DNA from: Patescibacteria group bacterium
GTDB taxonomy: Bacteria; Patescibacteriota; Minisyncoccia; Phycocordibacterales; UBA12088
Reading direction: 5' to 3'
NCBI GenBank assembly: GCA_015491245.1
Contig: WFWH01000027.1
Coordinates: 1-60,155 of the forward strand
Length of the DNA: 60,155 bases
Shown here: positions 1 through 60,155 of the stretch, piece after piece
Layout: each line of letters opens with the position of its first letter
How positions within the stretch are numbered: position 1 is the stretch's first letter
Made by a program: the position numbers and the translations under genes
The notes under the pieces: model-generated
Databases searched by the model: none
Told to the model about the DNA's origin: nothing
Seen by the model: only the letters and a program-made list of their open reading frames with translations

Positions 1-881
1 GCCGCCTGTTCGCCCTTTTCCTTGATGATGCGGTTAATTTCCTTTCGGGCCTGCTCCACCGCCTCTTCTATGCGGGCGGGCTGAATGCGGCCGTCCAGCA
101 TGAGGTTCTCCAGCGCCACGCGCGCCACTTGGCGGCGCACCGGATCAAACGAGGAAAGCAGAATGGTGCCCGGCGTATCGTCCACGATAACTTCCACCCC
201 CGTGGCGCGTTCAAACGCTTTTATATTGCGCCCCTCTTTACCAATGATTTTTCCCTTTATCTCATCGTTGGGGATGGTGACCGAGGTTGCCATAACATCG
301 GAGGGCACCGCATTGCCATAGCGGTGGATGGCGCTCACGAGTATCTCCTGCGCCTTTTTTTCCAGCTGCTCGCGGCCCGCCGCTTCCATTTTTTGAATGC
401 GCGCGCGCAGGTCTTCCTCGTACTGCTCTTGGATCTGCGCGAACAGCTCTTCCTTTGCTTCCTCCGCGCTCAAACCCGCAACGCGGGACCGCTCCTCTTC
501 CGCGCGCGCTATTGCGGCGCGCGCTTCCTCTTCCGCGCGCGCCGCGGCTTCCTCTTTTTGCTTGAGCGCCTGCGCCTCGGCGTCCAGCTCTTTGCGCCGC
601 GCATCCAAATAGGACTCGCGCTCCATCAGGCGCGCCTCTTGTTTTTTCAGGTGCTCCTCTTTCTCCCGCAGTTCCCGCCGCAGGGCTTTTTCCAGCTGCT
701 CCGCACGCTCACTCGCGCGCTCGGTAATGCGCTTTGCCTCTTCTTTTGCTTCTAAGAGGAGCTCCTTTATCTCCAATTCAATAGGCTTACGGCGCCCGCT
801 GCGGAAAAAGCGGTACCAGAGGAACCCACCGGCCGCCACCAATGCGGCCGCGAGTGCGATAACGAGTAGTGTGGTGGTCAT
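1..881 (-). CDS. rny: Ribonuclease Y, N-terminal ~293 aa (the gene continues beyond the window start)
   Basis: The reverse frame from ATG (881-879) reads MTTTLLVIALAAALVAAGGFLWY (membrane anchor). A long E/A/R/K coiled coil follows, then a KH-like segment NDEIKGKIIGKEGRNIKAFERATGVEVIVDD. The frame stays open to position 1. It is absent from the ORF track because it is truncated. Confidence 0.85.
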   Translation of the reverse strand, partial: MTTTLLVIALAAALVAAGGFLWYRFFRSGRRKPIELEIKELLLEAKEEAKRITERASERAEQLEKALRRELREKEEHLKKQEARLMERESYLDARRKELDAEAQALKQKEEAAARAEEEARAAIARAEEERSRVAGLSAEEAKEELFAQIQEQYEEDLRARIQKMEAAGREQLEKKAQEILVSAIHRYGNAVPSDVMATSVTIPNDEIKGKIIGKEGRNIKAFERATGVEVIVDDTPGTILLSSFDPVRRQVARVALENLMLDGRIQPARIEEAVEQARKEINRIIKEKGEQA

Positions 882-1083
882 AGGCGAGCCGATGCGCCCG
901 CCCTTTTTGCCCGTGTCGGGGTGTGCGGATTAGCCGCGCGCAGCGCGTGCGGGGAGGGAAACAGCGTGGTATGGCAATGGCGCGTTCATGGGCGAAAAGG
1001 GCGAGCCGCGTGTAGTTAACCGTCAATCAAATGGTAATGCGTATGCAACCGGTGCTTTGGCAGCTCATCTCTGCACACGGGGC

Positions 1084-1092
1084 ACTATAGCA
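1084..1092 (-). promoter_or_regulatory. Extended -10 promoter element (TGcTATAGT) upstream of rny
   Basis: The reverse complement of 1084-1092 is TGCTATAGT. The same TTGCTATA(C/G)T word recurs upstream of pilB and of the PBP gene. Confidence 0.35.
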
Positions 1093-1119
1093 AAAAAACA
1101 CCTGCTTCGCGAGCGGGTG
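1092..1119 (-). terminator. Intrinsic terminator after clpP
   Basis: An 8-bp stem (cacctgct/agcgggtg, one G-U) is followed on the minus strand by a 7-U tract (plus-strand A run 1092-1098). It lies just downstream of the clpP stop. Confidence 0.6.
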
Positions 1120-1146
1120 TGGGTGCGGGGAGCAAGGAGTAATGTT

Positions 1147-1749
1147 TCAGCTGCGCTTTTTTTCCTTGAGGATATGGTCCACCACGCCGTATTTCTTCGC
1201 CTCTTCGGCATTCATGAAAAAGTCACGCTCCACATCCTTTTCAATCTTGGCGAGCGGCTGGCCCGTATTTTTGGCGAGAATGCGGTTCAAGCGGTCGCGA
1301 ATAGCGAGAATGTGCCGCGCGGTAATTTCAATGTCGGTCGCCTGGCCCTCCACGCCGCCGAGCGGCTGGTGGATCATGACCTCGCTGTTGGGCAGGATAA
1401 ACCGCTTCCCTTTCGCGCCTGCGGAAAGCACCACGGCGCCGCCGGATGCCGCCATACCCACGCAGACGGTGGAGACAGAGGGGTGTACGTGGTTCATGGT
1501 GTCCACAATGGCGAGCGTGGCGGTAACGGAGCCGCCGGGGGAATTGATGTACAGGGAAATGTCCTTATCGGCGTCTTCCGAGGCGAGGAACAAAAGCTGT
1601 GCGACGACCAAATTTGCCGAGTGGTCGTCAATGGGTCCCGACAGAAACACAATGCGCTCCCGCAGAAGGCGCGAGTAGATATCGTACGCGCGTTCGCCGA
1701 ATTGCGATTTTTCAATGACGGTGGGGATAAGCATGGGATAGGTACGCAT
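1147..1749 (-). CDS. clpP: ATP-dependent Clp protease proteolytic subunit
   Basis: ORF 1147..1860(-). Motifs [48 protein letters not shown] and MIHQPLGG match the ClpP core. Start trimmed to ATG 1749 ([13 protein letters not shown]). Confidence 0.95.
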
Positions 1750-1877
1750 TACTCTTAGGGCCGCCTGACGCCGCCCCTCGCGCACACCATACCACATGAA
1801 ATGTGCGGCGGCAAAAATAGTGCACATACTACGCCTCACGCGGTGCGTACGCCTCTGCATCCATTGGGCGTTACGCT

Positions 1878-2624
1878 ATGTTACGCTATAGAAGCGTGCG
1901 TATGCCTCGGGAAGAACGCTACAGTCAGGATCCCTCTGCCACACGGGAGGAGCGCGGGCCTCTACCTCCTTCCCAGGCACCACCCACGGGGATGGGGCGG
2001 GACACCACGTCAAGCGCGGAGAAAGCGCAGCCTTTTGAGACCGCGGTGCTGCTGCTTACACTGGAGGAATTTTTGGATGACATGGAAGAGGCGGTGGACG
2101 GAGACCGGGCCGCCGTTGCCGCTTTCCAAAAAACATTTGCGGCGCTGACGCTGCGTGAGCAAAAGCGCGTGCTCGCGCTCCCCTTTGAGTTGCGCAAGAG
2201 GCGGCTGGCATCACTCCATGCAGCCACGCGCGGTGACGGAAGAGAGATGGCTGCCGCCCTGCTCGCGCACGCGGCACGCGAGGGATGGACCATAGGCTAC
2301 CACCTCTCGCCCATAGATATTCGCCCGCACGCGGGAGAGTGGGCCGTGCGGGGGATGATAGTAGATGGCAGGGACGCTGCTCCCATGGCGCACTGCAGTA
2401 TGAGTGGTGACGCGCTGTATCTGGAAAAGCCAACTGCGTATTTGTATGTCGTGCGGGTCCTGGAGCGCCTCGCGCGGTATGATGCCACCGGCACGTGGGC
2501 GCGCGCTAACAATTTTTCCATCATCACCCAAATCCCTTGGCAGGAGTTCGTTGCGGCACTGCGCGCACAGCACGCGCGCGCGCAGGCTGCGGCGCATGCC
2601 GCTGCTGCGGCAAAGAGGCACTGA
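1878..2624 (+). CDS. Hypothetical protein
   Basis: The ORF fills the gap between flanking genes. The C-terminal two thirds have balanced composition (GWTIGYHLSPIDIRPHAGEWAVRGMIVDG, YLYVVRVLERLARYDATGTW). No family recognised and the start is uncertain. Confidence 0.45.
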   Translation: MLRYRSVRMPREERYSQDPSATREERGPLPPSQAPPTGMGRDTTSSAEKAQPFETAVLLLTLEEFLDDMEEAVDGDRAAVAAFQKTFAALTLREQKRVLALPFELRKRRLASLHAATRGDGREMAAALLAHAAREGWTIGYHLSPIDIRPHAGEWAVRGMIVDGRDAAPMAHCSMSGDALYLEKPTAYLYVVRVLERLARYDATGTWARANNFSIITQIPWQEFVAALRAQHARAQAAAHAAAAAKRH

Positions 2625-2637
2625 GGCCCGCCTCGTA

Positions 2638-3045
2638 TCACGTGGTGTCAGAACTATCGCGCGCAGATTTGTGCTGCGCTCTCCACTGTGCCAGCCAAAG
2701 AAAGGCGCGCCACTGCGCAGCGAGCGCTTCAGTGCTAATGGAACGCAGGATATGGCGCGCGCGCGGCGCAGTGCGGGAGAGGTATGCGTGCAGTACCTCG
2801 GCGTCCACCTCCTTGCCACTTTTCGTTACTTCCTGCAGGTGCCGCACAAGAGGGGAGAATAGCGCCGCGGCGCGTGCGAGCGCCTCTCCCGCCCCCGGTG
2901 GCAAATCTTCAAGGGGATTTGCGTCATCAGGGCCACGTTGCCACCCCTCAAGCAGTACCGCAACCACCTGTGCCATCTTTTCCTTTTCTTTTTCTTCGTT
3001 CTCCCGCGCAGCTCCTCCGCGGTGTTCAAAGGAAAATTTTTCCAT
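2638..3045 (-). CDS. Hypothetical protein
   Basis: ORF 2638..3072(-) trimmed to MEKFSFEH at 3045. The product is acidic and helical. No family recognised. Confidence 0.4.
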   Translation of the reverse strand: MEKFSFEHRGGAARENEEKEKEKMAQVVAVLLEGWQRGPDDANPLEDLPPGAGEALARAAALFSPLVRHLQEVTKSGKEVDAEVLHAYLSRTAPRARHILRSISTEALAAQWRAFLWLAQWRAQHKSARDSSDTT

Positions 3046-3320
3046 GGCCGTTGTGCGGCATACATGCCGCATAGTGCATTACTCACTATACGCGCTTGTG
3101 GTCCGCGGGTAAAGGAAGGGTGCGCAACTCGCGCTCTGCCGGCACACTGAATTAGATTTATATGGATAACAGTTTTTTATCCCACGGATGACGGATGTTG
3201 GTAAAGGTGTGGTGCATTGGGGCGGGGGTGTGCTACCCTGAGTGCGAGGGGTAGTCGGCGCTTTGTTGCGCGCAATCGGTTTGCGTGGAATAAGGCGCCA
3301 CAGTACACGTTTTTTTCGGC

Positions 3321-4382
3321 ATGGTACAGGAAGAGGGGGCGTCCCCCGAAAAAAGTGCGATGGGGTATTCTTCCGCCCACGAAGCAGCGCGGCACAGCGC
3401 GGCACGTCCGCCGCGGACGGAGGAGTGCGGAGGGGAGCAGGAAGGGCCCGCAGCGGACCGCCAACAAGAAACCGAGGAGCTTCTGCGCCGCGTGGAGGCG
3501 CAGGTGCAGGCGCTACGCACGCTCCATGACACGGCAAAAGCGCGCCTGGCGCGCATACTTAAGGATGACGAGGAGCGCGGCGCGTTGGAGTCGTTGCTGC
3601 AAATGGCATTGCAGGATAAAGAAGCGGCCGCGGCGGCGTACGACATGGTGCGCAGCCGCCTCTATGCCGCAGTGGTACTGGGTGAGGGGGAGGTGCAGAT
3701 TACCACGCCGCAAGACATTGTGCCGTGGTGCATACCGTCGCGTGTCCGCTATCAAGAGACCATGGATGCACTGCGGCGCCCTGAGGTAGTGGACCACCTC
3801 CTTGCGCGCGCGCAAGAGGGAGACGGCGCCGCCGCGGCGCTATTGGATGAGCGCGAGCGCCTCTTCTACGAAAACCGGGTGTTTCGAAAACTTTTTGAAA
3901 GGCGCTACGAAGTGGAGCGCGACGGTACGCGCCGCAGTGGTTACCTCAATCTGCTCTTCCAACTTCGTGCTGAAAGAGTGCGTAGCGGAAGCGGCAGCGT
4001 GCATGGCGTTGCGGAGCCGCAGCAGCGGGCACAAGAGCATCACAACTTCAATGAAAAAGTGCGCGCGCTGGCCGCCCGCGCCGAAGCGTCCGGAGGCATA
4101 CTGTGCCAAACCGAGCGGCCGCTTTTTAAATTGCAGGGGAAGAAGCAAAAAATTGCGGGATATGAAGAAGTGGCGGTGCTGGTGGTTCCCACGGGAGAAG
4201 AACAGGGGGAAAAGATATGGAAAGTTGCCGCCGCATACAGCGCACGAACAGGGGATTGCACCGATGCGATGGCGGCGGAAACGGCGCGGGGCGATGATTT
4301 CTTTGGATTTCCCCACTGGCTGCGTACGGCACTCATTGCGGCACAAAGGGAATCAGGAGGGCGTACGCAGGGAGCGCCGTAG
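3321..4382 (+). CDS. Hypothetical protein (coiled-coil-rich)
   Basis: A 353-aa ORF with normal composition (ERLFYENRVFRKLFERRYEVERDG, LFKLQGKKQKIAGYEEVAVLVVPTGEEQGEKIWKV). No family recognised. Confidence 0.5.
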   Translation: MVQEEGASPEKSAMGYSSAHEAARHSAARPPRTEECGGEQEGPAADRQQETEELLRRVEAQVQALRTLHDTAKARLARILKDDEERGALESLLQMALQDKEAAAAAYDMVRSRLYAAVVLGEGEVQITTPQDIVPWCIPSRVRYQETMDALRRPEVVDHLLARAQEGDGAAAALLDERERLFYENRVFRKLFERRYEVERDGTRRSGYLNLLFQLRAERVRSGSGSVHGVAEPQQRAQEHHNFNEKVRALAARAEASGGILCQTERPLFKLQGKKQKIAGYEEVAVLVVPTGEEQGEKIWKVAAAYSARTGDCTDAMAAETARGDDFFGFPHWLRTALIAAQRESGGRTQGAP

Positions 4383-4437
4383 CGCGGTGCGCCCACGGGC
4401 GGAGCGGTATGGTGTGCGTAGGCGCGCGTATACGCGT

Positions 4438-5592
4438 TTATTTTTGCGCGGTATCCTCTGCCGGTTGCGCCGCCTTTTGCGCGGCAGCCGCCTTATCCGC
4501 ACCCTCCTCTAAAAATTGCAGCACCGCTTGATTGGTGAGCAGGGTGGTGACATAGGTGCGGACGCGGTGCTCGTCGGCATCGCGGTAATGCTCCAGAATG
4601 TGCGCGGTTTCCTGCGCAACTTTCTCGGGATCAGGCGCAATGTTTTCTTTGCGTGCAACGGCGTCCAGGAGCAGCTGTATTTTGGCGCGCTTTTCTGCTT
4701 CGCCTTCCCACTCTTTCTTAAGCTCTTCCTCGGTTTTTTTCATGTGCGCGAGGTAGTGCTCCCACGACACGCCCATGCGCGCGACGCGCGCGCGAACCTC
4801 CTGCAGCATCTGTGTGAGTTCGCTCTCAATAAACACGCGCGGCACCGCAACGGTGGTTTTTGCCAGCAATGCCTCCATTAGTGCTTTGCGCCGCTCGTTT
4901 TTCTCAGCTTCTGCTTTTTCTTGGGTAATGTTGGCACGGATTTTTTCCCGCAGTTCCTGCACCGAGCGGAAGTCACCCAACTTTTGCGCCATGGCGTCAG
5001 TGAGCGGCGGCAGGTTTGCATCGGGAATGTGGTCGGGCACCGCTTCTCCCTTTGCACGCTTTTCTGCCGCTGCCTCGCGCCGGCGTATGTCGGTGATGAC
5101 CGCTTCCACCTCTTCATCGGTGGCGGCCGGCGGCGAGCCGCGCGCTTTTTTGCGCTCCTTTGCGGCAATACTGCGGTAGTCAGGCAAAGTTACCTCGGGC
5201 ATGACCGCCGTGATGATGCGAAAGCCGACTGGCTCTCCCGGAACCAGCTTGGTGAGTGAAACGGCGGGGCGGCTGATAACCTCCAAGCGGTGCGCCGCTA
5301 CCAGCGCGGGGTACTCCGCTGCGAGTGCCTCTTCCGCGACTTCTTTGAGGAGGGCTACCGCATCCATGCGCCCTTCTATGACCGAGGGCGGCACGTGCCC
5401 CTTGCGGAAACCCGGTATGTCTGCCGCTGCGGCAAGACGCTTGAGGGTTTTCTCGCGGAAGTGCTCCAGCACTGCCACAGGGATTTCTCCCGTGATCTCC
5501 ACTTCCGAGTGCTCACGGGGGGTGATGGTTACCTGTGTAAGCGAGGTGTGCGCACCCGATGTGTCGGTAGCGTTAGGTTTAGATGAGGGCAT
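4438..5592 (-). CDS. tig: Trigger factor
   Basis: The N-terminal ribosome-binding signature IPGFRKGHVP is present and the overall layout is trigger-factor-like. Start trimmed to ATG 5592 (MPSSKPNA). Confidence 0.8.
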   Translation of the reverse strand: MPSSKPNATDTSGAHTSLTQVTITPREHSEVEITGEIPVAVLEHFREKTLKRLAAAADIPGFRKGHVPPSVIEGRMDAVALLKEVAEEALAAEYPALVAAHRLEVISRPAVSLTKLVPGEPVGFRIITAVMPEVTLPDYRSIAAKERKKARGSPPAATDEEVEAVITDIRRREAAAEKRAKGEAVPDHIPDANLPPLTDAMAQKLGDFRSVQELREKIRANITQEKAEAEKNERRKALMEALLAKTTVAVPRVFIESELTQMLQEVRARVARMGVSWEHYLAHMKKTEEELKKEWEGEAEKRAKIQLLLDAVARKENIAPDPEKVAQETAHILEHYRDADEHRVRTYVTTLLTNQAVLQFLEEGADKAAAAQKAAQPAEDTAQK

Positions 5593-5730
5593 ACCCGTGC
5601 AGTGTAGCGGAAGGCGCCCGCAATGACAAATGTGCCGCACCAGATGGTGGATGTGCAGGGGTATATACCACGCCAAACCCCGCCGCCTCTTAAAGGCGGC
5701 GGGGTTAAAGACACAACAAAACCGCTGCCC

Positions 5731-6165
5731 CTAGTTTACCTGCGGCAGCGCCTGCTCTAATTCCGCCTCAATGTCAGAGAGCTCTTGATCCACCGCATCC
5801 AAATCGGTCTGCGAGAGGTCCTTTTCAATGGCACTGAGGTCATCGGAGGAGTCTTGCACGGAGAGCTGCTCCTCCAAGGGGTCGCGCGCGGGCGCGGGCG
5901 GCACTTCTGCGGGCGCGGCAGCTGGTGCGTTGGGCGCCTCGGCGCGCGGCGCGCTCCAGTAGTAGAGGCCCGCCAGTGCGAGCACTAACACGGCAAGTAC
6001 GATGCCGAGGGCGGGCAAGAGCGAGGGATGGTGTGCCTCCTCGGCAGGCGTAGTGTCGAGGCCATCCGGAGCGGTGCCGCCGGGTTGCGTTTCGGGGGCA
6101 TGTGCCGGTGCGTCATCGGGGCGGACTTGCGTTTCGGGAGTAGTGCGGTGTGGTGTGGGTTCCAT
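5731..6165 (-). CDS. Single-pass membrane protein, Pro/Ala-rich, acidic C-terminus
   Basis: One central hydrophobic helix (LLPALGIVLAVLVLALAGLYYW). No family recognised. Confidence 0.5.
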   Translation of the reverse strand: MEPTPHRTTPETQVRPDDAPAHAPETQPGGTAPDGLDTTPAEEAHHPSLLPALGIVLAVLVLALAGLYYWSAPRAEAPNAPAAAPAEVPPAPARDPLEEQLSVQDSSDDLSAIEKDLSQTDLDAVDQELSDIEAELEQALPQVN

Positions 6166-6224
6166 AGGCGATTGGTGGCGTTAATGGCAAATGAGGCGCG
6201 GGATGTGCTGGCGTACGTACGGGA

Positions 6225-7247
6225 TTACGCGCCGGTGTTTTCTCCCTCGGGAGTTGCCGCGCCCCCGTTTGTGGCGGGTGCGGGTGCTGGCGCGGCGGGA
6301 AGCGCTTCAGAGGCGCCGCCTGCCGCACTGCGACTGTCGGAGAGGGACGCTTTAATGGCACGCACCGTTTCTTTCATGGCGTCACGGAGCGCCTTCAGCG
6401 TTTCTTTCACAATGCCGATGCGCTCGCGCACTTCAGAGAAATACTCGCGCGGCGTATCCGACTCCAGCGTCTCTCGCGCCGCGGCGGCAACGTCGTCAAT
6501 GTCCTGCCGCGCCTGTGCGATGAGCTCGCGCATGGCGGCGAGCCCGTCGCGGGCATCTGAGAGGTCTATGCCACGCTGCGCCTCAATTTTATCTATGCGG
6601 CTCTCTATGCGCGCTGCAATCTGCTCCAGGCGGTCGGTTGCCGCGGTAAGCCGGCGCACGATGCGCTCCATAACGCGGGAAAAGCGTGCCGCCATGCGCG
6701 CTTCCATGCGCGCGCGCCGCGCCTCCGTAGAAGAGGCCCGCTGTGCGCGCAGCGCTTCTCGCCGCTCCTCCATGCGCGCCCTGCGCTCCTCCAGCGTTTG
6801 CAGGCGCGCTTCCGCCTTGGCATCAACGGCGCGCAGGCGCATTAGGGCGTCCGTGCGCCGCGCGCGCAGTTGCGCGCGCACCTCTTCGCGCTTTTCTGCA
6901 CGTACGGCGCGCTGCGGGGCGCCCTGTGCGCGCGTGTTCGGGCGCGCCGCGCGCGGCAGATCGCCGCGCACGCTGTCGCGCGGGCGCAGCGTGCGGCCGG
7001 GTGCACCTTCTCGGCGCTCGCGCGCCTCTTGTGTTTGCGCGCGCGGATTGCGCATGGTGTCTTGCATTTCCTTGCGCATGCGCGCCTCCATGCGCGCGGC
7101 GCGCTCCTTTGCCTCCATGCGCGCGGCGGGGCGCGGCATGCCTCTTTGCTCGTCCGTGTTGCGGTCCGCGGTGGCAACACTTGCGGAGAGGGCGAGTGCC
7201 AGTGCAAGCGCCGTAACGCCCGCGCGGGTGACTACTGAATGCTGCAT
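6225..7247 (-). CDS. Secreted Arg/Glu/Ala-rich coiled-coil protein
   Basis: From ATG 7247 the product starts MQHSVVTRAGVTALALALALSASVATA, which looks like a signal peptide. About 300 aa of charged heptad-like sequence follow. The + strand ORF 6028..7269 is Arg/Ser/Ala junk. Confidence 0.55.
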   Translation of the reverse strand: MQHSVVTRAGVTALALALALSASVATADRNTDEQRGMPRPAARMEAKERAARMEARMRKEMQDTMRNPRAQTQEARERREGAPGRTLRPRDSVRGDLPRAARPNTRAQGAPQRAVRAEKREEVRAQLRARRTDALMRLRAVDAKAEARLQTLEERRARMEERREALRAQRASSTEARRARMEARMAARFSRVMERIVRRLTAATDRLEQIAARIESRIDKIEAQRGIDLSDARDGLAAMRELIAQARQDIDDVAAAARETLESDTPREYFSEVRERIGIVKETLKALRDAMKETVRAIKASLSDSRSAAGGASEALPAAPAPAPATNGGAATPEGENTGA

Positions 7248-7370
7248 ACTAATTGCTGCTTTAGCTTGATAAGCGGCGGCGCACATGCGGCGCATATTGC
7301 ACGCCGCGCGGGTGCGCCGGTACTCTCTGTAACAGTATACCGCGCTTCATTGCGTGCTAATGCGGGGGTG

Positions 7371-7408
7371 TTGAAAACCGCGCCCCCGCCTTTTGGGCGG
7401 GGGCGCGG
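7371..7408 (-). terminator. Intrinsic terminator after nusA
   Basis: A 13-bp GC stem (ccgcgcccccgcc/ggcgggggcgcgg) with a 5-nt loop, followed by UUUUC on the minus strand. Confidence 0.6.
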
Positions 7409-7454
7409 TGCGGCCCGAGGGTGTAGTGCGGCTCGCTGCCGCCAGTTGTTATTT

Positions 7455-8972
7455 TTAGGAAGGTTCGGCTTGTTTTTTCTTCTCTTCTTTTTCGGCAAGG
7501 GAGTCCGAGGCGCGTGGCTCTTCCGGTTCCTCTTCTTTATTTTCTTGCACTTCTGTTGCCGCGCGTTCTTCTTCTGTTTCGGGTTGCGCCTCTTCTGCGG
7601 CCTCTTCGCGCGCTTCCGCCTCTGATGCCTCGTCGCTATGCGTAGTGTCCGCTACCGCTGCAGCAGACTGCACCTCTTCCGCAGGCGCTTCGCGTTCTCC
7701 CTCCGGCGCCGCTTCAGCGGGCGCTTCTTCGGGCGCGGTTTCCTGCTCCGCTTCCGCGGCGGGTGTTGCTTCCTCGGCCGTGTCGGCGGGGAGGGCGACC
7801 CCCTCCTCATCCGCTTCCGCCACGCTCTCACCCGCAACGGAATGGATGTCTATTTTCCAGCCGGTGAGCTTGGCGGCAAGGCGCACGTTTTGGCCGCCCT
7901 TGCCGATGGCAAGCGACTGCTGGTCTTCGGAAACCTCCACGGTAGCGCGGCGCGCCTCTTCATCCACCTCCACGCTGAGCACTTTGGCGGGTGAGAGGGC
8001 GTCTTCAATAAATTGGGCGGGGTCTTCCGACCATTCAATAATATCTATCTTCTCGCCGCCCAGCTCGCTCATGACAGTGGAGACGCGCACGCCGCGCTGC
8101 CCCACCAAGGCACCCACGGGGTCAATGTGCTCGTCCACCGCGTGCACCGCGATTTTGGAGCGGCTGCCGGGCTCGCGCGCAATGCCCTTTATTTCCACCG
8201 CGCCCTGCGCCAGCTCGGGCGTTTCCAACTCAAACAGCTTTTGCAGGAAGCGCGGGTGCGAGCGCGACACGCGTAAAAACACGCCGCGGTGCCCCTCTTC
8301 CACATTGTAGAGGTAGGCGCGGATGCGCTCTCCCTGCCGGAAGCGCTCGCCCGGGATTTGCTCGTCGTAGGGGAGAATGGCGGGCGCGCGGCCCAGATCC
8401 AAATACACATTGCCGCGCTCAATGCGCTGGACGGTGCCGGTGACGATCTCACCCTCGCGCGATGCGTACTCGCTCATGATGGAGTGCTTTTCCGCCTCGC
8501 GGATTTTTTGGATGATGACCTGCTTTGCGGTTTGTGCCGCGATACGGCCGAAATCCGCCTGTGCCTCCAAGGGGAAGACGATTTCCTCATCCAATTGCGC
8601 GTCCGCCTTGATGCGCCGCGCGTCTTCCAAGAGAATGTGCTGCTCGGGGTTATAGCGGACGCGGTTGTCTGCATCAAGGTCGCTGGTGTCCAGCCCCTCT
8701 GCTTCGCGCGCTTCGCGTTCGGCGCGCTCGGCTTCCACCTCTTCGGGCATTTTTACCTGTTCGGGAGTCACCACTATTTTCACTTGGTAAAACTCCACCG
8801 CGCCGGTGGCAAGGTCAAATTTTGCGCGCACGATCTGCCCGCGCTTGCCGTACTCTTTTTTGTAGGCGGTGGCGAGCGCGGTTTCAATCGCCTCTATGAC
8901 TTTTTCGCGCGGAATGCCGCGCTCTTCCTCCAGTTGGTCCAAGACCGAATTGATGACTTTGAGATCAAACAT
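7455..8972 (-). CDS. nusA: Transcription termination/antitermination factor NusA with a long acidic C-terminal tail
   Basis: MFDLKVINSVLDQLEEERGIPREKVIEAIETALATAYKK (NusA N-domain), S1- and KH-like segments (GGQNVRLAAKLTGWKIDI). Start trimmed to ATG 8972. Confidence 0.93.
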   Translation of the reverse strand: MFDLKVINSVLDQLEEERGIPREKVIEAIETALATAYKKEYGKRGQIVRAKFDLATGAVEFYQVKIVVTPEQVKMPEEVEAERAEREAREAEGLDTSDLDADNRVRYNPEQHILLEDARRIKADAQLDEEIVFPLEAQADFGRIAAQTAKQVIIQKIREAEKHSIMSEYASREGEIVTGTVQRIERGNVYLDLGRAPAILPYDEQIPGERFRQGERIRAYLYNVEEGHRGVFLRVSRSHPRFLQKLFELETPELAQGAVEIKGIAREPGSRSKIAVHAVDEHIDPVGALVGQRGVRVSTVMSELGGEKIDIIEWSEDPAQFIEDALSPAKVLSVEVDEEARRATVEVSEDQQSLAIGKGGQNVRLAAKLTGWKIDIHSVAGESVAEADEEGVALPADTAEEATPAAEAEQETAPEEAPAEAAPEGEREAPAEEVQSAAAVADTTHSDEASEAEAREEAAEEAQPETEEERAATEVQENKEEEPEEPRASDSLAEKEEKKKQAEPS

Positions 8973-9143
8973 ACGCGTGGGTGAGATGGCTAACGTGGTG
9001 CCCCACCTTGAGGGGCGCCCTGCGCGCCGCGGTGCCGGCGCCCTATACAAAGAAGCGCCCCCGCGCGGGGACACTGCAGTACACCACACAGTATACGGGG
9101 CAAAGGCGCGCGCGTCAAATGTTGGGATGGCGTGAGTAAGGTA

Positions 9144-9173
9144 TTGACAATATATACTATGCTATGTTATAAT
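9144..9173 (+). promoter_or_regulatory. Sigma70-type promoter (TTGACA, 18 nt, TATAAT)
   Basis: TTGACA at 9144-9149 and TATAAT at 9168-9173, inside an AT-rich island. AGGAGA at 9191-9196 precedes ATG 9202. Confidence 0.65.
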
Positions 9174-9201
9174 TTAAAAAGAAAATTATTAGGAGAGCGC
9201 A

Positions 9202-9534
9202 ATGAAGAAACAGGAACAGCGCGACCTCCGCCGTCTGGCGGCGGAGGCCAAGGCCGCGGCGGCCGCGGCGAGGACGCAGGCGGCCAGGGCCTCGGCCCTG
9301 GCCAAGGCGGGGAAGCCCTCCGCGGCGGCCCGCGCGCTCGCCGCCGCTTGGGCGGCGGAGGCCCGCCGCCTCACCCCCAATCCCGCCGCCGCGGCGCATG
9401 CCGCCGCGGCGTGGGAGGCGGTCGCCGCCGCCGCCGGTGAGGTGGCGGCGGCGGCGGAGAAGCGGGGGAAGAAACCCCCGCTCACGCCCGCCGAGCGCGA
9501 GCGCCGCCTCGCAGCGCTCGCAGCGGCCGCCTAA
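9202..9534 (+). CDS. Small Ala-rich basic protein (110 aa), unknown function
   Basis: A self-contained unit: consensus promoter, SD, ORF MKKQEQRDLRRLAAEAKAAAAAART..., then tandem terminator hairpins. Coding status is not proven because GC is extreme and all frames are open. Confidence 0.45.
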   Translation: MKKQEQRDLRRLAAEAKAAAAAARTQAARASALAKAGKPSAAARALAAAWAAEARRLTPNPAAAAHAAAAWEAVAAAAGEVAAAAEKRGKKPPLTPAERERRLAALAAAA

Positions 9535-9546
9535 GAGTTCTTTCTC

Positions 9547-9617
9547 CCCCGCGGCAGGCACCTGCCTGCCGCGGGGACCCACTTGCACCCCGCCGTCTCC
9601 GGACGGCGGGTTTTTTT
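9547..9617 (+). terminator. Tandem hairpins; the second is a classic intrinsic terminator
   Basis: Hairpin 1 at 9547-9576 has a 13-bp stem. Hairpin 2 at 9589-9610 (cccgccgtc/gacggcggg) is followed by TTTTTTT at 9611-9617. Confidence 0.8.
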
Positions 9618-9765
9618 ATGTGCCGGCCGGCGCGTGCGCCGTGTGGCGCCGTGTACGCACGGCAGCGCACGCTACCCCACAAAAGGCAAAAGCGCGCGGC
9701 GTTTATCCTTACACACCATCACACCTCCACAACCCCGCCCGCAGTGCGCTACACTGTAGGGGCGT

Positions 9766-12324
9766 ATGGCGCACGAGGCACCTCACCCCTCCCGCAAGGA
9801 GCACGCCGAAACCCCTTTGGGACCCGAAACGCACCCTGCACACCCTGCGGCGGCATCCTCCGGTATGGATCTCGCGCCGCGCCATCGCGCCCCTCTGGAG
9901 GCATTTGCCGAAACTGGGGATGTGAGCGTGCTCACGGAAGAGACAGCGCGCGCGGCGGGTGGCGCAGTATATGCCGCATGGAGGGAGCACAAAGAAGGCG
10001 CTCAGGAAAAACCGCAGCCGCCGCAGGGTGACCCTTTTTCGGTTCCCGCCGCGCTCTTGGAGGATGCGGGCATTCCGTTGGATTTTGTGTCGCGCTACCG
10101 CGAGGCGCCGCGAGAGACCCTGCGCACGCTCTACCGCCTCGCCGCGGCTCCCGTTGCGGGATTGCCCGAAGACCGGCGCGAGGAAGTGCGCATGGCGCGC
10201 GAGTGCGCCCTCTCCTGCATGGCGCACCTGGCACTCGAGGACCCGCACGCGGTGCGGGAGATGTTTGCGGCACTTGCGGTGCATGAGGCGTACGGCATGC
10301 GCGAGGTAGACGCGCTGCGCACGGTGTACCAAAAAATATTTTGGGAGTGCGCACGCGCGTGCAACCCGGATTTTCCGGATGAGCCGCCGTCGCCACGCGC
10401 GGCGCAATCCCTTCCGCCCCGCGCCGCCGATCTGTCGCGCGCATTTCTCGCGTTTGAGGAAGCGGCGCGTGCCATCACCGAGGGCGATCACGCATGGGAC
10501 GTTGCGGCAAACTACCTTGCCGTGCAGGCACTGAAAGAATTCGCCCGCGGGATACCCGATGCCGCGTCAGAAGATTTTTTTGACCTTTTTAATGCGGGGG
10601 TGGAAATAAACCTAGAAAATTTCTTTTCCCTGTGCCAATGGGGCGGCGCCGCTTTTTCCCACATTGATTGCGACCTGCATGCTCCGTTCCGTGTGAATAA
10701 AGAATATTGGGGGGTGTGGTCTTCCGATCTTTCTCACTTGTACGTACTTCCGGCCGCAGACGGAAAAAAAACGGGCAATGAGTATCTTGATGCGCTGGAC
10801 CGCGACGCGCGCTTGCTCCGCATGCTGCTTCTGTTTGATGTGTGTGAGGTATGCATGGATCCTAAGTGCCAAGAGCGCCGCGTAATCCCAGACGTGTTTG
10901 AAGAAACCGCAAATACGGACATCGATACACTCTTGGAAGAGATGAGGAAAGCGGGCGATCCGCTTGATAACGCGCGGCAGTTTGGCGAACGCACCCCGGA
11001 GGAGCTCCAGGACTTTATGACGTTCCATCGCGCGCACTTTCGCGAGGGCGTGGAGCGCGACCTCAATATCTCGCTTGAAGCGCTCAGCATTGAGGAGCAG
11101 TTTTACTTTCTTGACTACGCCAAAACCGTGCCGTGGGGCGAAGCGGAGCGATTTAAGCAATTCGTCAGAACCTACGGCATAGACGGGGCGCGCACCTTCC
11201 TTTCCCTGCGTGAAGACAAGGGGAGGGGGAGCGTTATCTTGGAGCTCGGCACTGCACTGCTGCGGGAAGAGGAAGCGCGGCGGCTCTTTGCGCAATATGC
11301 CGAACTCGTCGCAGCGTCGGAGCGCGCGGGCGAGGTGGTACGGCGCGCATTCGCCCATACGCGGCCGCGCGAGGCGTGCGGCACCGCGTGCCAGGCGCGC
11401 ATTGATGCGCTCGCCACAAAATTGCGCGCGTTTGCGTCTTCGCTCCTGCTCACGATCTACGCCAACGCTGTGTTGTACCAAAGTTGGAAAGGTGCGGTGG
11501 GGGTTCCCACAGCGCAGGCGCTGGAGGAGCTGGAAGACGTCTGCGGTACCTCCCTCTTGCTCGCCGAGGTATTCCGCCATGGTGCGTGCGAGGGAGCGCT
11601 CACACCCGAAGACCTCGGCGCTTCTTTTCGGCGCCTGCAGGGCCCCGCACTGGTGCGGGAAAAGCCCCACTGGGTGGAAAAAATGCGCGCGCTCATTGCG
11701 AAGAACTATGCGCACGAGCGCGCAGCGTTTCGCGCGGCAGTACTGCGGGGGTGGGAAAACGCACTTGCCTCAGAGGAGAGTGTCTTTTTCGTATTGGAAT
11801 TTGAAGACCGCATCATCGCCTTTGACCGGTTTGATTTCATGCGCGATGAGGAAGGGGCGCCAACCGGGCTCTATTTTGGTTCTTTTAACGTGGATACTAC
11901 CAATGCGCGCGGCGCACGCCTGGGCAGTTCCCTGTTGTCGGTGTCGCTGGGCTGGGCGAGAGAAGAGGCGGCGCGCAGGAAGGTTCCCCTTATCGCTCAC
12001 TGCGATCCCTACGCATTCATCACCGAAAAGTATCTGCGGGAGGGCTTTGCCGCGGTAGCGCGCGAGGATGTTGCCGGAAAGCCCAGCTGGCGCATTGCGT
12101 ATGATCCCGCCCGGCCCTGGAAGAGCAAACAGCTCTCGGAACAGGAGTTGGAGCATCATGCCGACGCGGAACGCGAGGAGAAAAACATCGCGGTATGGCG
12201 CCTGCCGGCCGGTGCGCCGCTCCCCCTGGCGCGTATAGATGCGCATTTGGCGCAGGGTATGGCGCTCACGCGCATTGTGCGCAACAGCGAGGGGGAGCGC
12301 CTGGTGGTGCTGGAGCGCCGCTAG
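9766..12324 (+). CDS. Large hypothetical protein (852 aa) with a possible C-terminal GNAT-like acetyltransferase fold
   Basis: Long ORF with ordinary composition. The C-terminal segment FVLEFEDRIIAFDRFDF...NARGARLGSSLLSVSLGWAREEA resembles the GNAT acetyl-CoA loop (R/Q-x-x-G-x-G/A). The rest is unrecognised. Confidence 0.6.
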   Translation: MAHEAPHPSRKEHAETPLGPETHPAHPAAASSGMDLAPRHRAPLEAFAETGDVSVLTEETARAAGGAVYAAWREHKEGAQEKPQPPQGDPFSVPAALLEDAGIPLDFVSRYREAPRETLRTLYRLAAAPVAGLPEDRREEVRMARECALSCMAHLALEDPHAVREMFAALAVHEAYGMREVDALRTVYQKIFWECARACNPDFPDEPPSPRAAQSLPPRAADLSRAFLAFEEAARAITEGDHAWDVAANYLAVQALKEFARGIPDAASEDFFDLFNAGVEINLENFFSLCQWGGAAFSHIDCDLHAPFRVNKEYWGVWSSDLSHLYVLPAADGKKTGNEYLDALDRDARLLRMLLLFDVCEVCMDPKCQERRVIPDVFEETANTDIDTLLEEMRKAGDPLDNARQFGERTPEELQDFMTFHRAHFREGVERDLNISLEALSIEEQFYFLDYAKTVPWGEAERFKQFVRTYGIDGARTFLSLREDKGRGSVILELGTALLREEEARRLFAQYAELVAASERAGEVVRRAFAHTRPREACGTACQARIDALATKLRAFASSLLLTIYANAVLYQSWKGAVGVPTAQALEELEDVCGTSLLLAEVFRHGACEGALTPEDLGASFRRLQGPALVREKPHWVEKMRALIAKNYAHERAAFRAAVLRGWENALASEESVFFVLEFEDRIIAFDRFDFMRDEEGAPTGLYFGSFNVDTTNARGARLGSSLLSVSLGWAREEAARRKVPLIAHCDPYAFITEKYLREGFAAVAREDVAGKPSWRIAYDPARPWKSKQLSEQELEHHADAEREEKNIAVWRLPAGAPLPLARIDAHLAQGMALTRIVRNSEGERLVVLERR

Positions 12325-13133
12325 CGCGCGGCGGCTCCTTCTTGCGCCGCGGTGCCGCCCTCGGAGAGCGGCACCGCGGCTTGCTCCCACATGACCTCAA
12401 AAAGCGCGCGATGCATGCGTGTGAGCGAGGGGTCCTCTATGATGATGCCGATGAGCTGCGCGGCGCCCAAGGTGAGGTAGGAGGTGGTGGCGTCATACAT
12501 TTGCATCACGGTATTGAACGCTTCCGGTGCGCCGCGCCACTTGATGACGCGCGTTTCGGTAATGCCCTCGGGGTAGTTCGCCAAAAAGCGCCGCGCAAAC
12601 GCCGAATCGGGGACGATGCCGCGCTTTTTAACCCCGCGCCGCTCTCGGCGCCGCACGTACTCGCGGTTGAGCGCGGGAATGTGCGTTTCAATGGCTTCCA
12701 AATCGGCGAACGAGTAAATGGTTTCCCGTGCGGAAAGCGAGTGCTCCAGCACCTCGCGCGCACCCTCTTTCCCCTCATAGAAGCGCACGCCCGGTTTGCC
12801 GCGCAAAAGGTTGTAGGCGCTGAAGAGCCGCGGGAGTGCCGCCATTGCCGCGCGGTACCGCGCTTCTTCCTGCGCGCGCGCTTTTTCCGCGAGTGCGGCG
12901 AGGCGCACGGGCGAGAGGGGGTGGAAGATTGCCACCTTGCCTTGCGGTTCCTCCTTTTTCACCAAGTGCAGCGCCTGGAGCTCTCCCAGTATTTTGTAGG
13001 CGTGCGTGCGTGCCAGGCCGGTGCGCGCGGCAATATCGCGCGCGCGCCCGGGGCCGCGGGCGAGCAGTGCCTCATACACCGCGCTCTGTTCGGCGGTGAG
13101 GGGTGGAAATGCGTCAGTGGGCGTGCGGGGCAT
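12321..13133 (-). CDS. TrmB-like winged-helix transcriptional regulator
   Basis: N-terminal wHTH LTAEQSAVYEALLARGPGRARDIAARTGLARTHAYKILGELQALHLVKK plus a C-terminal domain of TrmB-family size. It is divergent from the island promoter. Confidence 0.65.
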   Translation of the reverse strand: MPRTPTDAFPPLTAEQSAVYEALLARGPGRARDIAARTGLARTHAYKILGELQALHLVKKEEPQGKVAIFHPLSPVRLAALAEKARAQEEARYRAAMAALPRLFSAYNLLRGKPGVRFYEGKEGAREVLEHSLSARETIYSFADLEAIETHIPALNREYVRRRERRGVKKRGIVPDSAFARRFLANYPEGITETRVIKWRGAPEAFNTVMQMYDATTSYLTLGAAQLIGIIIEDPSLTRMHRALFEVMWEQAAVPLSEGGTAAQEGAAAR

Positions 13134-13145
13134 ACGAATATGTTA

Positions 13146-13173
13146 AGGATATATTGTTTTTGTCACGTGTCAA
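13146..13173 (-). promoter_or_regulatory. Possible promoter of the TrmB-like gene (TTGACA, 16 nt, TATCCT), near-leaderless
   Basis: The reverse complement of 13168-13173 is TTGACA and of 13146-13151 is TATCCT. The start codon lies at 13133-13131, so the 5' UTR would be only a few nt. Confidence 0.35.
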
Positions 13174-13259
13174 TGACAATTATGTGGATATATAAAAAGC
13201 TTTTTGAAAAGTTTTTGAGCCATTTTTATGTTTCAATAACTTTTATTGTACAAAAATAT

Positions 13260-13288
13260 TTGACAAAACACACGCATTTATGTATACT
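13260..13288 (+). promoter_or_regulatory. Sigma70-type promoter (TTGACA, 17 nt, TATACT) heading the island
   Basis: TTGACA at 13260-13265, a 17-nt spacer, TATACT at 13283-13288. It sits in the AT-rich divergent region. Confidence 0.6.
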
Positions 13289-13295
13289 TCTGCGC

Positions 13296-13863
13296 AGTTG
13301 ATGCAGTGGTGGATGCCTTGAGCGGCATGCCACCGCGCTTCTGAAAAACGGCAAAAAAGTTCCTTTTTCGCCATGGCACTACTTGCTACGCAAGTGGGCA
13401 CCTGTGCCGGAGGGGATGCCAAGAGGGCATTGCCTCCGGACCGGTGCCTGTTTGAGGACCGCCGCGCCGCAGGGTGCGTGCGCGCGCGGCAGTGAGCGTC
13501 GGGCGGCAGGAAGCACACTCCATGACTTTTTGCGATAACCGCATGCTTGCGGGTGTGTTCCTTGCGCCTTGTGCTTCTCCGCACCGCACGCTCGCTGCGG
13601 GATGCGCCGTGCACCTTTATGCACGCGCTGCGCCTATGCAGGACCGCCGCAGTTCTTTGACAGGTGCACTTCCTTGATCGCACTCCCGGCCCCCTTTTTT
13701 CAGGCTGCGGGGAGGGAATGTGCCGCGCGGGAGAGTCACCTCTGCCCGCCCGAGCAGCGCGCGTGCGCTTTTCGGGCGGGCAGAGGGTCTGCCCGCCCCT
13801 GCGCGCGGGGATGGCGCGCACTAACCGAGAGGCCGCCGCGCGGCAACGCGCGGCGGAACGGAA
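13296..13863 (+). ncRNA. ~570-nt GC-rich structured untranslated RNA (long 5' leader or independent ncRNA); family unknown
   Basis: No credible ORF. Many nested hairpins (13308-13334, 13407-13439). A 15-bp stem pairs 13739-13753 with 13772-13786, and its 3' arm can alternatively pair with 13788-13798. A 9-bp hairpin at 13833-13856 ends 8 nt before ATG 13864. Confidence 0.4.
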
Positions 13864-14310
13864 ATGGGCTACTCGTTGGTAAAAGGATCGCGCGGCAAAG
13901 CGCCGCGCTTCGCGATTTACGTGGGCTTGCGTGCGGGCTACGGCCCGAACGCAAAGACCCACACCCGCGACGAGGTGGTCGAGCTGGTGCTCAACCACCT
14001 CAAAAGGAAAGCCGCGTCCGGCGAGGAGTACCTCACCGGCATCGTCGATGACGGTGATGCCGAGGCGGTATACGCCTGGCCCGAGGGGCCGGGCAAGGCG
14101 GGGGGTGGCCACGAGCCACAGGTCACGTACAGCGGGAACGTCAACCCGCTGTACAACGCCTCGATGAGTCGCGAGGCCATCGAGGCATTCCTCAACGACC
14201 TCGCCGCCGAACTCGGCGAGGCCCTCGAGCAAACGAGGGTCTACGTGGAATTCGCGGGGGAGCAGTGGATCCTCCAAAAGGAGGGTTCCGAGACTCCGAC
14301 CGGCGAATGA
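13864..14310 (+). CDS. Island gene 1: hypothetical protein (148 aa)
   Basis: Balanced composition (PRFAIYVGLRAGYG, EAVYAWPEG, SREAIEAFLNDLAAELGEALEQTRVYVEFAGEQWILQ). Followed by two hairpins. No family recognised. Confidence 0.6.
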   Translation: MGYSLVKGSRGKAPRFAIYVGLRAGYGPNAKTHTRDEVVELVLNHLKRKAASGEEYLTGIVDDGDAEAVYAWPEGPGKAGGGHEPQVTYSGNVNPLYNASMSREAIEAFLNDLAAELGEALEQTRVYVEFAGEQWILQKEGSETPTGE

Positions 14311-14317
14311 TTCTTTT

Positions 14318-14398
14318 GCGGGCGGCGGCTTAAGCTGCCGCCTGCAAAAGACTCCTGCTGTTTTCGGCAAGGGGGGCGCCCCCCTTGCCGCTTTTATT
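14318..14398 (+). terminator. Two hairpins after gene 1; the second has a U-tract
   Basis: 14318-14345 is a 12-bp stem (two G-U) with a TTAA loop. 14365-14390 (cggcaagggggg/ccccccttgccg) is followed by CTTTTATT. Confidence 0.65.
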
Positions 14399-14572
14399 GA
14401 GCCGGCAATCGTGATTGCCGACTCATTGAGGTCTTTGAAATATCCATGCGTTAGCACCGCGGCCCTCACGAGCGGGTTCACCAGACTAATTGAGCTGATA
14501 GCCACTTCGTGAGGGCTGCATGGTGCGGCCCTGGTAATCGCCGGCCTACGGCGAAGCGGAAGGAGGAACGAG

Positions 14573-15166
14573 ATGAAAAAAATCGTTCTCGCCGGTCCGC
14601 CTCGGTCCGGCAAGAGTTGTTTGCGCGAGGGGCTGAAACAGGCCCTTCGCGCGATCCCGGGTGCGCCGTATCCGTACGTGATTACGGCATGCCCGGACGG
14701 AGAGGGGTCGTGGTTCCAGGAAACTGTGAACCGCGACCCGGAGCTCGCCGCGGCGTGCAAGGCCGCCTACAAGGCGAGCTTCACCCCGGAGTTCGTTCGC
14801 CGGGTGGCGGAGAGCGTACGCAAGTGCACGCTCCCGCTCACCCTGGTGGACATCGGTGGAATTCCGTCCGAGGAGAACAGGGTCATATGCAAAGATGCTA
14901 CCCACATTGTTCTCCTCGCCGGCAACGATCCTAAAACGGGGACACCGTGGAAGGATCGCCTGCCGGAGTGGCGGGAATTCGCCAAGGGGTTGGGGCTTGC
15001 CGTGGTGGCGGAGATCTTCTCCGACTACCACGGCAAGGAGGACGCCGTCTTGGGTGTGGGGTCCGACGGCGTTCTCCGCGGCTCGGTTCACTACCTTGAG
15101 AGGGGTGAGCCGGTCGCCGAGCGCCCGATGATTCGGGCGCTCGCCGAACACCTGCTCCAGCTCTAA
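14573..15166 (+). CDS. Island gene 2: small P-loop NTPase (197 aa), paralogous to the N-terminus of gene 4
   Basis: AGGAGG at 14561-14566. Walker A is GPPRSGKS and the Walker B-like strand is LTLVDIGG. It shares the motifs ACPDGEGSW, HIVLLAG, DGVLRGSVHYLERGEPVA with 15931..16480. Confidence 0.7.
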   Translation: MKKIVLAGPPRSGKSCLREGLKQALRAIPGAPYPYVITACPDGEGSWFQETVNRDPELAAACKAAYKASFTPEFVRRVAESVRKCTLPLTLVDIGGIPSEENRVICKDATHIVLLAGNDPKTGTPWKDRLPEWREFAKGLGLAVVAEIFSDYHGKEDAVLGVGSDGVLRGSVHYLERGEPVAERPMIRALAEHLLQL

Positions 15167-15314
15167 CACCGGGCCCGCTTCGGCCGTGAGTGGGGATCCG
15201 CGCGAAAACCATGCGCGCGGGAGGGACCCACAGAGCTGGGAGTGATCACCTGCTCCCAAAAATCTGAAACCCACGAGCCGACGGTGAAGCTCGCAAATCA
15301 GATGGGAGGCCATC

Positions 15315-15656
15315 ATGGCCTATTACAACATCTCTCCCACTCCCGCCATCGTCGCCGGCACGCCGGCGACCCTGTTCCGGGTCGGCTTCGGGGAGCCGGC
15401 CCAGAACGATAAGATTGTTCAGGCCGCCGAGGATCGCCTCGCCGAGTTCGCCGAGCTCGGGGGGGAGCTCGCCCTCATCAACGGGCCGGCTTCGCTGCCG
15501 GTGGCCGTGGTGCTCGCGCACCACATCGTCCACCGGTTCGCGGCCGTAGGGGTTTTCGACCCCAAGATGGCCGCGTATGTCGTCGCGGCCGCCCACGGCG
15601 GGCGGTACTCGGTCGGGGACGTAATCCCCGCCGAGACCGTCACCGAGGCGGCCTGA
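15315..15656 (+). CDS. Island gene 3: Csx3/Crn3-like protein (113 aa)
   Basis: The core LALINGPASLPVAVVLAHHIVHRFAAVGVFDPKMAAYVVAAAHGGRYSVGDVI resembles the Csx3 core as I recall it from A. fulgidus (GVVISGRGPIWLHCFLAHKYHHTPFVAVYDPRLGAVVV...GDVI). Similar size and a GGGAGG SD. Confidence 0.55.
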   Translation: MAYYNISPTPAIVAGTPATLFRVGFGEPAQNDKIVQAAEDRLAEFAELGGELALINGPASLPVAVVLAHHIVHRFAAVGVFDPKMAAYVVAAAHGGRYSVGDVIPAETVTEAA

Positions 15657-15813
15657 CGGCCTGAATCATTGGCTCGCCACCGATGAGTAACAGTTCTCCG
15701 AGTGGCGCTCGGAGTTGCGGTAAAAATCCTTCCGCGTAAAAGTATGGATGCGAGTTGATACCCGGGGAAGGGGCTCGCGAAAATAAAAACCCACAACCCC
15801 GGGGCCGTTTTTC

Positions 15814-15849
15814 GCGGGAGCCGCTAGGTTCCGGCTCCCGCTATCTTTT
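15814..15849 (+). terminator. Hairpin plus U-tract after gene 3
   Basis: gcgggagccg/cggctcccgc forms a 10-bp stem (15814-15841), followed by TATCTTTT. Confidence 0.55.
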
Positions 15850-15886
15850 GAGAACGCAAACATCGTTTGTGTTCTCAAAGAGATAG
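15841..15886. repeat. 46-nt near-perfect palindrome upstream of gene 4
   Basis: ctatcttttgagaac gcaaacatcgtttgt gttctcaaagagatag. The outer arms are complementary with one bulge, and the inner caaac/gtttg segments also pair. Confidence 0.6.
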
Positions 15887-15930
15887 TGTTCCTTAGTTTT
15901 GTTGCCGCCATGCGGCGGCAAGGAGGTGAG

Positions 15931-17628
15931 ATGAGAAAGGTGATTGTGTGCGGGCCGCCGCACAGCGGCAAGTCCGTCTTCTTGAGCAACCTCCAGCGGC
16001 TGCTCCCAACCGAGCATCATATGTTGATTTTCGGTGCTCCCGACGGGGAGTGGCACTGGAGTAATGAAGCGGACCAAAAACTCGTCCGCGAACTTCGCGC
16101 CAAGAAGGAGTTCACGGATGAGTGGTGCGACGGCATCCTTGCCGCTATCGCCAGCGTCGAGCAGCGGCTGGTGCTGGTGGATACGGGCGGCAAGCGGCTC
16201 CCGCCGAACGACCGGATATTCCAGTCGTGCGACGCTTTTATCGTCCTCTCTTCTTCTCCGGAAGAGAGGGAGGAATGGCGCCGCTACGGCGAGCGATTCG
16301 GATGCCGGTGCATCGCCGAGCTTGACTCGGTTCTGCACGGCGAATGCGAGCTCTATCCGCTCGCAGACGACGGCATCATTCGCGGGAGGATCACGGGGCT
16401 TGAGCGCGGGAAGACCGTTGCGTCTCCCGTGCTGGAGGCGGTTGCCGAGCGGCTTCGGAAGGTCATTGCGGCGAATGCCGAGATGACTGAAGCCGAGCTT
16501 CTCGCCAACATCAACGGCGCGAAGCTGGTTGACCACCTGGGTATTTCGGATCGCGATGATCCATACCTGGGTGTGCGCCCGTGGCACACCGCACCGGCGC
16601 TCAGGGTGGCGCGGGCGGCGCGGAAGTTGGAGGTCGTGCGGATATGGAACGTCCGCGCGAGCTTCCTGTCGTCCGCGTTTGCGGCGGCGCTCCCCGGCAG
16701 AGTGGAGCTCTTCGGCGTCTCCGAAGGGTATGTCCGCCTGCCGGAGGTGGCGCCGCGCGGCGACGGCGCGGGCAACCTTGAGTGGGAGATCACGGAGCTT
16801 CCGGACTTCACGGTCGTGGAGTATCGGAAGAACGGATTTTTCGCAAAGGAAATGCTCGCGGAGGTCGCCCCGCCGGCGGTCAGCGCCCGCAAGGGCGTGG
16901 TGCTGGCAACGGACGGCCCGCCGATCTGGCTGGACGCCACGATTGCACGAGCGTACGCCCGCGCGGGCATCCCGTGGATCGGGATGTTCGTGCCCGTGGA
17001 ATCCGGGCGCGCGCAGCCGTCGCTCGGCGGCCACCCGTGGGGCGAAGCATATCCCAAGGACGGGCCGTGCGTCGTCGTCCACGGCCCGGAGGAGCGGCTC
17101 GGGGAAGTGTTCCCTGTGCCGATCTCCATCCTCAAGTGGAACGGCGGCGGCCGGCAGTGGCGGCTTGGCTCGGGGGAGGTTGTGAAGGACCGGCCCAATA
17201 GCCATGTCGCCACACACACGACAGTCCTCCCCCTCCTTGCCGATGCTCTCTCGCGAGTATCGGCGCGCGGCCGTGCGTTCATCACCGAGGAGGTGCGTTT
17301 CAACCATATCGTCGGAGAGACGATATGCGTTGAGACAAAGCCGGGCGATGAAATCGTCTATGCGCGGCGGCCGAATCGCGCGGGGCTTACGCGGTTTGTC
17401 AAAAACCGCGCACCCGAGCCGTGCGACACGGTCACCGTATGCCTCAAGCGCGCCAAGGAGGGGCATTACACCCTCCTTACCGCGTTTGTGGGGCACCGCG
17501 CACCGGCCGAGCCGTGGGACAAAAGGTGGGTGACCGAGGAGTCGCGTGCTTTTTGGGCAACTCATGCGCTCGTATGGGGGCGCGAGGAGGTGGTACCGGG
17601 GACGGAGACCACCGTCTGTCCCTGGTAA
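15931..17628 (+). CDS. Island gene 4: fusion of P-loop NTPase, Csx3-like domain and an unknown C-terminal domain (565 aa)
   Basis: AGGAGG at 15921-15926 then ATG 15931. N-terminus MRKVIVCGPPHSGKS with LVLVDTGG. Middle segment LEWEITELPDFTVVEYRK...ARKGVVLATDGPPIWLDATIARAYARAGIPWIGMFVP...CVVVH is Csx3-like. The C-terminal ~170 aa (GETICVETKPGDEIVYARR, HYTLLTAFVGHRAPAEPWD, WATHALVW) are unrecognised. Confidence 0.65.
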   Translation: MRKVIVCGPPHSGKSVFLSNLQRLLPTEHHMLIFGAPDGEWHWSNEADQKLVRELRAKKEFTDEWCDGILAAIASVEQRLVLVDTGGKRLPPNDRIFQSCDAFIVLSSSPEEREEWRRYGERFGCRCIAELDSVLHGECELYPLADDGIIRGRITGLERGKTVASPVLEAVAERLRKVIAANAEMTEAELLANINGAKLVDHLGISDRDDPYLGVRPWHTAPALRVARAARKLEVVRIWNVRASFLSSAFAAALPGRVELFGVSEGYVRLPEVAPRGDGAGNLEWEITELPDFTVVEYRKNGFFAKEMLAEVAPPAVSARKGVVLATDGPPIWLDATIARAYARAGIPWIGMFVPVESGRAQPSLGGHPWGEAYPKDGPCVVVHGPEERLGEVFPVPISILKWNGGGRQWRLGSGEVVKDRPNSHVATHTTVLPLLADALSRVSARGRAFITEEVRFNHIVGETICVETKPGDEIVYARRPNRAGLTRFVKNRAPEPCDTVTVCLKRAKEGHYTLLTAFVGHRAPAEPWDKRWVTEESRAFWATHALVWGREEVVPGTETTVCPW

Positions 17629-17635
17629 AGCTTGT

Positions 17636-17674
17636 GTGCGTACGGAAGCCGTAGCTTCCGTACGCACCTTTATT
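17636..17674 (+). terminator. Intrinsic terminator after gene 4
   Basis: A 14-bp perfect stem gtgcgtacggaagc/gcttccgtacgcac with a CGTA loop, followed by CTTTATT. Confidence 0.7.
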
Positions 17675-17730
17675 CCGTGCATGACTGCAGTCGTGCACGG
17701 ATAGAGGTTCTTTGAAAGGAGGAGAAAAAC

Positions 17731-18267
17731 ATGGGTACCGCCCATCCAAAAATATCACGCGCCCGGCAGTTTGCCAGGCGTGTGCACAACAGGCAGATGC
17801 GCCTTGATGGAGAGTCGCAGTTCGCGCATTGCGAGCGGGTCGCCACCATCGTCATCGGCCTACTGGCGGAATTTCATCACCCCGTCCGCGATGACGAGGT
17901 GGTGGAGGATGTGGTCGCCGCCGCGCTCCTCCACGATACGTTGGAGGACACCGAGACCACCGACGAGGAGCTTGCCGGGCACTTCGGCGAGCGGGTGGCG
18001 CGCATTGTCCGCGCTGTGAGCCACGAGCAGGAAGAGGAGCCCGATGAGGTTTACCTCTCTCGTGTGGCTGCCGGCGGTCGGGAGGCGCTTCTGGTGAAGC
18101 TCGCCGACCGGCTGGACAATACGCGCACGCTCGTGCGGGCGCCGCGCGAATTTCGTGAGCGCAAGCTCGCCGAGATACGCGCAGCGCTGCCCATCTGGGA
18201 GCGTATGTTCCTGGAGAGTGTGCCGCTGATCAGGAAAGCGATCAAGGAGGTGGAAGATGCCTCGTAG
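17731..18267 (+). CDS. Island gene 5: SpoT/RelA-type HD hydrolase, small alarmone hydrolase (SAH)-like
   Basis: AAGGAGG SD. VHNRQMRLDGESQFAHCERVA and AALLHDTLEDT...FGERVARIVRAVS match the (p)ppGpp-hydrolase HD signature (H..Q.R, HD, ED). At 178 aa there is no synthetase domain. Confidence 0.8.
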   Translation: MGTAHPKISRARQFARRVHNRQMRLDGESQFAHCERVATIVIGLLAEFHHPVRDDEVVEDVVAAALLHDTLEDTETTDEELAGHFGERVARIVRAVSHEQEEEPDEVYLSRVAAGGREALLVKLADRLDNTRTLVRAPREFRERKLAEIRAALPIWERMFLESVPLIRKAIKEVEDAS

Positions 18268-18296
18268 ATCGCTTTCAGAGCTTCGTCTGCGCGCCG

Positions 18297-18545
18297 GTGC
18301 GGCTCTTCAGGTTGCACCGGAGCTCCGTAAGGAGGCTCGTGAGAATTGCGAGTGAGAAGTCACCTTCGGCGGCATTCTCGCTTGCCTCGCGCGCAGCACA
18401 GCTTCATGGCCACGCGGGCATGGACACTTTGGCGCTTGCCAAGGCGACCCGCTGGCTTGCCGTGATCCGACGGGATTACGGTGAAAAAGCGTTTTTGGGG
18501 ACCGTGGGGACGCCTGCGGCCATGAACCAAGGAGAAAATTCATGA
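18297..18545 (+). CDS. Island gene 6: small ORF translationally coupled to the AAA+ gene (start uncertain)
   Basis: The frame ends with TGA overlapping ATG 18542 (ATGA). An internal ATG would give MDTLALAKATRWLAVIRRDYGEKAFLG. No family recognised. Confidence 0.3.
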   Translation: MRLFRLHRSSVRRLVRIASEKSPSAAFSLASRAAQLHGHAGMDTLALAKATRWLAVIRRDYGEKAFLGTVGTPAAMNQGENS

Positions 18546-19768
18546 GCAACCCGCTTTCTCAGGCCACCGCGGTGGCCGGCAAGGTCAGGGCGATCACCGA
18601 CGAGGTGCTCGCCGAAAACATCGGGCGGGAGCAGATGGTGCATGCCGTCTGGCTCTCGCTCATCTCCGGCAACCCGGCGTTTTTCCTGGGCGAGCCGGGC
18701 CTTAACAAAACCGGCACCGTCCAGGCGCTTGCGCGCCGGATTGACGGGGCGGTCTTCTACGACGCCCTGATGCCGACCGTTGTGTCGGTGGAGCAGCTTC
18801 TTGTGGAGTCTACCTCCATTGAGGAGTCGCCGACCAGCTCGGGCGGTAAGGAAATTCGCGTGCGAGAGAAACTCGGCCGGGCGGCGAAGGCACACCTCGT
18901 CTTTGCCGACGAGATCTGGAAGGCGGAGCCGCGCGTGCTCCAGACGGTTCTGGATCTCGCCAAGGGCGACGGGGTGCGCCACGAGGGCGCGATGATCAAA
19001 ACGCCGCTTATGGCGTTTATCGCCGCGTCCAACGAGTTGCCCGAGCCGGAGGGCAACCTTGGCGCGATGTGGTCGCGTATGACCATTCGCGCCGTGGTGG
19101 AGCCTTTGGGTGCTGGAGAGAAGCGCGCGTTTATCAAAGCGCGCCTTGCCCGCAAACGGCACGCGAGCTCCGGCGGCGCTCAGCCGGCACAGAAGCTCAC
19201 CTTGCAGGAGGTGGAGCTTCTGCGGCAGGCGCAGCCGCTCGTTGCCGTCCCCGACGACATCGTTGAGCAGGTGCTGGAGATTTACCAAGCCCTGCGAGAC
19301 AAGGACTCGGAGGGCTTTGACTGGCTATGGGCCGACGACCGGCGCTTTGGCCGTATCTTTGATGTCCTGCAGGCAAATGCCCTGCTGGACGGACGAGACA
19401 CGGTCAGCCGGCAGGACCTGTGGGTCCTGAATCTGCTCCTGTGGGATGACCCGGAGCAGATTCCGACGGTCGTGGAGACCGTCGCGCCGTACTGCCGGAC
19501 GCCGCTCTCGGAGGCCGAGGAGCTCGTGGATGCGCTCTTTGTGCCCGATGGCCTCGTCGCGGAGGTCAAGGGCGGCAAGCGCGATCGCCTAGTAGAAGCG
19601 ATCACCCAGATTGAGGAGTGCGAGAAAGAGCTCGCGCGCCTCATGGGTGAGGCCTCTGGTACCGAGGCCGCTTCCATCGGCGACCTCCAGGCGAAGATTG
19701 CCGCCGAGAAGCAGGCGGTGGTCAGTGCTGCCTTGGGGACCAAATATACGGTCTCCAGTCGCAAATAA
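18542..19768 (+). CDS. Island gene 7: MoxR-class AAA+ ATPase, RavA-like
   Basis: Walker A GEPGLNKT, Walker B LVFADEIWKAEPRVLQTVL, IAASNELPE and DDRRFGRIFDVLQANALLDGRDTVSRQDLWVLNLLLW parallel E. coli RavA blocks (VFLDEIWKAGPAILNTLL, VAASNELPE, SDRRW...GR...DL). Confidence 0.85.
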   Translation: MSNPLSQATAVAGKVRAITDEVLAENIGREQMVHAVWLSLISGNPAFFLGEPGLNKTGTVQALARRIDGAVFYDALMPTVVSVEQLLVESTSIEESPTSSGGKEIRVREKLGRAAKAHLVFADEIWKAEPRVLQTVLDLAKGDGVRHEGAMIKTPLMAFIAASNELPEPEGNLGAMWSRMTIRAVVEPLGAGEKRAFIKARLARKRHASSGGAQPAQKLTLQEVELLRQAQPLVAVPDDIVEQVLEIYQALRDKDSEGFDWLWADDRRFGRIFDVLQANALLDGRDTVSRQDLWVLNLLLWDDPEQIPTVVETVAPYCRTPLSEAEELVDALFVPDGLVAEVKGGKRDRLVEAITQIEECEKELARLMGEASGTEAASIGDLQAKIAAEKQAVVSAALGTKYTVSSRK

Positions 19769-21651
19769 TGGAGGTCAAAATGGAAAATCCCAGTAAGCCG
19801 CCGCTTACGCGGCAGGAGCTCGGGCGCCTGCTGGTGTCGGATGCGGATGCCTTCACACAGCTCCGCTTCCTCCGGCACCGGGAGACAACCCCGGCGCTCC
19901 AGGAGCTCGAGCGGGCGGCGGAAGACCGCCTGCCGGGCTCGGTAGGCGCGCTCGCCGACCTCTACCACGCGCTCTGGTCTCCCGACCCAAAGCTCCTCCC
20001 GGAGGAGCAGGTCGGGACCGACCGGCGCGCGTGGCGTGCGATGCTCCAGGGCATGCTCGCCTCCTCAGCCTACGAGGCGGCGCATGCCCGGACGCGCCTC
20101 TCGGACCTCCGGTCGCTTATCGGGACCATTGAGCTCGGCAACGCCATTGCCGCGCAGGTATCCGAGGAGGATGCGGAGAAGCTACGGGAGCAGGCCGCGG
20201 CGCAGCGCGAGGCGGATGAGGCCAACGACAGGGCCGAGGAGGCCGAGTCGCAGGCGGATGCCGCCGAAGCGCTTGCACAGGCGGCCGCCGGGCAGGCGCA
20301 AGCCGGCTCCGGGCAAGGCGGCGACTCTCAGCCGGGTGAGCCGTCCGGCGAGGATGCGGGTGGTGAGCCGCAGGAGAGCTCGCAGGGGCAATCTGGCGAT
20401 TCGCTGGGTGCGTCCGGTATGCCGCAGTCCGGAGTCGGCACTCCCGCGGGTGGTGCAATGCCGCAGGCGGGAGCGCCGTCGAGGATGCCGCAGAGCGGCC
20501 GGCCCCAGAGGGGCGGTCGCGCAGAGGCGCACTCCGGCGGTGGCACCATCACGCCCGAAGAGGCCCAAGCGCTTGCCGATGAGCTCGCGAGGCAAGCCCA
20601 GGAGGCGCGCGCGAAGGCCGAGGCCGCGCGTGAGGAAGCCGAGCGCAAGCAGCAAGAAGCCGACCGGCTCGCCGAGGCGCTTCTGGGAGAGCCCGGGAGC
20701 GAGGAGGCGGCCGAGAAGCTCCAGGAGCTTGCGCGCATCGGCGCGGCGGCGATGCGCAAGGCCCAAAAGAAGGTGGAAGAGGTCTCCGAGACCTTGGAAG
20801 CCTGGGGCCTTGAGGAGGGTGAGCTCACCCGCGAGGGGATGCCTGAGGCGATGGGCATTCTGGAGCGGATGCAAAAGAGCGATGCCTTCAAAAAATTCGC
20901 ATCGCTCCTTGGCCGGATTCGTCGGATTGCCGCCCGTAAGGCGAAGTCCGACGAGAGAGTCGAGGGAGTTCGGGTATCAAAGCCCGAGCTCGGCCGCGAC
21001 ATTCGCCGGGCGGTGCCGGCGGAACTTGCCGCGCTTGCGACGCCTGTCACTCGACCCAAGACGCTTGTGCGTTGGGCACGGGGCGAGCTGCGCTTGCGCG
21101 GCGAGGAGGCAAAGCAGCGCCTCGGCGAGGGGCCGGTGGTGGTCTGCGAAGACTCTTCCGGCTCCATGGACGGAGCGAAGCGGCAGTGGGCGAAAGCGAC
21201 AACGCTCGCGCTTGCCCACTACGCCAAGCTCCGCAAGAGGTCGTTTGCGTGGATCATGTTTGATTCGCGCGTGCAGGCGGTTAAGGTCGTTGAGAAGGGC
21301 CGGCTGTCTGCGAAGGACCTTCTGGAGATCGCCGAGGTAAGCTCCGGCGGCGGCACCTCATTTGAAGCGCCGCTTGACCGCGCCCTTGAGGTGATTCGCG
21401 AGGAAGGCTTGAAAAAGGCCGACATCGCGTTTATCACCGATGGTGAGTGCGCGGTTGCCGACGAGTGGCTCAAGGAGTTTCTCGCTGCAAAGGAGAAGCT
21501 CCAGTTCAATGTCGTCAGTGTCCTGTGCGACGTGGGCGCCACAAGCGGCAGCACGGTAGAGAAATTCTCTGACCGTGTTGAGCGTGTCTCCTCGCTTGAC
21601 GAGGGGGATGCCGCCGCAGTCATCGGCCATATAGGAGGTGGTCATGGCTGA
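19768..21651 (+). CDS. Island gene 8: ViaA-like VWA-domain protein with a long low-complexity acidic/Gln/Gly linker
   Basis: The start overlaps the upstream stop (TAATG). The C-terminal VWA domain has the MIDAS motif VVVCEDSSGSMDG, then WAKATTLALAHYA, GGGTSFEAPLD, IAFITDGE. This is the layout of ViaA/CoxE-type partners of MoxR ATPases. Confidence 0.8.
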   Translation: MEVKMENPSKPPLTRQELGRLLVSDADAFTQLRFLRHRETTPALQELERAAEDRLPGSVGALADLYHALWSPDPKLLPEEQVGTDRRAWRAMLQGMLASSAYEAAHARTRLSDLRSLIGTIELGNAIAAQVSEEDAEKLREQAAAQREADEANDRAEEAESQADAAEALAQAAAGQAQAGSGQGGDSQPGEPSGEDAGGEPQESSQGQSGDSLGASGMPQSGVGTPAGGAMPQAGAPSRMPQSGRPQRGGRAEAHSGGGTITPEEAQALADELARQAQEARAKAEAAREEAERKQQEADRLAEALLGEPGSEEAAEKLQELARIGAAAMRKAQKKVEEVSETLEAWGLEEGELTREGMPEAMGILERMQKSDAFKKFASLLGRIRRIAARKAKSDERVEGVRVSKPELGRDIRRAVPAELAALATPVTRPKTLVRWARGELRLRGEEAKQRLGEGPVVVCEDSSGSMDGAKRQWAKATTLALAHYAKLRKRSFAWIMFDSRVQAVKVVEKGRLSAKDLLEIAEVSSGGGTSFEAPLDRALEVIREEGLKKADIAFITDGECAVADEWLKEFLAAKEKLQFNVVSVLCDVGATSGSTVEKFSDRVERVSSLDEGDAAAVIGHIGGGHG

Positions 21652-22267
21652 GGAGCTTATTGTCACCAAAATCGCCGAGCAAGGGAAGAAATTTGATGAA
21701 ACCGGACAGTGCATCACATCGCACGAGCGGTCCATTGTCTTTCTCCCTCGCGAGGCGAAGCCCGGCGAGCTCGTCCGTGTCCGCCTCATTCCCATCACCG
21801 ATCCGGAAGGGAATGAGAAAAAAGACCGCAACGGGCGTGTTATGTACCGTGCGGTCTGGGCGCCCGCGAGTCTTAGCCTCAAGCAGAGGATTGCGCAGGA
21901 GGCGCAGAGATTGCGCGCCTGCGCAGCTCTGCAGGGCAAAGCGGGAGAAGCGGCAGCGCGCACTCTTTTGGGTGCCGCCCCTCAGGGTGGTACCGGCTTT
22001 GACTGGTACTATTTTGAGGAAAGCGCGGCATACGCGTCACGCTTCTCCCCCTCTGCGCTGTTACTGCTCGAACATATCGAGCATGTGCAGGGCAGTGCGG
22101 AGGCGGAACTGCTCGCCTGGGTGGCGGATGGGGCGTACTACCGACGCCGCGCACGTGGGGAGCCAGTAGATTACTGGCAGTGCCCCGATCTATCCGCCGC
22201 CAGATTGGAGGCGTTGGGCAATGACTCACTGTTGTTGTCCCGACGCCTTGATGGGGAGGAATCGTGA
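21644..22267 (+). CDS. Island gene 9: hypothetical protein (207 aa), N-terminal small beta-barrel (TRAM/OB-like?)
   Basis: AGGAGG at 21633-21638. The ATG overlaps the VWA stop (ATGGCTGA). The N-terminus IVFLPREAKPGELVRVRLIPI is TRAM-like. The rest is unrecognised. Confidence 0.5.
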   Translation: MAEELIVTKIAEQGKKFDETGQCITSHERSIVFLPREAKPGELVRVRLIPITDPEGNEKKDRNGRVMYRAVWAPASLSLKQRIAQEAQRLRACAALQGKAGEAAARTLLGAAPQGGTGFDWYYFEESAAYASRFSPSALLLLEHIEHVQGSAEAELLAWVADGAYYRRRARGEPVDYWQCPDLSAARLEALGNDSLLLSRRLDGEES

Positions 22268-22299
22268 TGGATTCTTCCTTCAAAATCATTCAACTTTCT

Positions 22300-22368
22300 C
22301 GCCCGGCTGCGGAAGCAGCCGGGCGTTCCCCTCTCCACATGTTTCCGTGGAGAGGGGTTTTTTATTTT
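22300..22368 (+). terminator. Double terminator closing the island
   Basis: 22300-22325 is an 11-bp stem with a GGAA loop. 22328-22357 (cccctctccac/gtggagagggg) is followed by TTTTTTATTTT. Confidence 0.8.
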
Positions 22369-22471
22369 CGGCGGCGTGCATTGTTGTGGAGTTATAAGAG
22401 GCGCGGCACACAGCGCGGCGCAGGGCGCCTGCCGCATCCACAGGCGCGGGTGCGTGGGGTGTGGGGTTATT

Positions 22472-22480
22472 TGCTATACT
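22472..22480 (+). promoter_or_regulatory. Extended -10 promoter (TGcTATACT) upstream of pilB
   Basis: tTGCTATACT at 22471-22480. No good -35 element. Confidence 0.4.
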
Positions 22481-22578
22481 GAAAAAACCACACGAGGGTA
22501 TGCGGGGAACGCGGCGGCGCGGATTAGCACCGCGAAGGCGCGCGCGGCTCTCCGCGCCGTTTCGGTGCGTCCTTTTCC

Positions 22579-24327
22579 ATGCTTGCCCATTCGCCACAGC
22601 TCAAAGATTTTATCCTTGATGCGGGGCTCGTATCCCGCAAGGCCTACGAGGCGGCGGAAAAAGAGGCAGAAAAGAAACACACCACTCCCGAGGCGATTTT
22701 GCTCGCCAATGGCGAGCTCACCGAGGACGACCTGCGCCGCATGGAGTCCTATGTGTTGGGCATACCCTTCATTGACCTCAAGGGCATGAAGGTGGATTTT
22801 GAAACGCTCTCGCTCATTCCCGAACCCATTGCGCGGCGGCACAACATTGTCGCCTACCGCAAGAAAGGGAATGATTTGGAAGTTGCCATGATGGACACCG
22901 AGGCGCTGCAGTCCATTGAATTTTTGAAGAAAAAATTGGGGCTCAAAATACTCCCGCGGCTCACCGACGCTGATTCCATCAAGCACGCGCTCCTGCAGTA
23001 CCAAAAGACACTCAAAGACGAGTTCGGCGACCTCATCCAGCGCGAGAGCGCCTCCATTGAGCTCATCAATGAAGACGGCGAGGAGATCTCGGAGGAGAAC
23101 TTGAAGAAAATGGCGGAAGACCTGCCGGTGGTCCGCATCGTTAACGCGCTCCTCAAGCACGCCCTCATCCAAAACGCGTCCGACGTGCACATTGAGCCCA
23201 TGGAGAAAAAGGTGCTGGTGCGCTACCGCATTGACGGCATCCTGCACGACGCCATGACGCTACCCGCCGCTGCGGCACCCAGCATTGTGGCGCGCATCAA
23301 GGTGCTCTCCAATTTGAAATTGGATGAGAAGCGCTTGCCGCAAGACGGGCGCTTCAAGCTGGACATTGACGGCGAAAAGGTGTCGTTCCGCGTGTCCACG
23401 CTCCCTACCTACTACGGCGAAAAGGTGGTCATGCGCCTTTTGCGCGAGGGGGGCGGCGGCTATACCATGGAAACGCTCGGCTTCCACGGCGTGGCGCTGG
23501 AGTGGATCCACGAGGCGCTCAAAAAGACGACCGGCATGCTGCTCACCACCGGCCCCACCGGCTCGGGAAAGACCACCACCCTCTACACCATGCTGGATAT
23601 CCTCAACACGCCGGACGTGAACATCTCTACCATAGAGGACCCCATTGAGTACCAGGTGCCGCGCATCAACCAAACACAGGTAAAGCCTGACATTGGCCTC
23701 ACCTTTTCCGCGGGCTTGCGCGCCCTGATGCGCCAGGACCCCGACATCATTATGGTGGGTGAGATTCGCGACCATGAAACGGCATCGCTTGCCATCAACG
23801 CCGCGCTCACGGGACACAAGGTGCTCTCCACGCTCCACACTAACAGCGCCGCGGGTACCATTCCGCGCATGATGGACATGGGCGCCGAGCCGTTCCTCTT
23901 GGTGTCCACGATCAATGTCATCATCGGCCAACGCCTGGTGCGCAAGTTAACCGCCGCGCGTGAGCCATACACGCTGGAAAAAGACGAGCTTGCCGCACTG
24001 CGCCGCAAGGTGGATTTGGACAAGGTTATCCGCGCGCTCGTGAGTGAAGGCGTGGTGGCGCGCGGCACCACGCCCGATAAGCTCGTGTTCTACAAACCCA
24101 AGCCGAGCGACGAGTCGGAGGATGGCTACAAGGGGCGCATTGGCATCCACGAGGTGATGAAGGTCACCCCCGCCATCAAAGAGCTCGTCATGCAGGGGCG
24201 CCCCGCAAGCGACTTGGAGGCGCGCGCGCGCGAGGAGGGCATGCTCACCATGCTGGAGGACGGCATATTTCTCGCCGCGCGAGGCATCACCACCATAGAG
24301 GAGGTGCTGCGCGTTGTCAGTGATTAG
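22579..24327 (+). CDS. pilB: Type IV pilus assembly ATPase PilB / GspE family
   Basis: N-terminal GspE-N-like repeats, Walker A TGPTGSGKTTTLY, and the conserved blocks MRQDPDIIMVGEIRD and VLSTLHTN. Confidence 0.93.
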   Translation: MLAHSPQLKDFILDAGLVSRKAYEAAEKEAEKKHTTPEAILLANGELTEDDLRRMESYVLGIPFIDLKGMKVDFETLSLIPEPIARRHNIVAYRKKGNDLEVAMMDTEALQSIEFLKKKLGLKILPRLTDADSIKHALLQYQKTLKDEFGDLIQRESASIELINEDGEEISEENLKKMAEDLPVVRIVNALLKHALIQNASDVHIEPMEKKVLVRYRIDGILHDAMTLPAAAAPSIVARIKVLSNLKLDEKRLPQDGRFKLDIDGEKVSFRVSTLPTYYGEKVVMRLLREGGGGYTMETLGFHGVALEWIHEALKKTTGMLLTTGPTGSGKTTTLYTMLDILNTPDVNISTIEDPIEYQVPRINQTQVKPDIGLTFSAGLRALMRQDPDIIMVGEIRDHETASLAINAALTGHKVLSTLHTNSAAGTIPRMMDMGAEPFLLVSTINVIIGQRLVRKLTAAREPYTLEKDELAALRRKVDLDKVIRALVSEGVVARGTTPDKLVFYKPKPSDESEDGYKGRIGIHEVMKVTPAIKELVMQGRPASDLEARAREEGMLTMLEDGIFLAARGITTIEEVLRVVSD

Positions 24328-24357
24328 GTGTGTACGCCGCCGCACGGCTGAAGGCCC

Positions 24358-25575
24358 ATGAAGTATACCTACACCTACACGACACCGGACGGCCACACGC
24401 ACACCAAAGCGGTTGAGGCAGAAAACCGCTTTGAAATTTACCGCTTGGTGCGCAAGGAGGGGGGCAATGTGGTCTCCATCAAGGAAGGGCGCGCCGCGTG
24501 GGGCGCGCTCAATATGGAGGCGGTGAATGCTGCGCTCTCACGCGTAAAGATGGTGGAGAAAATTCTCTTTGCGCACAATCTCAGCGCCATGCTCGCCGCA
24601 GGATTGCCGTTGTCGCGGGCGCTTTCGGTAATGGAGCGGCAGACGAAAAACCCTAAACTCCAGCAGGTACTGCGGGACATCAGCGAACACATTCGGCAGG
24701 GCAGCGAGCTGTGGCGCGCACTGGAGCGCCACCCCAAGGTGTTTTCACCGCTCATGGTCGCTATGGTGAGAGCGGGGGAAGAGTCGGGCAAGCTCTCGGA
24801 ATCGCTCAAGGTTATTGCCGACCAAATGGAGCGCACCTACGAGCTGAAAAAAAAGATACACGGGGCGATGATCTACCCCGGCATCATCATCACCGCACTT
24901 GTGGGCATTGGCGCACTGATGCTCACCTTTATCGTGCCGACGCTGAGCCAGACATTTGAGGATTTGGGAGTGACCCTGCCGGCAACGACGCAGTTTATCA
25001 TTACACTCAGCAATTTTTTGGTGAACTATACATTCTGGGCATTAGCAGTGTTGGTAGCGGCCGTGGTGGGGATAGGGTATGGGTTGCGCACCGAGGCGGG
25101 CAAGCGCGTGCGTGACGCCCTTACGCTCCGCATACCACTCATCGGCACCATTGTGCGCGAAGCCAACGCCGCGCGCACCTGCCGCACACTCGCCTCGCTC
25201 CTCTCTGCGGGGGTTTCAGTGGTAAAAGCGATGGAAATCACCGAAAGCATTGTACAAAACCGCAGTTTCCGCCCCGTGTTGCGGGAAGCACAGGCGCGGG
25301 TGCAAAAAGGGGTGCCGGTTTCAACAGTTTTTCAAGCGCACGAGCACCTGTACCCGCCGCTGGTGGGGGAGCTCATGGCAGTGGGGGAAGAGACAGGAGA
25401 GCTACCGGGCATGCTGGCGGAGCTCGCTAAATTTTATGAGGGCGAGGTGGACCAAAAGACCAAAAACATTTCCACCTTTATTGAGCCGTTGCTCATGTTG
25501 CTCGTCGGAGGTGCGGTAGGATTTTTCGCCATTTCCATGCTGCAGCCCATTTACTCAATTACCAATGCCTTTTAA
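24358..25575 (+). CDS. pilC: Type IV pilus platform protein PilC / GspF family
   Basis: Duplicated GspF domain (LSAMLAAGLPLSRAL and LASLLSAGVSVVKAM) with three hydrophobic segments. Confidence 0.92.
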   Translation: MKYTYTYTTPDGHTHTKAVEAENRFEIYRLVRKEGGNVVSIKEGRAAWGALNMEAVNAALSRVKMVEKILFAHNLSAMLAAGLPLSRALSVMERQTKNPKLQQVLRDISEHIRQGSELWRALERHPKVFSPLMVAMVRAGEESGKLSESLKVIADQMERTYELKKKIHGAMIYPGIIITALVGIGALMLTFIVPTLSQTFEDLGVTLPATTQFIITLSNFLVNYTFWALAVLVAAVVGIGYGLRTEAGKRVRDALTLRIPLIGTIVREANAARTCRTLASLLSAGVSVVKAMEITESIVQNRSFRPVLREAQARVQKGVPVSTVFQAHEHLYPPLVGELMAVGEETGELPGMLAELAKFYEGEVDQKTKNISTFIEPLLMLLVGGAVGFFAISMLQPIYSITNAF

Positions 25576-27373
25576 GTTTCTTGCCACTCTGGTTGTGCGG
25601 CGATGGGGAAGGCAGGCAGTGCCGGGGCCGGTTCGCGGTGCGCACCGCGGCGCATCGCTCATAGAGCTACTCATTGCCATTGCGGGCTTGCTGCTGGTAT
25701 TTGCGAGTGTCGTGCTGTTGGTGAATTTTGCCTCTGAGGTACTCGCAAATAATAAGGCGCGCGCCGGCGCGCTCGCGCTTGCCAATGAGCGGATGGAGTA
25801 CCTTCGCTCGCTCTCGTATGACGCTATCGGCACGCAAGGGGGCATTCCCGCCGGTTCCGTCGCGCAGCGCGAGGTGGTGGTGCTCAACGGTATCGCCTAT
25901 ACGCGCCGCACGTTGGTACTCTACGTGGATGATCCTGCGGACGGATTGGGTTCTGCGGATAGCACGGGCATTACCGCCGACTACAAGCGCGCCAGGGTGG
26001 AAGTATCGTGGCAGGTGCGTGGCGCTTCCAGTTCGGTCGCGCTGGTTTCCAATTTTTCTCCGAAGGGTATAGAAAGTTTGTCGGGCGGAGGCACGTTGCG
26101 CCTTACCGCGATTGATGCGCTGGGGCAAGCGATTGCGGGGGCCTCGGTGCGCGTGGTCAATAATGCCACCAATCCCGCCATTGATGCGACGTACTATACC
26201 GACACGGGCGGCGAGGTCATCGTCCCCGGCGCGCCTGCCGCCAGTGAGTATGAAATTTATGTGAGCAAGAGCGGCTACAGCACTGCGCAGACCTACAGTG
26301 CCTCCAGCACCAATCCCAATCCCAGCCCCGCGCACCTCACCGTGGTAGAGGGCAACACCACGCAAGCGACGTTTGCCATTGACCGCGTGGCGCAGAAAAC
26401 CATTGTCACCCGTGCGCCGGTCACGCAGGGTACTTTTACCGATGGATTTGACGATGAGAGCCAGTTAGCGTCACTCGCCTCCACGGTGGTTGCTACGGGT
26501 ACGCTCATGCTCATGGCGTCCACCTCGGGGGAGTTTGTGCCTGCCGGGACCGGCACCTCGGTGACTATTGCGCCGTCGGGCTTGGTGCAGTGGAAACAGC
26601 TCTCGTGGAACGCCGCGGTGCCCGCCTCCACCACCCTGCGCGTGGGTGTCTTGTACGATTCCGGCGGCAGTGTCTTTGTGCGGGTTCCGGATACGGTACT
26701 GCCGGGAAATTCTCTCGGTTTTTCTGCGAGCCCGGTAGACCTCACCACCCTCTCACCTACCACTTACCCTGCGCTGCGCCTTGAGGCGGTACTCGCAACA
26801 CAGGACACCGCCACCAGCGCTGTGCTCACGGATTGGACGCTCACCTACGATGCGGGTTTCACCCCTATTGGCAATGTTACGTTTCACATGCGCGGCGCCA
26901 AGATCATAGGCGACAACGGCGGAGTGCCGGTCTATAAATTTACCGCCACTGGAACCACCGACAGCGCGGGCACCTACACCTTTAGCAATTTAGAGTGGGA
27001 CACCTACACGCTCTCCGTCCCCGAGTCGTCCGGATATGATGTCACAGAGTATTGCCCGCCCCAGCCGCGGGGTATTGCGCCCGATTCTATGGTAACGACC
27101 GCCATCTCTCTGGCTCCCAATACCCCCCACTCGCTGCGGGTGGTGGTGCGCGACAGCTCCAATGCGGTACTGGAGGGGGCCTCGGTGCGGGTCATGCGCC
27201 CCGGCTATGACGTGACGCGCACCACCACCTCGTGCGGGCAGGCGTACTTTGGCGGTCTAGCTGAAGAATCGGATTACACCATAGTGGTATCACACCCCTC
27301 ATTTCCGCCCCAAACACTCGCGGAACAGGCGGTGGCAGGTGATACGGTGATTGAGGTGACCCTTGCGCCCTAG
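25565..27373 (+). CDS. Large prepilin-type protein (602 aa) with beta-sandwich repeats
   Basis: Prepilin processing motif G/ASLIELLIAIAGLLLVFASVV. Segments LRLTAIDALGQAIAGASVRVVN...YYTDTGGEVIV and later VVVRDSSNAVLEGASVRVMRPG resemble carboxypeptidase-regulatory-like domains. Confidence 0.7.
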   Translation: MPFKFLATLVVRRWGRQAVPGPVRGAHRGASLIELLIAIAGLLLVFASVVLLVNFASEVLANNKARAGALALANERMEYLRSLSYDAIGTQGGIPAGSVAQREVVVLNGIAYTRRTLVLYVDDPADGLGSADSTGITADYKRARVEVSWQVRGASSSVALVSNFSPKGIESLSGGGTLRLTAIDALGQAIAGASVRVVNNATNPAIDATYYTDTGGEVIVPGAPAASEYEIYVSKSGYSTAQTYSASSTNPNPSPAHLTVVEGNTTQATFAIDRVAQKTIVTRAPVTQGTFTDGFDDESQLASLASTVVATGTLMLMASTSGEFVPAGTGTSVTIAPSGLVQWKQLSWNAAVPASTTLRVGVLYDSGGSVFVRVPDTVLPGNSLGFSASPVDLTTLSPTTYPALRLEAVLATQDTATSAVLTDWTLTYDAGFTPIGNVTFHMRGAKIIGDNGGVPVYKFTATGTTDSAGTYTFSNLEWDTYTLSVPESSGYDVTEYCPPQPRGIAPDSMVTTAISLAPNTPHSLRVVVRDSSNAVLEGASVRVMRPGYDVTRTTTSCGQAYFGGLAEESDYTIVVSHPSFPPQTLAEQAVAGDTVIEVTLAP

Positions 27374-28045
27374 ATGCACTCGTTATTGCTGCCTATGCGA
27401 CATCACTCAGTGCCACATGGGCCGCAGCGCCGCACAGAGGTGTCCCGGTTGCGCGCGAGGGGGTACACCTTGGTGGAAATGCTCATGGTGCTCGCCGTGT
27501 TTTCACTGATTTCTGCGGCGGTATTTGCCGCCATCGTGTGGGTATATCGCACCCACGCGTACTTTATTGAACAAGCGTATGCGATACTGGATGCGCGCCG
27601 GAGTGCGGAGGAGATGGCACGTGAGCTGCGCGAAGCGAACTATGGGTCAGATGGCGCATACCCGTTGGAATCTATTGCCGCCAATGCGCTGGTGTTTTAC
27701 GCGGATGTGACGGGCGACAGCAGAATGGAGCGTGTACGGTACTATCTGCAGGGGGAGGATCTCATGCGCGGTGTGACCGAGGCCACCGGCACTCCGCTCG
27801 CCTACAATCCCTCTGCCGACGAGCAGGTGGCCACGTCGGCAGCGCACGTGCGCAACGGTGCGCTCGGTATTCCCATTTTTACCTACTATAATGCTACCGG
27901 GACGCAAATTACCGACATGAATGAGGTACTGGCAGTGCGCTTTGTGGATGTGAACGTTATCATTAACATTAACCCATCGCGTTTGCCGACTGATTATGCG
28001 GTCCGCACGAGCGCATCCCTGCGCAACCTTAAAGACAACCTCTGA
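27374..28045 (+). CDS. Prepilin-type minor pilin / pseudopilin
   Basis: ARG/YTLVEMLMVLAVFSLISAAVF is an N-terminal cleavage/methylation motif with the conserved Glu5. Confidence 0.7.
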   Translation: MHSLLLPMRHHSVPHGPQRRTEVSRLRARGYTLVEMLMVLAVFSLISAAVFAAIVWVYRTHAYFIEQAYAILDARRSAEEMARELREANYGSDGAYPLESIAANALVFYADVTGDSRMERVRYYLQGEDLMRGVTEATGTPLAYNPSADEQVATSAAHVRNGALGIPIFTYYNATGTQITDMNEVLAVRFVDVNVIININPSRLPTDYAVRTSASLRNLKDNL

Positions 28046-28051
28046 TAATCC

Positions 28052-29518
28052 ATGTACGCCCCCCGCACTCATACTCCCGCCTCTCACCGTCCGCATGCCG
28101 CACGTGGCAGCATGCTGGCGCTCGTGCTGGTGTTCAGTTTTGTATTCGTCATTCTCCTCACCGGCGCCACCACCTTTATCGTGCAGCAGAGGAGCCTCCA
28201 GCTCAATCGTGTGGAAAACGCGCGTGCGCTGCAGATTGCCGAGGCGGGACTGGAGTACTACAAATGGTTCTTGGCGCACTACCCCAATGATGTGCAAAAC
28301 GGCACCGGTGCGCCCGGTCCCTACGTCATGGATTACAAGGATCCGGAAGGCGGAATCATCGGGAAGTACTCGCTGGACATAAGCGGGGTGAGCCAATGCG
28401 GGCAAATTGAGTACGTGGATATCACCTCTACCGGATGGACGCTCGCCGAGCCGGGCGTTACCCGCACTGTGTACGGGCGCTACAGCCGCCCCACCGTGGC
28501 GGATTACTCCTACATTATTAATAGCAATGTGTGGGCGGGACCCGACCGGAAAATTTACGGTCCCTACCACTCCAATGGCGGCATTCGCATGGACGGCACC
28601 AACTATGCCGAGGTAACCAGCGCGCAAACCTCGTGGCTGTGCACCCCTTCCTTCGCCTGCAATCCCTCGCAAAACGTAGATGGCGTATTCGGATCGGGGC
28701 CCAACAGCTCCCTGTGGAAGTTCCCTTCCAGCAATATTGATTTTGAGGGCATCACGCTTGACCTGGTGCAGATAAAATCTTTGGCGCAATCCAGCGGCCT
28801 CTATTTTCCGCAGATCAGCGGCGCCTCTCCCCGCAGAGGCTACCATCTCGTGTTTCAGGCAGATGGCACCGTGGACGTGTACCGAGTAACGAAGAGCCGT
28901 CGCATCTGGAGTTATGACGGTGAAGATGGCTGGGCGCGCCGCTATGAGATTATTACCCGTGAGAATTTTCTCGGCTCCTACACCGTTCCCGCCACGTGCT
29001 CAGTTATCTTTGTAGAGGACAAGGTGTGGGTTGAGGGAGTGGTGGAGGGGAAGATAACAGTGGCATCGGCGGATGTTATCAATCCCGTATACACCACCGA
29101 TGTTATCCTTAACGGATCTCTTACCTATGCGCACAGTGATGGGACTGATGGACTCGTCCTGTTGGCGCAAAATAATATACGCATCCCTCTGCTCTCTCCC
29201 GACAATATGAAGCTCAACGGTATCTTTATCGCGCAGCAGGGAGATTTCGGCAGAAATTACTACACTAAAACCGGGCAACGCGATGTGCCGAGAGTGTATG
29301 ATTCCTACGTATTCCGCAATTCACTGGATATCGTGGGGACCATTGTTTCCAATGGGCGGGTGGGCACTAAGTGGTACTGTGGAGATACGGAGAAGTACTG
29401 CTCAGGATACGCGAACCGCACCAATACGTATGACGCGGCACTCGCGGACGCTCCGCCGCCGTTTACCCCGACCGTGAGCCCCGATTATCGCTTTGTCATG
29501 TGGAGCGAGGAGAATTAA
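28052..29518 (+). CDS. PilX-like pilus assembly protein (488 aa)
   Basis: RGSMLALVLVFSFVFVILLTGATTFIV followed by ALQIAEAGLEYYKW resembles PilX N-terminal regions. Location within the pilus cluster supports the call. Confidence 0.55.
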   Translation: MYAPRTHTPASHRPHAARGSMLALVLVFSFVFVILLTGATTFIVQQRSLQLNRVENARALQIAEAGLEYYKWFLAHYPNDVQNGTGAPGPYVMDYKDPEGGIIGKYSLDISGVSQCGQIEYVDITSTGWTLAEPGVTRTVYGRYSRPTVADYSYIINSNVWAGPDRKIYGPYHSNGGIRMDGTNYAEVTSAQTSWLCTPSFACNPSQNVDGVFGSGPNSSLWKFPSSNIDFEGITLDLVQIKSLAQSSGLYFPQISGASPRRGYHLVFQADGTVDVYRVTKSRRIWSYDGEDGWARRYEIITRENFLGSYTVPATCSVIFVEDKVWVEGVVEGKITVASADVINPVYTTDVILNGSLTYAHSDGTDGLVLLAQNNIRIPLLSPDNMKLNGIFIAQQGDFGRNYYTKTGQRDVPRVYDSYVFRNSLDIVGTIVSNGRVGTKWYCGDTEKYCSGYANRTNTYDAALADAPPPFTPTVSPDYRFVMWSEEN

Positions 29519-29546
29519 TACCACGTGCCATGGTATCATACCCCGC

Positions 29547-30326
29547 ATGAATGCCGCCAAACACCTCATTGTGGGGAATTGGAAGATGCACCCTTCCTCG
29601 CTTGCTGAAGCTAAAAAGATATTTCGCGCACTCCTGCGCGGCATGGGAACCTACCGCCACGCAACGCTTGCGGTGTGCCCGCCGGCGGCATACCTCGCCG
29701 CATTGCGCGCCCTGTATCGGGGGCGGCGGCTGATATTCGGGGCGCAGAACTGCCATTTTCTCAGAGAGGGTGCCTATACGGGAGAAATTGCGCCGCCCAT
29801 GCTCGCTTCCCTGGGCGTGCGTATGGTTATTGTGGGACACTCGGAGCGGCGCGCCATGGGGGAGGACAACGCCGTAGTGCGTAAAAAGTTGCGCGCGGTG
29901 TTGGATGAGGGCATGGAGGCGGTCCTTTGCATTGGCGAGGCGCACCGCGACAGCGCGGGCGCGTACCTCGCATTCCTCACAGAGCAGTTGCAGAGCGCGC
30001 TTACCGGCCTTACCGCCGAAGAACTGTCGCGGGTATGTGTGGCATACGAGCCGCTCTGGGCGATTGGCAAAAGTGCCGCGGAGTCGGCGGTGCGCCCCGC
30101 GCACGTCCACGAGATGGTGATTTTTGTGCGCAAGTTTGTGCATCAGCGGTACGGGGGAGAAGCGGCGGCGCGCGTGCGGGTACTCTATGGGGGTTCCGTG
30201 GAGCCGGCGAATGCGGCGGCGCTCTTGTTGGAGGGGCGCGCCTCAGGGCTCTTGGTGGGGCACGCCAGCATAGTGCCGAAGGATTTCTTGGCGATTGCCG
30301 CACTCGCTGACCGGCCCGCGCTATGA
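29547..30326 (+). CDS. tpiA: Triosephosphate isomerase
   Basis: LIVGNWKMH, VIVGHSERR, AYEPLWAIG, YGGSV. Start trimmed to ATG 29547. Confidence 0.93.
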   Translation: MNAAKHLIVGNWKMHPSSLAEAKKIFRALLRGMGTYRHATLAVCPPAAYLAALRALYRGRRLIFGAQNCHFLREGAYTGEIAPPMLASLGVRMVIVGHSERRAMGEDNAVVRKKLRAVLDEGMEAVLCIGEAHRDSAGAYLAFLTEQLQSALTGLTAEELSRVCVAYEPLWAIGKSAAESAVRPAHVHEMVIFVRKFVHQRYGGEAAARVRVLYGGSVEPANAAALLLEGRASGLLVGHASIVPKDFLAIAALADRPAL

Positions 30327-31486
30327 CCGCCCTGCGTACACTGGACCAATTGCCGCTCACGCCCGGTACGCGCGTGTTGGTGCGTGCGGGGCTTAACGTG
30401 CCGGTGCGCGAGGGCTCCGTTACCAATGAGTTCCGCCTGCGCGCGCTGCTGCCCACCTTAACGCACCTGCGCGCGCGCGGCGCGGTAGTTCTCCTCATCG
30501 GGCACATCGGCCGCGATCCGCGGGCGACATTGGCGCCAGTCTTCCGCATCCTCGCGCGCCATGTGCCGCTCTCTTTTGCGGGGGACATTCTCTCCGCACG
30601 CGCGGCCGCACGTATCAGCGCGGCCCCTGCCGGTGCAGTGCTGTTGTTTGAGAATATTCGGAAGTTTGCAGAAGAAAAGCGCAATGACGAAACATTCGCC
30701 CGTGCGCTTGCTGCGCGTGCCTCGTATTTCGTCAATGATGCATTCTCTGCCTCGCACCGCGCCCACGCGTCTATCGTGGGAGTGCCCCGTTTCTTGCCTT
30801 CCGCCGTCGGTGTGCAATTTGCCAAAGAGGTGGCGCACCTTTCCCGCGCGCGCACGCCTGAGTCTCCCGCGCTTTTCATATTGGGCGGCGCGAAATTTGC
30901 CACCAAGGTACCCCTTTTGCGTGAGATGCTCTCGGTATATGACCGCATATTTATTGGCGGCGCACTTGCGAATGATTTCTTTAGAGCAAAGGGGTGGGAA
31001 GTGGGGCGGTCGTTGGTTTCGGAAGAAACGGAGGGCGTGGCATCACTGCTGGCGCATGAAAAAATCCTTTTGCCGGAGGACGTGGTGGTGGTAAATCCGG
31101 AGGGGGTGCGTGCACTGCGCCTCGCGCATGCGGTGTTGCCCGAGGAGCGCATCGTGGATATAGGGCCGCGGAGTGTGCGCGCGCTCGCGCGCGCCGTGCG
31201 CGCGAGCGCCTTTGTGCTGTGGAACGGCCCGCTGGGATGGTTTGAGGGCGGGTTCGGCGGCAGCACGGAAGCGGTTGCAGAGGAAGTTGCGGCGCATCGG
31301 GCGGTGTCTATTGTGGGCGGGGGGGATACGATTGCGGCTATTGCCCGCAAGGGCATTGAAGACTGCTTCACCTTTCTCTCTACGGGCGGTGGTGCTATGC
31401 TGGATTACCTGGCAGAGGGCACCCTGCCGGGGATTCAAGCACTGGAGCAAAGTCCGGCACCTTCTCCGGACGGCTGCGCTGCATAA
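30323..31486 (+). CDS. pgk: Phosphoglycerate kinase
   Basis: VLVRAGLNVP, LIGHIGRDP, FVNDAFSASHRAHAS, ILGGAKFATK, WNGPLGWFE, VGGGDT. The start overlaps the tpiA stop. Confidence 0.93.
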   Translation: MTALRTLDQLPLTPGTRVLVRAGLNVPVREGSVTNEFRLRALLPTLTHLRARGAVVLLIGHIGRDPRATLAPVFRILARHVPLSFAGDILSARAAARISAAPAGAVLLFENIRKFAEEKRNDETFARALAARASYFVNDAFSASHRAHASIVGVPRFLPSAVGVQFAKEVAHLSRARTPESPALFILGGAKFATKVPLLREMLSVYDRIFIGGALANDFFRAKGWEVGRSLVSEETEGVASLLAHEKILLPEDVVVVNPEGVRALRLAHAVLPEERIVDIGPRSVRALARAVRASAFVLWNGPLGWFEGGFGGSTEAVAEEVAAHRAVSIVGGGDTIAAIARKGIEDCFTFLSTGGGAMLDYLAEGTLPGIQALEQSPAPSPDGCAA

Positions 31487-31488
31487 CC

Positions 31489-32028
31489 ATGAATCACGCA
31501 CGCCCTGATGAGCTTCACCCGCCCGCGCACCCCACGGTGGCGCGCATTGAGGCATTGTTGCGCGCGCAGGGTATTGCCTATGAAAAGTTTGTCCATGCGC
31601 CGGTGCGCACGAGCGAGGAGGCGGCGCGCGTGCGGCCGGGTTTCTCTCTTGCCGAGGGCGCCAAGGCGCTCCTGGTGCGTGCGGTGCGCCGCAAGGGAGA
31701 GGAGGGGGCGGTAGCACAATTAGTGGTGCCGGGAGATGCGCGCTTTGCGCCGCGGCTTGCGCGGCACGCCCTTGGGGCAAAGCGCATTTCTTTTATAGAG
31801 GAGGAAGAGGTGCGCGCGCTCACGGGCGGTGTAGCGCCGGGCGGGGTGCCGCCGTTCGGCATTCTTTGGAATATTCCCGTATATTGCGACCGCAGCCTCT
31901 TGCTGCGCCGCCGTATCATCTTTAATGCCGGAGACCGGCGCGTGTCGCTCGCACTTGCGCCGCAAGAGTATGTGGCGGTGGTACGGCCACACATTTGTGA
32001 CCTCGTAGCGCAGAGCCAAGAATCATAA
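31489..32028 (+). CDS. YbaK/ProX-type aminoacyl-tRNA editing domain protein
   Basis: Size and the motifs KALLV..., LTGGVAPGGVPPFG, IFNAGDRRVSL are typical of YbaK/EbsC deacylases. Confidence 0.7.
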   Translation: MNHARPDELHPPAHPTVARIEALLRAQGIAYEKFVHAPVRTSEEAARVRPGFSLAEGAKALLVRAVRRKGEEGAVAQLVVPGDARFAPRLARHALGAKRISFIEEEEVRALTGGVAPGGVPPFGILWNIPVYCDRSLLLRRRIIFNAGDRRVSLALAPQEYVAVVRPHICDLVAQSQES

Positions 32029-32090
32029 GGCACCCGCGCGGTGCAACAACAATAGGTGCGCTTTCGTATCGCTCACCTTTTTCTTTTTGT

Positions 32091-32501
32091 TTAAGAGAGG
32101 TGGCTGCGTATTTTTTCTGCGACGTTCTCCAGCACCTCGTCAGCGACTTCCGCGCCGTGGCGTATGGTGAGCGGCTGCCCCTCGGGTACGGGATAGAGGC
32201 GTATGTGGACGTGCGGCACCTCAAACCCTTCCACCACCGCGCACGTGCGCCGCGGCTTGAGGGCACGGTCCATGGCGCGCGCCGTTTTTTTGGCCGCCAG
32301 CCAAAGGTGCGCATAGAGGTCGTCGGGCAGATCAAAGAGGTAGTCTATCTGCGCTTTGGTAATAACCAGCGTTTGCCCGTACACGCTGGGAAACTTGTCC
32401 ATCAGAACGAATATCTTCTCGTCTTCCCACACCTTTACGCCGGGAATTTCGCCCTTGAGAATCTTGGTGAATATAGAGTCTTGTGAACTTTGTGATGCCA
32501 T
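32091..32501 (-). CDS. HIT-family (histidine triad) hydrolase
   Basis: IFTKILKGEIPGVKVWEDEKIFVLMD N-terminus and a C-terminal triad region VPHVHIRLYP (the last His of HxHxH is replaced by Arg). Confidence 0.8.
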   Translation of the reverse strand: MASQSSQDSIFTKILKGEIPGVKVWEDEKIFVLMDKFPSVYGQTLVITKAQIDYLFDLPDDLYAHLWLAAKKTARAMDRALKPRRTCAVVEGFEVPHVHIRLYPVPEGQPLTIRHGAEVADEVLENVAEKIRSHLS

Positions 32502-32524
32502 ATGCCCGCGATGAGGTCTGTGTT

Positions 32525-32533
32525 TGCTATACT
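32525..32533 (+). promoter_or_regulatory. Extended -10 promoter (TGcTATACT) upstream of the PBP gene
   Basis: tTGCTATACT at 32524-32533, identical to the word upstream of pilB. It argues for the ATG at 32561 as the start rather than 32537 or 32483. Confidence 0.35.
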
Positions 32534-32560
32534 GTAATGAACCTTTTGCAAAAACACAAC

Positions 32561-33973
32561 ATGCGCGACGCCTCTTTTGACACGCCGGCGTTTTTTTTCG
32601 CCCTCAAGTTCTTCGCGCTGGTTGCGCTGCTGGGTGCCGCGGCACGTTTCGGGGCGGACGCTTTTGCGGTACCCTGGCTTTCTTCCGACGCGGCGGCGGA
32701 AGCGCGGATGACGGCGAGCCCCTACATGGCGCTGGAAGGGGTGCGCGGCATTGGTCCACAGGTACTGCTGCCGCCGGCGCAGCGCGCCGAGGCATTTATG
32801 GATGCGCGCGTTCCCCTCTCCGGGAGGTTCATTGGCGTGAATTTGGCGGAGGGGTGGGTGCGCCTCTATGAGGACGGCACAGAGAGGGAAGAATACCCTA
32901 TCCTCAAACGCGCGCAGGCCGGCACGCACTGGAACCTCCCTACCGGCATGACCGCGGTGGCGCAAAAATACACCGTGCAGCGTTCCCGTGTTGCCGGGGT
33001 GGCATTTCCCTATGCCGTGGAGGCTGCAAATGGCTTTTTGCTGCATGGCTGGCCCATTGATACGGGCACCCAACAGCCGGTGCCCGAGGCGTATGAGGGA
33101 GGCGGAGTGCGCCTCGCCTCTCCTGCGGCACAGCGAATATTTCGCTTTGCCCGAGAGGGGGTGCCACTCTATATATATAACCCCGCCGCGCGCGCACGGC
33201 GCGCGGGCGCGCCTCCTGCGGCGCTGCGCTTATATAGCACCGCGCTTCCTCAGCTCAGCGCAAAAAGTTTTGCGGTCGCCGATGTGGCGCGCGGGGAGAT
33301 TATCGCCGCGCGCGGCTTGAAAGAGCCGCGCCCCATCGCATCGCTCACCAAACTCATGACCGCGGTGGTGGCGATGGAGCGCCTCACGCCCACAGAGTGG
33401 GTGCGTGTGCCCTCTCGCCGCGCGCGCTATCGCGCCGAAGATTTGCTTGCCCCGCTCTTTTTGCGCTCCGACAACAAGGTGGCGCGCGCACTCGCCGCTG
33501 CGGCGGGTGGCACCGAGGATTTTGTGGCGGGCATGAATGCCCGCGCGCGCGCATGGGGGATGCGCCGCACCACGTTTGCAGACCCATCGGGCCTCTCTCC
33601 TGGCAATACCGCTAGTCCGCTGGATGTGCTCAAATTAGCGCAGCGCATATATGCCGCGCATGCATATTTGCTCGCCGTAAGCCGGAAGCCCCGCGCCACT
33701 ATTGTCGCCGAGAGTGGTGCGCTGTGGCGCATGGAGAACCAAAATCGGTTTGCCGGCGACCCTTTTTTCATCGGCGGCAAGTTGGGGTTCACTGACGAGG
33801 CGAAAAAAACGGGGCTTTCACTGTTTTCCGTACCGTTTGGCAACGAAACGCGCACCATTGCCATCGTTGTGCTGGGTTCCAAAGATTGGAAACGGGATAC
33901 CGATGCACTGCTGGATTGGCTGCGGCGCACGGCGCGCCCCTCCCCGGAGGGCAAGTTCGCGGGAAGCATATGA
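32561..33973 (+). CDS. Fusion of a YkuD-like (L,D-transpeptidase fold) domain and a serine D-Ala-D-Ala carboxypeptidase (S11)
   Basis: N-terminal membrane anchor. YkuD-like FLLHGWP...GGGVRLA, where the usual catalytic Cys position is Gly. S11 motifs PIASLTKLMTA (SxxK) and the later KLGFTDEA region. Start uncertain (32483, 32537 or 32561). Confidence 0.7.
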   Translation: MRDASFDTPAFFFALKFFALVALLGAAARFGADAFAVPWLSSDAAAEARMTASPYMALEGVRGIGPQVLLPPAQRAEAFMDARVPLSGRFIGVNLAEGWVRLYEDGTEREEYPILKRAQAGTHWNLPTGMTAVAQKYTVQRSRVAGVAFPYAVEAANGFLLHGWPIDTGTQQPVPEAYEGGGVRLASPAAQRIFRFAREGVPLYIYNPAARARRAGAPPAALRLYSTALPQLSAKSFAVADVARGEIIAARGLKEPRPIASLTKLMTAVVAMERLTPTEWVRVPSRRARYRAEDLLAPLFLRSDNKVARALAAAAGGTEDFVAGMNARARAWGMRRTTFADPSGLSPGNTASPLDVLKLAQRIYAAHAYLLAVSRKPRATIVAESGALWRMENQNRFAGDPFFIGGKLGFTDEAKKTGLSLFSVPFGNETRTIAIVVLGSKDWKRDTDALLDWLRRTARPSPEGKFAGSI

Positions 33974-35661
33974 GGGGCGCGCCGCGAGAAACGGTAGCGG
34001 TGCGCCCCGTGCCCGAGGAGGCAAAGCGCGCGCTGGCGCCGCACTATCCCAATCTGCTCGCCACCCTCCTTGCGCTGCGTGGCGTGGCAACGCCCGACGA
34101 TGCGGAGCGGTTTTTGGAGCCGGATTACGTACGGGATACCCACGACCCCTTTTTGCTGGCGGACATGGAAGCGGCGGTGCGCGCCATTGCCGCGGCACTC
34201 TCTCGCGGCGAGAGGATAGGTATCTTTGCCGATTATGACGCCGATGGCATTCCCGGTGCGGTGGTGCTGCATGATTTTTTCGCGCGCATCGGGTATCCCA
34301 AAGTGGAGGTGTATATTCCGCACCGCAACCGCGAGGGTTTCGGTTTGAATACCAAGGGCATTGAGGCGCTCGCCGCGCGCGGGGTGAAGCTGCTGATCAC
34401 TGTGGACTGCGGCACGGGACAAAAAGAAGAGATTGCCTATGCCCGCGCCCGCGGCATGGAAGTGGTAGTCACCGACCACCATCTGGCTTCGGAGGAACGC
34501 CTGCCATGCGCGGCGGTGGTGAACCCGAACCAAAAAAGGTGCCGCTATCCCAACAAAGCGCTCTGCGGTGCAGGGGTCGCCTACAAGCTCGTGCAGGCGC
34601 TCTTTGCGCGCGGTACGTGGGAGGTGCCGCGCGGGTGGGAGAAGTGGCTTTTGGATATGGTGGGTATTGCTACCGTTTCCGACATGGTGTCGCTGCGCGA
34701 TCCGGAAAACCGCGCTCTCGTACGCTTTGGCCTGCGGGTACTGCGCAAGACACCGCGCCCCGGCGTGGTGCACCTCTGCCGCGCCCTGCGGATTTCCCAG
34801 CGCTACCTCACCGAAGAGGACATCGCGTTTGCGCTCGCCCCGCGCATCAATGCGGCGTCGCGCATGGATGAGCCCGAACTTGCGTTTCGGCTCTTGGCCA
34901 CGCGCCGCCCTGCAGAGGCGGAGGTGCTGGTGCGTCAGCTGGATAAGCTCAACCATGCGCGCAAGGGGGTGGTTGCCGCCATGATCAAAAAAGTAAAAGC
35001 AAAAATAGCTGCGCTGCCTGCGGTGCCCCCTGTTATCGTTGCCGGCAGCCGGCAGTGGCGCCCTTCCCTTGTGGGGCTCGTGGCGAGCAGTGTTGCCGAG
35101 GCGTACCACCGCCCCGCGTTTGTGTGGGGAGAGGATGAAAACGGTGCCATTAAAGGGTCGTGCCGCGCGCCTCAGGGGCAGAGTGTGCACGCGCTTATGG
35201 CATCGTTGCCGGACGGATTTCTCACGGAGTACGGCGGGCACGCAGGTGCCGGAGGATTTTCTACTACCCCCGACAAAGTTCCCCTGTTAGAGCGGGAACT
35301 TATCACTGCATGGGGCGCGCCGGCCGCGGAGGAAGTGGCGGAGCAGTCACCGTACACCGTGGATGCCACACTGCCCGTGGAGCGGGTAACGTGGGATCTG
35401 CACCGCATGCTGGCGCGCCTTGCACCATTTGGGCAGGACAATCCTGTGCCGCTGTTTTGGTTTTCTAATGTCGCCGAAGCGACTGGCACGTGGTTTGGCA
35501 AAACCAAGGAGCATCTCAAGGTGCTGCTGCGGGGCGCGGAGGGGGGCGTGGTGCGCGGCGTGCGTTTCTTTGCGAAAGATGCGCCACTGGTGCCCCCCTA
35601 TGTGGGAGTGGTAGAGGTTTCCCGCTTTGGCGGAAGGGAGGAGCTGCGGGTGCGGCTCTAA
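33970..35661 (+). CDS. recJ: Single-stranded-DNA-specific exonuclease RecJ
   Basis: DHH motifs IGIFADYDADGI, ITVDCG, VVVTDHH. DHHA1 region GGHAGAGGF. The ATG overlaps the upstream TGA (ATGA). Confidence 0.88.
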   Translation: MRGAPRETVAVRPVPEEAKRALAPHYPNLLATLLALRGVATPDDAERFLEPDYVRDTHDPFLLADMEAAVRAIAAALSRGERIGIFADYDADGIPGAVVLHDFFARIGYPKVEVYIPHRNREGFGLNTKGIEALAARGVKLLITVDCGTGQKEEIAYARARGMEVVVTDHHLASEERLPCAAVVNPNQKRCRYPNKALCGAGVAYKLVQALFARGTWEVPRGWEKWLLDMVGIATVSDMVSLRDPENRALVRFGLRVLRKTPRPGVVHLCRALRISQRYLTEEDIAFALAPRINAASRMDEPELAFRLLATRRPAEAEVLVRQLDKLNHARKGVVAAMIKKVKAKIAALPAVPPVIVAGSRQWRPSLVGLVASSVAEAYHRPAFVWGEDENGAIKGSCRAPQGQSVHALMASLPDGFLTEYGGHAGAGGFSTTPDKVPLLERELITAWGAPAAEEVAEQSPYTVDATLPVERVTWDLHRMLARLAPFGQDNPVPLFWFSNVAEATGTWFGKTKEHLKVLLRGAEGGVVRGVRFFAKDAPLVPPYVGVVEVSRFGGREELRVRL

Positions 35662-35705
35662 CTCGCGGGGCGGCGCGCGCAGCGCTGTGCTACCATGTGT
35701 CCCGT

Positions 35706-36146
35706 ATGCGGCTTATTCTTTTCACCGATGGCGGCGCGCGCGGCAATCCCGGCCCCGCCGCCGCAGGCGGCATAGTGGCGGATGAGGAGGGAAACGTGCT
35801 GGATTCCTTCTCCCGCTATCTCGGCACATGCACCAACAATGTGGCGGAGTACCGAGCGCTGATTGAGGGGCTCGCGCGCACGCAGCGCATTTGTGCTGCT
35901 GCACCATGCCGCGAGGTAGCGGTGCGCATGGACAGCGAGCTCATTGTGAAACAGATGCGTGGTGAGTATCGCGTGCGCCATCCTCAGCTCAAGCCGCTCT
36001 ACGAGGAAGCGCGCGCACTCGTGCGCACCTTTCCCTGTCCCGTCTTTTTCACGCATGTGCCGCGCGAGGAGAATGCGGCGGCTGATCGTTTGGTAAACGA
36101 GGCGTTGGACCGGTGGGAAAAAGACCAGGACAGGAGCTTTTCTTGA
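35706..36146 (+). CDS. rnhA: Ribonuclease H (type 1)
   Basis: LFTDGGARGNPGPAAAG, NNVAEYRALIEGL, MDSELIVKQM, REENAAADRLVNEA carry the DEDD catalytic pattern. Confidence 0.88.
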   Translation: MRLILFTDGGARGNPGPAAAGGIVADEEGNVLDSFSRYLGTCTNNVAEYRALIEGLARTQRICAAAPCREVAVRMDSELIVKQMRGEYRVRHPQLKPLYEEARALVRTFPCPVFFTHVPREENAAADRLVNEALDRWEKDQDRSFS

Positions 36147-36227
36147 AAGCGCCCTGTGGAAAGAAGGGAAGCAGTGCGCCACGCGCATGTTGCGGCGCAC
36201 CGCTCTCGCATCCGCTATGATGGAGCA

Positions 36228-37718
36228 ATGGAATCTGTGCGCCGCGGCGTTCGGTGGGCAAGCGCGGGATTTGCCCTGGGCATTGCGGGGCGGAGCCTTC
36301 TATGGGAGCATGCTGCCGCCGCATGGTTGGCGCTCGTCCTGGCTGCGGCCGTGCTGGGGGTAGCGTGGCTGCGCGGGCGTTCCGCCATGGTGTGGCATGC
36401 GTTGTTCCTGTGCGCCGTGTCGGTGGGTGCGATGCGCACCAGTGGCGTACTGGAGGAATTAGCGCGCGCAGAAGCGGCATTTCCCGATGGCAGCATTCTT
36501 GCCGCACGCGCGGTTGTGGTGCGGGAGCCGGAGGTGCGCGCGCGCTCTGTGCAGTACACCGTTGCGGTTCCGTACGGCGCGGGGCGTACGGCGCGTTTTT
36601 TGGTTTTTGCAGAACCCTATCCGCGTTTTTCCTATGGTGATGTGCTGCTGCTGCGCGGGCGCGTGGAGGCGCCGCGCCCTTTCGCAAGCGGCGCAGGGCG
36701 CACCTTTCCATATCCGGAGTGGCTGAAAAAGGAAGGAGTGGTGCGCGTGCTGTACCGCCCCTCCCTAGAGAAGGTAGGAGAGGGAGAGGGGAATATGCTT
36801 GCCGCGCAGCTGTGGTCGCTCAAGCGCGCCCTGCTGTCTTCGTTGGCGCGCGTGCTGCCCGAGCCTGCATTGGGGCTTGCAGCGGGGCTTTTGTTCGGGG
36901 AAAAGCGCGCACTGGGTGATACGTGGGTAGATGCCCTGCGCGCCACAGGAGTGGTGCATATCGTGGTGCTCTCCGGCTACAACATAACCTTGGTGGGGGA
37001 AGCAGTGCGCGGCGCGCTCCGCTTTCTTCCGCCAGCGCTGCAGTGGTGGGGCGGCGGCGCGGCAATCGCCGCCTTTGCGGTTATGGTGGGCGGTGGCGCC
37101 ACGGTAGTGCGCGCAACGCTCATGGGCCTTTTGGCGCTTGTGGCGCGCGCAACCGGCAATGTGTATGAAATCACCCATGCGCTCCTTTTGGCGGGGCTTG
37201 CGATGCTCGCCTTTAATCCTCTGCTGTTAGCGTTTGACCCCTCATTTCAGCTCTCTTTTCTCGCCACCCTAGGCCTTATCCACGGCGCGCCGCTTGCGGA
37301 GCGATTGTTTCCTTTCCTCCCCGCGGCGTTGGGGTTGCGCGGGTTTGCCGCCGCCACGCTTGCCACGCAAACCGCCGTACTCCCCTTGCTGTTGTACCAA
37401 ACGGGCACCTTTTCTCTGGTGGCGCTGCCAGCCAATCTGCTGGTGCTGGCGGTTACGCCCGCCGCCATGCTGTTTTCCTTTCTTGCAGGGCTTGTGGGGG
37501 TGTGGAGCGTGCTGCTTGCCGCGCCTTTTGCATTTGCCGCATGGTTCACGCTCTCCTATCAGCTGGAGGTGGTGCGCTTCTTCGCCGCGCTTCCTTTTGC
37601 CGCGCTCACGATTCCCGCATTCCCTTTTTGGCTCACCGTAGCGGGGTATGCGGCGTTAGGAATCGCATGGTGGCGCACTACCCGGCGCGTAAGGGATAGC
37701 ACCGGGTATATCCGATAG
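36228..37718 (+). CDS. comEC: ComEC/Rec2 DNA-uptake channel, membrane part only (no MBL domain)
   Basis: OB-like N-terminal part (YGDVLLLRGRVEAPRPF) and the competence domain LRATGVVHIVVLSGYNITLV with many TM helices. It ends without a beta-lactamase domain. Confidence 0.8.
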   Translation: MESVRRGVRWASAGFALGIAGRSLLWEHAAAAWLALVLAAAVLGVAWLRGRSAMVWHALFLCAVSVGAMRTSGVLEELARAEAAFPDGSILAARAVVVREPEVRARSVQYTVAVPYGAGRTARFLVFAEPYPRFSYGDVLLLRGRVEAPRPFASGAGRTFPYPEWLKKEGVVRVLYRPSLEKVGEGEGNMLAAQLWSLKRALLSSLARVLPEPALGLAAGLLFGEKRALGDTWVDALRATGVVHIVVLSGYNITLVGEAVRGALRFLPPALQWWGGGAAIAAFAVMVGGGATVVRATLMGLLALVARATGNVYEITHALLLAGLAMLAFNPLLLAFDPSFQLSFLATLGLIHGAPLAERLFPFLPAALGLRGFAAATLATQTAVLPLLLYQTGTFSLVALPANLLVLAVTPAAMLFSFLAGLVGVWSVLLAAPFAFAAWFTLSYQLEVVRFFAALPFAALTIPAFPFWLTVAGYAALGIAWWRTTRRVRDSTGYIR

Positions 37719-37744
37719 GAAACGGGGAGGAGAGCAGTAATTTT

Positions 37745-38338
37745 TTACTGTGCCGCTGTGGCTGCAAAGCGCGCGGCGACTGTTTCCCAGTTTATGTTAT
37801 CCATGTATGCCTCAAAGTACGCGGTGCGCTCGCTCGGGAGGTAATCCAGCAGGTACGCATGTTCCCACATATCCACTGCCAGTACCGCGGGGAGTGTTGC
37901 CAGGTGCCCGACGTCATGGTTGGTCACCCAATTGTTGTGGAAGCGCCGCGCGACAGGATCGTAGTTGAGAATGAGCCACCCGCTCCCGCGCGCCGCGGTG
38001 TCGCGAAATGCGGTGCGCCATGCCTCCATGCCGCCGAACTGCGCTTTTAGCGCAGCAAACAGTGCGCTCTCGGGCGCGAGCGGCTTGGCGCCGCCTTCCA
38101 AGTCGCCGAAGTAGTACTCATGCAGGCGCATGCCGTTAAATTCAAACCCGAGCCGCCGCCGCAGCTCCTGCATCACATGCAGGTTTTTTTCTTTGTTTTG
38201 TGCGAGCTCGGTCAGTTCCGTGTAGAGGAGGTTTACGTGTTTTACGTACCCTTGGTACAGCTTGAGATGTTCTTCTAATTGGCGCGAAGAGATGCCGGGA
38301 ATGGTGGGGAGGGTAAAGGAGCGTGCTTCGTAGTGCAT
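37745..38338 (-). CDS. sodA: Fe/Mn superoxide dismutase
   Basis: LHEYYF, GSGWLILNYD, and VDMWEHAYLLDY (the DxWEHAYY signature). Confidence 0.92.
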   Translation of the reverse strand: MHYEARSFTLPTIPGISSRQLEEHLKLYQGYVKHVNLLYTELTELAQNKEKNLHVMQELRRRLGFEFNGMRLHEYYFGDLEGGAKPLAPESALFAALKAQFGGMEAWRTAFRDTAARGSGWLILNYDPVARRFHNNWVTNHDVGHLATLPAVLAVDMWEHAYLLDYLPSERTAYFEAYMDNINWETVAARFAATAAQ

Positions 38339-38472
38339 AGGAAAATATTAATGGAATTTTTATTAATTATTATTACATGAGGGATAAGTAGGGTGACGTA
38401 CGTAGCAGCGGTATTATACCACCTTTTGCAGGTGGGGATTACCATACGGTCTGGCGCGGCTATACTGGGGTA

Positions 38473-39030
38473 ATGCGCCGTGTGACCGCATCGGCAGGTG
38501 AAATCGTATTTTTCATTGCTATGGTGGCAGTGGTGGCTTCACTGGTTGCGGTAGCGCAAGAGTGGCGCGCCCGTGCGCAAAGTGCGAGTGCGCTGCGTGC
38601 AGCTTTGGCGGCAAAAGCGCGCGCCACACCACTCACGTGCCCATTTGATCCCGCACGCGGCTTAGTCATCGATTTTAAGGGTGTGCGCCTGTACGCTGCG
38701 CACACAGAAACACCACGGTACCTGTTGGCGGCGGAGCCGGGCGTATATCTCGCTTCGCTCTACTATCGGCACACACCTGCGGCACAGAACGTGCGCGCGG
38801 GTGCGGTGCTGTTAGAGTGGTTTGATGCGGAGGGCACAACCCTCCAGCGCGTACCTTTTTCCCTAGGAGGGGCAACTGCGGCGGCGCTGGGTGGGGTCGT
38901 GCAGCGCGCGCAGCCTTTTGTGGTGCCGCGCGGTTCTGCTGCACTGTCGCTGCGCTTTTTGCCGGCAGCCCAAGAGGGAGAGGAGGTGTTCGTGGCGGGG
39001 TGCCTGTTGCTCATACGTGCAGCATCGTAA
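38473..39030 (+). CDS. Membrane-anchored hypothetical protein (185 aa)
   Basis: N-terminal TM helix IVFFIAMVAVVASLVAV followed by a beta-rich domain. The stop is 1 nt before the ATG of the MBL gene. Confidence 0.4.
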   Translation: MRRVTASAGEIVFFIAMVAVVASLVAVAQEWRARAQSASALRAALAAKARATPLTCPFDPARGLVIDFKGVRLYAAHTETPRYLLAAEPGVYLASLYYRHTPAAQNVRAGAVLLEWFDAEGTTLQRVPFSLGGATAAALGGVVQRAQPFVVPRGSAALSLRFLPAAQEGEEVFVAGCLLLIRAAS

Positions 39031-39031
39031 C

Positions 39032-39940
39032 ATGGCGGGTGAGGGAGTGCGGGCTGCAGCGCATCACAGCGGGCGCGCGCACCGGTACCGCGTGCTGCGC
39101 ATAGGGGTGGCGGTGGCGCTGTTCGCAGCGTCGCAGGCAGCGCTGTGGGTAAGTTTCTCTCCGGAGGAAGCATTGCTGCGCGTGGTGTTTTTGGATGTGG
39201 GGCAAGGGGACGCGATTTTTATAGAAGCACCCAATGGCGTGCAGGTGCTGGTTGATGGCGGTGCGCGTGCGTCTGCGCTCATGCCAGCGCTCGCGGCGGC
39301 CATGCCTTGGTGGGATCGCTCGCTGGATGTGGTGGTGGCCACGCACCCCGACAAGGATCATATCGGGGGGCTGCCGGAGGTGGCGGCGCGGTACCGCATA
39401 GGCCTTTTGCTTATGGGAACAGATGAGACAGTGCCATTTGCGCGCGCCCTGCGTGATGCCGCCGCGCGCGCCGCTATACCCCGCACTATTCCCTCCGCGG
39501 GCATGCGGCTTTGGTTAGACAAAACGCACGGCATTACGTTGGACATTCTCTCTCCGGATGCGCAGATACGCGCCGCCACCGCAGACAGCAATGCGCGGTC
39601 GGTTGTGGCGCGCCTCACGTTCGGTTCAGTGGATTTTCTCTTAATGGGCGACGCGCCACGCTGGGTGGAGCGCAAACTGCTGTGGGAGCGCCGCGCGCCG
39701 CTGGAGGCGGAGGTACTCAAGGTGGGGCATCACGGCTCGCGCACCTCTACCGCGCCAGAATTCCTTGATGCGGTGGCGCCCGCAGTGGCGGTTATTTCCG
39801 CGGGGGCGCGCAACCGCTATGGCCATCCGCATCCTGAGACACTCGCCGCGCTAAAAGCGCGCGGCATTTCGGTGGTTTCCACCGCCCGCGAGGGCAACAT
39901 CACCTTGGCCACTGATGGTACACGCTGGTGGCGTGAGTAG
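39032..39940 (+). CDS. Membrane-anchored metallo-beta-lactamase-fold protein, ComEC C-terminal-domain type
   Basis: FLDVGQGDAIFIEAP, VVATHPDKDHIGGL (HxHxDH-like), LKVGHHGS. These motifs are typical of the ComEC MBL nuclease domain. Confidence 0.8.
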   Translation: MAGEGVRAAAHHSGRAHRYRVLRIGVAVALFAASQAALWVSFSPEEALLRVVFLDVGQGDAIFIEAPNGVQVLVDGGARASALMPALAAAMPWWDRSLDVVVATHPDKDHIGGLPEVAARYRIGLLLMGTDETVPFARALRDAAARAAIPRTIPSAGMRLWLDKTHGITLDILSPDAQIRAATADSNARSVVARLTFGSVDFLLMGDAPRWVERKLLWERRAPLEAEVLKVGHHGSRTSTAPEFLDAVAPAVAVISAGARNRYGHPHPETLAALKARGISVVSTAREGNITLATDGTRWWRE

Positions 39941-40010
39941 CCCGTGTTTACTGGTGACGCGCTTTTTGCCGCGTGTCTGTGCCGCGCTTAACTGATAATT
40001 ACTAATGAAA

Positions 40011-40041
40011 GGAAAAGCGCGCTGATGCTGCGCGCTTTTCC
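40011..40041. terminator. Bidirectional terminator between the MBL gene and rpmB
   Basis: A 12-bp stem ggaaaagcgcgc/gcgcgcttttcc with A/T tracts embedded on both sides. Confidence 0.65.
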
Positions 40042-40070
40042 CTGTGGCTTGTGGCTTCTGTGGGGCCGTT

Positions 40071-40313
40071 TTAGATAAGACCCGCCTCTTTGAGCGCGCG
40101 GTACGCCCCTTTTTTATTGATAGTGCGGAGCGCTTTTGCGGAAAGTACCACGGTGATGCGGCGATTGAGTTCGGGGACAAAAATGCGCCGCTTCATCAAA
40201 TTGACCTTGCGCCCCACTTTTCCTGTGGGGTTGAATTGGGTGGCGCGGATGCGGTTGGAATACCGCCCGCCGCGCTGGGTTTTCTTTCCAGTAAGGGCGC
40301 ATTGCCGAGCCAT
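40071..40313 (-). CDS. rpmB: 50S ribosomal protein L28
   Basis: MARQCALTGKKTQRGGRYSNRIRATQ..., 80 aa. Trimmed from ORF 40071..40604(-). Confidence 0.9.
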   Translation of the reverse strand: MARQCALTGKKTQRGGRYSNRIRATQFNPTGKVGRKVNLMKRRIFVPELNRRITVVLSAKALRTINKKGAYRALKEAGLI

Positions 40314-40460
40314 AGTGTGCCCTAGGATACCACAGTTTGCCGCATGTGCAAGGCGGAAGAGGTAGGGAAGCGCGGAATGTGATAGAATGGCGCCACGGTA
40401 CGTTGCACGAGATGCATTTCGTGGTGCGCCATATCCAGTGAACGCAGTTTTCTTACCCTT

Positions 40461-41105
40461 ATGGACCCTTTCTTTCTCTTTGTCATCTTTGCGCTCATTT
40501 TCTCCATTGTGATCCATGAGGCGGCGCACGGCTACATGGCAGACGCATTGGGTGATCCGACGGCGCGCTTGCAGGGGCGTCTCACCCTCAATCCTCTGCG
40601 TCACATAGATCCGCTCGGCTCGGTGCTCATTCCCGGCATACTCGTCCTGACACAGGCAAACATTCTTTTCGGTTGGGCCAAGCCGGTGCCCTATAATCCC
40701 TATAACCTACGGAACCAAAAATGGGGAGAGGCGTTGGTAGCGGCCGCAGGTCCGGCGGTAAATATATTTCTCGCGTTATTTTTCGGCCTTCTCCTGCGCA
40801 TGGGAATTGCCGATGCGGTAAATCCCACGTTTGCCAAGTTGGCGTGGTACGTGATGCACCTCAACGTGCTCCTTGCCCTGTTTAATCTCATTCCGATTCC
40901 GCCGCTGGACGGGTCAAAAATCCTCAAAGCGCTGCTTCCACTGCGGGGACAAATGGCTCTTGCGCGCGTTGAGGCGCTGGCGGCGCAGTACGGGTTTGTA
41001 CTGCTGTTCCTCTTCATCTTTCTCTTTCTTACCGTCATTTGGGCGCCGTTTATGTGGCTGGTTACCTTAGTGGAGTGGGTAATTTCCGGACGTGTGCTGT
41101 GGTAG
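40461..41105 (+). CDS. Site-2 protease family (M50) zinc metalloprotease
   Basis: HEAAHGYMA (HExxH) in the first TM helix, LTLNPLRHIDPLGS, and FNLIPIPPLDGSKI (the NxxPxxxLDG motif). Confidence 0.82.
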   Translation: MDPFFLFVIFALIFSIVIHEAAHGYMADALGDPTARLQGRLTLNPLRHIDPLGSVLIPGILVLTQANILFGWAKPVPYNPYNLRNQKWGEALVAAAGPAVNIFLALFFGLLLRMGIADAVNPTFAKLAWYVMHLNVLLALFNLIPIPPLDGSKILKALLPLRGQMALARVEALAAQYGFVLLFLFIFLFLTVIWAPFMWLVTLVEWVISGRVLW

Positions 41106-41130
41106 GGAGGCGCACGCGGCACTGCGAGAC

Positions 41131-41664
41131 ATGGCTTCACGCGACCATTTTCACCGTACGAGACTCAAGCGTATTGTGCGCATCAGCATACTCGCATACC
41201 TCGTACTATTTGTGGGGGGTGTAGCGTTAGGTTTCCTCTTTGCGCAGCAATACGATGCTCCACCTACGCCAGACGAGGTGCCGTTGTCGCTTTGGTGGAT
41301 CGCGCTCTCTTTCATTTTCTTGGTAGTGAGTGGTGCCGCCAAGATATATTTTTACGGGGGAACGGTGCCGCCCTCACTGCGCGAGGGGTTGTTGTTCGGC
41401 ACGGTATTCTTGGGCATTAGCTTTGTCGTGGACGTGTTGATGGTATTGGTGCGGGTGTACTATCAGGCGGGATTGCCACTCTCCTACTATCTACACCCCT
41501 TTTTCCTATTGACGGCGTTGGTGGTGCTCGGAGCAGCGGGTGCGGTAGGGTGGTATGAGGCACGTGCACTGGCCAGTGTACGCGCACCAACGCCACCCCC
41601 TCGCCCCGGCGGCGCAGTGGGGAAAAAGAGAAGGAGAAGGAAAAAGGGAGGTCGCCGCAGGTGA
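41131..41664 (+). CDS. Polytopic membrane protein with a poly-basic C-terminus
   Basis: Four or five hydrophobic helices and a tail GKKRRRRKKGGRRR. No family recognised. Confidence 0.5.
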   Translation: MASRDHFHRTRLKRIVRISILAYLVLFVGGVALGFLFAQQYDAPPTPDEVPLSLWWIALSFIFLVVSGAAKIYFYGGTVPPSLREGLLFGTVFLGISFVVDVLMVLVRVYYQAGLPLSYYLHPFFLLTALVVLGAAGAVGWYEARALASVRAPTPPPRPGGAVGKKRRRRKKGGRRR

Positions 41665-41762
41665 GTCCTGTACGCCGCCGCGCGCGCATTTCCCGCATGA
41701 TGCGGAGGTAATTTGCGCGCCAGAAAAGAGCATGGTACAGTACTGCCACCATACCGAGCGAT

Positions 41763-42173
41763 ATGGCAACCATTAACCAATTGGTACGCAATCCGCGAAC
41801 GAAGAAAACCCGCAAATACAAGGCGGCGGCTCTGTTGCGCGGCTTCAACACCCGAAAGAACAAGCCAACCTATTACGCGTCGCCTTTCAAGCGCGGTGTG
41901 TGCGTCAAGGTAACTACCACCACTCCACGCAAGCCTAACTCAGCGGTGCGGAAGATCGCGCGCGTGCGCCTCACCAACGGCCAGGAGATTACCGCGTACA
42001 TTCCCGGTGAGGGGCACAATTTACAGGAACACTCGGTGGTATTGGTGCGCGGCGGCCGTGTGAAGGACATCAACATTCGCTACACCATTGTGCGCGGGAA
42101 GTATGACTGTGCGGGCGTAGAGAACCGCCGCCAAGGGCGCTCCCTCTACGGCGCGAAAAAGCCCAAAGAGTAA
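41763..42173 (+). CDS. rpsL: 30S ribosomal protein S12
   Basis: [46 protein letters not shown]. Confidence 0.96.
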
Positions 42174-42242
42174 TAACCTGTGCATGCTGCGGGAGGATCA
42201 GCGCCACGGTGCGCTCGTCTCCCTTTATGGATGTTTGCCCAT

Positions 42243-42713
42243 ATGCGTAGACCAGTAAAAAGGAAAAACAGAATACAGCCCGACCTCAAATACGGCTCCC
42301 TCAAAGTGGAGAAGCTGATTAACTACATGATGTGGGACGGGAAGAAGGAAACCGCGCGGCGGCTGGTGTACCGCGCGTTTGAGGAGATAAAGCGCCTGGC
42401 GGAGACGGAAGATCCGGTAGCGGTGTTTGAAGAGGCGATAAAGCACGCAAGCCCCTCCGTGGAAGTGCGCTCGCGCCGCGTGGGGGGCGCTAACTACCAA
42501 GTGCCGCGCGAGGTGCGTCCTGAGCGGCGCCTCACTCTCGCGCTGCGGTGGATTCGTGACGCCACCCGCGCGCGTGGCGGGCAGCCCCGCTACAAAACGC
42601 TGGCAGAAGAGATCGTTGCTGCGAGCCGCGGCGAGGGGGCCGCGGTGAAAAAGAAGGAAGATGTCCACAAAATGGCGGAAGCCAACCGCGCCTTTGCGCA
42701 TTTTGCGTGGTAG
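42243..42713 (+). CDS. rpsG: 30S ribosomal protein S7
   Basis: MRRPVKRKNRIQPDLKYGS...KLINYMMWDGKKETA...VEVRSRRVGGANYQVP. Confidence 0.95.
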   Translation: MRRPVKRKNRIQPDLKYGSLKVEKLINYMMWDGKKETARRLVYRAFEEIKRLAETEDPVAVFEEAIKHASPSVEVRSRRVGGANYQVPREVRPERRLTLALRWIRDATRARGGQPRYKTLAEEIVAASRGEGAAVKKKEDVHKMAEANRAFAHFAW

Positions 42714-42745
42714 CCTGCCTCTGCGTTTGTGCGATACCGTTCACG

Positions 42746-42774
42746 CATGCACAGTAAGGAAGCGGCGCCATGAG
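42746..42774 (+). terminator. Hairpin after rpsG
   Basis: aagcggcgcc ATGA ggcgccgctt forms a 10-bp stem, followed by CTTG. The U-tract is weak. Confidence 0.45.
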
Positions 42775-43039
42775 GCGCCGCTTCTTGCGCTCCGCGCGCT
42801 TTGCCGCTATAGTGTCCAGTGTTGCGCTGCGCGCAACTTTTTCATCGTATGTTGTATGTTTGCGCGCGGTACTCCTCGTAAAGAGGGCGCACGGCGCACA
42901 TAGGGGCTTCCGCATGCCTATGGCGCAGGTGCGGCAAGGGTGCGGTGCACCACGTTGCCGCGCCGGCATTCTTCACTAATCGTTATTATTTGTTATCAGC
43001 CGCTGCAACAGTGTTGCGGCAATTTTTACCCACACGCGC

Positions 43040-45199
<2,160 letters not shown>

Positions 45200-45341
45200 C
45201 GGTTCATACACTTCCGGCGCGGCAACTACCCGACGGCACCCATGGGGAGCCGTTGGGTGTTGCGCGTATGTTGTGCTCCGATCCATTAGGAACTTCCTAT
45301 TACGGGTGTGTGTGGCCATTTGCGTCTTACGCGTGTGACCC

Positions 45342-45370
45342 TTGACGCATTTCTCTGATGTCGCTACACT
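45342..45370 (+). promoter_or_regulatory. Sigma70-type promoter (TTGACG, 17 nt, TACACT) inside the fusA-tuf spacer
   Basis: TTGACG at 45342-45347 and TACACT at 45365-45370. This predicts a ~195-nt 5' UTR for tuf. Confidence 0.5.
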
Positions 45371-45572
45371 GTCCTTTGTCGGCGTTGCGCTGGCTTTTGT
45401 TGTCTTTGTGGCACTTACGCCGCGCATATGCACTCCTGCGCCGTTGCGGGGGTTGTAAGCGGCCGGACCTGTGCCTTTCTCGCGCGTGCAGGTGCAGCCG
45501 CTTGGCCGCCGAAGAGTAAAGGATTACACGTCTTTATTCGTAATTATTAATTTTTATTTTAAGCAACGCACT

Positions 45573-46766
45573 ATGGCAGAAGTATTTGACCGGTCCAAGC
45601 CGCACATCAACGTGGGAACGATCGGCCACGTGGATCACGGCAAGACGACCCTCACCGCGGCAATCCTCACCGTGCTCAATGAGCGCAACGAGGGGTACGG
45701 CGCGAATGTGAAAAAAGTGGAAGATATTGATAAGGCGCCCGAGGAAAAGGCGCGCGGCATCACCATCTCGCTCTCGCACAGTGAGTACTGGACGCCGGAG
45801 CGCCACTACGCGCACATTGATGCGCCGGGGCACGCCGACTACATCAAGAACATGATTACCGGCGCCGCGCAGATGGACGGGGCGGTGCTCGTGGTGGCGG
45901 CTACTGACGGTATGATGCCGCAAACGCGCGAGCACGTATTGTTGGCGCGCCAGGTGGGAGTGCCCAAGATCATCGTGTTCATCAATAAGGTGGACATGGT
46001 GGATGATGAGGACATGATCATGCTGGTGGAAGAGGAAATTCGTGACCTCTTGGATCAGCATGGCTTTGAGGGCAAGGATGTGCCCATCATTAAGGGCTCC
46101 GCACTCAAGGCGCTGGAAGAGCCCAAGGGCGAGTGGGGCGACAAGATTATGGAGCTCGTGAAGGCGATGGACGAGTACTTCCCGCTGCCCGTGCGCGAGA
46201 CCGATAAGCCGTTCTTGATGCCCATTGAGGACATCTTCTCTATTGAGGGACGCGGAACGGTGGTCACCGGACGGATTGAGCGCGGCAAGATAAAAGTAGG
46301 TGAAGAGGTAGAAATCGTCGGCTTTGGGGAAACTACCAAAACTACGGTTACCGGCATTGAGATGTTCAACAAGCAGTTGGAATCGGGTGAAGCGGGCGAT
46401 AATGCTGGAGTCCTGCTGCGCGGCATTAAAAAAGAAGAGGTGCACCGCGGGCAGGTGCTGGCTGCGCCCGGTTCGGTAACCCCGCATTCTGAGTTTGAGG
46501 CTGAGGTGTATGTGTTGAAAAAGGAAGAGGGCGGGCGCCATACGCCATTTTTCAGTGGCTACAAGCCCCAATTCTACATCCGCACCACTGATGTAACGGG
46601 AGAGGTAACTCTCCCCGAAGGCGTGGAGATGGTGATGCCCGGCGACACGGTTACCTTCAAAGTGAAGCTTGTCGCACCTGTAGCGCTAGAAGAACAAACG
46701 CGCTTTGCCATTCGCGAGGGCGGTAAGACCGTCGGCGCGGGTGTGGTGACCAAGATCATCTCCTAA
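45573..46766 (+). CDS. tuf: Elongation factor Tu
   Basis: [34 protein letters not shown]. Start trimmed to ATG 45573. Confidence 0.97.
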
Positions 46767-46801
46767 GGCGCACAACACAAAGCCATATTCTCACAGACAA
46801 A

Positions 46802-46827
46802 CGGCCCGCTTCCGTGCGGGCTGTTTG
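46802..46827 (+). terminator. Hairpin after tuf
   Basis: cggcccgc/gcgggctg stem followed by TTTG. Confidence 0.45.
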
Positions 46828-46958
46828 CATTTACAACATTTGTCTCACGCCACGCTTTCGTATCTCGCGTGCACAATGCGAGTGGTGCCGGTAAGAGGGG
46901 GGAAGCATGGTACGAACCCCGTGTTTTTTGCGGCGCGCGTGGCTCGCGGGTGCATTTC

Positions 46959-46986
46959 TTGCATTTTTTTCGCATTCTGCTAGTAT
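46959..46986 (+). promoter_or_regulatory. Promoter of the S10 operon (TTGCAT, 16 nt, TAGTAT)
   Basis: TTGCAT at 46959-46964 and TAGTAT at 46981-46986, in a T-rich stretch. Confidence 0.45.
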
Positions 46987-47055
46987 GCTTGCACCGCTCT
47001 TTCACTTTCGCGGTCTTTTTTAATGGCGAGCGGGGTGCCCGCACATTCAATCGGT

Positions 47056-47415
47056 ATGGCGACCAGAGCAAAAGAAGAGGCCTCGGCAGCCGCAAAAACG
47101 GGAACGCCGATTCCCAAGCTGCGCATTCGGGTACGCGCGTACGAGCACAAGCTGCTGGACGCTTCGGTGAAGCAGATTATGGATACCGCCCTGCGGTTTG
47201 ATGCGGACATTGTGGGCCCCATACCCCTGCCGACGGAAATAAAGCGCTATACGGTCAACCGCGCCCCTTTTGTCTACAAGGATGCGCGCGAGCAATTTGA
47301 GATGCGGGTGCACAAGCGGCTGATTGACATCCTGAACCCGTCTCAGAAAGTGATTGAGGCGCTCACCAATTTGACGCTTCCCTCGGGAGTAAACATAGAG
47401 GTGAAAATGGTGTAG
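47056..47415 (+). CDS. rpsJ: 30S ribosomal protein S10
   Basis: [21 protein letters not shown]...[39 protein letters not shown]. Start at 47056 or 47023. Confidence 0.93.
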
Positions 47416-47486
47416 CGGGTGCATACGTACCCCCTCATATCGGCCCGCTTCGTGCGGCGCGTCCGAATGCAGATTTCTTTAGGGTT

Positions 47487-48113
47487 ATGGAAAAGAAATT
47501 GATGCTGGGAACAAAAGAATACATGACGCAGATATTTGACGCAGAGGGGCGTGTGCATCCGGTGACGGTGTTGCGCGTGGGACCGGTTACGGTAACCCAG
47601 GTGAAAACCCGTGAGAAGGATGGGTATGCGGCACTGCAAATTGGCTTTGGGGAAAGGAAAGAAAAACACACCCCCAAGCCGCAGCAGGGGCATTTCAAAA
47701 AGGCGGGAACGCCCTGCTTCCGCTATGTGCGCGAAGTGCGTACCGATGCTACGGAAGAGGTGGCACCCGGCAAGACGTTTACCGTAGGTGAGATGTTTCA
47801 AGAGGGTGAGCGCGTTGCGGTGTCGGGCCTCAGCAAGGGAAAGGGGTTCCAGGGGGTGGTGAAGCGCCATAACTTTGCGGGAGGGCCGCGCTCGCACGGG
47901 CAAAAGCACACGGAACGCTCTCCGGGCTCTATCGGCGGCGGGTTGCGCACGCGCGTGCCCAAGGGCATGCGCATGGCCGGCCGTATGGGGCATCGGCGGG
48001 TGACGGTGAAGAATTTGCGCGTGGTGTCGGTAGATGCGGAACGGCACCTTTTGTATGTGAAAGGTGCGGTGCCGGGAAGGCGCGGCACGCTCATTGAGGT
48101 GCGCGGGGCGTAG
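47487..48113 (+). CDS. rplC: 50S ribosomal protein L3
   Basis: LGTKEYMTQIFDAEGRVHPVTVL...GKGFQGVVKRHNFAGGPRSHGQKH. Confidence 0.95.
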   Translation: MEKKLMLGTKEYMTQIFDAEGRVHPVTVLRVGPVTVTQVKTREKDGYAALQIGFGERKEKHTPKPQQGHFKKAGTPCFRYVREVRTDATEEVAPGKTFTVGEMFQEGERVAVSGLSKGKGFQGVVKRHNFAGGPRSHGQKHTERSPGSIGGGLRTRVPKGMRMAGRMGHRRVTVKNLRVVSVDAERHLLYVKGAVPGRRGTLIEVRGA

Positions 48114-48122
48114 CAATGCAAT

Positions 48123-48830
48123 ATGGAACAGGTTACGGTGTACAACAAAGAGGGAAAAGAGGCGGGTACCTTTACCCCCGCGCCCGAGGTATTTGCGGCG
48201 CCGTGGCGCCCCGCATTGGTGCACCAAGTGGTGCGGGCCATGGAAGCCAATGCGCGCATTCCCTGGGCGCATACCAAAGACCGCAGTGAGGTTGCTGGCA
48301 CCAACCAAAAGCCGTGGCGGCAAAAGGGGACCGGCCGCGCGCGGCATGGGCAAACCATCAGCCCCATTTGGCGCGGCGGCGGCATTGCGCACGGCCCGCG
48401 CAACAGCCGCGTTTACACGCAGAAAATCAACAAGCGCATGCGCCGCCAAGCGATGTGCGCGGTGCTCGCACGCAAGTTTAAGGACGGGGAAGTGCTGTTC
48501 GTGGAGGGGCTCTCCTTTGCAGCGCCCAAAGCGGCGGAGGCGAAGCGTACACTTGCCGCCCTTGCGGGAGCGCGGGAGGAATATGCGGCACTTGCCACCA
48601 AGAGAAAGAACGCCGCGCTCATTGTCCTCCCCGCGCTTGACCGCACGGTGGCGCTCTCATTCCGCAACATACCCTCGGTCTTTGTAGAAGAGGCGCGCAA
48701 TCTCAACCCCGTGGCACTCTTACGCTACCGCTACGTGATTATCGTGAATCCGGAGAAGGCGGTACGCCAATTACAGGAGCGCGCCACGGCGTCCCGCGCA
48801 CGTCGCGCCGCTGCACCCGCGGGGCAATAG
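48123..48830 (+). CDS. rplD: 50S ribosomal protein L4
   Basis: KPWRQKGTGRARHGQTISPIWRGGGIAHGP. Confidence 0.95.
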   Translation: MEQVTVYNKEGKEAGTFTPAPEVFAAPWRPALVHQVVRAMEANARIPWAHTKDRSEVAGTNQKPWRQKGTGRARHGQTISPIWRGGGIAHGPRNSRVYTQKINKRMRRQAMCAVLARKFKDGEVLFVEGLSFAAPKAAEAKRTLAALAGAREEYAALATKRKNAALIVLPALDRTVALSFRNIPSVFVEEARNLNPVALLRYRYVIIVNPEKAVRQLQERATASRARRAAAPAGQ

Positions 48831-48857
48831 TTGGCTCTTTCACCTTACATCCTGCTT

Positions 48858-49250
48858 ATGGCACTGTTTGGCAAACAAAAGCATACCGCGAAGCAACCTG
48901 CATCTTCCCAACGTGCAGAGAAAGCCGCGGCGCGCGCAGCAGAGGGCGCAACGCCCTCTGCGGGTTTGAGCGCTGCGGAAATACTCTTGCGCCCCCGTAT
49001 CACGGAGAAAGCCACCTTGGGCATTGAGCAGCGCGTGTACGTATTTGAGGTGGATCCGCGCGCCAATAAAAAAGAGGTGGCGCGCGCGGTGAGGGAAATC
49101 TTTTCTGTGGAGCCGCGCAAGGTAAACATCGTGCGCATGCGCCCGCGCCGCTTTGTCTCGCGCCTGCGGGGCAGGCGGGGCATACGCGCCGGATATAAAA
49201 AAGCCTACGTGTACCTGGACAAGGGCGCGTCGCTGGACATCATGAAGTAA
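48858..49250 (+). CDS. rplW: 50S ribosomal protein L23 with an N-terminal extension
   Basis: LLRPRITEKATLG...YVFEVDPRANKKEVARAVREIFSVEPRKVNIV. The ATG at 48858 is preferred over the TTG at 48831. Confidence 0.9.
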   Translation: MALFGKQKHTAKQPASSQRAEKAAARAAEGATPSAGLSAAEILLRPRITEKATLGIEQRVYVFEVDPRANKKEVARAVREIFSVEPRKVNIVRMRPRRFVSRLRGRRGIRAGYKKAYVYLDKGASLDIMK

Positions 49251-49285
49251 TAAGCGCCCGTTAGATTTTTTCGTAACGCATTACC

Positions 49286-50134
49286 ATGAAAAAGTACCGA
49301 CCCACCACACCCTCGCGCCGGCACATGACCGGCATCAACTACCGTGAAAAGCTTTCCGGTGCGAAAAAGCCCCACAAAGCGCTGACGCGGGGCGGAAAGC
49401 AGGCGCACGGGCGCAACGCTCACGGCCGTATCACCACGCGCCACAAGGGCGGCGGGCACAAGCGCCGCTACCGCTTGGTGGATTTCAAAATGGATAAGCG
49501 CGATATTCCGGCAAAGGTGGAGAGCATTGAGTATGACCCGTATCGCTCCGCTTTTATCGCGCTGGTGTGCTATGCCGACGGGGAGCGCCGCTACATTTTG
49601 GCGGGGAGGGAAACTAAAGTGGGCGACACCTTTCTCGTGAGCGAGCAGGCGCCCGTCAAACCGGGCAACCGTTTGCCGCTTGCGCGCATGCCAGTGGGCA
49701 CGTTTGTCTACAATATTGAAACGCGCCCCGGCGCGGGCGGCGTGCTAGTGCGGAGCGCCGGCATGCACGCGGAGGTGGTGGCGCAGGATGCGGGCTACAC
49801 CCAGCTCAAGATGCCCTCTTCCGAAATGCGAAAAGTTTTCTCCGGCGCGTGGGCTACCGTGGGTGAGGTGTCCAACGAGGAGCATCGCCTCGTGACCATC
49901 GGCAAAGCGGGCCGCGCGCGCTGGCTCTCGCGGCGCCCCGTGGTGCGCGGTAGCGCGATGAATCCGGTAGACCACCCCTACGGCGGCGGTGAGGGACGCG
50001 CACCGCGCGGCACGCGCCGTGCCAAAACCAAGTGGGGCAAGCCCGCAGGCAAGGGGCAAAAAACGCGCCGACCCAAAAAATACTCCAACAAACTCATTGT
50101 TGCCCGCAGAAAGGTAGGCAAGAAACGCGGCTAA
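49286..50134 (+). CDS. rplB: 50S ribosomal protein L2
   Basis: GRNAHGRITTRHKGGGHKRRYRLVDF, and GSAMNPVDHPYGGGEGR. Confidence 0.96.
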   Translation: MKKYRPTTPSRRHMTGINYREKLSGAKKPHKALTRGGKQAHGRNAHGRITTRHKGGGHKRRYRLVDFKMDKRDIPAKVESIEYDPYRSAFIALVCYADGERRYILAGRETKVGDTFLVSEQAPVKPGNRLPLARMPVGTFVYNIETRPGAGGVLVRSAGMHAEVVAQDAGYTQLKMPSSEMRKVFSGAWATVGEVSNEEHRLVTIGKAGRARWLSRRPVVRGSAMNPVDHPYGGGEGRAPRGTRRAKTKWGKPAGKGQKTRRPKKYSNKLIVARRKVGKKRG

Positions 50135-50280
50135 ATGTGTCGCGTCATTGCCGCGCACTACGCGCGTTCTGGCTCAAGCATTCTCTGGAACACAGCGGGG
50201 CGTTCCCGTGCTCCCCGCGCGAGGGATTGCTGGGCGCTCTGAAGCGGGCTATCCTTTTTGCTAGAGGAAGGAATGGCTGG

Positions 50281-50407
50281 GGTGTCACAGCCTTTCCAGG
50301 GATGCCCAGCCGGAGCATCCTGGATAAAGCCTTCACCTCCCTCCTTGAGGGCACTTTGTGGCGCGAGGTGCCCGGTGCAAGGGAGGGAAAACCCCCGCTG
50401 TGACACC
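50281..50407 (+). ncRNA. Candidate structured RNA: three-way junction in the rplB 3' region; family unknown
   Basis: P1 is 11 bp (50281-50291 with 50397-50407). Hairpin A is 50296-50323 (9 bp plus a bulged G). Hairpin B is 50338-50388 (9 bp plus a bulged G, capped by the 6-bp gggcac/gtgccc). The local ORFs have junk composition. Confidence 0.35.
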
Positions 50408-50443
50408 GTGGGCCATGAACCGGGGGCAAGGGAAGGATCCGGC

Positions 50444-50470
50444 AGCGCCGCCCACGGTGTGGGCGGCGCT
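50444..50470 (+). terminator. Hairpin ending the rplB transcription unit
   Basis: agcgccgccc/gggcggcgct forms a 10-bp stem with a 7-nt loop, followed by CTTCATAAA. The U-tract is weak. Confidence 0.5.
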
Positions 50471-50498
50471 CTTCATAAAGGTAGTCCTCGGGTTATTG

Positions 50499-50527
50499 TT
50501 GACAACTTTCAATAAATGACGTATTAT
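50499..50527 (+). promoter_or_regulatory. Sigma70-type promoter (TTGACA, 17 nt, TATTAT) with no ORF behind it
   Basis: TTGACA at 50499-50504 and TATTAT at 50522-50527. The downstream ~270 nt are non-coding and hairpin-rich. Confidence 0.55.
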
Positions 50528-50802
50528 AAAATTGGATTTTCGGAAAGAGGCCGCGCGCGGCCGCCAGTTCTTTTGTGGCAATTAGTTAGTAGCTAGCACA
50601 CTTCTCATGGAGGAAGAAAGGATAGCGAGAAGTAATTCTGCCGGCGCACGCGCCGCAGGAACACCACCGCGCGCAAGGCTGCAGTAGGGGTTACTGCATA
50701 GCACTTGTGCGCGGAAGTGTCTCTGGGGTGTAAAGGTCAGTGGTGGCTTTGGCGCCACCACTGGGTGCCTCTTTGGTGTGCGCTGCGTGTGTTGGGCGCA
50801 AT

Positions 50803-50831
50803 TTGACATAAGGCACTTCTTTGCGTACACT
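50803..50831 (+). promoter_or_regulatory. Sigma70-type promoter (TTGACA, 17 nt, TACACT) re-starting the r-protein operon at rpsS
   Basis: TTGACA at 50803-50808 and TACACT at 50826-50831, about 30 nt before ATG 50863. Confidence 0.6.
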
Positions 50832-50862
50832 AGCCCTGCGCTTTTGTGGCGAATTTTTTATT

Positions 50863-51198
50863 ATGGCACGCAGTTTAAAAAAGGGCCCGTACGTTGACGA
50901 GCGCCTTTTGAAAAAAATCCAAGGGAAGAAGCCGCAGGAAACGGGGGTGATTAAAACGTGGGCGCGTGCCTCCATGATTTCCCCCGAAATGGTCGGATTT
51001 ACCTTTGGTGTCCACAACGGCAAACAGCACATTGAGGTCTTCGTCACAGAAGAGATGGTGGGGCACCGCTTGGGGGAATTCGCGCCTACCAAGAAATTTG
51101 TGCGCCACGGCGGCAAGATGCAAAAAGAGCTGGAGCAAAAGAAGCGCGAGGCAGAAATCGCCGCCGCCAAAGCGGCCAAAGCTGCTGCGGCGCGATAG
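50863..51198 (+). CDS. rpsS: 30S ribosomal protein S19 with an Ala/Lys-rich C-terminal tail
   Basis: [19 protein letters not shown]...[29 protein letters not shown]. Confidence 0.95.
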
Positions 51199-51243
51199 CC
51201 CGCATTACGGCGGGGATAGTGCCGCCACCATTCCGCATTGTGT

Positions 51244-51756
51244 ATGAAAGCGTACCTAAAAAACTATCGCCAAGCGCCGCGCAAAGTGTGGCTGGTCGCC
51301 GATGCGGTCCGTGGAAGGCGTGTGGATGAGGCACTGCTCACGCTGCGGTTTCTCCCCCGCAAAGCGGCCGCGCCACTTGCAAAGCTCATTGCGTCTGCGT
51401 TTGCCAATGCGCGGGAGCGCGACGCTTCGCTCTCACCGCAAGATATGTTTTTGGCGCGCATCACGGTAGATAAAGGCATGACGTACTTCCGCTGGCGCGC
51501 CCGCGCCCGCGGCCGCGCCTCGCGCATCGCGAAAGAATCGTCCCACATCGCCGTAGTGCTCGCCCCTGTGGCGGCAAAGGGAAATGTGCGGGCGCCGCGT
51601 GCTACATCGGCGCCCGAGGAGAAGCGTGATGCGCAGGGCGCCCGCCCGCATGGCGCACAAGGCGCCTCTCCCGCTTCCGGCACCGGTGCAGCGAAGGAAA
51701 AAGAGAAGCCCCGCGCGGCAGAAAAGGAAAAAAAGGAAGCCGCCACGGCGGCATAA
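51244..51756 (+). CDS. rplV: 50S ribosomal protein L22 with a long C-terminal extension
   Basis: MKAYLKNYRQAPRKVWLVADAVRGRRVDEALLTLRF...RWRARARGRASRIAKESSHI. Confidence 0.93.
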   Translation: MKAYLKNYRQAPRKVWLVADAVRGRRVDEALLTLRFLPRKAAAPLAKLIASAFANARERDASLSPQDMFLARITVDKGMTYFRWRARARGRASRIAKESSHIAVVLAPVAAKGNVRAPRATSAPEEKRDAQGARPHGAQGASPASGTGAAKEKEKPRAAEKEKKEAATAA

Positions 51757-51819
51757 AAAGGCACGCCTATTTTCACCACTGACATTTAATGCGATAACTA
51801 TCACCTTATCTGCAACACC

Positions 51820-52491
51820 ATGACTCACGTAGCCCATCCCTATGCACAGCGCCTCGGCATCATCCGCGACTGGAAATCGCGGTGGTACGGGAAGAGCAAA
51901 CAGCAGTACCGCGATTTTCTCCGCGCCGACACGCTGGTGCGCGAGTTTCTCAAGAAGCGCCTCAAGGGCATGTACCTTGCCGCGGTGGAAATAGAGCGGT
52001 CGGATGCGGTGATGCGCATCGTGTTGAAGACCTCGCGCCCCGGGATGGTAATCGGCCGTCAGGGCGAGGGTGCCCAGAATTTGAAAAAAGATATTGCGCG
52101 GGTGCTGCACAAAGCGGGCTTGGCACACCTGCAAGAGGTAAAAATAGATGTGGAAGAAGTGCGCAATCCGGAGAGCAACGCACGCGTGGTGGCAGAGATG
52201 TGCGCGGAGGCGCTGGAAAAGCGTATGCCGTTCCGGCGCGTGCTGAAGCAAACGATAGAGAAGGTAATGGCTAACCGTGATGTGCGCGGCGCGCGCATTG
52301 TCATGGCGGGACGCTTGGGTGGTGCGGAGATGAGCCGTAAGGAGCAGGTGAAAAAGGGCCGCGTGCCTCTGCAAACCCTGCGCGCCGATGTGGACTATGC
52401 GCATCACGAAGCATACATACCCTATGCGGGTTTGGTGGGCATCAAAGTGTGGATCTACAAGGGTGAGGTATTTGAAGGGGAAAAGAAGTAA
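51820..52491 (+). CDS. rpsC: 30S ribosomal protein S3
   Basis: HPYAQRLGIIRDWKSRWY, KH-like RPGMVIGRQGEG, and GRLGGAEMSR. Confidence 0.95.
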   Translation: MTHVAHPYAQRLGIIRDWKSRWYGKSKQQYRDFLRADTLVREFLKKRLKGMYLAAVEIERSDAVMRIVLKTSRPGMVIGRQGEGAQNLKKDIARVLHKAGLAHLQEVKIDVEEVRNPESNARVVAEMCAEALEKRMPFRRVLKQTIEKVMANRDVRGARIVMAGRLGGAEMSRKEQVKKGRVPLQTLRADVDYAHHEAYIPYAGLVGIKVWIYKGEVFEGEKK

Positions 52492-52545
52492 TGGTACCAT
52501 GCCGTCGCCTCTGCGCGTGCGCGGCGGCGCTAACGCACGATAACC

Positions 52546-52977
52546 ATGTTGTTTCCGAAAAAGGTAAAATTCAGAAAGTGGCAGCGCGGGAGGAAAAATC
52601 CGGCGAAATTGGCGCGCCGCGCTGAGAGCCGCGGCATCCACGTGGCATTTGGCTCGTTCGGCATGAAAGCGCAGACGCACGCGCGCATCCGCTCTAACCA
52701 GATTGAAGCCGTGCGCCGCGTGTTGGTGCGCACCATAGGGAAAAACGGCCGCGTGTGGGTGCGGGTGTTTCCCGACCGCCCGTGGACGAAGAAAGCGGAC
52801 GAGGTAGGCATGGGTAAGGGCAAGGGAAATCCGGAAGGGTTTGAATTTGAAGTGCTGCCCGGGCGCATTTTGTTTGAGATTGACGGCGTGCCGGAAGAGG
52901 TGGCGCGCACGGCGGTTATCAAAGGAGGCAAAAAATTGCCGCTCAAGGTGCGCTTTGTGGCGCGCGAGCACGCGTAA
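52546..52977 (+). CDS. rplP: 50S ribosomal protein L16
   Basis: MLFPKKVKFRKWQRGR...RMGKGKGNPEGF. Confidence 0.95.
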   Translation: MLFPKKVKFRKWQRGRKNPAKLARRAESRGIHVAFGSFGMKAQTHARIRSNQIEAVRRVLVRTIGKNGRVWVRVFPDRPWTKKADEVGMGKGKGNPEGFEFEVLPGRILFEIDGVPEEVARTAVIKGGKKLPLKVRFVAREHA

Positions 52978-53024
52978 ATTGCGCACCTTACGCTGCTGTG
53001 GTATAAGGGTGGAGCGCCGGGCTT

Positions 53025-53264
53025 ATGGACATGCAAGCATTGCGCAAGAAAAAAACGGAAGAGATACGCAAGTTGGTTGCGGAAAAGCGCGAGGCGCTGC
53101 GTAAGTTCCGCTTTAGCGCAGCAGGAGCGCAGGTACGCAATACCAAAGAGGGAAGGGCCCTGCGCAGGGACATCGCGCGCATGCTGACGCTGTTGCGTGA
53201 GCGCGCCACGGAAGCGCGTGCGGCGGAAGAAGGGGCAGCACCCGCTGCTTCCTCGCGCAACTAA
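53025..53264 (+). CDS. rpmC: 50S ribosomal protein L29
   Basis: [50 protein letters not shown]. Confidence 0.88.
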
Positions 53265-53287
53265 CGTGCAATACGCACGTGTGGCAT

Positions 53288-53587
53288 ATGGCTTCAGAAA
53301 ATTCAGGGACAATAAAAAAAGGGCGCATCTTGCGCGGTACCGTGGTTTCCGCAAAGATGAAAGATACCGTTACCGTGGCGGTGGTGCGCTACGTGAAGCA
53401 TCCAAAGTACAAAAAGTACCTCAAGCGGGTGAAGCGCTACCTCGCGCACGACCCGGGCAACCGGCACCAAGAGGGCGACCGTGTGGCAATACAGGAATCG
53501 CGCCCGATTTCCAAGCGCAAGCACTTTGTGGTGGTGTCGGAAAGCAGCAGCGTAGGGAACGAGCATGAGGCGGCACACGCCGCGTAG
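53288..53587 (+). CDS. rpsQ: 30S ribosomal protein S17
   Basis: [41 protein letters not shown]...[18 protein letters not shown]. Confidence 0.92.
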
Positions 53588-53599
53588 AGGCAAACGCGT

Positions 53600-53971
53600 A
53601 TGATACAGCCGCAAACACTGGTGCGCATAACGGATAACACGGGAGGCAAAATAGGCCGCGTGTTCAAGGTGTTGGGCGGATCCAAGCGCCGCTACGCGCG
53701 CATTGGTGATCTGGTGGTGCTCTCGGTGCAGTCGGCGGAACCGCGCAAGCAGGTGAAAAAGAAAGATGTCCTGCATGCGGTGGTGGTGCGCCAGCGCCAG
53801 CCGTTTCGCCGCGCCGATGGCTCCTACATTCGCTTTGACGACAATGCGGTCGTGATTGTAGACAAGGCAAAGCGCGAGCCGCGCGCCACGCGCATCTTCG
53901 GGCCCATCCCGCGGGAGCTGAGCGAGCGCGGCTACCAGAAGATTACCTCGCTTGCGCCGGAGGTACTGTAG
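53600..53971 (+). CDS. rplN: 50S ribosomal protein L14
   Basis: [17 protein letters not shown]...[12 protein letters not shown]...[11 protein letters not shown]. Confidence 0.96.
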
Positions 53972-54004
53972 TGGCGCGTGGGAAAACCGGTGAGGCAAAG
54001 GCAT

Positions 54005-54316
54005 ATGAAGATAAAAAAAGGAGACACAGTGGTGGTGATAACCGGCAAAGATAAGGGGAAAAAGGGCACGGTACTGCGTGCGCTCCCACGGCGCTCCCTC
54101 GTGGTGGTGGAGGGGGTCAACCTCAAGAAAAAACACGTCAAACCCCAGGGGCGCAAGCACGGCGGCATTGTGGACGTTCAGCACCCCATCCACGTCTCCA
54201 ACGTGATGCTGGTGGACCCCAAAACGGGCGCTCCCACGAGGGTGGGCAAGAAGTTTGATGAGAAAAAAGGTGTGTGGGTGCGTGTGGCGAAAAAGAGCGG
54301 CAGCGTGCTCTCCTAA
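54005..54316 (+). CDS. rplX: 50S ribosomal protein L24
   Basis: [28 protein letters not shown] (KOW motif). Confidence 0.93.
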
Positions 54317-54365
54317 GTGAGGCGCACTTACCCACCGAAATACTTGTTTTGATTTTTAATCAATT

Positions 54366-54920
54366 ATGGAAACGGTAGCGGAAAAACAGCAAAAGGCATT
54401 TGAGGCGCTGCGGGAAGCGCTGGGGTACCGCAATCCCATGCAGGTGCCGCGTTTGGAGAAAATCGTGGTGTCTACGGGTGTGGGGAAGGTCAAGGAAAAA
54501 GACAAGATAGCTCTCATACAGGACCGCCTTGCGCGCCTCACCGGCCAAAAAGCCGCACCCCGTCCCGCAAAAAAGTCCATCGCCTCGTTCAAAACGCGCA
54601 AGGGCGATATTGTGGGGTACCAGGTGACCCTGCGCGGCGCACGCATGCGCGACTTCTTTGACAAGCTGGTGCACATCGCCCTGCCCCGAACACGCGATTT
54701 CCGCGGCATCAAACCCTCGGCCATTGACGCTATGGGCAACATTACCATCGGCGTACGCGAGCACACGGTATTCCCCGAGGTGTCCGATGAAGACCTGCGC
54801 AACATTTTCGGCCTTGCGGTTACGATAGTCACCACCGCCAAAACAAAAAAAGAAGCCGAAGCGTACCTGCGCTACCTCGGATTTCCTTTGCGGGACGCAG
54901 GAGAAGCAAAAAGGGAGTAA
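54366..54920 (+). CDS. rplE: 50S ribosomal protein L5
   Basis: NPMQVPRLEKIVVSTGVG...SFKTRKGDIVGYQVTLRGARMRDFFDKL...PRTRDFRG. Confidence 0.95.
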   Translation: METVAEKQQKAFEALREALGYRNPMQVPRLEKIVVSTGVGKVKEKDKIALIQDRLARLTGQKAAPRPAKKSIASFKTRKGDIVGYQVTLRGARMRDFFDKLVHIALPRTRDFRGIKPSAIDAMGNITIGVREHTVFPEVSDEDLRNIFGLAVTIVTTAKTKKEAEAYLRYLGFPLRDAGEAKRE

Positions 54921-55015
54921 TACGAGAAAGGGGTAATCCCGGGGTGCCTCATAACGTTCCGGCGTTTTTAGGTGATGTAATGGCGCACTGTTGTGCCTGA
55001 TGCAGTGTGCCGCTT

Positions 55016-55039
55016 CCCGCTTTTGAGCGGGGTTTCTCT
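55016..55039 (+). terminator. Weak hairpin after rplE
   Basis: cccgc/gcggg 5-bp stem followed by GTTTCTCT. Confidence 0.3.
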
Positions 55040-55066
55040 GTGTGCTACGGGGCCAGTACCGGTATA

Positions 55067-55095
55067 TTGACAATTTGTTTTGAATATCCTAAAGT
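55067..55095 (+). promoter_or_regulatory. Sigma70-type promoter (TTGACA, 17 nt, TAAAGT)
   Basis: TTGACA at 55067-55072 and TAAAGT at 55090-55095, just upstream of ATG 55112. Confidence 0.45.
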
Positions 55096-55111
55096 TCGCG
55101 CACTTGTCCGC

Positions 55112-56158
55112 ATGGTGCGGGCAGGTGAAAAGGGGAGCAGACCTTTGAAAAAAGATTACTTTCTTCTCACCACCGCGATCGCGGTGGTGGGGGTTGCGCT
55201 GCTGGGCGGCGGCAACACCGCGATGGCCCAGGAATGGGCCAAGCGCATGAAGGCGGCACCCGCCGCCGAGGACTATCTTTTCTGGGGCGGGGGAGACCCG
55301 AAGGTCTCTTCCTACTCTGGGAAGATCGTCCCGGTGCTGCTCGAGCTGCTCGCGCAGCAGCGGGTGAGCCTCTACCAGTGGGGCGGCCCCACCGAGGGAA
55401 CCCTCGACAACATCGAGAGAGTTCAAGCCAACCCCACCCACATGGCCGTGGGCCAGGGGGACGTACTCCGCAAGTACGGTGAGGGGATCACCGTACTGAA
55501 GGAGCGTGTGGCCGACGAGTGCCTGTACCTCGTCGGCCGTGAGGAGGCAACTCTCGGCGACGTCGTGGCGACCGCGATTTTCTCGCGGGTCGCCACGGGG
55601 GGAGAGAAGTCCGGCTCGTACCTGAGCTGGAAGATCCTCTCCGAGCTCATCCCCGAGCTCGGCGACGCCGAGGTTATCCCCGTCGGGGGCAGCGACAAGA
55701 TCGTTGCCGCGGTCGCGAACGGAGAGGCCGATTACGGCTTCTTCGTGATGCGGCCCGACCCGGAGAACCCTGTTTTCAAAGAGATCAGAGGGAAGAGTCT
55801 CGAACTCATCCCTGTGGTCTCTTTCGAGCTCGAAGGGGCTTACCAGTTCCTCGAGCTCAAAGTTTCCTACGGAGGAATTTTCTCCTCCGCCCAGTACCAC
55901 CCCACCGCATGCACGTCGGTGGTGTGGTTCACGGGGGATCCCGCCAAGATCGAGGGCCGCGCGCAGCGGCGCCTCGAGAAGATCGTCGAGATCGTCCGGC
56001 GCCTCCCGGACGAGGAGGTGCGCCAGCAGGTGGCGGAGCAATTCGCCAGCTGGCGTGATTACCTCGACTCCGTCCGGGCGGTAGCCGCCGATCGCCTCCG
56101 CGCGCTCAAGGAGAAAGCGAAGGAGGCGGCGGCACGCCTGCGTGAGGCGGCGCAATGA
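55112..56158 (+). CDS. Secreted periplasmic-binding-protein-fold protein (TAXI/PhnD-like) with a coiled-coil tail
   Basis: Signal/anchor LLTTAIAVVGVALLGGGNTAMA. GPTEGTLDNIERVQANPTHMAVGQGDVL, ATGGEKSGSYLS and AAVANGEADYGFFV resemble TAXI-type solute receptors. Tentative. Confidence 0.5.
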   Translation: MVRAGEKGSRPLKKDYFLLTTAIAVVGVALLGGGNTAMAQEWAKRMKAAPAAEDYLFWGGGDPKVSSYSGKIVPVLLELLAQQRVSLYQWGGPTEGTLDNIERVQANPTHMAVGQGDVLRKYGEGITVLKERVADECLYLVGREEATLGDVVATAIFSRVATGGEKSGSYLSWKILSELIPELGDAEVIPVGGSDKIVAAVANGEADYGFFVMRPDPENPVFKEIRGKSLELIPVVSFELEGAYQFLELKVSYGGIFSSAQYHPTACTSVVWFTGDPAKIEGRAQRRLEKIVEIVRRLPDEEVRQQVAEQFASWRDYLDSVRAVAADRLRALKEKAKEAAARLREAAQ

Positions 56159-56634
56159 GCGCTGCCACGACGGTGGGTGCCGCGGCGGCGGCAGTGGCGC
56201 GCGGCACCGTCACCTGTGTGAGGGTGGCAACGCGAACCATGCTCGCGGTACCCGCCGTGGCGTACCCCTTTGCGGGGTACCTGTGGTGGTATCGCGCGGG
56301 GTGGTTCGGTGTGTCGGTGAGCCATCCCTATTTCGGGGCGGTGACCGGCGGAGAGGTGTTCTACCTCCTCGCGTTCACCCTCGCCCTCGGAGACGTCTTT
56401 CGCGTCTCCAAGCCGGGTGTGGACAACACCTGGGAGGCCCTCGCTGTCCTGATGGTGGGGGTCGTGGGGGTGATCGTCGCCGCTTTGGCGGCGGCCGGAA
56501 CCACCCTGTTTCTTTTTGCAGGTGATTCCCACTGGTGGGGCATCACCTGGGTGGCATTCATCACAGGCATCCTCTCCCTGCTGGTGAATGCCCGTACTCT
56601 GAAAAGAACCATCGATATGGGGGCAGGCGGCTAG
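56155..56634 (+). CDS. Small four-helix membrane protein, coupled to the binding protein
   Basis: ATGA overlap with the upstream stop. Four hydrophobic helices. No family recognised. Confidence 0.5.
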   Translation: MSAATTVGAAAAAVARGTVTCVRVATRTMLAVPAVAYPFAGYLWWYRAGWFGVSVSHPYFGAVTGGEVFYLLAFTLALGDVFRVSKPGVDNTWEALAVLMVGVVGVIVAALAAAGTTLFLFAGDSHWWGITWVAFITGILSLLVNARTLKRTIDMGAGG

Positions 56635-56915
56635 ACCCGCCTGCGCTCCGCACATGCGCGCGCAGTGGGTTTTTACCCTACTGCGCGCTTTTTCTTGGAC
56701 CCTTCTCTAGAGGTAGCAATACTTTGTGCCGCGTGTAACGAAGCGCGGGAGGTATGCGGTTTCCTCCTGCGGCAGGACTTTTATAGTTTCGGTGCGGCAA
56801 TCCGATAAACGTGTACGGCTCGGGTGTAGCATATCCTTGCGCAGGTAGTGGCCGGTAAGTTGACTATAACAATAAAATATTGTATTTCTTCCTCAGAAAA
56901 AAGAGGGAGGAGGTA

Positions 56916-57728
56916 ATGGGGGAGAGGAAACTGCGCTTCCGAAGGGCAACCTATTCTATCGCCCTTTTGGGCGTATTGGTTTGCTCGTTCCTGTTTTTTT
57001 CCCTATGGGTCATTTACGAAGATGCAATATATGTACTCAATCCTCTATTAAGGGTAATCCAAATATATTGGGTGTGGCTCGCGGGATTCCTCAAGGGGTT
57101 CACGCTCAAAAAAATTTGGATGTTTGCGGTATCGCTGCTGCCTGGGCGCCTTAAGGTTCTTATTATTGAGGGATTTAAGCGGGGGATTTTATTGGGCGTT
57201 GCGTACGCCCTTGGTGCGCGCAACCGCGCGCGGGTGCGGCGGCTGTTGCGGCGCGGCAAAGCACGGGTGCGGCACACTGTGTCTCGCTCTCGTGCCGCAG
57301 TGCGTCGCTTCGGCCGTCCAGCAGAGGCAGCAGTTTCGTTGTCTCTCACCATTATAAGCGGTATGGCAATTTTCGCTGTGACCGGCGTGGTCGCCTTTTG
57401 GTGGTTCGGCGGCGTTGCACTGCTGCTGTACGTCGGGCGCATTCTACTGCTTTTGCCGACTTGGGCACTTAAGGCCGTGTGGCGACTGGTCCGATTGGTG
57501 CCCGGCATGGATTGGGTGGGGCAGTTTGTGGTACGGCTCGTGGGAAATATTGCTTTCAAAAAGGCGGTGCTGGCGTGGATGTCGCACATGGCAAACGCCC
57601 TGTGGCGCCGTTTTCCCATCGAGTGGCGCGTCGCGTGGCGCCGCGCGCGCCTTCAATTGCATCGTGCAGGCATTAAGACCGGCAAAAAAATACGCAGCCG
57701 GTTTATTCCGGAGAGCGGTACGCTATGA
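56916..57728 (+). CDS. Polytopic membrane protein, Arg-rich loops
   Basis: Strong SD GGGAGGAGG before ATG 56916. Several TM helices (IALLGVLVCSFLFFSLWVI, MAIFAVTGVVAFWWFGGVALLLYV). Lower GC than the surroundings. Confidence 0.55.
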   Translation: MGERKLRFRRATYSIALLGVLVCSFLFFSLWVIYEDAIYVLNPLLRVIQIYWVWLAGFLKGFTLKKIWMFAVSLLPGRLKVLIIEGFKRGILLGVAYALGARNRARVRRLLRRGKARVRHTVSRSRAAVRRFGRPAEAAVSLSLTIISGMAIFAVTGVVAFWWFGGVALLLYVGRILLLLPTWALKAVWRLVRLVPGMDWVGQFVVRLVGNIAFKKAVLAWMSHMANALWRRFPIEWRVAWRRARLQLHRAGIKTGKKIRSRFIPESGTL

Positions 57729-57750
57729 TTGCAATGCGTACCGCTTTTTT
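57715..57750 (+). terminator. Intrinsic terminator overlapping the stop codon
   Basis: gcggtacgc/gcgtaccgc forms a 9-bp stem, followed by TTTTTT at 57745-57750. Confidence 0.7.
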
Positions 57751-57853
57751 ATGCTATGCCGCGCATGCACCATGTGGTCTCGGTCAGACACGCGCTGCAG
57801 TTTTTAGTTTTTTATAGGAGACGTCCTTTTTCTCTCGCTGGGGCTTCCAAATT

Positions 57854-58612
57854 TTATTTATAGGGAGGGTACACGTGATTACGGGGATTCAGCGGCTCTG
57901 GAAATGCTTTGAGTATCTCTCGGGAAAATGTACCGGCATCTCCCGCTTCCATCATGCTCTCGGCAAAGCTTCGGTAGTCGTTAATCCTCTCTATAAGCGC
58001 CTCATACAGCATCAAGGCGTATGCGTGGTGGCGGAATTCATCGTCGTGCAACAGCGTCTTGCTCAGTTGTGTCGCCCACCACACCAGAGCGTCAGCGGTG
58101 TGTCGGGGATTTTTAGCAACACGTTCTACGGTAAAGTATTCATTTCCTTGCGCGTAAGAAGCGCGTGATCCCTCACGAGAAGCGAATTCGGCCGCTTTTT
58201 GCGCCACTGCCTCATCCATCAGCATTGCGGCAATTTGGCGCTCGGTGGCTCCTTGGCTTTGCCCTTCCAGCGTGGGGAGCGATTCCTCTTTAAGCCAGTA
58301 GGGGCGGACATAAAAGGCAAATGCTTCCAGCGCTTTCTCTACGTCGGAGAGGTTTTGGGAAGGAATGCGCTCCGCTGCCTGCGCGAGAATCGCGCCTGCT
58401 GTTACTTCGGTTTGCTCTTGGGTGGCGGCGATGTTATTAGAGGCGCCCTCCCGTGATTGTTCTGATTGGCTGCCTCCCTCGTCGTTACACCCCGTCAGCG
58501 AGCCAGTGGCTATCATTGCCGCGGTCAAATGGGGCAAGAATCCCTTTTTTCGCCTTTGTGTGCGCTCCGACTTATCTTCAGGGGAGGATTGGTGGTTGGG
58601 AAATTGTTCCAT
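57854..58612 (-). CDS. Putative lipoprotein (252 aa)
   Basis: Lipobox-like AAMIATGSLTGC followed by a Ser/Glu/Gln-rich linker and a helical domain. No family recognised. Confidence 0.6.
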   Translation of the reverse strand: MEQFPNHQSSPEDKSERTQRRKKGFLPHLTAAMIATGSLTGCNDEGGSQSEQSREGASNNIAATQEQTEVTAGAILAQAAERIPSQNLSDVEKALEAFAFYVRPYWLKEESLPTLEGQSQGATERQIAAMLMDEAVAQKAAEFASREGSRASYAQGNEYFTVERVAKNPRHTADALVWWATQLSKTLLHDDEFRHHAYALMLYEALIERINDYRSFAESMMEAGDAGTFSREILKAFPEPLNPRNHVYPPYK

Positions 58613-58811
58613 AGCGATTGGGGGTAGAAGCGGATACGATTAATGAAAGGGAACAAAGGGTGTGTGGCGCATTACCTGTCACCACTCATTATGAGGATAG
58701 CATGCAGAGACGGAGATCACACTATAATTTTCCACCGCATGCGAGAGTTCGGTGCCGCTGCGTGGGCGCGGTGTGACCGCAACACCGCCCATGAACACCA
58801 AGGAGCCATGG

Positions 58812-58845
58812 CAAAAACAAAAAGCGCACTTTTCGGGAGTGCGCT
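58812..58845 (-). terminator. Intrinsic terminator after the 160-aa gene
   Basis: On the minus strand, an agcgcac/gtgcgct stem is followed by TTTTTGTTTTTG. Confidence 0.55.
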
Positions 58846-58884
58846 GTAGCGCGGCATGTACTGCATATCATGCACTGCATATTT

Positions 58885-59367
58885 TTATGCAGGGATGGAG
58901 ACTGCCCAAGAGTGGAAGCGGTATGTGCCTTTTCCCCTCTTGGAGATGACGCACGAAGAAGAGTTCGCTTCTTCGTGTCCCTCAACATAGAGGGAGAGGA
59001 ACAATTCCCAGTCTCCACCAGAGAGAGAAAGCACCACCTTTTCCTTCCCGAGGGACCGCACCACCGCTTCTCCCCATGCAGAGAAAAGCATGAGTGCAGG
59101 GTGCCCGTCGCGGGTTCCCACTTTCGCGGATGCGGAGGCTACCCTGTGCGCGTACACCTCTCCCGCAACCGCAATAAGGTTCATGGGGCGCGGCAGATCG
59201 TGTATGCGGGTGAAAGTGAAACGGCCCCCTTGGATGCACGCGGGAATTTCAAATCTTCCCGCGGTGTTAAAGCCGAGCAGGTAGTGCTTGCCGCCCCGTC
59301 TCAGCTCCGCGCTCGCGACCACCGCCCACACACCGTGGGGCGTGGTGAATAGCTCCTTCAATTCCAT
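58885..59367 (-). CDS. Hypothetical protein (160 aa), downstream member of a paralogous pair
   Basis: SD GGAGGAGGAGG. Its ATG shares one base with the upstream TAA (TAATG). MELKELFTTPHGVWAVVASAELRRGGKHYLLGF...DGHPALMLFSAWGEAV. Confidence 0.55.
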   Translation of the reverse strand: MELKELFTTPHGVWAVVASAELRRGGKHYLLGFNTAGRFEIPACIQGGRFTFTRIHDLPRPMNLIAVAGEVYAHRVASASAKVGTRDGHPALMLFSAWGEAVVRSLGKEKVVLSLSGGDWELFLSLYVEGHEEANSSSCVISKRGKGTYRFHSWAVSIPA

Positions 59368-59909
59368 TACGCTACTCCTCCTCCTCCTTCCTGCCGTGCC
59401 CGTGCAATTCCCCACACCCGCAGTTTGGTGAGGTGGGGGTGGGAGAGGGGGGCAAGGGTTTTTGTTTCCCCTCCCACAGGGGAGAGGAATGGCTTGGTGC
59501 GCCCCAGTTCCATCTCCAGAGCCGAGGCCGCACCGTGCGCGGACAGCATGAGGTGCAGCCGCTCGTTTCCGCCCGCACGCAAGGAAAGTTCCAGGTTTCC
59601 TTGTGCGGAGCGCATTGTGTGCCCGCGGTGGGTACAGATTTCGTGTGCAAGCGGCGTGTAGGGAAAGCGTGCGCCGCCTGCCGCTACAAACCACTGTCCC
59701 GCGTATGCGCCCCGAAGCTCTGCTTTCAGTTCGGGGTGAACGAGGTACTGCCCCTTTGCGACGGAAATAACGCCGCAAAGGGCGGAGGGTGAAAACGGCT
59801 CTTCCGTGTTACACAGAAGAACGGTTACCGTCCTCCGATAGAATATGGTGTGTATTAAGAGCTCTCCCCATAGCGTGGGAGGGGACGCGTCGTGAGAATG
59901 TGCGCGCAT
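59367..59909 (-). CDS. Hypothetical protein (180 aa), upstream member of a paralogous pair
   Basis: SD GAGGAGG before ATG 59909. ...GQWFVAAGGARFPYTPLAHEI...GNERLHLMLSAHGAAS parallels blocks in the 160-aa neighbour. Confidence 0.5.
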   Translation of the reverse strand: MRAHSHDASPPTLWGELLIHTIFYRRTVTVLLCNTEEPFSPSALCGVISVAKGQYLVHPELKAELRGAYAGQWFVAAGGARFPYTPLAHEICTHRGHTMRSAQGNLELSLRAGGNERLHLMLSAHGAASALEMELGRTKPFLSPVGGETKTLAPLSHPHLTKLRVWGIARARQEGGGGVA

Positions 59910-59992
59910 GGGTTCCTCCTCATCTCGTATTCCACTGCGCAGTGTAGCATTGATTGCGCCGCCGCGCTTCTTGTGCTGAAGGCGTTGGCGGT

Positions 59993-60021
59993 TTGACACC
60001 CCTCCGGCGCTCTGGTAGTAT
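59993..60021 (+). promoter_or_regulatory. Sigma70-type promoter (TTGACA, 17 nt, TAGTAT) re-starting the spc operon at rpsZ
   Basis: TTGACA at 59993-59998 and TAGTAT at 60016-60021, 36 nt before ATG 60057. Confidence 0.55.
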
Positions 60022-60056
60022 ACGCCCACGCCTCTTTCCGGCGTTTTCTTTTGGTT

Positions 60057-60155
60057 ATGGCGAAAAAATCGGTTATTGCCCGCGCGCAAAAAAAGCCGAA
60101 ATTCAGCACGCGCATCGTGCGCCGCTGCTTCCGGTGCGGGCGCAAGCGCGGTTAC
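60057..60155 (+). CDS. rpsZ: 30S ribosomal protein S14 (type Z, zinc-ribbon), 5' part; runs off the window
   Basis: MAKKSVIARAQKKPKFSTRIVRRCFRCGRKRGY shows the characteristic S14 N-terminus and the first CxxC. Confidence 0.85.
   Translation, partial: MAKKSVIARAQKKPKFSTRIVRRCFRCGRKRGY

What the first reader, a model, noticed from the sequence alone, without database searches (positions are those of the whole stretch)
13134..22370. Orphan Csx3 / P-loop NTPase / alarmone-hydrolase / RavA-ViaA island: candidate undescribed nucleotide-signal conflict system
The DNA between nusA (ends 8972) and pilB (22579) is accessory. Its core (13864-22267) is nine ORFs, all on the + strand, in four hairpin-delimited units. 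Unit 1 is a 148-aa unknown protein. Unit 2 is a 197-aa P-loop NTPase plus a 113-aa Csx3-like protein. Unit 3 is a 565-aa fusion of P-loop NTPase, Csx3-like domain and an unknown domain. Unit 4 is a SpoT-type HD hydrolase, a small ORF, a RavA-like AAA+ ATPase, a ViaA-like VWA protein and a 207-aa TRAM-like protein. Unit 4 is tied together by start/stop overlaps: ATGA at 18542, TAATG at 19766, ATGGCTGA at 21644. From established knowledge, Csx3/Crn3 is a type III CRISPR ring nuclease that degrades cyclic tetra-adenylate. Small alarmone hydrolases degrade (p)ppGpp/(p)ppApp and can neutralise toxic alarmone synthetases. MoxR-VWA pairs recur in NTP-dependent conflict systems. Yet no Cas10, CARF, CD-NTase, alarmone synthetase, reverse transcriptase, integrase or CRISPR array is visible anywhere in the 60 kb. 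I do not know of a described defence system with this combination. My inference has two alternatives. (a) It is a signal-sensing defence module whose signal generator is one of the three unassigned proteins or domains, or lies elsewhere in the genome. (b) It is a counter-defence island that degrades or sponges host immune nucleotides.
Basis: partly seen in the sequence, partly recalled or inferred. Interest (0 to 1): 0.9.

Follow-up and report, generated by a model that had tools for sequence, protein, structure and literature searches.

The report
CRISPR-less Csx3 / MoxR cluster of Patescibacteria
This is a real gene cluster conserved across the ultra-small Patescibacteria: an uncharacterised enzyme-like domain and a MoxR–VWA chaperone pair, joined here by relatives of three enzymes that destroy immune or stress nucleotide signals, with no CRISPR system nearby; what it does is unknown and apparently undescribed.

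Summary
All nine + strand ORFs, the four terminator hairpins and the start/stop overlaps are present, and profile searches confirm Csx3 (twice), a SpoT/MESH1-type HD hydrolase, a RavA-like MoxR ATPase and a ViaA-like VWA protein.

New findings:
- The "unknown" 148-aa protein belongs to the SAM-AMP-lyase family.
- The P-loop domains look like SIMIBI-type NTPases, not AAA+.
- The fused Csx3 domain has lost the catalytic residues and looks like a sensor. The free 113-aa Csx3 keeps them.
- The C-terminal ~170 aa of the 565-aa protein ("CTD") is a widespread, uncharacterised family (about 1,000 clusters, plus jumbo-phage homologues) with a confident model and no match to a known fold.
- The conserved core is large GNAT-tailed protein + TrmB + CTD + MoxR + VWA, found in many Patescibacteria. 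The Csx3, lyase and HD genes are add-ons in a minority of them.
- No CRISPR array lies next to any Patescibacterial copy.

So this is not a sporadic accessory island or a chance juxtaposition. It is an elaborated variant of a lineage-wide cluster. My best reading is a CRISPR-independent module that senses and degrades an adenine-nucleotide signal (confidence about 0.4). No signal generator or output was identified. A housekeeping nucleotide or RNA-end role is a serious rival. I found no description of it in the literature.

The parts
9766..12324 (+). 852-aa protein with a helical N-terminal and central region and a GNAT-like C-terminal domain.
   Evidence: Weak Acetyltransf_1 hit, 0.0048. The 579-aa homologue in L046 carries Acetyltransf_1/7/10 hits. 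Relatives lie next to TrmB in L004, L008, L009, L010, L011, L028, L031, L041, L045, L046, L053, L076 and L082-L087. Alignment A8.
12321..13133 (-). TrmB-family transcription regulator (270 aa), divergently oriented.
   Evidence: Pfam TrmB in the precomputed gene calls. Conserved at this position in most related loci.
13134..13863 (.). Divergent promoter region plus a highly structured leader of about 570 nt upstream of the 148-aa gene.
   Evidence: Sigma-70-like sites at 13260-13288 (+, 11 of 12 matches) and 13173-13146 (-, 10 of 12). The fold of 13295-13870 has z = -6.9 against shuffles. No Rfam family. Not conserved in other loci.
13864..14310 (+). 148-aa divergent member of the SAM-AMP-lyase / SAM-lyase (PII-like) family.
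   Evidence: Family profile A5 against C. botulinum SAM-AMP lyase (9gad, 9lqd): E = 6e-31. Subfamily-only profile: same top hits at E = 0.05. hhalign probability 95%, E = 2.8e-8. Keeps the equivalents of catalytic E71 and Q108 but not W64/C66. PADLOC Mvol_0529-fam 3e-5.
14573..15166 (+). 197-aa stand-alone P-loop NTPase of the Csx3-associated type.
   Evidence: PADLOC 'Csx3-AAA' ATPase part 6e-57. Walker A GPPRSGKS and VDIGG read. Homologues at 72-73% identity in L050, L053 and L082.
15315..15656 (+). 113-aa Csx3/Crn3-like protein that keeps the catalytic-type residues.
   Evidence: Pfam Cas_csx3 3.1e-6, above cut-off. The alignment to A. fulgidus Csx3 shows H69, H73, D82, K84 and H94 at H57, H60, D69, R71 and H80 (residue roles from PMC7371418). 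The same residues are kept in the L053 and L082 homologues.
15931..17106 (+). Residues 1-392 of the 565-aa protein: a SIMIBI-like P-loop NTPase, a helical linker and a Csx3 domain that lacks the catalytic residues (probable ligand sensor).
   Evidence: PADLOC C3a67 'AAA-Csx3' 4.5e-49. Profile against A. fulgidus Csx3 5.6e-14, with R/A/V/V at H57/H60/D69/R71. AlphaFold2 pLDDT 91.9. Foldseek gives Csx3 at TM 0.82-0.87, and MinD, HypB, MeaB and CTP-synthase-like hits for the N-terminal domain.
17107..17628 (+). C-terminal domain ('CTD', residues 393-565): a widespread uncharacterised family with many invariant polar residues. It is the true core partner of MoxR-VWA.
   Evidence: 1,020 representative clusters at E <= 1e-3, mostly stand-alone proteins of 150-200 aa. 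phrog_23674 at 3.4e-28. It is a separate ORF in L010, L011, L028 and L082. Model pLDDT 90.7 with no PDB or BFVD fold match. MoxR+VWA adjacent in 20 of 29 informative loci.
17731..18267 (+). 178-aa SpoT/MESH1-type HD hydrolase (small-alarmone-hydrolase type).
   Evidence: HD_4 2.4e-16. spoT_relA 4e-20. Top solved structures are HDDC3/MESH1 at 1e-12, Rel/SpoT hydrolase domains, small alarmone hydrolases and a (p)ppApp hydrolase. The HD, ED and DRLDN motifs are visible.
18297..18545 (+). Small conserved protein (68-82 aa) of unknown function, translationally coupled to MoxR.
   Evidence: 52-63% identity over about 50 aa in L003-L008, L052, L053 and L127. ATGA overlap at 18542. No family hit.
18542..19768 (+). 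408-aa MoxR-family AAA+ ATPase, RavA-like.
   Evidence: bpMoxR 6e-18, AAA_lid_8 8e-13, AAA_5 1e-8. RavA model 5.5e-28, far below its equivalog cut-off. Walker A GEPGLNKT and Walker B VFADE read.
19768..21651 (+). 623/627-aa protein with a low-complexity N-terminal part and a C-terminal VWA domain with an intact MIDAS motif (ViaA-like).
   Evidence: VWA_2 5.7e-7, VWA_CoxE 2.4e-6. ViaA model 7e-12 over the VWA part only. DSSGS...GGGTS...TDGE read.
21644..22267 (+). 207-aa protein of unknown function, the conserved last gene of the operon.
   Evidence: 13 homologues in the protein database. Relatives follow VWA in L003-L008 and L082/83, some extended to 429-517 aa. No Pfam (including TRAM), PHROG or PDB sequence match.
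22328..22357 (+). Terminator-like hairpin that ends the cluster. Similar hairpins lie at 14365-14390, 15814-15841 and 17636-17667.

Best explanation
The region is an elaborated version of a gene cluster conserved across Patescibacteria (the Candidate Phyla Radiation, CPR).

The conserved core is a TrmB-type regulator, a large GNAT-tailed protein, an uncharacterised ~160-aa enzyme-like domain (CTD), a RavA-like MoxR ATPase and a ViaA-like VWA protein. In this genome and a minority of relatives, the core has picked up parts otherwise known as signal-handling accessories of type III CRISPR. These are two NTPase+Csx3 units and a SAM-AMP-lyase-family protein. It has also picked up a MESH1/SpoT-type HD hydrolase and a 207-aa protein.

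Proposed mechanism: the cluster senses and degrades an adenine-nucleotide-derived signal without any CRISPR system.
- The catalytically dead Csx3 domain binds the ligand and gates the fused NTPase and CTD.
- MoxR-VWA, using ATP and its MIDAS site, activates or resets the CTD protein.
- The catalytically competent 113-aa Csx3, the lyase-like protein and the HD hydrolase destroy the ligand(s) and switch the system off.
- TrmB controls expression.

Shown: domain identities, retention or loss of catalytic residues, conserved gene linkage, fusion and fission of NTPase/Csx3/CTD, and absence of CRISPR nearby.
Inferred: ligand binding, the identity of the ligand, the role of MoxR-VWA, what the CTD does, and whether the output is defence, dormancy or nucleotide homeostasis. 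No signal generator was found.
For: 1. Conserved linkage. The fusion is followed by MoxR+VWA in every Patescibacterial locus that carries the CTD (L003-L012). CTD homologues of at least 48% identity have MoxR+VWA adjacent in 20 of 29 informative unique metagenome loci.
2. Fusion and fission. NTPase, Csx3 and CTD are one protein here. They are two proteins in L010, L011 and L028, and three in L082.
3. Sensor and eraser pairing, as in type III ancillary modules. The fused Csx3 lacks H57, H60, D69 and R71. The free Csx3 keeps the His, Asp and His residues (residue roles from PMC7371418). Shah et al. already proposed that Csx3 regulates the fused ATPase allosterically (PMC6546367).
4. A SAM-AMP-lyase homologue sits beside the fusion in L003-5, L007, L009, L010, L011 and L028. 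It is 34-38% identical to the C. botulinum enzyme and keeps W64, C66, E71, N81, Q108, T110 and Y122. The window carries a more divergent copy.
5. The HD protein matches MESH1 and small alarmone hydrolases best.
6. No CRISPR array occurs in the window or in any Patescibacterial locus, whereas distant relatives in Myxococcales and Haloarcula sit beside arrays. CPR lineages largely lack CRISPR-Cas (PMC4742961).
7. Add-ons vary between relatives (a DEAH helicase, or a nucleotidyltransferase fused to the NTPase-Csx3 protein, as in Peregrinibacteria L027). The genomic position also varies: nusA-pilB here, between fusA and tuf in L004. This is typical of conflict-type systems. MoxR-vWA pairs are established relay modules in such systems (PMC7159879).
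Against: - No signal generator (Cas10, CD-NTase, alarmone synthetase) and no recognisable toxic effector is present in the cluster or the 60-kb window.
- PADLOC recognises no defence system.
- The core is broadly conserved with stable synteny, which suits a lineage-specific physiological function.
- More distant stand-alone CTD homologues lie among housekeeping and nucleotide-metabolism genes: NDK, NUDIX, a uridine-kinase-like protein, YchF and EF-P.
- Only about 2 of 29 CTD loci carry the Csx3, lyase or HD add-ons.
- The window's own lyase-like protein lacks the SAM-AMP-specific W64/C66 residues, so its substrate is uncertain.
Confidence: 0.4

Rival explanations
1. Housekeeping nucleotide salvage or homeostasis operon of Patescibacteria. 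The CTD is a nucleotide-metabolising (possibly metal-dependent) enzyme that MoxR-VWA matures or activates, as CbbQO, NorQD and CoxDE do for their clients. Csx3, the lyase-like protein and the HD hydrolase act on bulk metabolites (oligoadenylates, SAM, nucleoside polyphosphates), not on signals.
For: - The core is widespread and syntenic in CPR, next to nusA in two lineages.
- Stand-alone CTD homologues lie beside NDK, adenylate kinase, a LOG-like protein and an RNase-J-like protein, and beside NUDIX, a uridine-kinase-like P-loop protein and YchF.
- Phage homologues lie beside dNMP kinase and the 5'-nucleotidase NT5C.
- The NTPase domain resembles metallochaperone and ligase-type SIMIBI NTPases such as HypB, MeaB, Cfd1 and the CTP synthase N-terminal domain.
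- No toxin or effector is recognisable.
- From general knowledge: CPR bacteria lack de novo nucleotide synthesis.
Against: - The fused Csx3 has lost its catalytic residues, which fits a sensor better than a metabolic enzyme.
- The add-ons are precisely the families known from immune-signal turnover.
- The accessory content varies and a dedicated regulator is present.
- The position of the cluster differs between genomes.
Confidence: 0.2
2. RNA 3'-end (for example tRNA) surveillance or repair module. Csx3 domains bind or trim A-rich 3' ends. The SpoT-type HD removes 3'-pyrophosphate or other end modifications. Helicase, nucleotidyltransferase or 2H-phosphoesterase variants process ends. The CTD and MoxR-VWA act on an RNA-protein complex.
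For: - A DEAH/HrpA-like helicase follows VWA in L010 and L011, and follows the NTPase-Csx3 gene directly (no MoxR-VWA or HD) in L028, L032, L013, L014 and L027.
- Peregrinibacteria fuse NTP_transf_2 to the NTPase-Csx3 protein.
- One CTD protein (P0171) carries a C-terminal 2H-phosphoesterase-like domain with two HxT motifs.
- Jumbo-phage CTD genes lie inside tRNA gene clusters.
- Csx3 was first described as an RNA deadenylase (cited in PMC7371418).
- From my own knowledge, not checked here: small alarmone hydrolases can remove the pyrophosphate that toxic RelA-SpoT homologues put on tRNA CCA ends.
Against: - No RNA ligase, RtcB, Pnkp or Hen1 is in the cluster.
- The TRAM assignment for the 207-aa protein is unsupported.
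- Csx3's physiological substrate is now considered to be cA4 (PMC7371418).
- A SAM-AMP-lyase relative has no obvious RNA-end role.
Confidence: 0.15
3. Counter-defence island. The epibiotic bacterium uses these enzymes to degrade or sponge immune nucleotides (cA4, SAM-AMP, alarmones) made by its host or by competitors.
For: - Every recognisable enzyme belongs to a family that degrades immune or stress nucleotides.
- SAM-AMP lyases and ring nucleases are used by phages as anti-CRISPRs (PMC12255297).
- CTD homologues occur in jumbo phages.
- The cluster sits next to type IV pilus genes in this genome.
Against: - The proteins would have to reach the host cytoplasm. No secretion-related feature was looked for or seen.
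- The linkage to pilus genes is not conserved.
- A sensor-like dead Csx3, MoxR-VWA and a local regulator are not expected for simple signal-degrading enzymes.
- The core without the degrading enzymes is far commoner.
Confidence: 0.1
4. Ordinary type III CRISPR-Cas accessory cassette whose cas10 locus lies elsewhere in the same genome.
For: - The NTPase-Csx3 families and the Mvol_0529 family were defined as type III-linked accessories (PMC6546367).
- Distant relatives in Myxococcales and Haloarcula are next to CRISPR arrays.
Against: - No array or cas gene is present in the 60-kb window.
- No array is present in any Patescibacterial locus among 133 records (1.53 Mb) scanned.
- CPR lineages are essentially devoid of CRISPR-Cas (PMC4742961).
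- The cluster's constant partners are MoxR-VWA, TrmB and the GNAT-tailed protein, not cas genes.
Confidence: 0.05

Closest known systems
Type III CRISPR ancillary signalling modules: a CARF/Csx3 sensor-effector plus a ring nuclease, or the SAM-AMP / CorA / SAM-AMP-lyase branch
   Same: Uses the same protein families. These are Csx3/Crn3, NTPase-Csx3 fusions (Shah et al. clusters 35 'Csx3-AAA' and 67 'AAA-Csx3') and SAM-AMP lyase. A sensor-like copy is paired with a catalytically competent one.
   Different: No Cas10, Cas complex, CRISPR array or CorA nearby. It sits in a lineage that mostly lacks CRISPR. It is linked instead to MoxR-VWA, an HD hydrolase, TrmB and a new C-terminal domain. The window's lyase copy lacks the SAM-AMP-specific residues.
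MoxR-vWA-centred ternary conflict systems (Kaur, Burroughs, Iyer and Aravind 2020, PMC7159879)
   Same: A MoxR AAA+ ATPase and a vWA protein with an intact MIDAS motif are translationally coupled and joined to a conserved third component and variable extra genes. The best Pfam match for the MoxR is the bpMoxR model from that study.
   Different: The third component is none of VMAP, iSTAND, FtsH or a beta-propeller. The vWA domain is C-terminal and carries no effector domains. The hosts are unicellular, ultra-small bacteria rather than multicellular ones.
RavA-ViaA of Enterobacteria
   Same: Closest named models for the ATPase (AAA_lid_8; RavA profile positions 4-291) and for the VWA protein (VWA at the C-terminus, as in ViaA). 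The genes are adjacent.
   Different: Scores are far below the equivalog cut-offs (98 against 681 bits; 45 against 500 bits). The ATPase is 90 aa shorter and nothing matches the RavA C-terminal part. The neighbours are unrelated.
Toxic small alarmone synthetase / small alarmone hydrolase modules and MESH1
   Same: A stand-alone SpoT-type HD hydrolase of about 180 aa with the HD, ED and DRLDN motifs.
   Different: No RelA/SpoT-type synthetase gene is in the cluster or the window. The gene heads an operon with MoxR-VWA instead of pairing with a toxin.

Membership tests
Csx3/Crn3 ring nuclease | Csx3 sequence and fold | tested here: met
   113-aa protein: Pfam PF09620 at 27.4 bits, above the 21-bit cut-off, but the NCBIfam equivalog TIGR02579 gives 23.6 bits, below its 55.4 cut-off. 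Fusion family profile against A. fulgidus Csx3: 5.6e-14. Model TM-score 0.82-0.87 to 3wzi and 6yud.
Csx3/Crn3 ring nuclease | Catalytic and binding residues H57, H60, D69, R71, H80 (PMC7371418) | tested here: inconclusive
   113-aa protein: H, H (spacing one residue longer), D, K (in place of R) and H are present, and they are conserved in the L053 and L082 homologues. Fused domain: R/A/V/V at H57/H60/D69/R71, so the feature is not met there.
Csx3/Crn3 ring nuclease | Genomic association with type III CRISPR-Cas | tested here: not met
   No array or cas gene in the window or in any Patescibacterial locus. The whole genome was not available.
Csx3/Crn3 ring nuclease | Mn-dependent cleavage of cA4 | not testable with these tools
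   Needs a biochemical assay.
SAM-AMP lyase (PII-like SAM-lyase superfamily) | Sequence homology to C. botulinum SAM-AMP lyase | tested here: met
   Neighbourhood family profile 6e-31. tblastn 34-38% identity for the relatives. For the window's subfamily: hhalign probability 95% and the same top PDB hits at only E = 0.05. The single sequence gives no hit.
SAM-AMP lyase (PII-like SAM-lyase superfamily) | Catalytic E71 and Q108 | tested here: met
   E84 and Q123 align to them (residue roles from PMC12255297).
SAM-AMP lyase (PII-like SAM-lyase superfamily) | SAM-AMP-specific residues W64, C66, T110, T112, Y122 | tested here: not met
   The window protein has a T-loop 3 aa longer (AWPEGPGKAGGGHE) with no aligned W or C, and R at T110. 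The relatives in L009-L011, L028 and L004 do keep W64, C66, T110 and Y122.
SAM-AMP lyase (PII-like SAM-lyase superfamily) | Association with CorA and type III-B Cmr | tested here: not met
   Neither appears in the gene calls around the cluster.
Small alarmone hydrolase (SpoT/MESH1 HD) | HD_4 domain with the hydrolase motifs | tested here: met
   HD_4 2.4e-16. MESH1, Rel, small alarmone hydrolases and a (p)ppApp hydrolase are the top solved structures. The motifs are visible.
Small alarmone hydrolase (SpoT/MESH1 HD) | Partner alarmone synthetase (toxin) nearby | tested here: not met
   No RelA/SpoT synthetase domain appears among the cluster proteins or in the gene calls for about window 5,900-55,200.
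MoxR-VWA pair (RavA-ViaA type) | MoxR AAA+ ATPase with lid domain and Walker A and B motifs | tested here: met
   bpMoxR, AAA_5 and AAA_lid_8. GEPGLNKT and VFADE read.
MoxR-VWA pair (RavA-ViaA type) | Adjacent VWA protein with a MIDAS motif | tested here: met
   VWA_2 and VWA_CoxE. DSSGS, GGGTS and TDGE read. The genes abut: TAATG at 19766, or an 11-nt gap if the start is at 19780.
MoxR-VWA pair (RavA-ViaA type) | Orthology to RavA and ViaA (NCBIfam equivalog cut-offs) | tested here: not met
   98 bits against a 681-bit cut-off; 45 bits against a 500-bit cut-off.
MoxR-vWA ternary conflict systems (Kaur et al. 2020) | Third component is VMAP, iSTAND, FtsH or a beta-propeller; effector domains are fused C-terminal to vWA | tested here: not met
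   No such Pfam domains in any cluster protein. The VWA domain is at the C-terminus of its protein (residues 457-560).
Any described anti-phage defence system (PADLOC-DB v2) | A full set of system-defining proteins | tested here: not met
   Only the Csx3, Csx3-AAA, AAA-Csx3 and Mvol_0529 accessory models hit. MoxR, VWA and the 207-aa, 82-aa and 852-aa proteins have no hit, and the HD protein has only a marginal, partial ZorB (MotB) hit at 4.4e-4.

The most novel reading that the evidence does not exclude
Patescibacteria, which have essentially no CRISPR-Cas, keep a Cas10-independent second-messenger pathway built from type III CRISPR signalling parts. An adenylate-type signal (cA4-like or SAM-AMP-like) comes from an unidentified source: the large GNAT-tailed protein, a nucleotidyltransferase in some variants, or an invader. 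A dead Csx3 domain reads the signal and, with MoxR-VWA, switches on a previously unknown enzyme fold (the CTD family, shared with jumbo phages). Dedicated Csx3, lyase and HD enzymes then erase the signal.
Probability: 0.2. Interest if true: 0.9.

Novelty: new variant of a known kind. Interest (0 to 1): 0.7.

Why it matters
If the reading is right, three things follow.
- CRISPR-type nucleotide signalling logic (a sensor domain plus signal erasers) would operate without CRISPR in one of the largest and least understood bacterial radiations.
- A first functional context would exist for NTPase-Csx3 proteins, whose role has been an open question since 2018.
- A first functional context would also exist for a family of about 1,000 clusters with no match to a known fold, shared by Patescibacteria and jumbo phages.

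Even on the conservative reading, the core of large GNAT-tailed protein, TrmB, CTD, MoxR and VWA is a conserved and apparently undescribed feature of genomes only about 1 Mb long. That makes it a good target for the few genetically tractable Patescibacteria.

Tried and rejected
- **TRAM assignment for the 207-aa protein.** No Pfam hit even at E <= 5 over 16 family members and no PDB sequence hit.
- **Fold of the CTD.** The model is confident, but Foldseek finds nothing in the PDB (best E = 0.12, TM below 0.21) or in BFVD.
- **Other CTD architectures.** Pfam on ten longer CTD proteins gave nothing except one weak 2H-phosphoesterase hit.
- **The 852-aa protein as signal generator.** Only a GNAT-like C-terminal domain is visible. 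No cyclase, polymerase or nucleotidyltransferase signal appears.
- **Riboswitch or known RNA in the 730-bp leader.** No credible Rfam hit and no conservation in other loci.
- **MoxR-VWA next to the phage CTD homologues.** Absent. The neighbours there are nucleotide-metabolism and tRNA genes.
- **Technical failure.** The first genome scan, with the broad alignment A1, failed for lack of a conserved stretch and was repeated with A2.
- **'Foreign island by composition'.** Rejected: GC content is 0.60-0.65, like the rest of the window, except the low-complexity part of the VWA gene.
- **'Chance juxtaposition'.** Rejected on the conserved synteny.

Full report

Yes. The nine ORFs are on the + strand at the stated coordinates. 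Terminator-like hairpins lie at 14365-14390, 15814-15841, 17636-17667 and 22328-22357 and divide them into four units. The overlaps ATGA (18542), TAATG (19766) and ATGGCTGA (21644) are in the sequence. For the VWA gene, the ATG at 19780 has the better ribosome-binding site and was chosen by an independent gene caller.

- Cas_csx3 for the 113-aa protein and for the middle of the 565-aa protein.
- HD_4/SpoT for the 178-aa protein.
- bpMoxR, AAA_5, AAA_lid_8 and RavA for the 408-aa protein.
- VWA_2 and ViaA for the 627-aa protein.

PADLOC matches the two P-loop parts to the 'Csx3-AAA' and 'AAA-Csx3' accessory families at 6e-57 and 4.5e-49, and recognises no complete defence system. The window has no CRISPR array, tRNA gene or Rfam match. 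Everything downstream is housekeeping: type IV pilus genes, TIM, PGK, RecJ, ComEC and the str/S10 ribosomal operons.

**2. What the unassigned parts are**

*The 148-aa protein.* It belongs to the SAM-AMP-lyase / SAM-lyase (PII-like) family.
- That enzyme hits the neighbours of the fusion gene directly in six other lineages, at 34-38% identity.
- The window's own subfamily is more divergent: hhalign probability 95%, E = 2.8e-8; its own profile finds the same structures only at E = 0.05.
- Using residue roles from PMC12255297, the relatives keep Y48, W64, C66, E71, N81, Q108, T110 and Y122.
- The window protein keeps the E71 and Q108 equivalents but has a longer T-loop without W64/C66. Family membership is therefore sound, but the substrate is open.

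*The 565-aa protein.* It folds confidently (pLDDT 91.9).
- The N-terminal P-loop domain resembles SIMIBI NTPases (MinD/Soj, HypB, MeaB, Cfd1, the CTP synthase N-terminal domain), not AAA+.
- The middle domain superposes on A. fulgidus Csx3 at TM 0.82-0.87.
- Aligned to A. fulgidus Csx3, the fused domain has R/A/V/V at the essential H57, H60, D69 and R71 (residue roles from PMC7371418).
- The free 113-aa Csx3 and its homologues in L053 and L082 keep His, His, Asp, Lys and His at those positions.
- The cluster therefore holds one probable sensor and one probable enzyme.

*The C-terminal ~170 aa (CTD).* This is the biggest surprise.
- It is a highly conserved family: 1,020 representative clusters at E <= 1e-3, mostly stand-alone proteins of 150-200 aa at 45-60% identity. 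The named members are all Patescibacteria.
- It equals phrog_23674, of unknown function.
- Homologues at 40-43% identity occur in jumbo phages of Serratia, Yersinia, Cronobacter, Pectobacterium, Erwinia, Xanthomonas and Pseudomonas, and in a metagenomic phage with verified tail genes.
- A domain-only model is confident (pLDDT 90.7) but has no fold match in the PDB or BFVD.
- Many polar residues are invariant, which suggests an enzyme or a specific binding site.

*The 207-aa protein.* It stays unassigned. It has 13 homologues and no Pfam (including TRAM), PHROG or PDB sequence match.

**3. Is the neighbourhood conserved?**

Strongly, and the pattern redefines the unit.

A scan of GTDB species genomes with the fusion family gave 37 loci. 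Every Patescibacterial locus that carries the CTD also has MoxR+VWA next to it. The HD gene, the small ORF and the 207-aa gene accompany them in the closer relatives. A TrmB gene and a large protein related to the window's 852-aa ORF lie upstream.

Other points:
- In L004 the whole block sits between fusA and tuf, which are adjacent in the window.
- The CTD is a separate ORF in L010, L011 and L028. In L082, the NTPase, Csx3 and CTD are three separate genes.
- Stand-alone CTD genes in other Patescibacteria are embedded in the order large GNAT-tailed protein / TrmB / CTD / MoxR / VWA, once next to nusA as in the window.

In a sample of metagenome contigs chosen only by a CTD motif:

| CTD identity to the window | Informative unique loci | With MoxR+VWA adjacent | With NTPase/Csx3 | With lyase | With HD |
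|---|---|---|---|---|---|
| at least 48% | 29 | 20 | 2 | 2 | 2 |
| below 48% | 12 | 0 | 0 | 0 | 0 |

The more distant CTD genes lie among EF-P, YchF, NUDIX, NDK and kinase genes.

Some variants use other partners. A DEAH/HrpA-type helicase follows VWA in L010 and L011. In L028, L032, L013, L014 and L027 the helicase follows the NTPase-Csx3 gene directly, with no MoxR-VWA or HD. In Peregrinibacteria L027 a nucleotidyltransferase domain is fused to the NTPase-Csx3 protein.

CRISPR arrays occur only beside distant, non-Patescibacterial relatives in Myxococcales and Haloarcula.

**4. How it most likely works**

Three things are shown:
- A stable core (TrmB, GNAT-tailed protein, CTD, MoxR, VWA).
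- Fusion and fission that tie the NTPase, Csx3 and CTD together.
- A set of add-ons, each belonging to a family that degrades adenine-nucleotide signals: Csx3 (cA4), SAM-AMP lyase, and the SpoT/MESH1 HD.

My inference is a CRISPR-independent sense-and-erase module. The dead Csx3 domain reads a ligand and gates the NTPase and CTD. MoxR-VWA remodels or activates the CTD protein. The live Csx3, the lyase-like protein and the HD hydrolase reset the system. This extends the proposal of Shah et al. (PMC6546367) that Csx3 controls the fused ATPase allosterically. It also fits the general role of MoxR-vWA pairs as relays in conflict systems (PMC7159879).

The weak points are serious. No generator and no output were found. 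The broad, syntenic conservation of the core and the housekeeping contexts of distant CTD genes fit a physiological role in nucleotide or RNA-end metabolism about as well. I give the signalling reading 0.4, nucleotide housekeeping 0.2, RNA-end surveillance 0.15, counter-defence 0.1 and a remote type III accessory 0.05.

**5. Comparison with what is known, and novelty**

- NTPase-Csx3 fusions are known as type III-linked accessories of unknown function (PMC6546367, PMC7371418, PMC12409355).
- SAM-AMP lyases are known from CorA-type III-B systems and from a phage (PMC12255297).
- MoxR-vWA ternary systems are known (PMC7159879), but with other third components and other architectures.

The membership tests show that the cluster meets the domain-level criteria of each family. 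It fails the system-level ones: there are no cas genes, CorA, alarmone synthetase or VMAP/iSTAND-type third component, and the RavA and ViaA equivalog cut-offs are not reached.

Full-text searches found no paper combining Csx3 with Patescibacteria. No paper links MoxR to a Patescibacterial gene cluster either; the one hit concerns host-side systems. I therefore class the finding as a new variant of known kinds. The CTD family is a separate, uncharacterised element.

**6. Verdict**

The cluster is real, conserved and undescribed. The 'defence island' label is premature, and 'accessory' is wrong for the core. Interest: 0.7.

Noticed in passing
window 13295-13870: The ~570-nt GC-rich leader between the promoter region and the 148-aa gene is unusually structured (MFE -320 kcal/mol against -270 +/- 7 for shuffles, z = -6.9). 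One hairpin abuts the start codon. A 20-nt tandem repeat lies at 13463-13514. There is no Rfam match and no sequence conservation in related loci.
   Followed up: partly
L004 (jgi Ga0209864_1000001) 4202-16953: In a 1.03-Mb Patescibacterial contig the whole cluster lies between fusA and tuf, inside the otherwise conserved str operon. In the window, fusA and tuf are adjacent (43040-46800).
   Followed up: partly
L131 (Serratia phage BF, record coordinates 273879-274349) and L132 (Pseudomonas phage Astolliot): Jumbo-phage homologues of the CTD lie inside tRNA gene clusters. Their neighbours include an AAA ATPase, an R2K ATP-grasp protein, the 5'-nucleotidase NT5C, a dNMP kinase and an RNaseH-like protein. 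All the CTD homologues are annotated as hypothetical.
   Followed up: partly
L010 13076-16264, L011 14789-18172, L028 11932-15276, L027 11919-15710, L014 5704-8442: A large DEAH/HrpA-like helicase (DEAD, Helicase_C, HA2, OB_NTP_bind) follows the NTPase-Csx3 or VWA genes in several Patescibacterial and Peregrinibacterial loci. In L014 the helicase has an N-terminal nucleotidyltransferase-like part. In L027 the NTPase-Csx3 protein carries HTH_3 and NTP_transf_2 domains.
   Followed up: partly
protein P0171 (330 aa): A CTD protein with a C-terminal extension that has two HxT motifs and a weak hit to the tRNA-ligase cyclic phosphodiesterase (2H) domain. This is a possible clue that the CTD acts on nucleotide or RNA ends.
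   Followed up: partly
L012 11234-13219 and L014 2795-5686: In an Uhrbacteria locus and a Peribacteria locus, the CTD or the NTPase-Csx3 protein is joined to a further conserved region of about 450 aa with no Pfam match (shared motif around 'YPTHQ..WL.L.FV'). This is another uncharacterised module of the system.
   Followed up: no
window 7455-9089 (- strand): The nusA ORF has a long, very acidic Glu/Ala-rich C-terminal tail. The longest ORF (544 aa from a GTG) exceeds the 505-aa gene call, so the start is ambiguous.
   Followed up: no
window 22264-22482: A 71/72-aa ORF called by the public annotation directly after the 207-aa gene runs through the terminator hairpin at 22328-22357. It is probably not a real gene.
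   Followed up: no
L083 14990-15283: A four-copy direct repeat with CRISPR-like spacing lies about 1.2 kb downstream of the start of the 207-aa-type gene match (13815). It is probably a coding repeat rather than an array, but this was not examined.
   Followed up: no

Follow-up and report, generated by a model that had tools for sequence, protein, structure and literature searches.

The island head and its upstream region

The analysed window, a stretch of 60,155 nucleotides (60 kb), comes from a high-GC MAG of the CPR/Patescibacteria. A gene for a TrmB-like regulator is followed by an operator-like palindrome, a promoter and an ORF-less region. Beyond these lie the island genes, which encode the SAM-lyase-like p148 and Csx3/P-loop, HD, MoxR and VWA proteins. 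The features at the head of this island are as follows.

12321–13133, minus strand: TrmB-family HTH regulator gene, divergent from the RNA (Pfam TrmB, E = 8.5e-10)
13160–13179, no strand assigned: operator-like palindrome TTGTCA-N8-TGACAA in the divergent promoter region, read from the sequence
13260–13288, plus strand: sigma-70-type promoter TTGACA-17-TATACT (TTGACA at 13260–13265, TATACT at 13283–13288)
13295–13863, plus strand: candidate ORF-less, highly structured leader or ncRNA of ~570 nt, its 5' end placed from the promoter
13864–14310, plus strand: p148, the first island gene; its protein is conserved in CPR and has the fold of a SAM lyase / SAM-AMP lyase (Foldseek)
14365–14390, plus strand: terminator-like hairpin after p148, 11 bp followed by CTTTTATTGA

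The promoter, which a sequence-only reading of this DNA had pointed out, matches the consensus at 11 of 12 positions and is the sole site of such quality within 13–23 kb. For p148, 35 homologues were found. Its AF2 model (pLDDT 93) matched 6zm9 (E = 1.7e-5) and 9gab (E = 2.3e-4) in Foldseek, and its profile reached E = 0.03 against PDB sequences. Hairpins comparable to the one after p148 follow other island genes (15814–41, 17636–67 and 22328–57). Proteins encoded by the island showed a best identity to relatives of only ~72% (the maximum of the AAA-Csx3 search being 72%), and the TrmB search for closer relatives gave one 40% match, among the matches listed. No paper linking Csx3 with Patescibacteria was found in the literature searched.

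We scored the coding potential upstream of p148 by codon-usage log-odds trained on genes of the window. Across 13290–13800 the score was ≤0 in all six frames, and from ~13800 on it was positive in the p148 frame only. Translations of the leader ORFs matched no Pfam family and no ORF of the syntenic loci. These three comparisons bear out the earlier statement that ~570 nt here contain no believable ORF; the conserved small protein that would have spoken against it was found by none of them. A small-protein gene or pseudogene was rejected on the same grounds, and the antisense ORF at 13243–14760 (505 codons) was discarded as arginine-rich junk. Within the 60 kb, the region 13295–13863 ranks among the two longest stretches of non-coding DNA.

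Known RNA classes were searched with cmscan and Rfam 15, a check that the sequence-only reading had proposed after seeing no known family motif, and no RNase P, tmRNA or SRP signature, in the region. The scan agreed with it: the whole window gave zero matches at the gathering threshold, including for OLE, ROOL, GOLLD, raiA, HEARO, riboswitches, RNase P, tmRNA, SRP and 6S. At E up to 10, the interval 13100–14400 yielded noise-level miRNA/sRNA matches only, and ARAGORN found no tRNA or tmRNA in the window. Rfam scans of 11 related loci returned only tRNAs, in L003.

Predicted fold of the leader

Structure modelling resolves the predicted leader into a series of local hairpins of high stability and a single long-range domain, with the following predicted elements.

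13303–13338, plus strand: 5' hairpin of 14 bp, GCAGUGGUGGAUGCC / GGCAUGCCACCGCGC (centroid, mean pair probability 0.98)
13398–13447, plus strand: 20-bp hairpin (centroid, mean probability 0.95)
13448–13663, plus strand: central domain, whose closing helix is long-range and has 16 bp (13448–66 / 13645–63)
13734–13790, plus strand: dominant hairpin, 15 bp perfect and 24 bp extended (dG −46.7 kcal/mol, pair probabilities 0.99–1.00)
13774–13798, plus strand: alternative 11-bp hairpin reusing the 3' arm of the dominant hairpin (dG −24.2, equilibrium probability 0.00)
13800–13820, plus strand: 7-bp GC hairpin (mean probability 0.96)
13833–13856, plus strand: 10-bp GC hairpin with arms 13833–42 / 13847–56 (probability 1.00), 7 nt before the ATG

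In the dominant hairpin, cctctgcccgcccga at 13739–13753 pairs perfectly with tcgggcgggcagagg at 13772–13786. This 15-bp pairing, already described from the letters, exceeds in length every other perfect hairpin of the 60 kb; its arms extend to 22 nt at 91%. The central domain carries CTTTGACA at 13655–62 and a 20-nt imperfect tandem at 13463–13514 (TRF: 20-nt × 2.8). The last hairpin had been given as 9 bp ending 8 nt before ATG 13864; it is present, with a stem of 10 bp and a gap of 7 nt. Its 3' arm overlaps the putative SD, as had been suggested, although this SD-like sequence is itself weak (GGCGGAA/GGAA), and bases 13857–58 are unpaired in the predicted fold. No strong intrinsic terminator was seen before ATG 13864, where the only candidate was a weak terminator-like match at 13548–13566.

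The leader has an MFE of −320 kcal/mol (z = −6.9), and its 15-bp perfect stem was reached by 0 of 500 dinucleotide shuffles of the region. The reverse strand is nearly equal (z = −6.7), the plus strand being 15 kcal/mol more stable with 16 G-U pairs versus 8. Among 76 windows of 575 nt, the leader ranks 11th by z-score, and coding DNA of the island, at z −7 to −12, equals or exceeds it. Because hairpin density is matched or exceeded in coding DNA, RNA function is not proven by folding alone, and we gave the z-score less weight as evidence after this genome-wide control. The hairpins emphasized in the sequence-only reading are present in the sequence, and their density is undiagnostic; hairpin richness by itself is a poor criterion in this genome.

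A structured RNA family in the same slot of related CPR loci

The related loci were collected via p148, so their association with p148 is by construction. Synteny with the window was found in L045, L040, L047, L011, L013, L003, L015, L054, L051, L052 and L053. The order in related CPR genomes is a divergent TrmB-like gene, an operator palindrome, a consensus promoter, an ORF-less RNA, mostly of 0.3–0.9 kb, and island genes. TrmB-like homologues with 36–44% identity occupy the same divergent position in L003, L011, L013, L015, L040 and L045. An upstream divergent gene stands in the regulator position in L047 and L054 too, that of L054 being assigned to Pfam TrmB. The promoter TTGACA-17-TAnnnT recurs at the equivalent position in L003, L011, L013, L015, L040, L045, L047, L051, L052 and L054, the last with the −35 variant TTGACT. 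An exact TTGTCA-N8-TGACAA adjoins the trmB-like gene in L003, L013 and L047, and near-copies of this palindrome are present in L040 and L045.

The RNAs in this slot comprise subfamily A (L040, L011, L013, L020, L022, L051, L052 and L054) and subfamily B (L045, L047 and L053), which have blocks in common; members are linked by nhmmer at E = 1e-31 to 1e-7. RNAalifold predicted 85 pairs, 31 of them compensated. The long helix shows double changes in 8 of its 20 pairs and is 97.5% paired, versus ≤57.5% when slid (0 of 500 shuffles). In the CUAACC hairpin (GACAUCG...CUAACC...AAAUGUC; covariance model R3), 12 of 18 pairs are compensated across both subfamilies, and family members score 54–74 bits. 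A further model, R2, represents the UUUGACAAU-AAUAGCGAAG block followed by the 20-bp helix UGUURUUCCUCUUCGCC / GGnAAGAGGGRUCGCA. In these RNAs, conservation falls on single-stranded blocks and on a repeated AUAGCG motif, 60–260 nt away from the start codon of the first gene, and a CTTTGAHA motif is also conserved. We considered the conserved CTTTGACAAT block as an internal promoter and rejected it, as no member has a −10 element at 16–18 nt.

Covariation in these alignments shows that the RNA at this slot in related CPR genomes is a genuine structured family, previously uncatalogued. Since syntenic loci carry a covariation-supported RNA in exactly this slot, it is reasonable to think of a large uncatalogued RNA at the island head. 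As far as sampled, the family was found in CPR bacteria only. Its length is very variable (0.28–0.87 kb), with some domains dropped, and the RNA of L045 has z = −6.8. L003 and L015 have the same regulator and promoter, followed by a leader of only ~150 nt in L003 and one of ~430 nt with its own terminator in L015. These leaders are much shorter or unrelated, indicating that the slot tolerates very different sequences.

In the window, the RNA directly follows a promoter of the form TTGACA-17-TAnnnT, and the trmB-like gene, with the TTGTCA-N8-TGACAA palindrome, is read away from this promoter. It is ORF-less and lies on the strand of the island genes, upstream of p148, Csx3/P-loop, HD, MoxR and VWA. 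Its alignable copies are L001 and L002 only, both identical: searches of the leader against 57 related loci (blastn and nhmmer) found these two plus a short match in L040. This match, over operator and promoter, is the only DNA similarity of the intergenic region to a non-identical locus. The nhmmer profiles s1 and s2 had no match in the 737-nt region of the window at E up to 1000. With filters off, R3 gave a non-significant best match in 13100–14000 (7.9 bits, E = 0.13), which falls on the 20-bp hairpin at 13398–13447 and covers only the inner stem of the model, without the loop motif. The top R2 match is the 15-bp hairpin at 13739–86 (CCUCU-GCC...GGC-AGAGG), with 6–7 bits and E = 0.2–0.3, on both strands.

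Two short motifs of the window also resemble the family weakly. CTTTGACA occurs at 13655, with a chance expectation in the leader of about 0.02–0.05, and AGTTGATGCAGTGG, directly after the promoter of the window, weakly resembles AGTTCATTGAGG of the family. Together with the R2 match, these resemblances are weak but ordered; the AUAGCG motif is absent from the window RNA.

The window RNA and the family are alike in slot, strand, promoter type, divergent TrmB-like regulator, palindrome and downstream island genes, and comparable in length and fold stability. The window RNA also has a CTTTGACA motif and, ~75 nt downstream of it, a long CCUCU...AGAGG helix, which may correspond to those of the family. 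In contrast to the family, the window RNA has no CUAACC hairpin, AAUAGCGAAG block, GAGGAGAGAG motifs or UGAUGCAUA loop, and CTTTGACA is predicted to be paired in the window and single-stranded in the family. A pattern scan of IMG/VR with the hairpin of the window gave 0 matches. Family-core patterns gave 18 IMG/VR loci, none of which was confirmed by R2 or R3, and these were accordingly judged chance matches. The window RNA occupies the family slot; its kinship to the family cannot be shown by nhmmer or the two covariance models.

Possible roles and comparison with known RNA systems

We put at about even the chance that 13295–13863 is the non-coding, strongly folded 5' part of a predicted island-operon transcript, as a long structured leader or ncRNA. 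The TrmB-like protein would control the promoter through the palindrome at 13160–13179, and the RNA would fold co-transcriptionally into the hairpins listed above. It would then act at the RNA level on island expression, most likely as a protein-binding regulatory leader. The last hairpin, beside the weak SD, may also hold down translation of the SAM-lyase-like p148, a potentially harmful protein. The window copy would be an orthologue of the family that has diverged strongly and shifted in GC, or else a replacement, specific to this lineage, that occupies the same slot.

One alternative, which we consider unlikely, is a stand-alone large ncRNA in the sense of OLE, ROOL, GOLLD or Y RNA, which would be stable by itself or released and would serve in trans as a scaffold, sensor or substrate for island proteins and not as a cis regulator. 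The size of 0.3–0.9 kb and the subfamily B hairpin with its conserved palindromic loop UGAUGCAUA would fit such an RNA, as would the modular core of the relatives, of which compact 280–300 nt forms (L052 and L054) have retained the UUUGACAAU-AAUAGCGAAG block together with the 20-bp helix. Between this conserved core and the first start codon lie 60–260 nt. Moreover, the gene that comes first downstream differs between loci (p148, Csx3, or a gene for a 117-aa, 367-aa or 128-aa protein), which argues against control of one particular RBS. However, no terminator or conserved 3' end precedes the first gene in the window, L045, L051 or L054, and the window copy shows no conserved block at a significant level.

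It is likewise improbable, though conceivable, that the region has no RNA-level function. What separates the promoter from the first gene would in that case be a GC-rich spacer that evolves fast, or the remnant of decayed sequence, and the hairpins in it would reflect the palindrome-rich composition of the whole island as well as duplications on the spot, namely the TCTGCCCGCCC repeat and the tandem of 20 nt. The folding of the neighbouring coding DNA, including 11-bp perfect hairpins inside the coding AAA197 gene, is consistent with this, and the direct repeats and the tandem suggest slippage. The window RNA is also an orphan among the 57 related loci, and a leader of ~150 nt suffices in L003. 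Against this stand the length of the leader in a compact genome, as CPR genomes are, and the conserved, covarying RNA in the same slot of relatives. In addition, no trace of a decayed gene was found, and the 15-bp perfect stem (24 bp extended), the longest in the window, is beyond any shuffle.

The sequence-only reading had likened the arrangement to that of attenuators and riboswitch expression platforms, in which case a ligand or factor would choose between the pairings 13739–53/13772–86 and 13774–84/13788–98 and thereby control read-through into, or translation of, the island. The mutually exclusive pairing that it described exists: tctgcccgccc is present twice (13741–51 and 13788–98), and the second copy pairs 11/11 with 13774–84 across a GGG loop. 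A third near-copy of the 3' arm, TCGGGCGGCAGGA at 13499–13511, could in principle capture the 5' arm, and the downstream enzymes handle nucleotide or SAM-type molecules, which would be candidate ligands. However, the alternative pairing reaches −24.2 kcal/mol, or −31.5 with a small inner stem, against −46.7 for the dominant hairpin. It is thus ~15–22 kcal/mol weaker and has an ensemble pairing probability of 0.00, and the order of co-transcriptional folding favours the long hairpin. On reading the sequence, we saw no U-tract after either hairpin and no SD within either. Rfam gave no aptamer match, all SAM classes included, and the related RNAs lack the arrangement: no competing copy accompanies their counterpart helix. 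Given the weak alternative and the missing U-tract, such a platform is not supported, and we regard it as very improbable.

That the stretch acts at the DNA level, be it as a recombination site or border of the island, a cluster of REP/MITE-like repeats or a degenerate CRISPR array, is hardly credible: inverted and direct repeats do lie at the edge of a variable island with Csx3 genes close by, but the leader has no further copies in the 60 kb beyond chance GC-rich 10–15-mers, no regularly spaced repeat array (TRF found the imperfect tandem only) and no adjacent recombinase, the strand asymmetry of folding favours RNA, and the regulator and RNA slot belong to the conserved island head in relatives.

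A broader interpretation, which we offer tentatively, is that the TrmB-divergent RNA constitutes a new large (0.3–0.9 kb) structured class that serves as the sensor, scaffold or decoy of an undescribed island system, the window RNA being a diverged but structurally equivalent orthologue. If true, this system would bring together Csx3 ring nuclease domains, a SAM/SAM-AMP-lyase-like protein and a SpoT-type HD hydrolase, that is, messenger-degrading enzymes combined with P-loop NTPases and a MoxR-VWA pair. Few large structured RNAs of unknown function are known, and new biology has come from every new class. Here, an RNA family that is supported by covariation and missing from Rfam 15 stands at the head of a CPR-specific island, whose proteins resemble destroyers of immune second messengers (the cA4 ring nuclease Csx3 and SAM-AMP lyase) together with MoxR-VWA ATPase pairs. 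A system that quenches nucleotide signals and contains RNA, or is controlled by it, would bear on defence, counter-defence or host interaction, as CPR bacteria live on other cells. In the case of the window alone, the practical value is more modest, namely a concrete candidate transcript at 13295–13863.

Compared with riboswitch and attenuator leaders such as SAM riboswitches and T-box, the window RNA is similar in being a promoter-proximal structured leader before metabolite- or nucleotide-handling genes, with competing pairings and a hairpin adjoining the SD. Unlike them, it has no aptamer family match and no terminator/antiterminator pair, its alternative fold is thermodynamically negligible, and it is two to four times longer than is typical.

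Y RNAs occur in the RNA-repair operons rsr-rtcBA, whose divergently read regulator, RtcR, contains a CARF domain. These operons resemble the present locus in combining an ncRNA with a divergent regulator and in the presence of CARF-related (Csx3) and VWA proteins. The window, in contrast, has no tRNA-like module (ARAGORN) and no Ro/TROVE, RtcB or RtcR match, and its RNA is much longer and located at the 5' end.

From OLE, ROOL, GOLLD and raiA, large bacterial ncRNAs whose functions are unknown or only now coming to light, the RNA differs by the missing cmscan match at E up to 10 and because the CPR RNA is physically a 5' leader without its own terminator. It is like them in being several hundred nucleotides long, ORF-less and densely structured, and the related loci also share with these classes conserved blocks, covarying helices and a tie to a particular gene neighbourhood.

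Promoter and coding content of the leader

We analyzed the ORF-less leader (13295-13863, plus strand) that precedes p148, the first gene of the island, in a window of about 61% G+C.

Features of the leader region
12321-13133, minus strand: TrmB-family regulator gene, start codon at 13133 (Pfam TrmB, E 8.5e-10)
upstream of p148: AT-rich stretch of 150 nt with divergent promoter-like sites
13260-13288: promoter TTGACA-17-TATACT
ending at ATG 13864: about 575 nt of G+C-rich DNA, up to the 148-aa gene

The promoter, proposed in a sequence-only reading, matches the consensus at 11 of 12 positions and is the best site within 13-23 kb. That reading had also seen no believable ORF behind it, and this was borne out: scored by codon usage, with the window's genes as training set, all six frames stayed at or below zero up to about 13800, where the p148 frame turned on, and translations of leader ORFs matched neither a Pfam family nor an ORF of the related loci. 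By these measures, no conserved small protein was found in the leader. An arginine-rich open frame of 505 codons (13243-14760, minus strand), antisense to the leader and p148 and extending over the intergenic region that follows, has no coding signal; long ORFs are no evidence of genes in the G+C-rich DNA of this window. An Rfam 15 scan of the window at gathering scores gave no match, in line with the claim that no known family is recognizable, and 13100-14400 yielded only noise at E up to 10. ARAGORN detected no tRNA or tmRNA in the window.

A structured RNA family in related loci

Comparison loci were fetched around homologues of p148 and of P-loop-Csx3. The same build recurs at their heads: after a divergent trmB-like gene come an AT-rich region containing TTGACA-17-TAnnnT, a long stretch without ORFs and then the island genes. 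The AT-rich region of several loci carries a TTGTCA-N8-TGACAA palindrome, which is exact and adjoins the trmB-like gene in the window (13160-13179), L003 (5744-5763), L013 (3892-3911) and L047 (751-770), and is probably the operator of the TrmB-like regulator.

RNAs of the comparison loci and the genes that follow
L045: 735 nt (z -6.8), then a 117-aa gene, p148, P-loop-Csx3, HD, MoxR, VWA
L040: about 790 nt, then Csx3
L047: about 810 nt, then island genes; genome has the window's NusA/Tig/T2SSE neighbourhood
L011: about 790 nt, then island genes
L013: about 530 nt, then island genes
L020: about 680 nt, then island genes
L051: about 870 nt, then p148
L052: about 280 nt, then p148
L054: about 300 nt, interrupted by a HicAB insertion, 3' part duplicated
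L022, L053, L030, L024: partial copies

Collecting the loci through p148 in part built in the association of the RNA with that gene; its association with the TrmB-like gene and with Csx3, HD, MoxR and VWA is not a product of this sampling. Despite the same regulator and promoter, the leaders of L003 and L015 are short or unrelated, so the RNA slot is evolutionarily plastic. In L054 (3358-3660 and 4190-4310), a HicA/HicB toxin-antitoxin pair lies inside the RNA, and the duplicated 3' part (long helix plus tail) is found on its other side, immediately before the first island gene.

Searches with nhmmer placed L040, L011, L020, L013, L022, L051, L052 and L054 in subfamily A (E 1e-31 to 2e-3) and joined L045 with L047 in subfamily B (E 1e-41); the A profile also matches L047 at E 3e-4. 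In both subfamilies, AGUUCAUUGAGG lies close to the 5' end and is followed in order by GAGGAGAGAGG, a CUAACC-loop hairpin and CUUUGAnAA. Covariation analysis of homologous upstream regions, as the sequence-only reading had suggested, supported the stems of the relatives' RNAs: RNAalifold on four A sequences gave 85 pairs, 31 of them compensated. The 20-bp helix UGUURUUCCUCUUCGCC/GGnAAGAGGGRUCGCA shows double changes in 8 pairs and is 97.5% paired, versus at most 57.5% with the partner slid, a value reached in none of 500 shuffles; across A and B, 12 of 18 pairs of the CUAACC hairpin are compensated. The RNA loci of both subfamilies had no Rfam matches. These RNAs are a genuine structured family absent from Rfam 15, the one catalogue by which we call it undescribed. 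Subfamily B also has a hairpin with the invariant loop UGAUGCAUA (L045 5447-5470, L047 1627-1650, L053 about 155-195), whose stem covaries (GGGCGG/CCGCCC, GGGGGC/GCCCCC, GGUUGG/CCAACC); the palindrome AUGCAU in the loop makes it a possible kissing-loop dimerization site.

The window RNA belongs to this family by position, strand, promoter, regulator and downstream genes, and not demonstrably by sequence or structure models. The A and B nhmmer profiles had no match in its 737-nt region at E up to 1000. The covariance model of the A core found its best match in the 15-bp hairpin, aligned as CCUCU-GCC...GGC-AGAGG, at only 6-7 bits (E 0.2-0.3) and on both strands, and that of the CUAACC hairpin scored 7.9 bits (E 0.13) versus 54-74 bits for true members. 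The remaining resemblances are weak or post hoc: AGTTGATGCAGTGG immediately follows the -10 element; CTTTGACA at 13655 precedes the long hairpin by about 75 nt, the spacing found in the family (chance expectation about 0.02-0.05); and the RNA ends in three hairpins, which is also true of subfamily B. No relatives closer than about 72% protein identity were found, and the covariation data thus concern the relatives' stems.

Elsewhere in the window, a 730-nt ORF-less insertion (50135-50864) separates rplB (49286-50134) from rpsS (ATG 50865) in a ribosomal-protein operon. It has two promoter-like sites (TTGACA 50499; TTGACA 50803 with TACACT 50831), overlapping GC hairpins at 50403-50470, and a hairpin at 50656-50727 that weakly matches the CUAACC model (18.6 bits, E 4e-4 locally, 0.13 globally).

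Folding and possible action of the leader

In the reading we favour, transcription would start near 13295 under control of a TrmB-like protein bound at its palindrome, and the first 570 nt, predicted to form stable local hairpins along with a single long-range domain, would be continuous with the p148 mRNA; the sole terminator-like match in the leader (13548-66) is weak. The chances that the RNA functions as such a leader seem to us evenly balanced. A stand-alone noncoding RNA is doubtful. The first gene varies among the relatives, and the conserved parts of their RNAs, among them single-stranded blocks and a repeated AUAGCG motif, stand 60-260 nt away from it. This points to a putative protein-binding regulatory leader or RNP component, and away from a small-molecule switch acting on a single RBS. 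The start-codon GC hairpin (13833-42/13847-56) is present as described, but has 10 bp, not 9, and ends 7 nt, not 8, before the ATG; overlapping a weak SD, it may also limit translation of the SAM-lyase-like protein.

The leader folds at z -6.9 on the plus strand and -6.7 on the reverse strand; the plus-strand fold is 15 kcal/mol more stable and has 16 G-U pairs versus 8, a mild argument for a plus-strand RNA. Among 575-nt windows over the whole 60 kb (n=76; mean z -2.6), the leader ranks 11th, and island coding DNA (14.4-22.2 kb) reaches -7 to -12, so hairpin density does not set the ORF-less leader apart in this genome. Such folding of coding DNA speaks for a functionless spacer shaped by the island's palindrome-rich composition, which we consider unlikely. 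Versus dinucleotide shuffles, coding DNA at 14401-22175 and 55201-56575 has z -7 to -12.8, and several perfect 11-bp hairpins lie inside the gene at 14573-15166; a candidate explanation is a strong codon bias at GC3.

The perfect 15-bp hairpin (13739-53/13772-86) was confirmed, its arms reaching 22 nt at 91%; it is the longest perfect hairpin of the 60 kb and was reached in 0 of 500 dinucleotide shuffles. TCTGCCCGCCC recurs at 13788-98, and this copy can pair with 13774-84 at 11 of 11 positions. The mutually exclusive pairings proposed earlier therefore exist in the sequence, but their energies are lopsided: -46.7 kcal/mol for the long hairpin versus -24.2 for the alternative, or -31.5 when a small inner stem is counted in, and the alternative has an ensemble pairing probability of 0.00. 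Neither stem is followed by a U-tract or contains the SD, and an attenuator or riboswitch platform, for which the repeat itself is the one argument, is improbable. No part of the leader has dispersed copies within the 60 kb and no spaced repeat array was found; a DNA-level element is scarcely credible.

The island genes

Genes of the island
13864-14310, plus strand: p148, SAM lyase/SAM-AMP lyase fold (AlphaFold AF2 pLDDT 93; Foldseek 6zm9 E 1.7e-5, 9gab E 2.3e-4)
14573-15166: P-loop "AAA" protein
15315-15656: Csx3
15931-17628: P-loop-Csx3 fusion, 565 aa
17731-18267: SpoT/RelA-type HD protein
18542-19768 and 19768-21651: MoxR (RavA-like) and VWA (ViaA-like) pair

Terminator-like GC hairpins, each with a short T-tail, lie downstream of successive genes (14365-14390, 15814-15841, 17636-17667, 22328-22357), and no second strong promoter was seen in the island. 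An intergenic element after the first genes, …CUCCUACUUUUUGAGC…, is common to L040, L011 and L057.

The identical 148-aa protein occurs on a 208-kb metagenomic scaffold and one other contig, and its 35 homologues all come from CPR/Patescibacteria MAGs. It is a conserved CPR protein annotated only as hypothetical; a profile comparison with PDB sequences, at E 0.03, is further evidence for its lyase assignment. Its neighbours include ring-nuclease domains of the Csx3 type and an HD protein of the SpoT type, and the island as a whole resembles a collection of second-messenger-degrading enzymes. The window contains no CRISPR array, and our limited literature search found no paper tying Csx3 to Patescibacteria. 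Published work did confirm the context of SAM-AMP lyases (PMC12255297, PMC10600005).
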